Shown here piece by piece: positions 1 through 64,000 of a stretch of 64,000 nt of DNA. Each line of letters starts with the position of its first letter. The first letter of the stretch is position 1. Position numbers and translations under genes: made by a program. Below the pieces are notes generated by a model. That model had not been told where the DNA came from and searched no databases. It saw only the letters and a list, made by a program, of their open reading frames with translations. Where the stretch lies: contig CM035360.1 in the NCBI GenBank assembly GCA_020137815.1, forward strand, positions 7,254,001 through 7,318,000. Direction: 5' to 3'. Source of the stretch: Hormiphora californensis (taxonomy: Eukaryota; Animalia; Ctenophora).

Positions 1-381
1 CTGTGATACGTGATTCTCCACAACTAATCCTGATTAGCAATTTAGAACAGTCCAAGATTCGATGGGGATCACATGACCTGACTAACTGTCAGAAACATGA
101 TCACTGTGTGCCTTGTGCTTGCCCGTTTTTGATTTTCTTAGTCACATTTGAAAGAAATTCGATAGCCAAAGACAATTGTTTGAATTCTGGATCAAAAATT
201 CACGTTTTTTGGAATGACTGACGATGTTCATTCCCATCAAAAAAATGAATTTTGAGCTAAAAGTCTGAAATTTTGGTCAACCTATTTATTTCTCCCATAG
301 AGTAACTCTGCCAAATTTTGGCGCTCTACAATATCTGGAACCATGCTAGTCTAGGGCGGACATTTTTTATGCCCACCCCTG
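1..381. mobile_element. Right part of a TA-flanked (Tc1/mariner-type) MITE; complete copy at 12103-12974
   Basis: Ends in ggcggacattttttatgcccacccctg|TA, the inverted counterpart of TA|cagggggg-cataaaaaatgtccgcc at 12103. Absent from the orthologous intron at ~34190. Confidence 0.75.
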
Positions 382-393
382 TATTTCAGAGAA

Positions 394-956
394 CAAGAAT
401 TATTTGCATTATGTATACCCATAATGCTGTATTTCCCTGCACAACTTCAAGGATATAAACTTTGAGTGAAAGTTTGACAGCCGGCATGAGATCTGGATTG
501 TGCCACGCCTGCTTCTAAGTGGATGCTGATATGTGAGCCGGTAAAGCTGATGGGTTGACTAATTAGACTCCAGTTTCAAGGTTATGTGATATCATGTAGT
601 ATTCAAGTCGCAGTTCATGCCATTGCCACAACTCAAAAGTGAACATTGTACAGTACAATGACGTAGGGCGCGGCGCCAAAGTTATAGACTTTCTTTGAAG
701 TGAAACATAAACGTCCTGTGCGCGTGCGAGTTTCCTGCAGGAGAAGCGCCTAGTGACATCATATTTCATCAAAACAATTAATTGATTTGATGAAGGAGCG
801 TTGTCAAGCGTTGTCCGTGACGGACGGACGGACGGACACTTTTAGTTAACTACACAATCTGCTGATTTCTAAACCCTTTATGATCTTTTTAGCACGTGCG
901 TGCTAAAAACATCATCCCGGGTAAATGCCCTTCGGGCATTCACCCGGGCAGGGAAA
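394..956 (-). mobile_element. DINE-1/HINE-like non-autonomous Helentron
   Basis: Sub-terminal inverted repeat ttccctgc/gcagggaa, (GTCC)n microsatellite, terminal hairpin gcattatg-tatacc-cataatgc. Inserted in an A/T run without TSD. Empty site tttcagagaaaaatgc at ~34194. Confidence 0.7.
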
Positions 957-959
957 AAA

Positions 960-2723
<1,764 letters not shown>

Positions 2724-2875
2724 TGTAACTTGATAATATTTGATTTGATAATAATTAAGATTAGTTGTCATAAATGTGAACCCCTTTCCAAGAGTCAATC
2801 ATGTCGAGTTAGAAATACCATCACCGCTAGTGAGGGCAGTGAGTGATTGTGGTGAGTGTGAACTGTGGGCGTGTG

Positions 2876-3409
2876 CCCCCATAGAAATTTCACGCGGAGG
2901 AACCTGCATCCTCCAGCCTTTTCGTCACCCGAATGAAGGTGATTATCCAAGAAGAAACTAGCTAAAGTCCTGGAGAAAACAGGCATTAGTGCAGTCATTG
3001 TCTACTGCCGCGTTCCCCCTTTCAACTTTGTCTGGTGTATCTCAAAAAGTATTTAACTTACAGACTCCCAAAAAACGGGAGGTAACATGATATTGTAGAA
3101 AATATAATACTATCTGGGTTTTATTTAGATTAATGCACAGATACATAGCTATAGTTAGTGACACTTGGTGTCATAATTTTCTCCCATTGTTGTAGGTATT
3201 CACTTGACAGCTACCCCCTCTTTCTCTCCCATTCTCGCCCCTCTCCAGTCAGACAGTGTTGACAGGGGGAACGCGGCAGTAGACAATGACTGCACGAATG
3301 CCTGTTTTCTCCAGGACTTTAGCTAGTTTCTTCTTGGATAATCACCTTCATTCGGGTGACGAAAAGGCTGGAGGATGCAGGTTCCTCCGCGCGAAATTCC
3401 TATGGGGGT
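2876..3409. mobile_element. MITE-like element with ~150-bp inverted arms
   Basis: 2876-3025 is the reverse complement of ~3258-3409 (the same peptide MPVFSRTLASFFLDNHLH appears on both strands). Second copy at ~15400-15930. Confidence 0.65.
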
Positions 3410-3789
3410 GGGGATTGAACGTTGTTCCACTTCCACCCTTAGTTTTGAGGCTCCGCAATGTGCGCTTCAGCTTTTTCATGTAAAGACAATTTTGAATTTT
3501 GTAGAAAGAAGGAGTTGGGTGTTCAACCTTTGTTTCTCAATCAATTTCTTCAAACCAAAGTTTTACAAGCTTAGAATCGAATAGTATGCTCATTTAGGTG
3601 ATATGCGGTTTTTTGCCGTAGTTTCTATTGAGCACATGCAAAAGTGGGTGAGGGGTTGAAAAATGAACTTTAGAATTTTTTTGCCATGCTATGCAGTCTG
3701 TCGTTCGATCTCGCGTAAGCCGACAGACTGGGAACATGTCAAGTGTTTGGGGGGTGACAACCTGTCACAACTTTTCACCCCCAAAACTG

Positions 3790-4140
3790 ATTGGCAAACG
3801 TTGCTGGCCCCCGCAGCGCGGGATAAGGCAGCGCTTTTCAACAAAACTGACAACTTCAAAAATCCGACTTTAATTTTTTTTAAAAACATCCAGAAAATGT
3901 CCGCGCGTCGTCAAGGACTTGAAATTTGCGCCGCACATTTGAGTGAATCATGCGCCCCGGCTAAAATTTTTGCTTAAAACGCTGCAACAAGTGAGACGCG
4001 CAGTCATTTTACACTTGCAGCTTTTTATTTTAGATTTTGGGGCAAATTTCTTTTTTGATTTTTTGTGGCCCACGTTAAGATCTGGGCGTTTTGAGTGTCA
4101 GCACTCACGGTTTTTAGGGGTGGGGTTAGGGTTGGTGACG
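3790..4140. repeat. Interspersed repeat family (ttggcaaacgttgctggc.../...ggggttaggg)
   Basis: Homologous blocks at ~50452-50830 and ~51420-51520. Class not determined. Confidence 0.55.
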
Positions 4141-4240
4141 TAGACACCTGGTGCGACCCCCCGTACACAGGTGTCGGCTCTACCCCAAAAAGGGTCGTTT
4201 CTTTCAAAGAATGTTGCACGCGAGTCGCGATCCACTGGAC

Positions 4241-4281
4241 TTTCAAACTTTTCAACACTACTTTAAACAAATTAATTTGAG
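4241..4281 (+). other. Retroposed spliced-leader (SL) exon sequence
   Basis: TTTCAAACTTTTCAACACTACTTTAAACAAATTAATTTGAG matches my recollection of the Pleurobrachia/Hormiphora SL. It is followed by ATCGA-ATG rather than a GT donor, so it is not an SL RNA gene. Second copy at 16747-16786. Confidence 0.85.
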
Positions 4282-4286
4282 ATCGA

Positions 4287-5507
4287 ATGTATCAACAGCC
4301 CACGATGGGCAGTCCCATGTCTGACACAAGAGACGAGATGGCTGATCCACCTGATATCCAATGTGAGCTGGAGAAAGTTGAAGAAATGCTCACCCAAATG
4401 AACCTGTTTAGCCTACTACAAGATAACGGAGAAATGTCTGGAAACACCGAACGTTCGGTCAGTAGAAATGACTTGTGGAAGGTTATAAAGGTCGCCTATA
4501 GAGCGCTTTGGAACGAAGCTACCCAATGCAACAAACCAGCTCAGAATGATAATAACAGTGACGCTAATATCCTCGTCAAACTTGGAAAGCAACAAGACGA
4601 ACGGTTTATCCAATTCCGGGAAGAACTCCAGCTGACTATCAAAGAAACCATTCAGCAACTTCAACCATCTTATGCCCAACTTGCTATGTCTGGAAAACCT
4701 TCCACCCCCTCCATTCCTACAGTGCTCCCAGCTGCCATACCTCTTACTACCCCTCCAACAAAACCATCATACAGGAAAATCGTCGTTGACTGCAAAGAGG
4801 CTGATGTTGATGAAGTACACAGGCTCAGTGAGACTGCCCTATCAAAAACGAAAGTCTCTCGGTTGGTCAAGAAGAAAAATGCGGTTATCATTACTGTGCC
4901 CAGTACTGATGGTGATAAGGCAGCAGATGCCCTCAATAAGGACCTCTCTTCAACAACTGTCAGAGTTCGATCCGAACCCACTTGCAAGATAACAGTCCTC
5001 AACTTCCCTCTTACTGATTCCATGAGGCAAACTACTGATCGCTCGGTGAGGTGCCAGGAAATACTTGGTATGCTTAAGGAGAAAAATGAGCAACTGGACA
5101 ATGATAACATTGATGTGATATACTACAGGGTAAATGATCGAGTCCCTGATACATGTACAATTGGACTAAGGCTGCCTACTACAATCAAACGGCAGATACT
5201 GGGACAAGGAGTAGTCTATGTTGGTTATATGGCGTGTAGGGTGGTGGATCGTGTGCGGGTTAATCAGTGTTATAATTGTCAGGACTTCCACCACACGCAA
5301 GATGTGTGTAACAGACGTCCAGTGTGTACCCACTGTTCTCAAGAACATTCTTCTAAAGACTGTACGGCAAAATCTAACGAAAGTTTCATTCCTAAATGTA
5401 ATAACTGTTCTGTTGCGAAAAAGTCAGATGTTGCCCATGCTGCAAACAGTCGAGATTGTCCCTTGTATCTGTCTAAGTTCAATGAAGCTCGTTCAAAAAA
5501 CCAGTAG
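4287..5507 (+). CDS. LINE ORF1, gag-like nucleic-acid-binding protein (406 aa)
   Basis: Three C-terminal zinc knuckles: CYNCQDFHHTQDVC, CTHCSQEHSSKDC, CNNC...H....DCP. Confidence 0.9.
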   Translation: MYQQPTMGSPMSDTRDEMADPPDIQCELEKVEEMLTQMNLFSLLQDNGEMSGNTERSVSRNDLWKVIKVAYRALWNEATQCNKPAQNDNNSDANILVKLGKQQDERFIQFREELQLTIKETIQQLQPSYAQLAMSGKPSTPSIPTVLPAAIPLTTPPTKPSYRKIVVDCKEADVDEVHRLSETALSKTKVSRLVKKKNAVIITVPSTDGDKAADALNKDLSSTTVRVRSEPTCKITVLNFPLTDSMRQTTDRSVRCQEILGMLKEKNEQLDNDNIDVIYYRVNDRVPDTCTIGLRLPTTIKRQILGQGVVYVGYMACRVVDRVRVNQCYNCQDFHHTQDVCNRRPVCTHCSQEHSSKDCTAKSNESFIPKCNNCSVAKKSDVAHAANSRDCPLYLSKFNEARSKNQ

Positions 5508-8456
5508 GGTTAAAACTGGCCACTGTTAACTGTTTCTCGTTGCGTAACAAGTTGTTAGATGTTTTATTGAGTATTTCTGACAGTGATATTGATGCAGTGT
5601 GTTTAAGCGAGACGTGGTTACACTTAGATGAGAGTGCTATTGAGAGAGAGACTAGAGAGCATGGCTACAAGTTGGTCAGCAGGCCGCGTGGCTCTAGAGG
5701 AGGTGGTGTCGCCATCCTCATGAGGAAATCCTTCCACCATGTTCAGGTAAAGCACTCATTTTCATCATTCGAGTGTGTGGAAACTCTCATCACTCAAAAG
5801 AGTTCCAATCCTACAGCTCAGGGACCCAGGTTCCAACCCCTCCGTCTTCTTGGCATCTATCGCCCTCCATCCAGCCCTATTTCTACCTTCTTCGATGAAT
5901 TCGAATCGTTGCTCCATGACCTTTCGGAACGGCCTGGAGAGGTGGTTATTTCAGGTGATTTCAACATACATGTGCAAGATACCAGTTCCGGATCAACTAA
6001 AACCTTTCTCGGGCTTCTCGATGACCATCATTTTCGTCAATTTGTTTCGGAACCTACGCATATAGCGGGTGGTACACTGGATTTGGTCATTGCCAAGACC
6101 TTACCTGGTACTTCTCCTATCTCCAATATACATGTGGATATGATTCCTGCTGTACCTGATCATGCCCTGGTGTCATTCACCCTAGAAAATGGAGTTACAG
6201 CCCAACGGAAGAAGTTTGTCTCGGTTAAGAAAAGAGACATGAAATCACTGGATATTGAACAGCTAATATTCTCAATCCTACAGTCCCCTCTCTGTGACAT
6301 AGAAAACTTTCCCTCGGAGGTGGAGGAACTTATTGAACTGTATGATGAGATGTTGGCTGAGTTTCTCGATGAACTTGCCCCGGTCACTGAGATGATTGTC
6401 CCCGAAGATCCAGGCCCCAAGTGGTATAACACTGATTGTCAAGCTGCTAAACGTCGTAGGAGGAAAGCTGAACGACAGTATCTGGCCACGCTGTTGAAAT
6501 CTGTGTGTCCTGAAAAACTGTGGGACAGTCTCCGAACTAAACGTGACGAGGCTAAAGCAGCAACCAAGTTTATCGTTGGAGTTAGGAGTGGATATTATCG
6601 GGAGGAGCTTGATGAAGCCGATGGTGATATGCAGAAGTCTTACAGAATCATGAATGGTCTGCTGGGAAAGGATGGAAATTCATCAGTACTTCCTGAGTAC
6701 ACGGATCTTGACGAACTATGCCAGAGATTCATTGAATTCTTCCAAGAAAAAATCAACAAGATCTACACAGAAATTGAAGCAATGCGTGCTGACACCGAGG
6801 AAGTTTCTGGTCTTGAGGATGAAAATAGCCTGCCTAAGTTTGACTCTTTCAGACCTGTAACCAGTGATGAGCTGGTGAAGATCATTCGTTCAATGAATTA
6901 TAAAATCTGTGACCTCGATCCCATTCCTTCTAAGCTCGTTGGAACCTGTATACACGAGCTGATCCCCATCATTAAAGCAATTGTCAACGGTAGTCTGGTC
7001 AACGGAGTATTTCCTTCTGTCCTCAAGAAAGCAGTTATCCGGCCGGTGTACAAGGGGAAAGGGTTGGACAGCAACGATGTTGGAAGCTACAGGCCTATAT
7101 CTAACCTCAGCTTCATCTCTAAAATCATCGAAAAGTGTGTTTCTTTACAATTGACAGAACACCTGGAAGAACACGAGCTGTTTGCTACAGTGCAGTCTGC
7201 CTACAGAAAAAAAACACTCATGTGAAACGGCTACCCTGAAGATCTTTAATGATCTACTCGTGATGACTGACAAGAAAAGTAAGGCAGTACTCCTTCTACT
7301 CGATCTCTCTGCTGCCTTTGATACTGTTCCTCATACAATCCTTCTTCGTCGCCTGCAGCACATGTATGGTGTCAGTGGAACAGCTCTCAAATGGTTCTCT
7401 TCTTATCTCGAAGGAAGGAAAGCTGTTGTCAAAATAGGTGATTCCCAGTCTGCTGAAGTAAGTGTATACATTGGAGTGCCCCAGGGATCCATCTTGGGGC
7501 CCCTTATGTTTATTCTGTTCACGAAAGACCTCGAGAAAATTGCGGCCAAACATGGGATGAGGATTCACCTTTACGCAGACGACTCGCAGCTATATGTGAA
7601 GTTTACCAACAACAACTGGACACAAAATGAAGATCAGCTTCGACAATGTTTCTCAGAAATCGAGCAATGGATGGCATCGAGTTATTTGAAACTCAACCCC
7701 TCCAAAACAGAACTACTGTTTATATCATCGCGGACTGACAAAACTAAAAATCCCATCGCTCATGATGAGTCTTTCTCTCTGCGTAGATCTGATCAACCGG
7801 CAACGTACATCAGTCCCTCGGAACAGGCAAGGAATCTAGGAGTTATATTTGATGAAAGGCTCACCATGAAAGCCCATATCTCCAAGGTAGTCAGGGACTG
7901 CAACATGACCTTACACAACCTGAGGCGCATCGGCGACAAACTGTCAAAGAAAAACAAAGTCCAGCTGGTTCACTCCCTTATTCACTCTCGCATAGACTAC
8001 TGCAATGGCCTATTGATTGGAGCTGATAAGAGTGACATCACCCGCCTTCAAAAAGTGCAGAATGCAGCGACAAGATTCATCTTTGGAAGGTGGCAATGGA
8101 GAGGAGTAACAGAACTGAGAAAGCAGCTGCACTTTCTTCCTGTCACAGCGAGAATTGACTACAAGATCTGTCTTATGGTCTTCAAGTGCATCAACAATCT
8201 AGCACCACCCTACCTACAGAGTCTAATACAAAGGCGGAAACTAAAGTGCAAATCACTGAGACATGATGATGATCCAACACTTCTCCAAAAAGACTTCTCC
8301 ACTAAGTATAAGACTTCTCAGCGTGCTTTCCAGGTAGCAGGACCGAGACTGTGGAATGTCCTGCCTCAAACAATTCGAAGCTGCACAGATGAGTCACTCT
8401 TCAAATCGAAGCTGAAGACGCACCTCTTTGACAAGTCATACGGTCCTGCTGGCTGA
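5495..8456 (+). CDS. LINE ORF2, AP endonuclease + reverse transcriptase (one +1 A-run frameshift at ~7210)
   Basis: APE motifs LSETW, RGGGVAI, GDFN, TLDL, PDH. RT motifs YRPISNL, LDLSAAFD, GVPQGSILGP, YADD. The run is A8 here and in-frame A7 in the duplicate at ~19690. Confidence 0.9.
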
Positions 8457-10099
8457 TTTGTAGCTTTGTTAGTAGAGATCTGTCTAGTCATTGTCTGTCT
8501 TGTTTTACGTGTCTTGTTCTGTTCTGAGTTCCGAGTCTAGCCCCTTTTTATACTGAGTGCAGTGATTTTTTTTAATTTTTTTTTTAACATATATTTTTTA
8601 ACCAAGTAATCGTATAGCTTATCTACACCGTTATCTACTGAATTAACTATTAATCATTAATCTACTCTTTTTTATGATTGGAATTCTAATTCTTCTTTTA
8701 ATTATATCTATTTTAATTAACTTATTCATACAGTCCCTCAGTGTGTACCCACTTTTATCTATCTACTGTTTCTGTATGGACTGCCGCATAAGAAGGCTGG
8801 CTTAAGAGCTCTGGCGTTTTAATTATGAGTTTTTTCTCTCTGTTTTTTGCGTTTATCTCTTAGCTATATTGAGTCAATTTGCGGGGTATCAAATGTAACA
8901 ATTGAATTGAATTGAATTGGACCGATTTGCATCCGGTTTGTCGCAAAAGACTACAAATTGATCCTAATATACTGGAAAATACCCGAGAATTTTGTCTATC
9001 AACAGGAAGTGGGTCAACATTGACACTGAAGTAAAATCTATAATCTGACTTCGAGAGTTTCTGCACTACGCCCATGCGGTTTAGAAGATAATGGGAGACA
9101 TGTTGATGCAATTAGCATCAGAATTTGATGCTGGGTATTTTCCAGTACTCACAAGGCCTCAACCTATCTCCCAATATCGTCAGACTCAGTCTAAACCGCC
9201 TGGGAGTGGTGCAAAAACTCTCGGAAGCCGGATTATAGATATGACTTCAGTGTCAATTTTGACCCCCTTTCCTGTTGACAAACAAACTTCTCGGGCATTT
9301 TCCAGTAAACTAGGACCAATTTGTAGTCTCATGAAACAAGTGGGATGTAAATCGGTTCAGTGGATCACGTGCAAGATCTCTTGAAAGACACGACCCTTTT
9401 TTAGGGGGCGGAGCCGACACCTGTGTGTGGGGGGTCGCGCCAGGTGTCTATGGAGGCGAGACACTGTGTTGAGACGTGCACCATTGCGACGCGCATTGCG
9501 ACGCGCATTTTAGTAGTATAGTGTGCACAGTTGGGACCCCTTTTTCGCCCTAACTGAGGCACCATTTTGTATGTGCATGTCACGTGACTTCTAATTACCA
9601 AAATTATGCGGCGCTGGCAAGAGCTGTTCGCTAGAATATCGGGAGCGCCGGCAAGGGCCATGGAACAAGTTTGGCGCTGACAAGGGCCCTAATTTTTGTT
9701 TGAAATTTCTGCGTGTTAGTGATGTCACCCCTATCACATTACACGAATTGCACCAGGTGTTCTGTTATAACTCAGTATTCCGGTGACTTTTCACTGGAAA
9801 GGAACAAATACGTATTTTTAGGCAATTACCACCCGGAAAGGAATTTAGATTTACGGCTCATCCCATAATGGAATTAGATCTAATTAGTATCATCAACAGG
9901 GAAAAACAAGTCTCATTTGAGCGAGAGGACGTGTTGTACATTGTACACAATACGATTTTACAACAGCTGTGACATTGTCACATGTTGCACATGTCATGTA
10001 CGGAAGGCGCGGCACTTTCATTGAGAGGTTTTCTGCGCGGACCGCGAAATTCGAACTGAAGCAAGTACATGAGTACCTGTACATGTATACATGTACTGT

Positions 10100-13000
10100 A
10101 TCGGACCAGGGCGTTGTTTGTTCTGTCAAAAAACAGTCTAACTTGGCAAGGCGTTGTTTCAGTGATCCAGCAAATGAGGCACAATTGCAGAGCTAATAGC
10201 GGTAAAATATTGTTCTAACGTTTGCCAGTACCTGTCCAAGTCAACAAAGACTCCTGTATCGGATCACCCGGGCGTTTCCCTCTGATAACCTTTAACAGTC
10301 TCCAGAGACCAGAACTCCATATTCTGATCTTTCCGTCCTGGCAGGATGTAATACATCACATACAACTACTGCACAGATAGTACACACACTGAGGAGGGGT
10401 TGGGTGGATGTTTAATGGTTTCTGTATCAGGTTCAAATTGCTGTACAAAAATCATTGATGTCATCAATGGTTTGGAAAGTACCTGAAAATGTATACAGGG
10501 CAGTTTCGTGTACTTCTTCTCGACTAGTCGCCGCACCCTCTGCCCGCGCGCATTCACATGCTGCTTCATCAAGAACCGTTCGGCATGGCGCCCCGCTCCC
10601 AAACCCAGATTTACCCATCACCCCTAGCAACAAATCTCCATGTAACTCGACACTTCTGCCATTGGAAAACGGCCGTTACCTTGGTGAGGGAGGGTGAACA
10701 TTGCAGTGGTATCGAGAGAACAGCATGTTCCACACGTAAAGGACGTTTTGAGAGCCGTCATTATGTAGTGGGGGTTAGGAAACACAGTACACTTTGCCCA
10801 CCACTTGGTAAACCTAGTAAACAACAGGAACAGTTATAGTTGGACCCCGATTTACTGTGATGCTCGGATTTTGCCTGGTAAATCGGGGTATTGTAGTTCC
10901 TTAATTATTTCGGGAAGTTTAGCAATATCCGCCCGAAAAAATTGAGGTTTCGTTCAATTTGGGGCCTAGCCAGTAATTTGGGGTCGACTGTATTTGCAAT
11001 CACTGATTCCAGTCGACGAAGAGCCATTTTACCTGTAGTTTAGTGCCAGTATCAACGTCCCACAAGTGGAAAAACTTTGACTCAGTTCCTACACCCGCCC
11101 TGTTCCCTGAGAGAATCTTTTGTAAATTAGCAATTACAGTTGTATTATTGATTCACCATATTACTAGATTGGGTTTTAGTTGCTAGCATTGTAAAATCCC
11201 TAAAGTTTAACTGAGAGTAGGGTCTAGTATGATGAAGAGTACGCTTCAGAACACTCTTAGAGAGGTACCAAACTTTAACCATACAGTCCTGTGCCCCTGA
11301 TATCAGTAATCTGGGGTGAAGTAATGATAAATGGGGGGGGGGGGGGTTACACCATTACAACATACCAGTTTTCTACAGTTTACTGGACCCGTGTAGATAG
11401 ATGGGTTGCAATATGGTTCAGTACGTTTCATTGTGGTCTAGACAGGTTATAGTTCCCCTGTGGCCCCTCCATAGTCGCAGGTAGGCTCCAGTTTCTATCG
11501 ACCACCTCTAATTGTTGAATCATAGCTTCCTGTGGGAATGCAGCTGTTATGTAGGATGTTAATATGCAAAACACAGGAATTTACTCGAATAGAATGGGCA
11601 GGGGCTGAGTAGATTAGGAGTTCATAGCGTTTACCTGATATCACAATTTTGAATTTCTCTATTAGTAGTAATGATTTAATGCTTCCTGCATGACCAACTA
11701 TCGTCTTGTGAGTTTGGCCTGAAGCGATGTTATCAAGCTGAACATGAACATATATTTGTTTTACGAATTAGCACGGTTATATTCTCGTCAGGAACCGACC
11801 GAAACAAGTAAACAACCAATCAGAACTCGTTATTTTTCACGTGACTGGTTTCAGCCAATCAGCGACCAGTATTTCCTGATTCGGTCGGTTCCTGATTATC
11901 GTACCAGTTTCTGCATTCCTAATCTGCACCTTCCTATCCTTTGACCCGACAGCCACATATCTACCACACGACAATAGTGCAATGTCCGTGGGTGTCTGAG
12001 AACTTGAGAAGGTGCTGTTGGTGATACTGCCCACAAACACATTCCTCTCCTCCAGAATCACTTCACCTTTCTAGAATCCTCCTCGCTGGACAGAGCAGTT
12101 TACAGGGGGGCATAAAAAATGTCCGCCCTAGACTAGCATGGTTCCAGATATTGTAGAGCGCCAAAATTTGGCAGAGTTACTCTATGGGACAACTAAATAG
12201 GTTGACCAAAATTTCAGACTTTTAGCTCAAAGTTCATTTTTTTGATCGGAATGAACATTGTCATTCATTCCAAAAAACATGAATTTTTGATCCAAAAGTC
12301 AACAATTGTCTTTGGGCTATCGAATTTCTTTCAAATGCGACCAAGAAAATCAAAAACAGACACCACAAGGCACACAGTGATCATGTTTCTTGCAGTGAGT
12401 CAGGTCATGTGATCCTCACCGAATCGTGGACAACTTTCTGAATTGCTAATCAAGCTTATTGGGAAGTCACGTATCATAGCCGCTAATGAGGGATGTGTAT
12501 CGAAAAGCGACATGTGATTCGAAAGCACTGAGATAAAGAGACCACTTGTTAATGAGCCTCGGATCTCATGCCAATCATCTTCGTCATCCCACATTGGTGG
12601 CTGTGATACGTGATTCTCCACAACTAATCCTGATTAGCAATTTAGAACAGTCCAAGATCGATGGTGATCACATGACCTGACTAACTGTCAGAAACATGAT
12701 CACTGTGGTCCTTGTGCTTGCCCGTTTTGATTTTCTTAGTCACATTTGAAAGAAATTCGATAGCCAAAGACAATTGTTTGAATTCTGGATCAAAAATTCA
12801 CGTTTTTTGGAATGACTGACGATGTTCATTCCCATCAAAAAAATGAATTTTGAGCTAAAAGTCTGAATTTTGTCACTATTTATTTCTCCCATAGAGTAAC
12901 TCTGCCAAATTTTGGCGCTCTACAATATCTGGAACCATGCTAGTCTAGGGCGGACATTTTTATGCCCACCCCTGTATTTCAGAGAACAAGAATTATTTGC

Positions 13001-14298
13001 ATTATGTATACCTAATGCTGTATTTCCCTGCACAACTTCAAGGATATAAACTTTGAGTGAAAGTTTGACAGCCGGCATGAGATCTGGATTGTGCCACGCC
13101 TGCTTCTATGGATGCTGATATGTGAGCCGGTAAAGCTGATGGGTTGACTAATTAGACTCCAGTTTCAAGGTTATGTGATATCATGTAGTATTCAAGTCGC
13201 AGTTCATGCCATTGCCACAACTCAAAGTGAACATTGTACAGTACAATGACGTAGGGCGCGGCGCCAAAGTTATAGACTTTCTTTGAAGTGAAACATAAAC
13301 GTCCTGTGCGCGTGCGAGTTTCCTGCAGGAGAAGCGCCTAGTGACATCATATTTCATCAAAACATTAATTGATTGATGAAGGAGCGTTGTCAAGCGTTGC
13401 CGTGACGGACGGACGGACGGACACTTTTAGTTACTACACAATCTGCTGATTTCTAAACCCTTTATGATCTTTTTAGCACGTGCGTGCTAAAAACTCATCC
13501 CGGGTAAATGCCCTTCGGGCATTCACCCGGGCAGGGAAAAAATGCAAACTAATTAAAACAATAGTGATAACAGTAGCGTACGACAACTGTTTTCAAGGAG
13601 AATGTATTCAATATCCCTTATTGTTTCCTGGTATACCTGGTATAGGATGGTCAGTAGTACAGGGGTGTCCAGGGGGAAACGAGAGCTGCTTTGTTTGCAA
13701 AGGAGGGATTCACATTTCTAACTGCCGGCCTTAGAGCTCGACATCGGAACAAATGGGATTGAAACTGGTGTGCTCTCTTCGAAATTCTTTCACTACACGT
13801 ACCTAGGAAACTTTAATCATTGCCCTATTATAACAGTCTATAATGGGATCTTTATCACCCTTTCCCCGAGCATCCCGGTCCCAATATCAAAACATTTGAA
13901 TATTGTTCAGTTATGTACTACCATCGTTTTGACACCAGTCTAGCAGGCCGATGTTAGTTTGTCCCACAAGTTGAGAATCAGTTTGGCGACCGTAAACAGG
14001 TAGCTTGCTGATAAAATCCACACAGCCACTTCGCTCTGAGAAACATGGCCACTGCCCTGACCTGCAAACAACAACATACATCCATATTATATGGTCATGA
14101 AATATCAATGAACTTTTCTTCATTATATTTAATTTGGTATTCTCACCAAGGGCAATGTGTCGGATCCGGTTTAATTCCTCCTCAGTCTCAAGGTTACCTG
14201 CAACACGGGGTTGTCATAGTAACGCACACACGCTTCAAAATAAGGGATGAATTGAGAGAGACCGAGAGAGAATAAGAGCGAGAGAGAGAGAGAGAGGA

Positions 14299-14337
<39 letters not shown>

Positions 14338-15250
14338 GAGAGAAGGAGAGAGAGGAGAAGAAGAGATACAAGGGGGGAGCTGGATAGGTGATGAAGCTAT
14401 ATCCATAATGTAATTTGGGATCATCCCTGGCGATGTTATTGCAGCAACTCATGCAATTTAGATCATGCATCATTCTAGATAGAAGGTACAAACAACATAT
14501 CTACAAACAATTGCGATGAGAAAATAGCCACGTGCAAAAACCAATTGTTTTGAAATATTTTCACACAATGAAAACACTCACGGTGAGCTGATAGATATTC
14601 TGACAGCTCTAAAATGTAGCTGCATTTACATAAGACAGGCCACGGAGAAGAAATGTTATTTTCTGCGTCCTTGCCTAAAGGTTGGGCATGAAATAAAACT
14701 GTTTGTTTTGTTCAAACCCTTTTTTTTTTCAAAAAGAGGTGCAGTGAGATAGGGTCGAGCAAGCTGCAATATAATACCAATGTAGGTACTGTGTGCTCAT
14801 TACATGTGTAGTTATCAACAAAATGTAATACACTGATTTTCAGCCCATTGTTGTATCAAATAAAGTTTGTGAGATCCCTGGTCGATATTCTGGTGAACTG
14901 ATTCTTTTCTCTCATATCGATTTGATTGTCTGTTTATAACGGAACCTGGATGAAGTGTGATACCAATCAACTTGTTAATCGCAATACACCCCCTCCATGA
15001 ACTTAGTAGTGCAGTTGGATCTATCACTGCCTCTCAATCTTAACTCATCTAATTATAGCTACCTGCCAACTGTCAACTAGATTTGTAACGTCTTGTACTT
15101 ACAGAAATATGCTTGTCTTGGTCATCTAACTTTCAAAAAGACGAATGAAGAATTCCGATGTCGATTGATCTGGTAGATAAGGTATCAGCTTGGCAAGTTT
15201 CCAAGGTTAAGCCTAATTTCACACGAGTTGCAGTCGTCTCCAGTCGCCAT
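10100..15250 (-). CDS. F-box/WD40 protein (FBXW10/CDRT1-like), copy 2; indel-rich sequence, 3' end approximate
   Basis: ATG 15250. F-box exon ~13920-14030. EERNVF motif ~12050. WD repeats GHAGSIKSLLL, GSYDSTIR and LISGAQDCMVKVW at ~11260-11720, in the order I recall for FBXW10. Confidence 0.65.
10836..10991. mobile_element. Short TA-flanked MITE related to the 58111 element (also ~32912-33066)
   Basis: ggaccccgatttac ... aatttggggtcgactg termini. Confidence 0.55.
11789..11894. mobile_element. hAT-type MITE (~108 bp)
   Basis: TIR caggaaccgaccgaa/ttcggtcggttcctg. 8-bp TSD attctcgt with one mismatch here and perfect at the 33874 copy. Confidence 0.8.
12103..12974. mobile_element. Tc1/mariner-type MITE with ~300-bp imperfect TIRs and TA TSD
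   Basis: TA|cagggggg...cccctg|TA. Absent in gene copy 3. Confidence 0.8.
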
Positions 15251-18200
15251 TGTAACTTGATAATATTTGATTTGATAATAATTAAGATTAGTTGTTCATA
15301 AATGTGAACCCCTTTCCAGAGTCAATCATGTCGAGTTAGAAATACCATCACGCTAGTGAGGGCGTGAGTGATTGTGGGAGATGTGAACTGTGGGCGTGTG
15401 CCCCCTAGAAATTTCACGCGGAGGAACCTGCATCCTCCAGCCTTTTCGTCACCCGAATGAAGGTGATTATCCAAGAAGAAACTAGCTAAAGTCCTGGAGA
15501 AACAAGGCATTAGTGCAGTCATTGTCTACTGCCCGCGTTCCCCCTTTCAACTTTGTCTGGTGTATCTCAAAAAGTATTTAACTTACAGACTCCCAAAAAC
15601 GGGAGGTAACATGATATTGTAGAAAATATAATACTATCTGGGTTTTTTATTAGATATGCACAGATACATAGCTATAGTTAGTGACACTTGGTGTCATAAT
15701 TTTCTCCCATTGTTGTAGGTATTCACTTGACAGCTACCCCCTCTTTCTCTCCCATTCTCGCCCCTCTCCAGTCAGACATGTTGACAGGGGGAACGCGGCA
15801 GTAGACAATGACTGCACGAATGCCTGTTTTCTCCAGGACTTTAGCTAGTTCTTCTGGATAATCACCTTCATTCGGGTGACGAAAAGGCTGGAGGATGCAG
15901 GTTCCTCCGCGCGAAATTCCTATGGGGGTGGGGATTGAACGTTGTTCCACTTCCACCCTTAGTTTTGAGGCTCCCAATGTGCGCTTCAGCTTTTTCATGT
16001 AAAGACAATTTTGAATTTTGAGAAGAAGGAGTTGGGTGTTCAACCTTTGTTTCTCAATCATTTCTTCAAACCAAAGTTTTACAAGCTTAGAATCGAATAG
16101 TATGCTCATTTAGGTGATATGCGGTTTTTTGCCGTAGTTTCTATTGAGCACTGCAAAAGTGGTGAGGGTTGAAAAATAACTTTAAATTTTTTTGCCATGC
16201 TATGCAGTCTGTCGTTCGATCTCGCGTAAGCCGACAGACTGGGAACATGTCAAGTGTTTGGGGGGTGACAACCTGTCACAACTTTCCACCCCAAAACTGA
16301 TTGGCAAACGTTGCTGGCCCCCGCAGCGCGGGATAAGGCAGCGCTTTTCAACAAAACTGACAACTTCAAAAATCCGACTTTAATTTTTTTTAAAAAACAT
16401 CCAGAAAATGTCCGCGCGTCGTCAAGGACTTGAAATTTGCGCCGCACATTTGAGTGAATCATGCGCCCCGGCTAAAATTTTTGCTTAAAACGCTGCAACA
16501 AGTGAACGCGCAGTCATTTTACACTTGCAGCTTTTTATTTTAGATTTTGGGGCAAATTTCTTTTTTGATTTTTGTGGCCCACGTTAAGATCTGGGCGTTT
16601 TAGTGTCAGCACTCACGGTTTTTAGGGGTGGGGTAGGGTTGGTGACGTAGACACCTGGTGCGACCCCCCGTACACAGGTGTCGGCTCTACCCCAAAAGGG
16701 TCGTTTCTTTCAAAGAATGTTGCACGCGAGTCGCGATCCACTGGACTTTCAAACTTTTCAACACTACTTAAACAAATTAATTTGAGATCGAATGTATCAA
16801 CAGCCCACGATGGGCAGTCCCATGTCTGACACAAGAGACGAGATGGCTGATCCACCTGATATCCAATGTGAGCTGGAGAAAGTTGAAGAAATGCTCACCC
16901 AAATGAACCTGTTTGCCTACTACAAGATAACGGAGAAATGTCTGGAAACACCGAACGTTCGGTCAGTAGAAATGACTTGTGGAAGGTTATAAAAGGTCGC
17001 CTATGAGCGCTTTGGAACGAAGCTACCCAATGCAACAAACCAGCTCAGAATGTAATAACAGTGACGCTATACCCTCGTCAAACTTGGAAAGCAACAAGAC
17101 GAACGGTTTATCCAATTCCGGGAAGAACTCCAGCTGACTATCAAAGAACCACTTCAGCAACTTCAACCATCTTATGCCCAACTTGCTATGTCTGGAAAAC
17201 CTCCACCCCCTCCATTCCTACAGTGCTCCCAGCTGCCATACCTCTTACTACCCCTCCAACAAAACCATCATACAGGAAAATCGTCGTTGACTGCAAAGAG
17301 CTGATGTTGATGAAGTACACAGGCTCAGTGAGACTGCCCTATCAAAAACGAAAGTCTCTCGGGGGTCAGAGAAAAAATGCGGTTATCATTACTGTGCCCA
17401 GTACTGATGGTGATAAGGCACAGATGCCCTCAATAAGGACCTCTCTTCAACAACTGTCAAGTTCGATCCGAACCCACTTGCAAGATAACAGTCCTCAACT
17501 TCCCTCTTACTGATTCCATGAGGCAAACTACTGATCGCTCGGTGAGGTGCCAGGAAATACTTGGTATGCTTAAGGAGAAAAATGAGCAACTGGACAATGA
17601 TAACATTGATGTGATATACTACAGGGTAAATGATCGAGTCCCTGATACATGTACAATTGGACTAAGCTGCCTACTACAATCAAACGGCAGATACTGGGAC
17701 AAGGAGTAGTCTTGTTGGTTATATGGCGTGTAGGGTGGTGGATCGTGTGCGGGTTTAACAGTGTTATAATTGTCAGGACTTCCACCACACGCAAGATGTG
17801 TGTAACAGACGTCAGTGTGTACCCACTGTTCCAAGAACATTCTTCTAAAGACTGTACGGCAAAATCTAACGAAAGTTTCATTCCTAAATGTAATAACTGT
17901 TCTGTTGCGAAAAAGTCAGATGTTGCCCATGCTGCAAACAGTCGAGATTGTCCCTTGTATCTGTCTAAGTTCAATGAAGCTCGTTCAAAAAACCAGTAGG
18001 GTTAAAACTGGCCACTGTTACTGTTTCTCGTTGCGTAACAAGTTGTTAGATGTTTTATTGAGTATTTCTGACAGTGATATTATGCAGTGTGTGTTAAGCG
18101 AGACGTGGTTACACTTAGATGAGAGTGCTATTGAGAGAGAGACTAGAGAGCATGGCTACAGTTGGTCAGCAGCCGCGTGGCTCTAGAGGAGGTGGTGTCG

Positions 18201-19781
18201 CCATCCTCATGAGGAAATCCTTCCACCATGTTCAGGTAAAGCACTCATTTTCATCATTCGAGTGTGTGGAAACTCTCATCACTCAAAGAGTTCCAATCCT
18301 ACAGCTCAGGGACCCAGGTTCCAACCCCTCCGTCTTCTTGGCATCTATCGCCCTCCATCCAGCCCTATTTCTACCTTCTTCGATGAATTCGAATCGTTGC
18401 TCCATGACCTTTCGGAACGGCCTGGAGAGGTGGTTATTTCAGGTGATTTCAACATACATGTGCAAGATACCAGTTCCGGATCAACTAAACCTTTCTCGGG
18501 CTCTCGTGACCATCATTTTCGTCAATTTGTTTCGGAACCTACGCATATAGCGGGTGGTAAACTGGATTTGGTCATTGCCAAGACCTTACCTGGTATTTCT
18601 CCATCTCCAATATACATGTGGATATGATTCCTGCTGTACCTGATCATGCCCTGGTGTCATTCACCCTAGAAAATGGAGTTACAGCCCAACGGAAGAAGTT
18701 TGTCTCGGTTGAAAAGAGACATAAAAATCACTGGATATTGAACAGCTAATTATCCAATCCTACAGTCCCCTCTCTGTGACATAGAAACTTCCCTCGGAGG
18801 TGGAGGAACTTATTGAACTGTATGATGAGATGTTGGCTGAGTTTCTCGATGAACTTGCCCCGGTCACTGAGATGATTTCCCCGAAGATCCAGGCCCCAAG
18901 TGGTATAAACACTGATTGTCAAGCTGCTAAACGTCGTAGGAGGAAAGCTGAACGACAGTATCTGGCCACGCTGTTGAAATCTGTGTGTCCTAACCTGTGG
19001 GACGTCTCCGAACTAAACGTGACGAGGCTAAAGCAGCAACCAAGTTTATCGTTGGAGTTAGGAGTGGATATTATCGGGAGGAGCTTGATGAAGCCGATGG
19101 TGATATGCAAGAGGTCTTACAGAATCATGAATGGTCTGCTGGGAAAGGTGGAAATTCATCAGTACTTCCTGAGTACACGGATCTTGACGAACTATGCCAG
19201 AGATTCATTGAATTCTTCCAAGAAAAAATCAACAAGATCTACACAGAAATTGAAGCAATGCGTGCTGACACCGAGGAAGTTTTCTGGTCCTTGAGGATGA
19301 AAATAGCCTGCCTAAGTTTGACTCTTTCAGACCTGTAACCAGTGTGAGCTGGTGAAGATCATTCGTTCAATGAATTATAAAATCTGGTGACCTCGATCCC
19401 ATTCCTTCTAAGCTCGTTGGAACCTGTATACACGAGCTGATCCCCATCATTAAAGCATTGTCAACGGTAGTCTGGTCAACGGAGTATTTCCTTCTGTCCT
19501 CAAGAAAGCAGTTTATCCGGCCGGTGTACAAGGGGAAAGGGTTGGACAGCAACGATGTTGGAAGCTACAGGCCTATATCTAACCTCAGCTTCATCTCTAA
19601 AATCATCATCGAAAAGTGTGTTTCTTTACAATTGACAGAACACCTGGAAGAACACGAGCTGTTTGCTACAGTGCAGTCTGCCTACAGAAAAAAACACTCA
19701 TGTGAAACGGCTACCCTGAATCTTTAATGATCTACTCGTGATGACTGACAAGAAAAGTAAGGCAGTACTCCTTCTACTCGC
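12601..19781 (+). repeat. Indel-rich duplicate of window positions 1-~7300, including a 3'-cut copy of the LINE at 16747-19781
   Basis: Starts with the same ctgtgatacgtgattctcc. Differences are mostly single-base deletions and insertions that break every ORF. Confidence 0.92.
12987..13539 (-). mobile_element. HINE-like element, duplicate copy
   Basis: Same sequence as 394-956. Confidence 0.7.
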
Positions 19782-20505
19782 TCTCTATTTTATTTCCAAA
19801 TTAAAATAAAGATAACATTTCTACGAGGCAGAGAAGATTTTCTGTCAGGCACTGTCTAAATGTCTAACCACCACCATAATTAGATATCTGTCAGCCCGGT
19901 CAGGTGGACTAGAAAGTGGGAAGTAACAACGTAACTATTGATATACTTTGTAGAGTACAGAGTTGGGCAAATTTGGCGTACAAGATATACTTATAGGTAC
20001 CAAATATTATGTGTACCATAGCAACATATGGGTGGCGGGTGCCATAGCAACATATTTGATATGTTTAGAGGGAGTCAACAGTCATTGAATGAGATCTGAT
20101 CAGGATTCATAATGAACGTGTGAGAGAGAGCCAGGGAATCTTGTTCCAGTTCTAAAGTCCCTTTAGTAGGACTTACCCCTAGATATCTCTCACAGCAGTA
20201 GTCCCAGGTTACTGGCAGGAAGTTTAAACTTGTCACAGAACTTGTGGTGTTAATCAGCAACCTGAATCACGGGGTGTAGTTTAGGTGAAATCGGGAGAAC
20301 ACGAAATAAGACGATATCTTTACAAGGAAGGGCAGGTCGGTAGAACTTCGACAGAATTTAGGGCAGGTCAATTTAGGGCAGGTCAATTTAGGGCAGGTCT
20401 GAATTTAGGGCAGGTAAATTTAGGGCAGGTAAATTTAGGGCAGGTCTGAATTTAGGGCAGGTCAATTTAGGGCAGGTCTGAATTTAGGGCAGGTCTGAGT
20501 ACTAA

Positions 20506-22900
20506 AAAATATAGATAGTACTGTAGCTAAAGAGGAATACGAACTCAAAGAACATCAATACAGAACACTAGCAATAGAGAAAGAAACATCCTTTCTCGAG
20601 CTTTCCTCTATAGATGAACTTACACCCAATGCTAATGTATCAAAGAAATTTTTCAAACACGTTAAGTCCAAAACGAATAGCACTAGAATTCCTGAGAGAG
20701 TATACCTTAATAATAAATTTAGCTCTTCGAGTCGTCGTAAATGTGAAATGTTCAATGAATTTTTCTGTAATCAATTCACTGAATCTAGTACCTACAAAGA
20801 AACTGTTGATATTGATAGAGATCACACTAATGATTTTAACTCTGAGATATTTAGATTTGATGAGATTCAAAAGATTCTAAAAAAGTTGGATGCGTCAAAA
20901 GCAACAGGTCCAGATAATATTGACGGTGTTGTGCTTAAGAAATGTCATAAATCCCTAGCTTATCCACTCACCCTTATATTTAATAAATCATACTCAGAGG
21001 GATGTATACCAACAGAATGGAAAACCGCGAACGTTGTCCCAGTTTACAAGAAAGGGGAACGATCATGCGTTGAGAATTATAGGCCTATATCCCTGACTTG
21101 CCTTGTTATGAAAGTTTTTGAGAAATTAGTAAGAGAACGCCTATATAAAGCCTGTCTAGAAAAAATAACTCCCTACCAGCATGGTTTTGTACCCTTGAAA
21201 TCATGTACGTCACAACTGATTGAGTTTAATTGTGAATTAGCGTTGAACATAAATAACCGGAATCAAACTGATATAGTTTACTTTGACTTTCAGAAAGCAT
21301 TTGATAGTGTATCTCATGATGTAATAATAAATAAGCTGAAAAATGAGTTTAATTTAGGAGGTAAGATGTTGCGTTTCCTAATGAATTATTTATCTGGTAG
21401 GCAACAGAGGGTTGTGTTAGATGGGGATTTTTCAGAATGGGTAGAGGTTAGGAGTGGAGTTCCACAAGGATCAATACTAGGTCCTTTCTTGTTTGTGTTA
21501 TTCATAAATGATATTGTTAATGTTTTAAGAGAAGACGATCTAACTAAAATTAGGCTATATGCAGATGATCTGAAAATTTGGCGGGTTATAAATAGTGAAG
21601 AAGATAGTTTGCAGCCCGACATCGATAGTTTAGTGGAATGGGCAAAGGATAATAAAATGATATTCCATCCTAAAAAGTGTAAGCTGCTTAGGTGTACTAA
21701 AATTATTAAACAACGTCAACTAAATTATCACCTAGGCAGAGATGAAATCAAATTATGTGAAAATGAAGTTGATCTAGGAGTCTCAACTAATCACAAGTTG
21801 TCGCCAATCGAACACCAGAAAAATGTTGTTTCCAAAGCTTCTCAAAGATTAGGACTGGTGAAGCGTGTAGGCGTATTAGTTAAATGTCCCCTTAAAAAGA
21901 AGAACCTCTACATTAGTCTAGTTAGATCTTTGTTCGAACACTGTAGCCAAATATGGCGTCCACAAAGTGAGTCAAGTCTGCTTAAGTTTGAACGACTCCA
22001 GAAACGTGCCACAAAATGGATATTCGGTGAAACAGATACCAGTTATAGTTTAGATACGTATATAAAGAAACTCAGGGAGATTGACGTACTCCCAATGACT
22101 CAAAATTTCAATATAATGATCTTAAATTGTTCCATAAAATATTCTATGAGACGTCTCCTATAAAACTTCCATCTTTCCTACAAAAATACAATCCGGAATT
22201 ACATGACAGACGTGCCACCAGACAACAAACAAACCGAGACAGTACGGACATTATATGTACCGAACAACCCAGAGTAGACCTGTTCAAAAACTGTTACTTT
22301 TACCGCTGCCACCTTGAGTGGAACTTACTTCCTAAAGAACTGAGAAATACAGCTGAACACCATTTATTTTCCTCTAGACTGAAAGACCATCTCTGGAAAG
22401 CCTTACACGACATAACTTAATTCGCTGCTGTGGTGTGGGCCCCTTTCTCTTCTTTTATCTTTACAGTAACTGTCCTTCTTCCTCACATATCTTTCATTCT
22501 TACATTGTACTCAAATTGAAGGTTTGGAGTGGTGTTGAACAGTTTGAAACAAGATGGTGGACCCGCACCACAGATGTGAATTATAACTGATCTACCCAAC
22601 AGTCGACATATTGACGTTAAATTCGGGGTATGGTTCATGGGGGAGGGAGGTAGGGGACTGGGAATCAAGGGTAAGTATTAAGTATAATTGTTATTATTAA
22701 TGAGTGAAATAAATTTAGATTACAACTAGTATAAGAGTGTGTTTTAGCCTTATAGCTACTTTTTTTAAATATTTTTAAATGAGTTTTTTAAGACGTAAGC
22801 ACTCGCGCCATAGGCTGCTAAACTATTAGTAAGAGTCAGTCGGGTATTTATTTAATGTGCAATTTGTACGTTTATATAATATCTATTTCAAATCAAATCA
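20506..22900 (+). mobile_element. 5'-truncated LINE (CR1/Jockey-like RT) with (AAATC)n tail
   Basis: Interrupts the host arm between actaa and gcatgtgaatg. Tail ttcaaatcaaatca. Confidence 0.88.
20748..22420 (+). pseudogene. Reverse transcriptase ORF2 fragment (frameshift at ~22130)
   Basis: KATGPD, NYRPISL, YFDFQKAFD, GVPQGSILGP, LYADD, WNLLP. No endonuclease domain. Confidence 0.88.
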
Positions 22901-23475
22901 AGCATGTGAATGTAATTCGGGGAAGCTTATAAGCGGTGTGAGACGATACGAGATATAATGGAACATGATTCGGGGAAGCCAATCAGGAGTGTTCGACGAT
23001 ATGAGACACGATTCGGTGAAGGTTTCTATGGCAATTTCTGATTTGCCGCATACGGCGTCGAGACGGCGTCTAGACGCCGTCTAGACGGTATACCGTCTGG
23101 ACGGGTTTCGGTGAAATCAGCTAAAAACGGTACCGAAATTGCTTGAGACGGGTTATAGACGGTATCAGACGGTCTCTAGACGGGTTATAGACGGTATCAG
23201 ACGGTGTTGCGACAGTATCAGACGGTCTCTAGACGGTGTCTAGACGGTACCGTCCCGGCGTCTGGACGGCGTCTGGACGGTGTCTAGACGGTATCCGTCC
23301 GAAGTTGAGACGGCACGTCTGAAAATTGTACCAGACGTTGAGACGGACTTTTAGAACTCCGTCATTATTTCAGACGGAGTTTTAAAAGTACGTCTCAACG
23401 CAGTCTAAAGGAAAATCGATGAAAGTACCGTCTAGACAACGTCTCAACTGAAACCGGTCAACATACCGTCTAAAC

Positions 23476-25908
23476 TCCATGGGATGGAATGGTAGTGATG
23501 TGGTGCTGAACTGAGCTTCGCTCTTCTTGGCGCCATATCACTGCAAGCCCGATCAGTCAACCTCCGCGTCGGTCCATCCTGGAAACGTACTCCGCGTGTG
23601 TGGTCCGGTTTTTTGCTCGGGGTTGGGTGGTCTTTGGCCTTGTTATGGGTGGTCGTGCTCCTGGTTCCGGCCGAGATGGGCTCTCTGTCTTGGCGGGGAC
23701 TGGGGTGCGGTCGTCTTGGGCGGGGTCGGGGTCTTCCCTGTCCGTCGGGTGGGGGATCGGGCTGTGTGCGTGTTGTGCGGCTAATGACTGCGGACGTGAG
23801 CTGCTATCTCCCATTAAGGGAGTAAATTAAACGCCAGAGAACTAGCCTCGCTCAATATTGGCAACCGAGGGCCTCTGCCTTGTAGGCATGCCTGTTGACC
23901 CGGCAGCTGTAGCCTTTAAGACAGCCCTTCAGTCCAACATACCATTGGTAGGACGGAGGTTACCTTCTCTCGCAAAAAATAGGGGTTATTCCCCTGGGGA
24001 ACCTCTGCCCAAATTTTTGCCACATACTACCTTTGCAATATAATCCCGCAAATTAAAAATCAAATATTCCACTGTACGGACTACTATACTGCTGGAAAAC
24101 CTACTACAGGCTACCCAAACTAAACCAAAGAAGTGTTAGTTTTTTGATTCCGAAAATATGCCTAAATTCAAATTCCTCTCTCAGTCCTAGATGTCCTTGC
24201 AAACACAGCGAATAATATATGTACTCCAATCTGCTTCAGATTGAGAGATAAGGATATGTGATCCGTAAAGCCTACTCACAGGAGGGTGCGAAGATACTTT
24301 TATAGAGCTAAATACATCACCCGAGTATCCGATAATGGAAAAAGCAATGATCATCCTTATCGTAGTCCCGTAAATAGGAAGATGAACTAATCAAATAACA
24401 CCACAAGCCACTACGCGATATCAACCACCGAGATTTGTAGTTTAAATTAAGGCCTAGCGGCCTCCTAATCGCATTAACAAATACACAAATAATGACAGGC
24501 TAGACAACCACTCGGCACATATCTCCCCCTATAGCAACCTACATGACTCTGTTTTCGTAAGCCCCGCAACAGTTGAGTACCACTTCTACTACTCCTCCTC
24601 GCACCAGTCCACATGGTACGCAAACCACTGTGTACCACCGCGAGTGACCCAGACACAATTGGCACTCCGGCCGGTGACCTATAATAATAATAATAAAGAT
24701 TTTGGCCACACGGCCAACTCAGAATTCACTCTACGCAAAGTACGTCTAAACTCACTTCCATTTCTCACAATAGTAATTAAAGAAATGTGCATCAAATGGA
24801 ACACCGCCAGTGATCCAGTCGCAATTGGAACCCCGCCAGTGACCCAGTCGAAATTAGCACCCTCGCCAGTGACCCAGTCACAGTTGGCACCCCTGTCACA
24901 CATGACACATTAGACAAACTATAATCCCCCTAGCAACCTACATGACACTGTTTCTGAAGACCAGCAACTACTACTCCTACTACTCCTCCTCACACCAGCT
25001 CACATGGTATGCAAAACATTGTATACCACCGCCATTGACCCGGTCACCGCCAGTGACCCGGTCATGTTTGGCACCCCCGCCAGTGACCTAGTCACAATTG
25101 GCACCCCCGCCAGTGACCTAGTCACAATTGGCAACCTAACCTCGCATGGCAAAATGTAGCCTAAACAATTGCAATCCCCCCGCCAAAATCTATGATCTGA
25201 AGAGTATTCACGAATACGAGGGGGAAATACTTATGGTGTTAATATGATCGATAAGAGCCCGTGACCACCGGGCAGGTCGAGGTCAACAGGACCACCTACG
25301 GCCAGACATCTCTGGAGACATTAGAAAACGCAAAGTGCCGCCTCTGGAAGCTGATACTTAGCAAATGCTTGCCAGTGTGAATCGATTTAAAGCTACCGCT
25401 ATTGGAAAATAGTCGCCGGACTCCCAGGCCGTAGGCAGATCTGTCATACTAAGGGTACCGACCCAAAGCCTGAGATGTGTAAGATACGTTGTCAGCGACA
25501 CCGTAGTCCGCTACAGTGAACCATCGTTACATCGTATCCGGCAACCCACCTACTTCTACAGTTGCTTGCAACAGTAGTAACCAGAGACCAGTCACTCGGA
25601 CAGGTAAATTCCGCCACTGTCCTTGTAATAGTCGGGCGTCTACTTCCTTCGTATGCAATACCTTTCTCGCGGTGCCAAACAGGGCAGGGGGGAACTCAGC
25701 GGGCAGCAAGGAGGGGGGAGTAAGATCCCCTATCCCCTCTGCGCGGCCTGCTGGACGAACCCAGGCTCGACCTGGAGAACACCGACACGTGACCTTTTTG
25801 TGTGGGGACATGTGGCGAGAGGTGAATTCCTAGGGGCAGGCTGTCTCGTCTTACATGACAGCTAAGTGGGTCGGAATGTTGGGAGGTACTAAACACACAC
25901 ACACACAC
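23476..25908 (+). mobile_element. Non-coding retroposon-like insertion with 11-bp TSD and (CA)n tail
   Basis: accgtctaaac at 23465-23475 and 25909-25919. Ends in (AC)9. No long ORF. Confidence 0.7.
24640..25135. repeat. Degenerate ~27-28-bp minisatellite (ccgccagtgacccagtcacaattggcacc)
   Basis: Several units seen in clusters. Confidence 0.75.
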
Positions 25909-27439
25909 ACCGTCTAAACAACGTCTAGACAACGTCTAAACAGAATCTCGCGATTCAGTTTCAAATACCGTCTAGACAACTTCTCCAGCAATTTCGATAA
26001 GAATACCGTCTAAACAACGTCTAGACAACGTCTCAAATAATGATGTCTAGACTCGACCGTTTTCGAAGACCATTCTGGATTACCCATGCCAGTTGGAATT
26101 AGTGGTAGATGTGTGCCTATTGAATGAAAATTACACATGTGTTTAACCAGCACAGTCGTACCGCGATGCTCGGGGACGGGAAAGGGGTTATCCTCCCGGT
26201 AATTTTCGTACCCAACTTCAAATAAATCGAGGTCCAACTGTACATCATTTTCATTATCAAAAAGGCACACATTCATCACCAATTATAACTGGTTGTAAGC
26301 GGTTGCAAAGTTTTAAACACTGCAGCTGTAAATAGAAATGTAAAAAGTCTAGACATCATTATTTGAGACGTTGTCTAGACGTTGTTTAGACGGTATTCTT
26401 ATCGAAATTGCTGGAGAAGTTGTCTAGACGGTATTTGAAACTGAATCGCGAGATTCTGTTTAGACGTTGTCTAGACGTTGTTTAGACGGTATGTTGACCG
26501 GTTTCAGTTGAGACGTTGTCTAGACGGTACTTTCATCGATTTTCCTTTAGACTGCGTTGAGACGTACTCCGTCTGAAATACAGACGGAGTTCTAAAAGTC
26601 CGTCTCAACGTCTGGTACAATTTTCAGACGTGCCGTCTCAACTTCGGACGGATACCGTCTAGACACCGTCTAGACACCGTCCAGACGCCGGGACGGTACC
26701 GTCTAGACACCGTCTAGAGACCGTCTGATACCGTCTAGACACCGTCTGATACCGTCTATAACCCGTCTGATACCGTCTATAACCCGTCTCAAGCAATTTC
26801 GGTACCGTTTTTAGCTGATTTCACCGAAACCCGTCCAGACGGTATACCGTCTAGACGCCGTCTAGACGCCGTATGCGGCAAATCAGAAATTGCCGGTTTC
26901 TATCATTTTCCATCCCTAGACCCTATCCCCCTCTCTGTTCGCACTGTCTCTCTTTCAATTTCTCTTACTTTCTCTGAGGGAGAAAGAGAGAGATACCCTT
27001 AACTTTTTGACTGCTAGGAAAGCACGTAGGAATTGTAGATGTTGGCGGCTCTTTTTACCGAGAGAGAAAAGACAATGTTTAGCCACCGACCGAGAGCTGC
27101 CTACATCTACCTGATGGGAAAGCGGCGAAACCAATTTCCACGGAGGAGCTCAACAGTCTTTCTATCTCGACTCTCGGTAAAAAGTTAAGGGTATCTATCT
27201 TTCTCCATGTCTCTCTTTCTCCCGTCATAGAAAAGGAAAGAGAAAGAAAGAGAGACATAGCGAACAGAGAGGGGGATAATAATAATAATAATACCGCCTG
27301 TACACCATGGGTACAGTCTACAAATTGGTAGGGCTGTCCCATGTTGCTATCTAACCAATGGCTTATCTTACTATATAATGCAAAAACACCCGAAACTTGA
27401 TCCCACCCATGCATGTTTGGTGGTCCCTAAATCGTCGTC

Positions 27440-27645
27440 ATCAAGATCAGATCACATCACCCAACATGCATGATCAGATCACCCTACTGAGGATCAGATC
27501 CCCCCCCACCCAAGATCAGATCACCCTACTGAGGATCAGATCCCCCCACCCAAGATCAGATCATCCCATTGAGGATCATATCACCCCACCCATGATCAGA
27601 TCACCCCAGTGAGTATCAGATCATTCCAGTGGTTATCAGATCCCA
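27440..27645. repeat. GATCA-rich degenerate tandem repeat
   Basis: gatcagatcacc motif repeated about 11 times. Confidence 0.75.
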
Positions 27646-27699
27646 CATTTCACCCAGCAGTCCACTGTGCGTGATGAGATCCCCATATAGAGTAGAAAA

Positions 27700-27733
27700 T
27701 AGACATAGACGACAGAGAAATTGAGATAGAAAT

Positions 27734-27767
<34 letters not shown>

Positions 27768-27981
27768 GAGAGAGACAGAGAAGAGAGAAAGAGGAGAGAG
27801 CTCTCTGCGCTCGCGATCACTCTCGCTCTCGCTCTCTCTCTATCCTCTTCTGCTATCTCGCTCTCTTTTTCTCTCTCTCTCGCCCTCGCGCGCTCTCTCT
27901 CTCTCTCTCTCGCCGCTCTCATCTCTCTTCTCTCTCTCTCTCTCTCTCTCGCTCTCGTCTCTCTCTCTCAGCTCTCTCGCT

Positions 27982-28021
<40 letters not shown>

Positions 28022-28565
28022 ATGCGTTTTTCCGGCTCGCGCCCCGCTCCCCTCTCCGTCCCCGCTCTCTCTCGCTCTCTCTCTCTGTCTCGCTCTCTTC
28101 TCTGCGTTCGGCTCTCTCTCTCTCCTCTGCCTCTCTCTCCTCTCTCTCTCTCGCTCTCCTCCTCTCGTCTACTCTCTCTCTTTTTTCCTCGTCTCTGCTT
28201 CCCTCTCCCTCGCACTCTTCGCTCTCCTCTCTCCCTCTCTATCTCTCTCTCCTCTCTCTCTCTCTTTCTCTCTCTCTCTCTTTGGTTACCTTTTTTTCTC
28301 TCTCTCTGTCTTCCTCTCTCTCTCTCTCTCTTCTCTCTCTTCTTCTCTCTCTCTCCTCTATCTCTCTCCGTCCTAGCTCTCTTCTCTCTCTCTCTCTCTC
28401 TCTCTCGCGGCTCTCTTCGTCTAGTGTCTCTCTCTCTCTCTCCACATCTCTGCGGCTCGCTCTCTCTCTCTCTATTTTTTTCCTCATCTCTCCTCTTTCT
28501 AGTCTCTCTCTCTCGCTCTCTCTCTCTCGCTCATCTCTCTATCTCTCCTTCTCCTCTCTCTCTGT
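27700..28565. repeat. Noisy (GA)n/(CT)n microsatellite tract
   Basis: Seen directly. Confidence 0.9.
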
Positions 28566-29520
28566 GTTCCTTACTCGCTCCCGCTACAGAGCCTACCATA
28601 CCTACCGATCTTACACATAGACAGAGAAACAGAGCGATACGAAAAACGAGGAATTTCCTAGGTGTTTTTAGTTTAGTGTACGTCGCTTTAGTAATCAATT
28701 AATTTTAAGCCATCCGTAGGATGGCCTGGGTCCACTAGTAGGGATGTAAAGCGATAGAAACCTTCCCCGAATCGTATCTCATATCCATCGTCTAACACTC
28801 CTGATTGGCTTCACCGAATCATGTTCCAGAGAGGGGCATAGGGTCTAGGGATGTAAAGCGATAGAAACCTTCACCGAATCGTGTTTCATATCGTCTAACA
28901 CTCCTGATTGGCTTCCCCGAATCATGTTCCATTATATCTCGTATCGTCTCACACCGCTAATAAGCTTCCCCGAATCGCATTCACATGCTTAGTACTCAGA
29001 CCTGCCCTAAATTCAGACCTGCCCTAAATTGACCTGCCCTAAATTGACCTGCCCTAAATTCAGACATGCCCTAAATTGACCTGCCCTAAATTCAGACCTG
29101 CCCTAAATTGACCTGCCCTAAATTCAGACATGCCCTAAATTGACCTGCCCTAAATTCAGACCTGCCCTAAATTGACCTGCCCTAAATTCAGACCTGCCCT
29201 AAATTGACCTGCCCTAAATTCTGTCGAAGTTCTACCGACCTACCAGATACGGTAGTTTTAGGCAATTATACCACCCGGAAAGGAATTTGGATTATACGGC
29301 TCATCCCATAATCGAATTAGATCTAATTAGTAATTCATCAACGGGGAAAACAAGATCTCATTTGAGCGAGGGACGTGTGTACATTTTACACTACTGTGAC
29401 ATTGTCACAATGTCACACTGTTGCACATATCATGTACAGAAGGCGCGTCACTCATCTTGAGAGGTTTTCTGCGCGGACCGCGAAATTCGAACTGAAACAA
29501 GTACATGATGTACATTGTAC

Positions 29521-32158
<2,638 letters not shown>

Positions 32159-32169
32159 CTTCATGTATC

Positions 32170-37139
<4,970 letters not shown>

Positions 37140-37408
37140 TGTAACTTGATAATATTTGATTTGATAAGAGCAGTTGCCATATAAGGCGTGAACCCCTTTC
37201 AACCTTCAGGGACCCTACGCACGAGGGTCAGTGGAAATGACCGAGTGGAAGGGCAAGAGAGAGAAACACGATGCTAAGAGTGAGGTGAACAGCAGTGAGG
37301 TGGAGAGGGAGCACTTGAACAGGGGGGAAAGGGAAGGAAATGGAGAAGGGATATACTCCATTTTCTTCAACTGTTCACCCCCCAAAGTCGTGAGCGGAAT
37401 TATTAGAG

Positions 37409-38273
37409 TGATCCATAATGATTTTCAATCGCCCCTTCTGAGTCCACATTGGTACTGGGGACCAAAAAATTTTACAGAAGCGATCAGTTTGGCCAATTTT
37501 GGAACCCATTGACCATGTTTGAAGTTCATGATGGTTTTACGTAACCGGTGACGGACAATTTTTGAAGTTCAGCTTTTTTGCGGTCTACGTGCCCAAAAAT
37601 CAGGTCTCAATGTTAGCCTTGTAGAAGCCGTCAACACATACAGATCGACTCAGGGCTCCTTGTAGGGCTAGAATGACCTCTTTTGAGGATATTTGAGGAA
37701 AATCAAGTTCTTTCGATTTTCACCCTTGATTTTGTGGGCTATTTTTAGATTTCAGTCAAAAAGCACTTTTTTTCACTTTGAATTGCTGTCACCCTGGACC
37801 TAGTCGGTCTTTTGTCAAGATTTAGCGCTCAAAATATGAATTAAACCATGCTCTACATGATCCTAAAGTTTATTGATGGTTTTGAGTGTCTTAGAAGGTC
37901 TAAAAAAAGTCGCCCAAAAATGGGCAAATTTTTCTGGCTTTTGGGGCCATATTTTGAGCAATTATTAGCCCCCTACTCCAATCCCGCAACTTTTTCGGCC
38001 CATAAAAACTGATAGAATGGACTACTTCATGTGCAAAATAGGTCATTTCCCAAAATTTTTGCTTCCATTTTGAAGATTTTTTGGAAAGTGAGACGGTATT
38101 TTGGTCAACCACTTGGAAATGGGGTGTAGCCTTGAGAAAAAAGTTTACCAGGTCTTTACTAAGGATGTTAGTAGACCGAAATTGTGTCTGGAACAAGATC
38201 CTATAAAAATTTTATGGCCCCGATAAACATGAATATGAAGCAAAAAAATCGCAATTGAAAATCATTATGGATC
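37409..38273. mobile_element. MITE-like element
   Basis: TIR tgatccataatgattttcaat / attgaaaatcattatggatca. Confidence 0.6.
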
Positions 38274-38899
38274 ATTCTGATATTTTATGCGTTTATCACA
38301 TGTTCATCATCATCATCATACAAATATTTAATATTCCGCTTTGCAGTCTACTGCTAGAAGAGCACTTACATATGCTAAATCACACACAGGCAAAACTAAC
38401 GACTTTCTAAAGCGGTGGAGCCTACTTCGAATCGCTCGGTAACACACATTATTGTATAAGCCCAGGCCATTCGAAGGAGGCTCCAATACACACAATTCAA
38501 GAAACTAATTAGAATAATTAATGCCTGTTGTCAATTAAGTCCTTGTATATACAATTTATATAACTATAAGAGTCCAGATCTTCATGCATTAGATAATTAG
38601 TTAATATATGATTAGATGACTGGTTAAAATGGTCTATTACTTTTTAGTGCACGAGGCCGAAGGCCGAGTGCTCTAAATACAACAATAATGAACCGAGACC
38701 GACAGGTCGAGGTAGATCCTTTTACTTAGCTGCCGAGCCTGCGAGGCACGCTAAGTGTAACTACTGAGCGAGCCTGCGAGCTCTGTAGTTGTACTTTTGG
38801 GCCGAGCCTGCGAGGCCTAAAAGTGAAAGAATCTTTAACATTATTGTTGTGTAATAGAGCATGTAAAAGCAGTCATCTAATTTTATTAGATGATTTTGG

Positions 38900-38953
38900 A
38901 AACAAACTGAGTGAAAGAGATAAAGATTGAGTGAGAGAGAGAGAGAAAGAGAA

Positions 38954-39012
<59 letters not shown>

Positions 39013-39194
39013 TGTGCAGTAGTCACTACTGCACAGTGCACACGCCCTAACCCTTATCTTTTCTTCCCCTCTGCAACTATAGGTCACGTGATCGTCACGT
39101 GATGGCACCACACCAATGAGCGTCCTGCATCTGCTTTCCCTCTCTGCCTTCGATTCTCTCTTTTCCTATCTCTCTCTCTCACACACACACACAC

Positions 39195-39279
<85 letters not shown>

Positions 39280-39308
39280 TAATCTTTATCCCGTTCACTC
39301 AGTTTGTA
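38900..39308. repeat. Inverted repeat with (GA)n/(TC)n arms
   Basis: caaactgagtgaa..gataaagatt..(GA)n is mirrored by (TC)n..aatctttatc..ttcactcagtttg. Confidence 0.65.
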
Positions 39309-40885
39309 ATGTTTGTAATGTTCACACTGTGTGCGTGTGACTAGAAAGTGTTTAATTTTTCACATACCACTGCAGCGGTATTTTACTTTATAATTACTAG
39401 TGTTTTTGCAGTGGTCTAAAATTTCACAGTACACTTTAACCACCGGAAACGGTGTACTGTGAAAACTTAGATAACCGGTTAAAATTGTCTAATAAATTAG
39501 TAGTTAATAAGTTAGTTAAAAACACGCATACACACATACTTCACTTCACACTTATGTCTTATTTCGCAATTTAAACCTCTGATTAAATAACATGGCACAG
39601 TTTGTAATTGTCTATGAAACGGGATCAGTTCATATACATTTCGTCACAGTTTTGGGCCACCCATTCATGACTCCTTTGCACATCCACTATCCCTAGCCTC
39701 CCTAGTCGCCACTAAATAATGCTAGCGTGTCCCCCGTACTTTCAACTGTACCCAGGATGATGCTTGATCTCGGACTACTAGGAAACTCAAGACTTGAGGA
39801 AACTTCAATGACCTAATTACTGAAAAAGGGGAGAGAAACGGCCCGCTTGCGGGTGTTTAGGTTACGTGTTAGTGGACAGTTTACTGTCTAGTATAACTAA
39901 TATCTCTAGACACTACTAAAGGGGGTCGAGGATTGAAACTACATATTAATTACTTGCCCTACTCAATCCTCTGTCTAAGGGTTCAGCTCATGATATTGTC
40001 ACGATAAGCCCATCCTATCGTCCTTAACACCTGAAAATATTTTGCACCGGAGGTGGTGATTTAATTGTCAGTCGGAACCTCCGTATGCAGGCTGGCTCTG
40101 TGTATTGGAAAGTATAGTACTTGACAATACACAGCGCCATACCATGGTGTGGGTCGTTTATTGTTCATATCGAGTGTTACTCTACTGTCATTGTCAAAGT
40201 AAGTCTGCAGGGAGGGGGAGGGTGGGCTTTTTTTTCTTTTCTTTTTTTTTTTTTTCCTTTTTTTTTCTTCTTTCTTTTTATTGCCTCTTTTTTTTTTTTT
40301 TTTTTTTTTTTGATTTTTTAGCCCAGGCTCTTTTTTTACCGAGTTCTGGGGATCCGTCACATAAAAAGAAACCAATCAATCAACTCGAGTCTCCAAGTCT
40401 CCACTTTCTAGAACAATACGGAAAGTATTCAACTGGCCACCAGACACACAAACAACCTCCTCTATATCTCCTGACTCCCTACTCCCTAGTCCCTAATAAC
40501 TCTAAAAATTCAACGAATTCCTTTTATCACAATAGTACAACTCCTCACACATCAACTCCGGGAACAACTCGAAAACCCTTAGACCAGTACGATACTGACT
40601 CACACATCAACTCCAAACTAACATCAGAAAAACTCCCTACACACACATACAACAAGCTGGGATTCCTTTACTAAATTGTCTTCTGAAAACATTACACACA
40701 CCGACAAACTCTTACGACAACAGACTTTAATCACTCTCCATTATAAGCCCTCTGGAAAAGATGAGTCTTGAGGAGCACCTTGAAGCGGTCTTCTGAAGTT
40801 TCCTCCCTTAATTGTCTTGGTAGTTCATTCCACAGCTGGGGTCCAGCTATCGAGAGTCTTCTTTCAAAGTAATACAAGGTTTTTA

Positions 40886-40929
40886 ATTGTTTACTAATAG
40901 TTTCATGCTTTCGCAATCGTCAGAACAAT
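40886..40929 (-). ncRNA. Minimal type I hammerhead ribozyme
   Basis: Reverse complement of the 45191 motif. Confidence 0.85.
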
Positions 40930-40973
40930 GCTTGCAAATTTTAAAACGTTCAACTTCCTCTTCGACTCCTTCA

Positions 40974-43150
40974 TCAAACCGTTTGTTGAAGTGATGCCAG
41001 GTGTCCTCTCCGGTGGGGACATTTGTTAAGAAGCTCCCCTTTCTTGTTAATTAGTCCTTTCCTCGTTAATATTGCGAACTTTTCAGCCAGGCATAGAGAG
41101 CAGGTGATGTTGCCTGGGCGGTATGGTGGAGCTTTGGCGATGATCTGCCATGTTATGTCATACGTTATCTGTCTGTCATGGAGGCTCCAAACTAGTTTGG
41201 AGAGTTCTGTCGCTGTCCTGTGTTTGTCGTGTATTATTGTCGCCATGTGACCATTGAACCTGGTTTTGAATGACCCACCCGTCATTCCCACATATTTCTG
41301 TTCTACCCCGTCGCTGTGTTTGATTAGTGCTTCGTAGACTACACCGGATTTCAGGCATGTGTTTCCCACAGGACAGTTTTCTGGAATTCTGCAGTTACAC
41401 AGGCGTTCACTCTGTTTTTCCTCATCCTCCGCTTTCTTGAGTATCGCTTTGTTGTGAGACTTCACTATCCCGTCCATGTTTATCATACATGAGTACGAAA
41501 GTTTTATTGTTTTCTTGTTGAACAATGCGTGGAATGGATGTTGTGGTGGGAAGTGCAGTCTGACCAATTCAAAGAATCGTTCTCCGATGTTAGTGGCGAC
41601 GTTCTTGCTGAAGGGTGGATTATACCAGATGATTTTTCTTTGCCTTTTCCTGTTTTTGGGTTTTCCGGTTCTTCCTCTTTGTTCGTACATTAACTCCTTG
41701 CTGTATCCTGCTGTTTTCAAGGCTGCCTGGTATTCCTCTTTTGCTCCTTCGAATTCCTCCTCGGTACTGGATATGCAGCTAAGGCGTTTTTGTATCGATG
41801 CTGGAATGTTTTTAGTATCGATGATGGGTGGTTGGAAGCACGTTTCACGTAGGCGATGTTGCTGTTGGGTTTTTTGTACGGTTTGTAGCTTCCGTTTATC
41901 GCTGATAGTGTTACATCCAGTATGTTGACTATCTTTCCTGTTTGTTCCACTGTTATCTTTAATTGATTGTTTTTGAAGATCTTGTGGAGCGCTTTTGTTA
42001 TTTTGGTTATCTCAGGACCGTTGCTGTTTTCTACGTAGATTAGGCCGTCGTCGCGGTACAGTCCACAGTTGCTTCCCTTGTGATTTGTTTCCAGGTACTG
42101 TTGCACCTGCCCTAGTAGGAAGAGTCCTGTTAGATCCGCTGCTTCTGCCCCGTCCAACGCTCCCATGGTGATGTCGAAATCGCTGTTCTTTTTCCTCCAA
42201 ACTTTTCCATTGCTGAATAGCACGCTTTTCCTGCATGATTTGATGGTCTCAGTCTGTTCCGCACTGATATCGGTGTACCTTTTAGCGAAATCGAGTGATC
42301 TATCCATCAGTTGCTCTGATATTGATGGATAGAATTCGCAGATGTCAAACTGGATCAGTGATGCTTTTTTGGGTGTTGGGTTGTTGCGATGTTTAGAGGA
42401 GAACCAGTTGATCATTTCCTGGGTACTTATCCATTGTGCTAGGCCGGTTTTTTGTTTGCACTCCTTTATTATTCCTTCTGTGATCCTCTTGCTCACTCTT
42501 CCTACTTGGTTGGATGCTGGGTTGATGAGGCGGCATTTTGGGTTGTTTTGAAAATTTTCCTTGTGATCCTTTATTGTCAGAAATGCCTCCGCTTCACTGT
42601 GTTTTTCCATTCGGTCCTCTAGTTTTAGTGAATTTGCGTGTTTTCGGATGTTGGCGTTTATTTTGGCCAGGTTGTTAGTTCTGTCTGTCGTGTAGTCTTT
42701 TGTAATGTTATTTTGTAATAATTGTTTGTAGTCTGTCAAGCTCACACCATACCTGTTGTTGGTCTTGTCCGCGTTGATGATGATGTCTTTCCTCTCTTTT
42801 ATCCTCTTGGCTTCTTTTCCCATCTCAAGAAGTTTTGGATCTTGTATCTTCCTGAACTCGACATTTCCGATGAGGTGGTAGATGTCTCTTTCGAAGGGTT
42901 TTAGAAGTTCATGGGTGGGTGGAGTTTTTGTTGATTTGAAATCACTTCTGAGGATTTTTAGTTGAGGGTCGTCGTCTCCTCCGTCATCAAATTCCTGCTG
43001 ATCTTCTTTCCTCTCGAACCAGAAAACTTTCCAACGAATATTCTTCAAGAATTTTTCTGTCTGTAGGATTAGCTTTTTGATGTATTGGGATTTTGACGGG
43101 AGAGGGATGTCTTTGCCGTTGAAGTTTAGTTGAAGTTTTTCCAGTATCAT
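40974..43150 (-). CDS. Penelope-like RT + GIY-YIG, left copy (one A-run frameshift at ~41810)
   Basis: Near-identical to 45366-47543. A5 instead of A6 splits it into the 477-aa and 248-aa ORF calls. Confidence 0.88.
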
Positions 43151-43281
43151 GTTTGCCTTGAAAAGTGCTCAACTGTGGGATTCCACTGGAGCTTGTATCT
43201 TTGCTTATAAAGGGATTGCTGGTAAAGCGCTCGACAGGATCAAGATTCTGGAGCTGATTACAAAGTAATACAAGGTTTTTA

Positions 43282-43325
43282 ATTGTTTACTAATAGTTTC
43301 ATGCTTTCGCAATCGTCAGAACAAT
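43282..43325 (-). ncRNA. Minimal type I hammerhead ribozyme
   Basis: Reverse complement of the 45191 motif. Confidence 0.85.
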
Positions 43326-43747
43326 GCTTGCAAATTTTAAAACGTTCAACTTCCTCTTCGACTCCTTCATCAAACCGTTTGTTGAAGTGATGCCAGGTGT
43401 CCTCTCCGGTGGGGACATTTGTTAAGAAGCTCCCCTTTCTTGTTAATTAGTCCTTTCCTCGTTAATATTGCGAACTTTTCAGCCAGGCATAGAGAGCAGG
43501 TGATGTTGCCTGGGCGGTATGGTGGAGCTTTGGCGATGATCATTCAAAACCAGGTTCAATGGTCACATGGCGACAATAAGACACGACAAACACAGGACAG
43601 CGACAGAACTCTCCAAACTAGTTTGGAGCCTCCGTGACAGACAGATAACGTATGACATAACATGGCAGATCATCGCCAAAGCTCCACCATACCGCCCAGG
43701 CAACATCACCTGCTCTCTATGCCTGGCTGAAAAGTTCGCAATATTAA

Positions 43748-45050
43748 GGGTACGCTAACCAAAATTTTTTTTTCGAGTGCAGGGAAATCTCTCACCGCAG
43801 GGTTGTAGGCCATGCCAAGGAGACCTCAAATATGCAATTTTAGCCCTCAAGTCGAATTCATATTTTTGCTACAGCCGTTTTAAAATCGTCTTGAAAATTT
43901 CTGAAAAGACGTTTTTGATACCCTAAAAATACATTTTCAGGGCTAGAAGCTTAAAATTTTGGGGATTTGAAGGGGATAGGAAGGTTTATCGACACAAAAT
44001 TTTTTATTGAAATCGGTGATGATTTTCGGTCGTGAGATTGATTTACTTTTTTCCCTCTTAAAGGCCCTATTTAGCAAAGTTCCGAAAGTTTGTGAAGGCT
44101 GTGAATTGGTGAAAAGTTGCGTCTAACGATTATCTAAGTGGCCACAAATTTTTGGCGTGTCCTTATTTGAGACAAGCTGTACAGAGCTTTTTTTGTGAAA
44201 GCCGTTTTTTTAGAAATAAAGAAATAGCCTGTATCTCAAAAACGACTAATTTTAGAGACCTGAGACCAAGCTTAATCGATTCAGAAGGTCCGATTTTGGG
44301 GGGGTCTTCTGAGAGACATTTTTCTCCTACTTCAACGGTTTTCGCTGTAATTGCGAAAAACAAATCCTTTGAAGAGGGCAAAAGAGGAGTTCCGACAGCA
44401 GCTGCTTCGTGCTGCTTTTCCACCTTCTTGCTAAATCCTTTTTCGCAATTACAGCGAAAACCGTTGAAGTAGGAGAAAAATGTCTCTCAGAAGACCCCCC
44501 CAAAATAGGACCTTCTGAATCGTTTAAGCTTGGTCTCAGGTCTCTAAAATCAGTCGTTTTTGAGATACAGGCTATTTCTTTATTTCTAAAAAAACGGCTT
44601 TCACAAAAAAAGCTCTGTACAACTTGTCTCAAATAAGGACACGCCAAAAATTTGTGGCCACTTAGATAATCGTTAGACGCAACTTTTCACCAATTTACAG
44701 CCTTCACAAACTTTCGGAACTTTGCTAAATAGGGCCTTCAAGAGGGAAAAAAGTAAATCAATCTCACGACCGAAAATCATCACCGATTTCAATAAAAAAT
44801 TTTGTGTCGATAAACCTTCCTATCCCCTTCAAATCCCCATAATTTTAAGCTTCTAGCCCTGAAAATGTATTTTTAGGGTGTCAAAAACGTCTTTTCAGAA
44901 ATTTTCAAGACGATTTTAAAACGGCTGTAGCAAAAATATGAATTCGACTTGAGGGCTAAAATTGCATATTTGAGGTCTCCTTGGCATGGCCTACAACCCT
45001 GCGGTGAGAGATTTCCCTGCACTCGAAAAAAAATTTTGGTTAGCGTACCC
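43748..45050. mobile_element. Kolobok-like non-autonomous palindromic transposon with TTAA TSD
   Basis: TTAA|gggtacgctaacc ... ggttagcgtaccc|TTAA. ~610-bp arms. Uninterrupted PLE copies have a single TTAA (gcaatattaacgagg). GG rather than CC termini favour Kolobok over piggyBac. Confidence 0.85.
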
Positions 45051-45190
45051 TTAACGAGGAAAGGACTAATTAACAAGAAAGGGGAGCTTCTTAACAAATG
45101 TCCCCACCGGAGAGGACACCTGGCATCACTTCAACAAACGGTTTGATGAAGGAGTCGAAGAGGAAGTTGAACGTTTTAAAATTTGCAAGC

Positions 45191-45234
45191 ATTGTTCTGA
45201 CGATTGCGAAAGCATGAAACTATTAGTAAACAAT
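45191..45234 (+). ncRNA. Minimal type I hammerhead ribozyme
   Basis: Stem I attgtt/aacaat, core CUGACGA, stem II ugc-gaaa-gca, GAAA, short stem III c-uauua-g, GUA cleavage triplet at 45226-45228. Confidence 0.88.
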
Positions 45235-45365
45235 TAAAAACCTTGTATTACTTTGTAATCAGCTCCAGAATCTTGATCCTGTCGAGCGCTTTACCAGCAA
45301 TCCCTTTATAAGCAAAGATACAAGCTCCAGTGGAATCCCACAGTTGAGCACTTTTCAAGGCAAAC

Positions 45366-47543
45366 ATGATACTGGAAAAACTTCAACTAAACTTCAACGG
45401 CAAAGACATCCCTCTCCCGTCAAAATCCCAATACATCAAAAAGCTAATCCTACAGACAGAAAAATTCTTGAAGAATATTCGTTGGAAAGTTTTCTGGTTC
45501 GAGAGGAAAGAAGATCAGCAGGAATTTGATGACGGAGGAGACGACGACCCTCAACTAAAAATCCTCAGAAGTGATTTCAAATCAACAAAAACTCCACCCA
45601 CCCATGAACTTCTAAAACCCTTCGAAAGAGACATCTACCACCTCATCGGAAATGTCGAGTTCAGGAAGATACAAGATCCAAAACTTCTTGAGATGGGAAA
45701 AGAAGCCAAGAGGATAAAAGAGAGGAAAGACATCATCATCAACGCGGACAAGACCAACAACAGGTATGGTGTGAGCTTGACAGACTACAAACAATTATTA
45801 CAAAATAACATTACAAAAGACTACACGACAGACAGAACTAACAACCTGGCCAAAATAAACGCCAACATCCGAAAACACGCAAATTCACTAAAACTAGAGG
45901 ACCGAATGGAAAAACACAGTGAAGCGGAGGCATTTCTGACAATAAAGGATCACAAGGAAAATTTTCAAAACAACCCAAAATGCCGCCTCATCAACCCAGC
46001 ATCCAACCAAGTAGGAAGAGTGAGCAAGAGGATCACAGAAGGAATAATAAAGGAGTGCAAACAAAAAACCGGCCTAGCACAATGGATAAGTACCCAGGAA
46101 ATGATCAACTGGTTCTCCTCTAAACATCGCAACAACCCAACACCCAAAAAAGCATCACTGATCCAGTTTGACATCTGCGAATTCTATCCATCAATATCAG
46201 AGCAACTGATGGATAGATCACTCGATTTCGCTAAAAGGTACACCGATATCAGTGCGGAACAGACTGAGACCATCAAATCATGCAGGAAAAGCGTGCTATT
46301 CAGCAATGGAAAAGTTTGGAGGAAAAAGAACAGCGATTTCGACATCACCATGGGAGCGTTGGACGGGGCAGAAGCAGCGGATCTAACAGGACTCTTCCTA
46401 CTAGGGCAGGTGCAACAGTACCTGGAAACAAATCACAAGGGAAGCAACTGTGGACTGTACCGCGACGACGGCCTAATCTACGTAGAAAACAGCAACGGTC
46501 CTGAGATAACCAAAATAACAAAAGCGCTCCACAAGATCTTCAAAAACAATCAATTAAAGATAACAGTGGAACAAACAGGAAAGATAGTCAACATACTGGA
46601 TGTAACACTATCAGCGATAAACGGAAGCTACAAACCGTACAAAAAACCCAACAGCAACATCGCCTACGTGAAACGTGCTTCCAACCACCCATCATCGATA
46701 CTAAAAAACATTCCAGCATCGATACAAAAACGCCTTAGCTGCATATCCAGTACCGAGGAGGAATTCGAAGGAGCAAAAGAGGAATACCAGGCAGCCTTGA
46801 AAACAGCAGGATACAGCAAGGAGTTAATGTACGAACAAAGAGGAAGAACCGGAAAACCCAAAAACAGGAAAAGGCAAAGAAAAATCATCTGGTATAATCC
46901 ACCCTTCAGCAAGAACGTCGCCACTAACATCGGAGAACGATTCTTTGAATTGGTCAGACTGCACTTCCCACCACAACATCCATTCCACGCATTGTTCAAC
47001 AAGAAAACAATAAAACTTTCGTACTCATGTATGATAAACATGGACGGGATAGTGAAGTCTCACAACAAAGCGATACTCAAGAAAGCGGAGGATGAGGAAA
47101 AACAGAGTGAACGCCTGTGTAACTGCAGAATTCCAGAAAACTGTCCTGTGGGAAACACATGCCTGAAATCCGGTGTAGTCTACGAAGCACTAATCAAACA
47201 CAGCGACGGGGTAGAACAGAAATATGTGGGAATGACGGGTGGGTCATTCAAAACCAGGTTCAATGGTCACATGGCGACAATAAGACACGAAAAACACAGG
47301 ACAGCGACAGAACTCTCCAAACTAGTTTGGAGCCTCCATGACAGACAGATAACGTATGACATAACATGGCAGATCATCGCCAAAGCTCCACCATACCGCC
47401 CAGGCAACATCACCTGCTCTCTATGCCTGGCTGAAAAGTTCGCAATATTAACGAGGAAAGGACTAATTAACAAGAAAGGGGAGCTTCTTAACAAATGTCC
47501 CCACCGGAGAGGACACCTGGCATCACTTCAACAAACGGTTTGA
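45366..47543 (+). CDS. Penelope-like element protein, RT + C-terminal GIY-YIG endonuclease (725 aa); probably Hydra clade
   Basis: ADK motif, FDICEFYPSI, MGA, LYRDD, LDV, CNCx5C, GVVY...YVG...FKTRFNGH, CSLCLAEK...CPH. Clade assignment is from memory of the motifs. Confidence 0.9.
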   Translation: MILEKLQLNFNGKDIPLPSKSQYIKKLILQTEKFLKNIRWKVFWFERKEDQQEFDDGGDDDPQLKILRSDFKSTKTPPTHELLKPFERDIYHLIGNVEFRKIQDPKLLEMGKEAKRIKERKDIIINADKTNNRYGVSLTDYKQLLQNNITKDYTTDRTNNLAKINANIRKHANSLKLEDRMEKHSEAEAFLTIKDHKENFQNNPKCRLINPASNQVGRVSKRITEGIIKECKQKTGLAQWISTQEMINWFSSKHRNNPTPKKASLIQFDICEFYPSISEQLMDRSLDFAKRYTDISAEQTETIKSCRKSVLFSNGKVWRKKNSDFDITMGALDGAEAADLTGLFLLGQVQQYLETNHKGSNCGLYRDDGLIYVENSNGPEITKITKALHKIFKNNQLKITVEQTGKIVNILDVTLSAINGSYKPYKKPNSNIAYVKRASNHPSSILKNIPASIQKRLSCISSTEEEFEGAKEEYQAALKTAGYSKELMYEQRGRTGKPKNRKRQRKIIWYNPPFSKNVATNIGERFFELVRLHFPPQHPFHALFNKKTIKLSYSCMINMDGIVKSHNKAILKKAEDEEKQSERLCNCRIPENCPVGNTCLKSGVVYEALIKHSDGVEQKYVGMTGGSFKTRFNGHMATIRHEKHRTATELSKLVWSLHDRQITYDITWQIIAKAPPYRPGNITCSLCLAEKFAILTRKGLINKKGELLNKCPHRRGHLASLQQTV

Positions 47544-47587
47544 TGAAGGAGTCGAAGAGGAAGTTGAACGTTTTAAAATTTGCAAGC

Positions 47588-47631
47588 ATTGTTCTGACGA
47601 TTGCGAAAGCATGAAACTATTAGTAAACAAT
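47588..47631 (+). ncRNA. Minimal type I hammerhead ribozyme
   Basis: Identical to 45191-45234. Confidence 0.88.
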
Positions 47632-47713
47632 TAAAAACCTTGTATTACTTTGTAATCAGCTCCAGAATCTTGATCCTGTCGAGCGCTTTACCAGCAATCC
47701 CTTTATAAGCAAA

Positions 47714-50434
47714 GAGAGTCTTCTTTCACTAATTTTGTACCTCACAGAGTGGGTTCTTTTCTCGAGTAATGTGTGATCGTTGTCTGCTCTTAGCCCTTGT
47801 GGTTTTGCCGATCTTTTAGTCACCATTTCCATTAGGTATTTCGGAGCTCTGTGATTGATCACATTAAACATGAGGAAGCATATTTTGTAGCAGATTCTCA
47901 TATTGACTGGTAAGAAGTGTAACTCTTTTCTGAGTACAGTGATCCCTCGGCGTTCCCTCGTGCCCCGAACAAACCTCACTGCAGCATTTTGAAGTTTCTG
48001 TAGCCTCTGTATTTGTGATGTCTTGATACCATAAAGCAGAGAGTTCCCAAAGTCCAGGATGGAGTGTATGAAGACGTTAACAAGTCTCACTTTGGAGTCT
48101 TTATCTAGCTTTCCAGTTATACGCCACATGTTATGAAGATACATAGAGCAGCGTCTGACCACTTGTGACACATGGCTTTCCATTGACAGTGTTTCATCAA
48201 AGTAGATTCCAAGATTTCTAGCACATTTCGTTGTTTCCTTTGGTTCACCAAACACTTTAACTGTCTTAGGATTATCTGTAGTGTCATGTTTTGAGCGGAT
48301 CACCATAACTTCAGTCTTACTTGTGTTTAATTTCAGACGATTGTGGACCATCCATCTACGAATTTCTTCAAGGCATAGCTCAATTCGAGTTTCTGTTGCC
48401 GAGAAATCAGCTGGCTGAAATTCACAGTATACCTGGGAATCATCTGCATACAGGTGTAGTAGGACTCCATGTTTTTTCCCGATCTCTTCTAGCTCTCTTG
48501 TGTACATGACAAATAGTAGTGGTCCCAGTATAGACCCTTGCGGCACTCCTATTCTCATTTCTCGAGGAGAAGATGTTGTTCCTCCTACCTTGACTGAAGC
48601 TTTTCTTCCCGACAGATAAGAGGAGAACCATCGTAGTGCGACACCAGTTATACCATAATCACGCTCCAGTCTGGATATCAATCTCCCATGTTCAATCGTG
48701 TCAAAAGCCGCTGATAGGTCTAAAAGTAACAGCACTGCTTTCGATTTTTTATCGGTTATGACCAACAGATCATCCAGTATTTTAGTGGTAGCTGTTTCTA
48801 CGCTATGTCCTTTTCTGTAGGCAGACTGTATTGATGGTAGCAGTTTGTTGTTTTCAAGGTATTCCGTGAGTTGTAGCGCTACTGCTTTCTCGACGATTTT
48901 GGATAAGAAAGGTAGATTGGACACTGGACGATAGTTCTTTAAATCGTTCTTGTCATCTTGTTTGTAAGAGGGTCTTATTTGGGCTACCTTTAAAGCAGTT
49001 GGGAACTCTCCATTAGCCAGGCTCTTATTAACTACCGTAGTTATTACTGGGGATAGTTCTGGCAGGAGTTTGGTCACGAATGATGTTGGCAGGGGATCAA
49101 GATCACACGCCTTATGCGACATATCGCGGACCAAAGATCGAATACTTTCCTCTGATAGTGGGCTAAACTCCTTGAATTGACAGTTGAGGGTACGTGTATA
49201 TTGCAGTGTCTTGACCTGGTCGCCCAGTTTTTTCGCTTCTTCCTCAATGTCTGCTGAAATTCTCTCAACCTTTTCTTGAAAGAATTCAGCAAACTTGTCC
49301 GCAAGAACTTGATCCTCGTATCCTTCTGGCTGTTCCTGTGGTGTTTTATCACGACCCATCAAGTAGTTGGTTAGTTTGAAGAAAGCAGCAGCATTGTTTT
49401 TTGAATCCTTAATTTTAGTCGAGAAAAAGTCTTGTCTTGCCTTCCTTATGATCTTGCCTGCCTCATTACTTGCCATTTTTCTTAGTTTCAGAGCGTCACA
49501 CAGTTTCTTCACATCCCAGCTGTTTTTTAACACTGATCTATACCACCTCTCGGCTTTCCTTCGCTTCCGTTTTGCAACTTCACAAGCTAAGTTATACCAC
49601 GCTGGTTTCCCTTTCAGTGGAATTAGTTTTGGTGTTTCAGGGGCAATTTCATTCAGGAACTCAAGGAGAGTGTTATTGTATAGCTCAACACACTCTTCCA
49701 CATTTTCAGGAAAATCTCCACCAATCAGATCCGATTGCAGAATTCTTTCGACTAGATCTTCTAGGTCCAGGTTTTTAAGGGATCTACAAACAACGAGTTT
49801 TCTCTGTTTACTATTGGCTACTCCAATGTGTAATCCCATCTCAATCTGGTAATGATCAGGAAGGAAAACCTTTTCAGTAGTTTTGATGTTAGAGACTCCC
49901 GGGGCATCCTCTGAGTTTCTGCAAATCACTAAATCTAGTGTTCCTCCATCCTTGTGTGTGGGACCCTGAACTCTTTGTATATACCCATGGTCTTCTATTA
50001 TACCCATAAAGTCAGCTGTAAGCTTATCTTTGGGTCGTTCAACGTGAACATTGAGATCTCCAACGATCATAGATCCTTTTCTCTCAGCAAAACCCAGCAG
50101 GAAATCCTCAAGTTCTTCCAGAAAGCATTGGTTTTGTCTCCTCGTAGGAGAGCTATATACCACAGCCACTGTTGTCCTCTGTAGGCCTTTTCCACTGATT
50201 GTTGCCTCCAAGATCTCCATTGATTTGAACTGTTTGCTTTTCTTGGGGTTAGTCACATTGATCCCATCTCTGAAGATTACACCCACTCCCCCTCCTGGAG
50301 ATCCTCGACTTTTGTGCACCAGGGAGTACCCGTATTCAGAGATCTCTCGTTCTAGAGACTTTTCATTCACATGCAGCCACGTTTCTGTTACAAAAATCAC
50401 ATCAAGTCCCTCCCAAACCGCTTCCTCCATGATT
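47714..50434 (-). pseudogene. LINE ORF2 (APE + RT), open but truncated and split
   Basis: VTETW, GGGVG, GDLN, TLDL, PDH, YRPVSNL, LDLSAAFD, PQGSILGP, YADD. The N-terminal ~30 aa and last ~16 aa of the 957-aa ORF call come from flanking elements. Confidence 0.9.
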
Positions 50435-51584
50435 TCATGTGTTAACGTGTAGCTTGGCAAACGTTGCTGGCGGGATAAGGCAGCGCTTTTCAAACGTGTA
50501 GCGCACGCCACAAAATTTCTAAATTTCACTTAAAAAATAGACTTTAAGGCAGCGCTTTTCAATTGGCAAACGTTGCTGGCCCCCAGGCAGCGCTTTTCAA
50601 GCTTTTATTTTCAAAAATCGGGTCTGATTTCGGAATTTAAAAACAAAACACCCAGAATACGCCCGCGCGGCGTCAAGCACATGAAGTTTTCGCCGCACAT
50701 CTTAGTGAATTATGCGCTGCGGCTAAAATTTGTACTTAAAACGCTGCAATAAGTGAGCCGCGTAGACAAGCAGCTCAGATTTTGGACGAATTTTCTTTTT
50801 GGTTTTTTGTGGGAAACGTTAAAATTTGGAATGCGCTGCAGCCCCCTCATGCGCGCACCCCCGCAACGAGGGGACTGAAGGGAATGCCGCGCGCGCGTTT
50901 GGCCTGAGCTCAGGACGGGCCCGGCTGGGTCGAAGATAACTTTGCGAGCGAAAAAACGGCGGTGCTTATAACTTTGGCCCCTGAAGTCCGTTTGACTTGA
51001 TTCTTTCACTAGCTGTTAGATCTGACAATTATCTACCTTGCTGTTTTTGAGAGAAGTAAATTGGACTTCAGGAAGCTGAGCAATAGCCGTTCAAAGATTG
51101 GTTGTTTTCAAAAAGTGACGTCACAGATCCCTGCAGGGACACTTTGTTTCAAATTTGAATTAAAATCTCGAATTTTTTATTTTACCGCACTCGATTTTGC
51201 GGAGTTTGGTTCATATCTCCTGTTCCTGATAAGATAGAGACTTGAAACCGGTTGCATTTGAAAGCTGTTATCTTCCTCTTTCCAACGCTACCAAAACGAT
51301 TTTTGTACCTTAACTGGAACCGGAGATATGATTGATTATGTATTCCCCCCTAGCGCGGTATTCCCTCCAGGCCCCTATATTATATTATAAGGGGCCTGCA
51401 ACGTATGCCAACGTTAAAATCTGGGTGTTTTGAGTTTTGAGTTTTGTTGGAGTGTCAGGCGTCAGCAGTCAGCACTCACAGTTTTTAGGGTTAGGGTCAT
51501 TGTAGGCTGGGGTTAGGGCTTGTGTGGTTTATGGTTAGCCGTTAGAGCTATTTCCGGTAGCGTGCACCTGTAAACAGGCCTGTA

Positions 51585-51842
51585 AATCCATCATCCGTCC
51601 AATCCTCCATCTTTCGTCAAACTTTCCACCACCCGTCCTATCCTCCACCATCTCTCCCATCCTCCATCATCCGTCCAATCCCCCACCATCCGTCCAATCC
51701 CCCACCATCCTTCCTATCCTCCACCATCCATCCTTCACCATCCATCCTATCCTCCATCATCCTGTTCCTATCCTCTATCAGCTGTCCTAGACACTACCAT
51801 CACTCCCATCCTCCACCATCCGTCCTATTTCACCACCATCCC
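51585..51842. repeat. Degenerate ~16-19-bp C-rich tandem repeat (ccatccgtccaatcctcca)
   Basis: Seen directly. Confidence 0.75.
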
Positions 51843-52372
51843 GAGTTAGGAGAGACGTCCTCCACATATTGTTCAGAGCTAGGGTTTTTTGAGTGCGTAT
51901 TCTTGTTCGTTTGTGTGTGGTGGGTGTATGGGTTAGTAGGATCTTGGCAACTGAGATGTGGAGTAGAGTCTGAGGGTAGTCGAGAATTGGCCGAGTATGG
52001 GCCAGGAGAAAACAGTTACAAGAAACGTGTACCGTTACGAAAACGGCTGAAAGTGCAGTTATTCCTGCAGACTGTAAATGAACACTTCGAAAGTGATGAT
52101 AAGTACGTGTTTATCAATGACAATCTTACTATTTTTATGTAAACGATGTGTGCTGAACATGATTTACTGTTTCCAAGTAGTCTAGGTATGCTGTGTCCGT
52201 CTGTGTGTGCACCTTTGTGTTCTCTTGTGAGATGACCATTTTTTAATTAACTTATTTAACTTAACTTATTTGTGTTTTGTGTATGTCTTTATTTTTTGGG
52301 TGTTGGGGTATAAGTGTGAGTGTTAGTGTGAGTGTGAGTGTGAGTTTGAGTGTGAGTTCTTTGTGTGTGTGG

Positions 52373-52405
<33 letters not shown>

Positions 52406-52659
52406 GTGGTGTTTTGTAACTATCGTATTTTTAACTAACTTATTCGCCTTTTTCTTTTCGATTTTAGTAATTTATTAAACCTGGTTAAATCTATCTGTCC
52501 GTTTAGCTCTCAGCTCATTGTTACCCGTCTCATTGGTTCGTCTGTGTGTGTTTGTCCCGCTTTAGGTAACTGCTGTTGTGCTATTAGCCTCGGCCTAGAA
52601 GCGTATATTAATGTACTTAATTTTTAACTATATTTTATACGTATAGTGTAAGAGCGGGA

Positions 52660-53376
52660 TATATATGAGCTCAGCAACGCAAATCATCACAGGACACGCT
52701 CCTAATAGATATCACCTAAATAAGATCGGAAAAGCCGACTCCAATTCATGCCGACTGTGCGAGGAAGAAATAGAAACAATCGACCACATAATAACTAAAT
52801 GCCCAGCAATTATGCTTGACAGACATAAAGCATTCGAAGGCACCAACCCCACGGACCACATCACGGCACTAAGAACCTCAATCACCAAATCAGTTAAACT
52901 CTATAACATCTTCATGACAAAGGCATCTATAAAAGAAAGAGATGTTGATAGCACACACACCTAGGAAGCAAACCGCAACACCTAAAGTTGCAGAAAACTC
53001 ACAACCATAATATAAAACAATGCAGAAAATAAGGAATGCAGCGGAAGCAGAACCTACATCACCCTTATCACACTTTCAGACTGGATGTGCTCACCGGCAC
53101 GGAGGTGGCCCCCCCTAATACAGGAGGACCTCGAAAGCCATCTCCGTACACGGGGAGTATAACAGTCTGAAATTCAACCGCACAAAATCACGTAGCTACC
53201 GCCCGGGGCACCTAAGGCATCCCGATGGGCTGTCAAGGGTATCTCGACCCCCGGGTTGTATTTCATTCACAAGCATGCTATACCCCCCAGCAGCGGCAAA
53301 TCCGTCTAGGAAGCCTTATGGTATACCGCCAAATATGGCACCATACCAGCTGCTCAGAAGAAGAAGAAGAAGAAGA
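52660..53376 (+). mobile_element. Heavily 5'-truncated I/Loa-group-like LINE with (AAG)n tail and 12-bp TSD
   Basis: gtaagagcggga at 52648-52659 and 53377-53388. ORF 52665-52964 has ITGH...HL..IG...CRLC....ETIDHI..KCP, the ORF2 C-terminal zinc finger. Confidence 0.85.
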
Positions 53377-53775
53377 GTAAGAGCGGGAGAGTCATATATT
53401 TTCTTATATTGACTTGATATAAATTGTGAAGTTCATATTCATATTCATAAACACCCAGATCGTAACGGCGGCCCATTTTTTGTTTGAAAACTCAGTAATA
53501 CAGTTATTATTTAATAATTTTTTGCCCGTCTTTTTAGTAAATCCTTCTCGAAATTTAAGTTTTAACCCAACACTGAAGTGTTTGTATGTTCGTGTTTTGT
53601 TATGCTCGTGTTTTGTATCCAGTATCCGTACCACTTTTGAAAGTGAGCGAGTATGTCAAGCGTAGGCTGTTGGTGCGTGCTCCATTATTTTACACTATAA
53701 AGTGGTATATATAAATCATTATATTACATTTACATTTACATGTTTAACAATGATTCTGTTATAAAGGTAATAGTG

Positions 53776-54459
53776 ATGACGGAGTTCGCCACGAATGAAT
53801 CCCTCGCGGCCATGGGAGATCTCGTTTCCAAACTGGTTGAGAAACATGGACGGAAGAACAAACAGATCCTCGATGGAGACTTCAGCCTCCGAAAGAGACG
53901 GAAAGTTGAAAAATCTTCAAAGAAAGATCTCGCCGAAAAGAGAAAGCAGAAGAAGGAGTTGATGGAGAAGGGTCGAGAGGGTGTCGACAGTTTGAATGTT
54001 GTTCATGAGCGTGACTTGTCGAGGGTCGCAACAAAGGGAATTATCCAACTCTTTAATGCGGTCAAGCAGCACCAGAAAGAAGTCGACACCAAGTTGAAGA
54101 AAGTGAAAACTGAGGCTCAAAAGGACAAGGTTCAAAAATCCATAACCACCGGTTCTTTCCTCGATCTGATCAAGCCACAGGCGAAGGAGGAGACTGCAGA
54201 GTCTAAAGCTGAGGACAAGAAATGGGATGTTTTGAAGGACGACTTCCTAATGTCAAGTAAACCAAAAGATTGGAAAGAAGGGGGAGACGATGAGGAGGAG
54301 GAAGAGAGCGATGGGAGCATAGCACCTCAATCCGATCCTGAAGATAGTGACCCAGAAGATAGTGAAGAAGAAGAAGAAGAAGAAGATGAAGATGAAGATG
54401 AAGATGAAGAGGTCGAGAGTGATGGAAGTGAAGAAGAAGAAGAAGAGGAAAGTGATTGA
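53776..54459 (+). CDS. RRP15: RRP15-like ribosomal RNA processing protein (intronless; upstream in-frame ATG at 53740 possible)
   Basis: ERDLSRVATKGIIQLFNAVKQHQ, FLDLIK, WDVLKDDFLM...KDW and an acidic tail. Confidence 0.88.
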   Translation: MTEFATNESLAAMGDLVSKLVEKHGRKNKQILDGDFSLRKRRKVEKSSKKDLAEKRKQKKELMEKGREGVDSLNVVHERDLSRVATKGIIQLFNAVKQHQKEVDTKLKKVKTEAQKDKVQKSITTGSFLDLIKPQAKEETAESKAEDKKWDVLKDDFLMSSKPKDWKEGGDDEEEEESDGSIAPQSDPEDSDPEDSEEEEEEEDEDEDEDEEVESDGSEEEEEEESD

Positions 54460-54781
54460 AGTGAAGAAGAAGAAGAGGAGAGTGATTGATAGATGATTTG
54501 ATTTAAAGAGACTTTTAACTTATTGACACAACGCACTGTGGTATAATTTATTACTTTTATCAGCAACATTTCAGGGTTGTATATATTCTGTGTTTGTTTC
54601 TTATCTCTCCCCCTCAAGAGAGCCGACAACTGTTGTTTACTCCCTCACATGTCACGCCCCCACCTCTAATGAGCCAGGGTGTGAACCCCCCTCCCCCCTG
54701 AATATGAAATACACTTAGTTTCCCAATTTTCTCCCCTTCCCCAACAACTAACCACCCCTCCTCTCCATCTAGCACATCACC

Positions 54782-55564
54782 ATGGCCCGAAGGTACGACT
54801 CCCGAACAACCACGTTCTCCCCGGAGGGTCGCCTATACCAGGTTGAATACGCCATGGAGGCCGTTGGTCACGCAGCCACCTGTCTCGGGATCCTTGCTGA
54901 CGATGGTGTTGTCCTCGCGGTGGAAAGGAGGAACACAATCAACTCTCTACTGGATGATAGTTTCGGTTCTGAGAAGATCTACAGGTTGGGATCTGATGCT
55001 GCGTGCAGTGTGGCAGGGATTACTAGTGATGCAAACGTGCTGACATCCCGACTGAGGCTGATTGCCCAGAGGTATGAGTTCACCTACCAGGAGAGTATCC
55101 CCGTGGAACAGCTGGTGAGGAACATCTGTGATATCAAACAGAGATACACCCAAACTGGTGGACTCCGACCCTTTGGAGTTTCTCTCCTCTTCATGGGATG
55201 GGATAGCAGGTATGGATTCCAGCTGTACCAGTCCGACCCTTCCGGTAACTACGGAGGCTGGAAGGCAGCTTGTATTGGACACAACCACGCCTCTGCCGTC
55301 TCTCTACTGAAACAAGAGTACAAGGAGGAAGGGTGCACAATGAAGGAAGCACTTCTGCTGGCAGTTAAAGTTCTTAGCAAGACCCTTGACATCAACAAGC
55401 TGACTTCGGAGAAAATTCAGATTGCCACACTGACCCGTAGTGGAGATCGTACTGTGATTAAGGTGCTGAATGCTGACGATACTGGAAAGTTGATTACTGA
55501 TTACGAGGCAGAGGCCAAGAAGGCAGAGGAAGAAAAGAAGGGAGCGTCAGGATCCAAAGCTTAA
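54782..55564 (+). CDS. PSMA4: 20S proteasome subunit alpha type-4 (alpha3), intronless
   Basis: [27 protein letters not shown]...[13 protein letters not shown]...[15 protein letters not shown]. Confidence 0.96.
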
Positions 55565-55964
55565 ATGAGATTTCAGATTGTGCAAGGTGTGACAGTGTTG
55601 AAAGTGGGTTGTGAGAGATACTATAATATATTGAACTTTGACTGGTTCAAAGATAACTAGGGATAACGTATTGCACTATATTGCATTATGATGGTATTGC
55701 ACTCATACACTTGTTTGTGTTTATTATTTGTAAACAACTTCTTTTTTCCGAGTTGACAAGTTATACAAAAATGTGTTTCATTTTCCACCAAACCTCCTTC
55801 ATCCCCCAAACCCTTCCCCTGTTTCCTATGGCCCATTCCACTGATCAATGCCTATGTTGTTCCTAGCGTGAAAGAAGGCCGAGGCGATTTTTTAGATGGT
55901 GATCAAAGGGTTAAGTATTGCAGCGACTAGTGTGTGACCAAGAGATATCTGAGGAGGAAACCCA

Positions 55965-58900
55965 ATGAATTATGTCACGTCAATCTTTACAAGTGTTAAA
56001 GGTTACTATGACGGAATAAATGGGGCTACACTCTCAGGTATATTGGTTTTATTAACTGGCTAATTACTTAATTAACTGGCTAGTTGGTCAACTAACTGGC
56101 TATGTTGTTAATTAGTTAATTGGCTGCCTAATTAATTGTACTCCCCCCTCAGGTGCACTAGATGTGATAGTGGTGAGACAACCTGATGGATCCTTCTCCT
56201 CTTCCCCCTTCCATGTCCGATTTGGAAAACTAAATGTACTACAGAGCAACGAACGATTGGTAAGAACCCATCTCATATTGCCTGAGGACTTGTCTGTTTA
56301 AATACTCTAGTATTAGGTTGTCCAGTAAATATTTTCGTTTGGCTTTTATGGAGAAAATGGTTTGAGATAAAGCAAAATGGACTTCACCACGCGATTTTGG
56401 GTCGAAATATCATGCCTGATATCGGTATGTGGTTGTTCTGGGGTCCCAGCAGGCTATTTTCTCTACCCCACTCTTGTTGCCGCTGCACGGAGTTACCAAA
56501 GTTTTTTAAACGCTTCCCTAAGAAAACTGGTACAGTCTTTTTAGCTCCAATGGTCCTTAATCGATAGCCAATCGTCTAAGGATGAAATATTTATGCGATT
56601 TGGGTCTCTACGCGTTCGCTAGTAACCACAAGAACAGTAAATGTAACATAAAAAGCGAAAAATACACATAAAAACCGGCCCGTTTTGGGGTACATGTTCG
56701 AAAACGTCAATTATTCACTTTAAAAGTCAACCAATCAAATAATTGGCTTTACTATGTCTTAGAACTATCTTTTACTGCAGAGTTTTTGATTATAGGCCAA
56801 TCTTGATGAGACAACTCTTGATTCATAACTGAAAGACAATTTGTTTCCAGGTAGAGCTAACGGTGAATGGCCGACCTGTCAGCCTCCAAATGAGGCTGGG
56901 AGGTAATGGAGAGGCATTCTTTTTAAAACAAGTCTATGAAGACGATGTAAGTGGTTAGATGGTCATGGTATATTCAACTGAGTCCACACAAACTTGGGAA
57001 CAAGTAAACTGTGGTGGCAATGCCACAGCCCCAAAATTCACCGTGTTTTCTTGAATAATATATCAATCTCCCTCTCAGATCTCTCCCTCACATCACCTCC
57101 CCCAGGAAGAGTACCCCTACGCAGAGATAATCGGCTCAGAGTACAACCTCCCCTCCTCTCCTGGTAGCGACCTCCTTAGGATGCGACAGGAATCAACTGC
57201 TCTCACTGAGGATGAGGAATTAACGGAAGTGTCGGACAATAGTGATATCAACTATCAGGTGGGTGATATCAACTATCAGGTGGGTGATATCAACTATCAG
57301 GTGGGTGATATCAACTATCAGGTGGGTGATATCAACTACCAGGTGGGTGATATCAACTATCAGGTGGGTGATATCAACTACCAGGTGGGTGATATCAACT
57401 ATCAGGTGGGTGATATCAACTACCAGGTGGGTGATATCAACTATCAGGTGGGTGATATCAACTATCAGGTGGGTGATATCAACTACCAGGTGGGAAACAG
57501 TAGCATTTTCATCCGCCACTACACTTTTTTTACAGTTTCATTGCATTTTCTGTCCCCTCCCTCGTTCAGTGTCTTTCAATAGTTGGCTAAGGGAGGGATA
57601 CATACTAACTTGTTTCATGTTAGGACGAGTACACTGGAGATGATTGTTTATCAGACAGCGAGTTGTACACAGTTCAACAGACGCAGCACCACCTTGACCA
57701 ACATAGTAACAGGATCGTTTGGAACTGGGGGAGTCTACCTTCTGATACCGCTGTATTTGTAAGTGATATATCTCAAACTGTATCATACGCCATCTGACTT
57801 TATATTTAATCATATTTCCTAAACCTCCCACATGACCCAACCTCTTGTATAACAGAGCTAACCACTTGTTCTAACCACTTGTATATCATTACAGAGCTAA
57901 CCACTTGTTCTAACCACGTGTATATCAGTACAGAGCTAACCACTTGTCCTAACCACTTCTCCTAACCACTTGTATATCAGTACAGAGCTAACCACTTGTT
58001 CACTAACCACTTGTATATCAGTACAGAGCTAACCACTTTTCCTAACCACTTTTCCTAACCACTTTTATATCATTACAGAGCTAACCACTTGTCCTAACCA
58101 CTTGTATATACAGTCGGACCCCGATTTAGTGGCATCCTCGGGGGAAAGAAATCCTGCCACTAAATCGGGGTGCCACTAAATCGGGGTGAGCCATATTTGG
58201 CCCATAAAAACCTATTTTATGCCCATTGCCCAAAATGCTATACTAAGACTAAAGACACCTCTAACTGTTATATGCAATATTCATGTATTGATTACATGAT
58301 CATTTCTGATTAGAAATAGAAAACTATCAAATAAATTTTTCAAAAAAATTGCGAAAAATTTAAGTTATACCAGCCCGTCCGAATTGTGTTTCGAATCGGT
58401 GCAGCTTCCTGGATGTCCTGTCTAATTAGCGGGTTCGAAACGAACTGATACGTGATACCATGCCAAATCGGGGCACCCTAAGCGGGTGAGGAAGTATCAA
58501 AATTTCAAAATAACTATTTCTCTCAAAATTTATGGGGAGCACCGATCAAAGCATTGACAATCGTACTGTAAAATTTTGCAAAAAAAGTTGTAAAATTTCC
58601 GAAGGCAATCACCCGGGATGATCTTTTTAGCACGCACGTGCTAAAAAGATCATTCAGGGTTTAGAAATCAGCAGATTGTGTAGTTAACTAAAAGTGTCCG
58701 TCCGTCCGTCCGTCCGTCCGTCACGGACAACGCCTAACAACAAGTCTGCTCCTTCATAAAACTTTCATCTCACGATTCGTTGATTCAATAAAGGAAATGA
58801 TTAACACACATTGTGGCACGCAAATTACTCGCTGATAGCACTTCCCACTATCACCTGAAATCACTTTGGGCGTCCTACATCCATGCTATGGAAGTGGTAG

Positions 58901-61900
58901 AACGTCTTCCAAGCATGAAACTACTGTCACACTTGAGACTCGAGTTGGAGATGCGGTTTAAAGTTGAAGCACTTGGTAACCAACTGGGGTCTCCTAAGCA
59001 ACTGCCTTGGTTGCCATAGCAACTGTCTTGGTTATCATAGCAACTGCTTTGATTACCATAGCAACTGCTTTGGTAACCATAGCAACTTACTTAGTTACCT
59101 TAGTAACCAACATCGCATCAGCCAAAAAATGCTATTTGAGGCACAAAATTCATCAGGAAATATCAGAAATTTTGACGCTTGGTGAACTTATGATTCAATG
59201 GCCCTATGGGGATCACGTATCGGTTCGTTCCGAACCGTCTAATTAGCAGCAGGACATGCGATAAGATTCACTGATTCGAAACACGATTCGGACGTGGCTG
59301 GTATTCCTTTGAAAAATTTTCAAAAAATTTTCAAAAAAATTTCACGAAAAAAAAAATCAAAAAATTTTTGGGGGAAAAAAATCCTGCCACTAAATCGGGG
59401 TGCCACTAAATCGGGGGCCACTAAATCGGGGTCCGACTGTATCAGTACAGAGCTAACCACTTTTCCTAACCACTTTTCCTAACCACTTTTATATCATTAC
59501 AGAGCTAACCACTTGTCCTAACCACTTGTATATATCAGTACAGAGCTAACCACTTGTTCACTAACCACTGCAGGGTAACAGGCCATCAACCTCATCTGCG
59601 GAGCTAGAGGAATCCAGGGGTATGTGGGAGGTTATGGGTCAACGCAGAATGAGGAAGAACACTTACTCAGGCACTGTGGTACGTTGTTACTAATTGAGTA
59701 GTAATTAAATTATTGACTAATCCCTATTTAACTAATTAATATCTAATTAATCTCATTATCATAGGATCTACAAGAGGGAATGTTTCTGGATGATATTGAT
59801 ACTAATGATCCCTATGAAGTGGCCCATTATTTTGGGGTCCCCGCTTACCGCTCTGGATCTCGACGAAACAGGTAAAATTACTGATTTTTGCACCTGGTAC
59901 AAACACTTCATTTTCTATTGCTAATTGCTAATTATTATTGATTAATTAATTAATTAATTAATTGCTAATTGTGTTGCTATAATTACTGCTAATTGTGTTG
60001 CTATAATTACTGCTAACGCCTAACTCTCCAGTTTTTACAGGGAAGAAGATGGGACGGACAGACACAATAGTCGTGCTGGTATGAAACACACAGCACTCTT
60101 TAGCATAACTGCTGCTGCTGGAGCACATTTGGTTTTAACTTTGAAAAGTTTTATATCTGCTATTTGTTCCTCTTTTTTATATTTCCTAACATTGAGTACA
60201 CATGTAAACAATGGACCTAACATGAAATATAAGATATCCTTTTCGCAGAGGAACAGATACGTATGTTAGATGCCCTCTCCCTAGAGGCCCCAAGATACCC
60301 TACAGCCTCCTCGAACTCAATCCAACCAGAATCAGCAGGTACATACAGGGTCACCCTTTACAAATCGTGTTATAATGTGCCTGTAAAATGTATCAGTACT
60401 GTAAAAATGTAAAATGTATCAGTGATTCAACAAGATTCCATTGTATATCCGTCTCAGGTCGTCACATTCAGACCCAAACAAGGCTAACATCCAAACGGAA
60501 CAAGCGAACCCAAACAATCGAAGAATATCCGTCAACTGATTACGAGCTTGTTCAATTATCACTCTGTGGAATTGAAGATCTTGATATGTTTCATGATCAC
60601 ATCGTGTCCTATGATTCCGTGTCATCTGATCCGACTATTATTGAATCAAAAGATTTGATGGTCCGGGTGGGTGAGGATTATTACAGCTGGGCCGAGGCAC
60701 CTGGAAATGTCCTCCTAGCTATTGCTTTCCAAGATTTCCGATCAGTCACAGAGAGTGAGTGTGGTGAGAGAAGTGCCTCGTTGTATGACGAGACTATATA
60801 CGATGAAGAGGATAGGAGACCAAGATATACCAAGAAAGTGAGGTTATCCTCTGAAGAGATTGAACAGTTGGAATTGGAAAGTGGACCTAACGTTGTGACA
60901 TTTAGTGTTACGACCCGGCTCCAGGTAGGTTTGGGGAGTTTTGGTGACTGGATGTGTGATTTGTGTGTGACACACAGCAACACCCACGGTCGCAATAGTG
61001 TGGGTTTTGTTTTGTTCCGCGCGTTAGGTTTGTTGAGGTGAAAGTAGAGCAGTGTTAGCTAGCGCGCCGCGTCCAATTCTATCCGTATCACTCCATCTTG
61101 TTACTCCCTATCTTTCTACCTTCTCTTTTGATATCTTCCTGTTCCACTAGAGAATGGGAAATAGGGGTCTGCTGCTGTAGTAGTCACATCTAAAACAAGG
61201 CAGTGATCTGTAAGATGTGTAGACACTAATATTTTAACTCCCTCTGTCAGGGACAACCCGATGTACATGTACAGTATACCTGTGGGATCATACTGACAAA
61301 GTTATCATATCTGATATCGATGGGACAATTACCAGAAGTGATGTGTTTGGGCACATCCTACCGTGGGTTGGAAAGGATTGGACTCAGAACAATATCGCAA
61401 AACTATTCACCGCTATTGAAAATAATGGGTGAGAGAAATCATCAAATACAATTTGTATCTATTCATCTATCTTCCCTATGATCCCCCACAATTATGGTTT
61501 TGTTTAACTCACTTTCTCTCCCTCAGTTACAAGTTCCTATACCTGTCCTCACGAGCTATTGGACAAGCTTCAATGACAAAGAGTTTCCTAAAGTCGATCA
61601 AACAAAATGGCGTTGGTAAGAGAATCAGACACCGAATAGAATTAATTTTTATTGAGTTTGTAACACTACTTTGTCTAAACTCCTCTCCCTTTAGGAATAC
61701 CCGAAGGACCAATGTTACTCTCCCCTGACTCTCTGCTAAGAGCAATCAAAGATGAGCTGGTGTTACGGCAGCCCCATATCTTCAAAATAAAGTGCCTAAT
61801 GGATATCAAGAACCTATTTGGGAAGGACGCCAGCCCTTTCTATGCAGGGTTTGGGAACAGGGTTACAGATAGCAAGAGTTATCAGGCTGTGAATATCCCT

Positions 61901-62285
61901 CCACACAGGGTATTTATCATTAATCACAGGGTGAGTTGTCTTCCTGTGCAATTGTAGAAAAGCCTGGTTTATTCTTTGGGGGTCGTCAGTTTTACCCTAA
62001 TTAACTGTTTAAATTACACTCTGGGCATTTTTACGACTTAATAAAATGCCAAAATTCCCAGCTCTCTAACATCTTCCTTCCTCTCTGCAGGGTGAGATAT
62101 ACACCGAGAACTCGTTAGTTCAACAGCATACATACCAGGAAATATTTGAGCACCATGAGGTCTACTTCCCATCTTGTACATCCTGTCACAGGGGCCACGG
62201 ATCTGGAATGGTGGAGGAGGATTACCTGGCACAGAACTTCTGGAAGATGGACTTTGTTGAAATTGATGAGAGTGAATTGGCGTGA
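55965..62285 (+). CDS. LPIN: Lipin (phosphatidate phosphatase), multi-exon
   Basis: N-LIP exons 55965-56037, 56153-56259 ([13 protein letters not shown]) and 56851-56946. SDSEL and W.WG.LP motifs at ~57625-57757. Catalytic DIDGT at 61313-61327. [22 protein letters not shown] introns. TGA at 62283-62285. Confidence 0.93.
57244..57495 (+). repeat. 12 x 21-bp tandem repeat spanning a lipin exon/intron boundary
   Basis: gatatcaactaYcaggtgggt x12. Confidence 0.95.
57850..59570 (+). repeat. Intronic ~38-50-bp ctaaccactt minisatellite, split by a MITE
   Basis: Units at 57850-58110 and 59440-59570. Confidence 0.8.
58111..59439. mobile_element. TA-flanked Tc1/pogo-type MITE containing a HINE-like fragment (~58596-58750)
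   Basis: TA|cagtcggaccccgatttagtgg ... ccactaaatcggggtccgactg|TA. The internal block matches the reverse complement of ~810-930, including (GTCC)n. Confidence 0.82.
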
Positions 62286-62946
62286 ATACCAGGGACTTGT
62301 TTTGTTCAAACCCGGGGTGCGGGGAAACAGGGTCGAGCAAGGCAAGCTTGCGCAAGGGACTTCCCGGTCGCTCTCCAAAGCAAACGAGGGGTGTGACAGA
62401 AGTTGATTTTGTGATGAGGAGATGAGGGAGATTTTGTGTGATAAATCGAGATGATGTTTTCTTTTTTAATGATTTTTTTCTGTGTTATCTTGTGTGTGGG
62501 ATCAGAGTAGGGTAATTGATGTGCTTGTAGAGCTATGCCACCAGTCCTACTACCGCGTGTAGTCTGAAGGACTGTTTGGCACCACAGTTCCCTTATTTGA
62601 GTGGGGTCTAGTGCCGCCAGACAGACAAGGGAGGCGCTGTTTCAGCAATCCGTTTACAAAATTGTCTGACAATATTTTTTGTCAACTTGGTGCCGTGCAG
62701 TTGGTATATGATCCTATACCCACCGCTACCTCGGCTGTATGTATTTCCAATGCCCCTCTCTCGTGGAAGGCTTGGAAAGATCCAAATTAACGTGGTATGG
62801 AAAGATGTGTGTTGTTAGCTCTTCCTTTTTTGATTATTTGATTTCGTGCTCTCTTTCTATTGACTATGACATGTGTATATCATAGCTTCTTAGCTGTATA
62901 TTGTTTGTGTCAGAAAATCACCGTGTTTTGATTTGTTCCAATAAAG

Positions 62947-63198
62947 TAGGGGTTATCCAATCATTGAACACTTGGCGAACATGTTTCAGTGTTACAGTGC
63001 TGCTTGCAGTCAAAATACGGTAACGCAAAATACAGTAGAGACGCGCATGGTGCATAACGCGCAGCAAAAAGTTCATGTGTTAGCACGTACTAGCGCCCTG
63101 ATTGGTCACGGTTGCGCGTCGTCTTACTGTATCTTCGTTTTCCATTACCGTTTTCCCACTACAAGCGACCGTGTTACTGCCAGCTTGGATAACCCCTA
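62947..63198. mobile_element. Small MITE
   Basis: taggggttatccaa / ttggataaccccta termini. Confidence 0.6.
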
Positions 63199-63270
63199 AC
63201 AATTATATAAGGGATGGCATGGCCACTCCAAACCCGGTTTAGTTCTCTCGGCAGTGCGATAAGATCGGAC

Positions 63271-64000
63271 GGCAAATGTTCATTTGCCGCAGATGTCGTC
63301 TAGACCCTTTCTAGACGGAGTCAGACGGGTTTGAGACGTGCGTCTGAAGCCCGTTTAGACGGCACGTCTGAAACGGTCCCTACCCGTTTAGACAAAGTTA
63401 GACGGAGTTGGGCGAAGTCAGACGGAATCTATGAAATCAGACGGAAACCAAACCCATCTCAAACACGTCTGAACAGTGAACGTCGCCAATAGAAATACGG
63501 GAATACCGTCTCAAGCCCGTCTACAGCTAACCACGTTTAAACTTGGCTGCGAAGCAGCCCCTCCGCAGGAGTGTGAGGGGTTCGCGAAAAATCGCGCGCG
63601 AAAAAAGAGGGCGCGACGTGCCCAACGTTTAAATAAACGGGTTTTGGCCCAGACGGGCTTGAGACGGAGTTAGACGGGCTTTGGTAATGAAATTACCCCT
63701 CTGTTATTATTGCCCATACTATACAATATCAGGGGTGACTTCGTAACCAAGACGGGCTAGAGACGTGGTTGAGACGGAATTTCTATTGGCGACGTTCAGA
63801 CGTGCTTGAGACGGGTTTGTTTTCTGTCTGAGATTCCAACAATCAACATTCCGTCTGATTTCGTCCAACTCCGTCCAACTTTGTCTGAACGGGTAGAGAC
63901 CGTTTCAAACGTGCGGTCTAAAGCGGACGCACGTCTCAAACCCGTCTGACTCCTTCTATACGCCGTCGGGTGTAAAAACCGTCTAGACGGCGTTGGGACA
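63271..64000. mobile_element. Mutator/Foldback-like element related to 23030-26894 (runs off the window)
   Basis: Starts ggcaaatgttcatttgccgca. Arms are rich in gtctagac/agacgg motifs. 63300-63500 is mirrored at 63770-63990. Confidence 0.65.

Follow-up and report, generated by a model that had tools for sequence, protein, structure and literature searches.

Non-LTR retrotransposons have to regenerate the exact 5′ end of each new copy, and the means described for this are internal promoters and self-cleaving ribozymes. Some of these elements lie directly against a spliced-leader (SL) exon, such as SLACS and CZAR, two elements that target SL genes. The NeSL and CRE elements, found in the same position, have a restriction-like endonuclease and SL genes as their insertion sites (PMC4640811; this and all further articles named by PMC number are cited from those portions of their text that were available). 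Genomic leaders without an SL intron beside retroelements have been described in flatworms, where 597 leader loci near LTR and LINE elements were read as integrated trans-spliced transcripts (PMC12582326), with six such loci in Schistosoma mansoni (PMC5832876). The flatworm leaders are partial and the loci were regarded as ones to discard; the available text of these articles does not describe element anatomy, junction variants, splice acceptors or a cycle. Retroposition of SL-capped mRNA is likewise known from dinoflagellates, in which retrogenes are re-transcribed and trans-spliced again at the AG of the old leader (PMC12014239, citing Slamovits and Keeling 2008); these are host genes, the acceptor is near the 5′ end of the leader, and tandem relic leaders are left behind. 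In Hydra, about 30% of the Iso-Seq reads of transposable elements (TEs) carry an SL, so that TE RNAs use the host machinery; this concerns the RNA level, and genomic SL-headed copies are not reported in the available part of that article (PMC12220107).

The ctenophore Hormiphora californensis has a 44-nt leader that is present on 56% of its Iso-Seq reads, and genomic leader copies number 718 in this species and 491 in Mnemiopsis, left unclassified in the available text (PMC8527503). In the full-text literature, outside which most subscription journals lie, we found neither ctenophore families of SL-headed LINEs nor a self-renewing cycle of such elements, and the accessible portions of PMC7986045, PMC12460157, PMC4558846 and PMC4176376 contain nothing on such a cycle. 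Here, we analyze a LINE headed by a leader in a 64,000-nt stretch of the H. californensis genome (the window), for which a preliminary description had proposed a promoter-less element that depends on trans-splicing.

Results

The LINE occupies positions 4241–8917 of the window (4.7 kb, two ORFs), sits in an inverted-repeat element and is headed by 41 nt on the plus strand (4241–4281) that end in AAATTAATTTGAG, with TTTGAG as the last letters. The preliminary description had taken this 41-mer for the cydippid ctenophore SL exon minus its first few bases, and comparison bears this out: it is identical at 41/41 positions to the published 44-nt leader, of which the first 3 nt are absent (PMC8527503), and again at 41/41 positions to the exon of an SL RNA gene in a metagenome contig (locus L068). 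The same leader occurs in several datasets. A spacer of 5 nt (ATCGA, 4282–4286, plus strand) separates it from the ORF1 start codon at 4287. Neither the SL intron nor SL-gene upstream sequence has a match within the window, no Rfam family matches it, leader included, and the leader pattern occurs in it only twice, the second time in a duplicated segment.

The element is bracketed by the target-site duplication TGGAC, at 4236–4240 on the left and at 8918–8922, behind the (AATTG)n tail, on the right (both plus strand); because the TG of the right copy fits the tail too, the duplication is 3–5 bp long. The empty site was recovered in 10 contigs of sequencing run X5, with one TGGAC and without the leader, and hence the leader came in with the insertion. 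The target itself is a non-coding inverted repeat, multi-copy in three DNA runs, with its left part at 4141–4235 and its right part, recognized by arm complementarity, at 8923–9450 (no strand assigned to either; 4141–4223 and 9365–9450 are 84% complementary). This agrees with the MITE named in the preliminary description, MITE-like being a label that we infer.

Could the LINE instead target genomic SL sequences, as NeSL, CRE and SLACS do, or could a template switch have joined it to SL RNA? Genomic SL copies run into the hundreds (718; PMC8527503) and contigs show many flanks, which would fit such a preference. We regard it as highly improbable, as the empty site has no leader, the duplication encloses the leader, SL intron or SL-gene upstream sequence occurs at no head, the endonuclease is apurinic-type and not restriction-like, and the junctions coincide with the exon end instead of the SL RNA end. 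SL-targeted insertion is largely refuted by the empty-site contigs. The window LINE was thus rightly set apart from NeSL, SLACS and CRE at the outset: its target is unrelated to SL RNA genes and the leader lies within the insertion.

ORF1 (4287–5507, plus strand) encodes a gag-like protein of 406 aa with C-terminal Cys/His knuckles. It has no match in Pfam, its Cys/His columns are invariant across nine relatives, and its atlas look-alikes carry zf-CCHC and PRE_C2HC. Homologs of ORF1 (P0001–P0003) and of the RT were retrieved as proteins with neither flanking DNA nor a named clade. ORF2 (5486–8456, plus strand) encodes an apurinic-type endonuclease (APE) and a reverse transcriptase (RT; PF03372, PF14529, PF00078); it is read in the −1 frame relative to ORF1, and no ATG precedes its endonuclease. 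In the window copy, ORF2 is broken by a frameshift in the A-run at 7207–7214 (8 A, compared with 7 in the duplicate), which may be a sequencing error. The 3′ UTR (8457–8917, plus strand) ends in the (AATTG)n tail from 8900, and a single fold of the last 105 nt of the LINE, computed with a view to the 3′ stem-loop of the CR1 group, gave −13.5 kcal/mol. An ORF2 with APE and RT, a target-site duplication, a 3′ repeat tail and the absence of LTRs characterize an APE-type non-LTR retrotransposon, and from its motifs the LINE is a putative member of the CR1 group (L2/CR1). The CR1 group, including ZfL2-1, shares the APE and RT ORF2 (PMC13343379) and a short-repeat tail, and the target duplication of 3–5 bp coincides with the peak of duplication lengths for L2 and CR1 (PMC4245944). 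The window LINE differs from this group in that its ORF1 is gag-like, not esterase-type, and its 5′ end is host-derived.

ORF2 overlaps ORF1 in the −1 frame at all seven junctions examined (the window and the metagenomic LINEs L020, L029, L032, L049, L063 and L066), six of which have a homologous ORF1, and five of the seven elements have no ATG ahead of the first endonuclease motif. Each overlap contains an in-frame slippery-type heptamer (7/7), compared with 2 in the 2783 remaining ORF1 codons; it reads A AAA AAC in the window (5495–5501, plus strand), A AAA AAC or A AAA AAT among the relatives, and T TTT TTC in L063. Downstream of the heptamers, no stimulatory fold above background was found (z −0.4 to 0.7). 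From its sequence, the heptamer is a candidate for programmed −1 frameshifting, which would yield an ORF1–ORF2 fusion. Among non-LTR elements, the available text of a frameshift review names HeT-A and TART only (PMC5009743).

The second leader of the window, at about 16747–16786, belongs to a 97% duplicate (12601–19786, plus strand; 46 mismatches, 164 gap letters) of positions 1–7308 that comprises flank, leader and LINE up to the start of the RT. Given the same flanks and the 97% identity, we rejected this copy as an independent insertion. The gaps are mostly single bases missing from the duplicate, which stops abruptly inside ORF2 and is likely uncollapsed noisy assembly sequence. With a noisy duplicate and a homopolymer frameshift in the window, the leader–LINE join itself might be suspected to be an assembly chimera of an SL repeat and a LINE, yet we assign this a practically negligible probability, considering that such joins are present in two independent DNA samples as well as in further assemblies and that the target site is duplicated around the insertion. 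Elsewhere in the window, a large near-perfect palindrome (40862–47715) has 2.6-kb arms that are 99.8% alike and an inner inverted repeat; it is either a fold-back element or an assembly artefact. LINE fragments at 47638–50397 (minus strand) and 20676–22130 (plus strand) are 39–50% and 26–29% identical to the window ORF2, respectively; both start within ORF2, and no leader was found at either.

To follow the LINE family in other samples, positions 4100–4900 were compared with four of 19 sequencing runs (X4, X5, X8 and X19), runs with small shares being left aside; all data are assembled contigs, which lose rare variants, and counts from this comparison are those among the matches listed. X4 yielded one 675-nt contig (depth 221) that spans 4280–4900 with 5 differences. 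It starts with 11 unaligned letters, the last six of the leader plus five more bases, and reaches only 6 nt into the leader. X5, a separate sample from a separate study, yielded a 274-nt contig (depth 1258) spanning 4262–4528 with one difference and a 7-letter gap; this contig is continuous from 20 nt inside the leader, and in that sample there is no branch to non-SL upstream sequence at the junction. In the main form of the family, the leader is followed by 7 bases, the last two of which are AG, and then by the spacer and the ATG, the gap letters of X5 presumably being the same seven. The window copy, 99% like this main form, lacks exactly those 7 bases, from exon end to AG, in both of its versions. 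A second trans-splice acceptor would be a simple explanation for two junctions in one family, and a chance deletion with exactly those two ends appears unlikely. In this sole re-splicing event visible, the AG used lies beyond the leader and is not that at the leader's end.

At the level of contigs, as distinct from a census of copies, the main 5′ contig starts in the SL in two other DNA samples. Among the matches listed, each of three DNA runs has 23–24 contigs with unrelated sequence upstream of the leader, and, again among the matches listed, 27–31 contigs with unrelated sequence downstream, whose consensus start is not GT. In X19, which bears the same species label and is guessed to be RNA, the leader is covered and ORF1 of the family is not. 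Organism B (run X8) has a relative about 88% alike, whose contigs, among the matches listed, stop at 4309, short of the 5′ end.

Further SL-headed loci were chosen in metagenome contigs by an exact 25-nt leader pattern, with which lineages whose leader has drifted or is missing cannot show up. The search returned 107 matches in 106 loci, 27 of them with only 300 nt of flank: 12 loci (8 firm, 4 probable) hold LINEs or LINE-like elements, one holds an array of SL genes, and the remaining 93 are of other kinds. Three of the SL-headed LINEs have ORF1 and a full endonuclease–RT ORF2 (L029, L032, L049), three have ORF1 and the start of the endonuclease (L020, L063, L066), and two share the UTR of L020/L032 (L098, L105). 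The LINE-like loci L096, L054, L009 and L101 are less firm, and L009 is rated probable, its atlas scores all being under 0.9. In the 93 others, the leader lies at or near the contig end, 72 have a host-type Pfam family and LINE domains are absent, suggesting that they are mostly host mRNAs. Two source assemblies are free of host mRNA and seem to represent DNA; they contribute 11 loci, of which 10 are LINEs or LINE-like and one is L068, which carries tandem SL RNA genes (692–825 and 1470–1603, 778-nt spacing) with exon, GTAAG donor and three stem-loops (fold z −4.2). Unlike in dinoflagellates, host retrocopies number 0 among the 10 loci of these assemblies that are not SL genes.

The SL-headed LINEs are diverse: their ORF2s are 29–39% identical to that of the window element and their ORF1s belong to at least three unrelated types. 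Their upstream flanks (n = 11, three of them shorter than 20 nt) are unrelated among themselves and to the SL gene, and no SL intron or SL-gene upstream sequence was found near any LINE head, which extends to these loci the absence of an SL intron stated for the window in the preliminary description. Counting the window, 12 heads have upstream sequence; nine of these retain 40–43 of the 44 leader bases and the rest 38, 35 and 28, and nearly all copies are without the first 1–4 leader bases. The check proposed at the outset, whether full-length copies start in the SL at unrelated flanks, gave a positive answer at the contig level, from the main contigs of two samples and 11 unrelated flanks. 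A one-off retroposition of a trans-spliced transcript, named beforehand as the outcome that would overturn the idea, is contradicted by the finding that in two samples the main contig of the family begins in the SL and that distant lineages do so too. We consider it confirmed that the SL head is real, family-wide and common to distant LINE lineages.

Viral contigs contained 0 matches to the leader pattern, and an ORF1 alignment search found nothing in them. Against prokaryote assemblies, the ORF1 alignment retrieved three unrelated LINEs (L107–L109), none with this leader. All three have two ORFs and are of eukaryote type, and their contigs are assigned to bacterial MAGs, for which binning contamination is the likely reason. 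Two other SL-headed contigs deserve mention. In L073, an ORF at 211–1470 has no Pfam match; it resembles, as we presume, a Polinton/Maverick-type protein, and the contig is possibly a trans-spliced transcript of a DNA transposon or of virus-like origin. L004 carries two G-protein alpha ORFs in tandem on the same strand, 2.7 kb apart, and is either a dicistronic RNA or an assembly chimera.

The sequence behind the leader varies considerably. The relatives have 35–215 nt from the SL to the first long-ORF ATG, compared with 5 nt in the window, a gap that is ordinary in itself, since 25 of 90 host mRNAs have ≤5 nt there (median 14). Two parts of the preliminary description find no support here. 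For the family, the SL is not the whole 5′ UTR, as the main form has 7 more bases and the relatives have longer spacers still; nor is room for a promoter lacking, given these spacers and a conserved motif, GCCC-N4/5-GGGCAG, located 17–31 nt behind the leader (4298–4312, plus strand, in the window). The motif is found near the leader in 4 of the 106 loci (L009, L054, L096, L101), all LINE-like and with ORF1s unrelated to that of the window, and has two matches within the window compared with 0.06 expected; in L063 it is degenerate. An upstream ORF of 1–4 codons ends just ahead of the motif in these four loci and in L063. Its stop is absent in the window lineage, and the first codons of ORF1 may accordingly be the motif element read through. 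The motif is possibly an RNA hairpin or a promoter element. Splice acceptors are also retained: of the 12 LINE-like loci, 3 have TTTYAG immediately after the leader, compared with 0 of 93 others (Fisher p 0.001), and TTTTAG stands one base ahead of the ORF1 ATG in 5/5 members of one lineage whose UTRs are 65–94% alike.

Since the junctions coincide with the exon end, the leaders are nearly complete and a target-site duplication brackets the insertion, we conclude that reverse transcription very probably took as its template a trans-spliced RNA bearing the SL and ran nearly to the 5′ end of that RNA. The mature SL-capped mRNA template of the preliminary description is upheld by the same joins and leaders.

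Whether leader-headed copies serve again as templates, gaining a fresh leader in each round, is a separate matter, which we judge slightly better than even. Renewal is favored by the continuous X5 contig, by a second junction in a copy 99% alike, and by a leader that stays identical while the UTR drifts. In L020, L032, L105 and L029, the 15–16 leader bases that the search pattern does not cover show no difference, and the UTRs behind them are 65–83% alike; an identical leader could also reflect selection on leader function. Four copies that are 78–94% alike, from two assemblies, keep one junction. In L063, flank, leader and LINE are in one piece in an assembly otherwise composed of mRNA-like contigs, and this contig may stem from a read-through precursor or from DNA carry-over. 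No tandem of a new and a relic leader was found among the 106 loci, though most contigs start inside the leader; splicing at the leader's terminal AG would leave no relic leader.

Two other histories could underlie these leaders. Master elements with a promoter and an outron might make trans-spliced RNAs, in which case SL-headed copies would mostly be a dead-end first generation, comparable to processed pseudogenes with an SL tag, and the two junctions would be tandem acceptors of the master. This reading needs no GAG acceptor to account for either junction or for the exact current leader, it is the one implied for the flatworm loci (PMC12582326, PMC5832876), and host mRNAs, too, have a YAG in the first 7 nt more often (25/93) than in later 7-nt windows (13–19). 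As contigs drop rare forms, a rare master copy with an outron could have escaped. We nevertheless hold it to be unlikely, if far from negligible: the X5 contig passes the junction unbroken, and the four copies that are 78–94% alike with one junction would call for several persisting masters, renewed by unspliced RNA. Alternatively, an SL may have been captured once per lineage and inherited in the 5′ UTR, with transcription beginning at the leader from an internal promoter, located in the leader or in the motif or spacer that follows, and with downstream trans-splicing giving a translated side product that is sometimes retroposed, the window copy being one such case. The retained acceptors, T-rich spacers of 145–163 nt and the conserved motif behind the leader would suit such an inheritance, as would the basal promoter proposed within the dinoflagellate SL (PMC12014239). 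We find it improbable, because the UTR drifts and the leader does not, lineages with unrelated ORF1s and 30–39% ORF2 identity having one leader in common, and because nearly all copies have lost the first 1–4 leader bases, a loss that would be hard to make good for an end passed on by inheritance.

A cycle of renewal would start with transcription of a genomic SL-headed copy, either reading in from the flank or driven by an element that lies within the leader or immediately follows it. The spliceosome would then add a new SL at the AG that ends the old leader, rebuilding the main form, or would join it at an AG a few bases downstream, giving the window copy. Trans-splicing would in this manner set and repair the 5′ end, from which reverse transcription trims 1–4 bases. 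The retained TTTYAG acceptor between leader and ORF1 may recruit the spliceosome and would yield an ORF1 mRNA with a short UTR. Exon 3 of Drosophila Sxl offers a parallel, in that the spliceosome is recruited by the downstream acceptor and joining takes place at the first AG; speculatively, a strong downstream acceptor in the LINE would recruit the spliceosome, with joining at the first AG, and the kept acceptors would then be compatible with renewal. Renewal is weighed down by the GAG end of the leader, GAG being a weak splice acceptor next to CAG or TAG. The frameshifted ORF2 of the window copy counts against it as well, as does run X19, in which the leader appears and ORF1 does not. If the downstream acceptors were the usual choice, their quick loss would be expected, yet most lineages keep them, which also counts against renewal. 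Applied to ctenophore LINEs as a class, the full proposal holds that they are promoterless, transcribed by read-through and recapped in each round at the AG of the retroposed leader, with TTTYAG recruiting the spliceosome, and that such heads account for most of the hundreds of genomic SL copies outside SL genes; to this we give tentative credence, with doubt prevailing.

Discussion

The window LINE has the features of an SL-tagged retrocopy: a leader at its 5′ end, a join at the exon end and a flank unrelated to SL genes. In contrast to the flatworm loci, the ctenophore leaders are near-complete and head full-length two-ORF LINEs of several lineages. Should renewal hold true, host trans-splicing would be a third way to regenerate the 5′ end of a non-LTR element, seen across LINE lineages whose ORF2s are about 30% identical, in an early-branching animal. 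The two junctions in one family would be the trace of recent re-splicing. SL heads would further offer an explanation for genomic leader copies, 718 and 491 in the two ctenophores (PMC8527503), not all of which would then be SL genes, and a leader head would serve as a simple marker of full-length, young LINEs.
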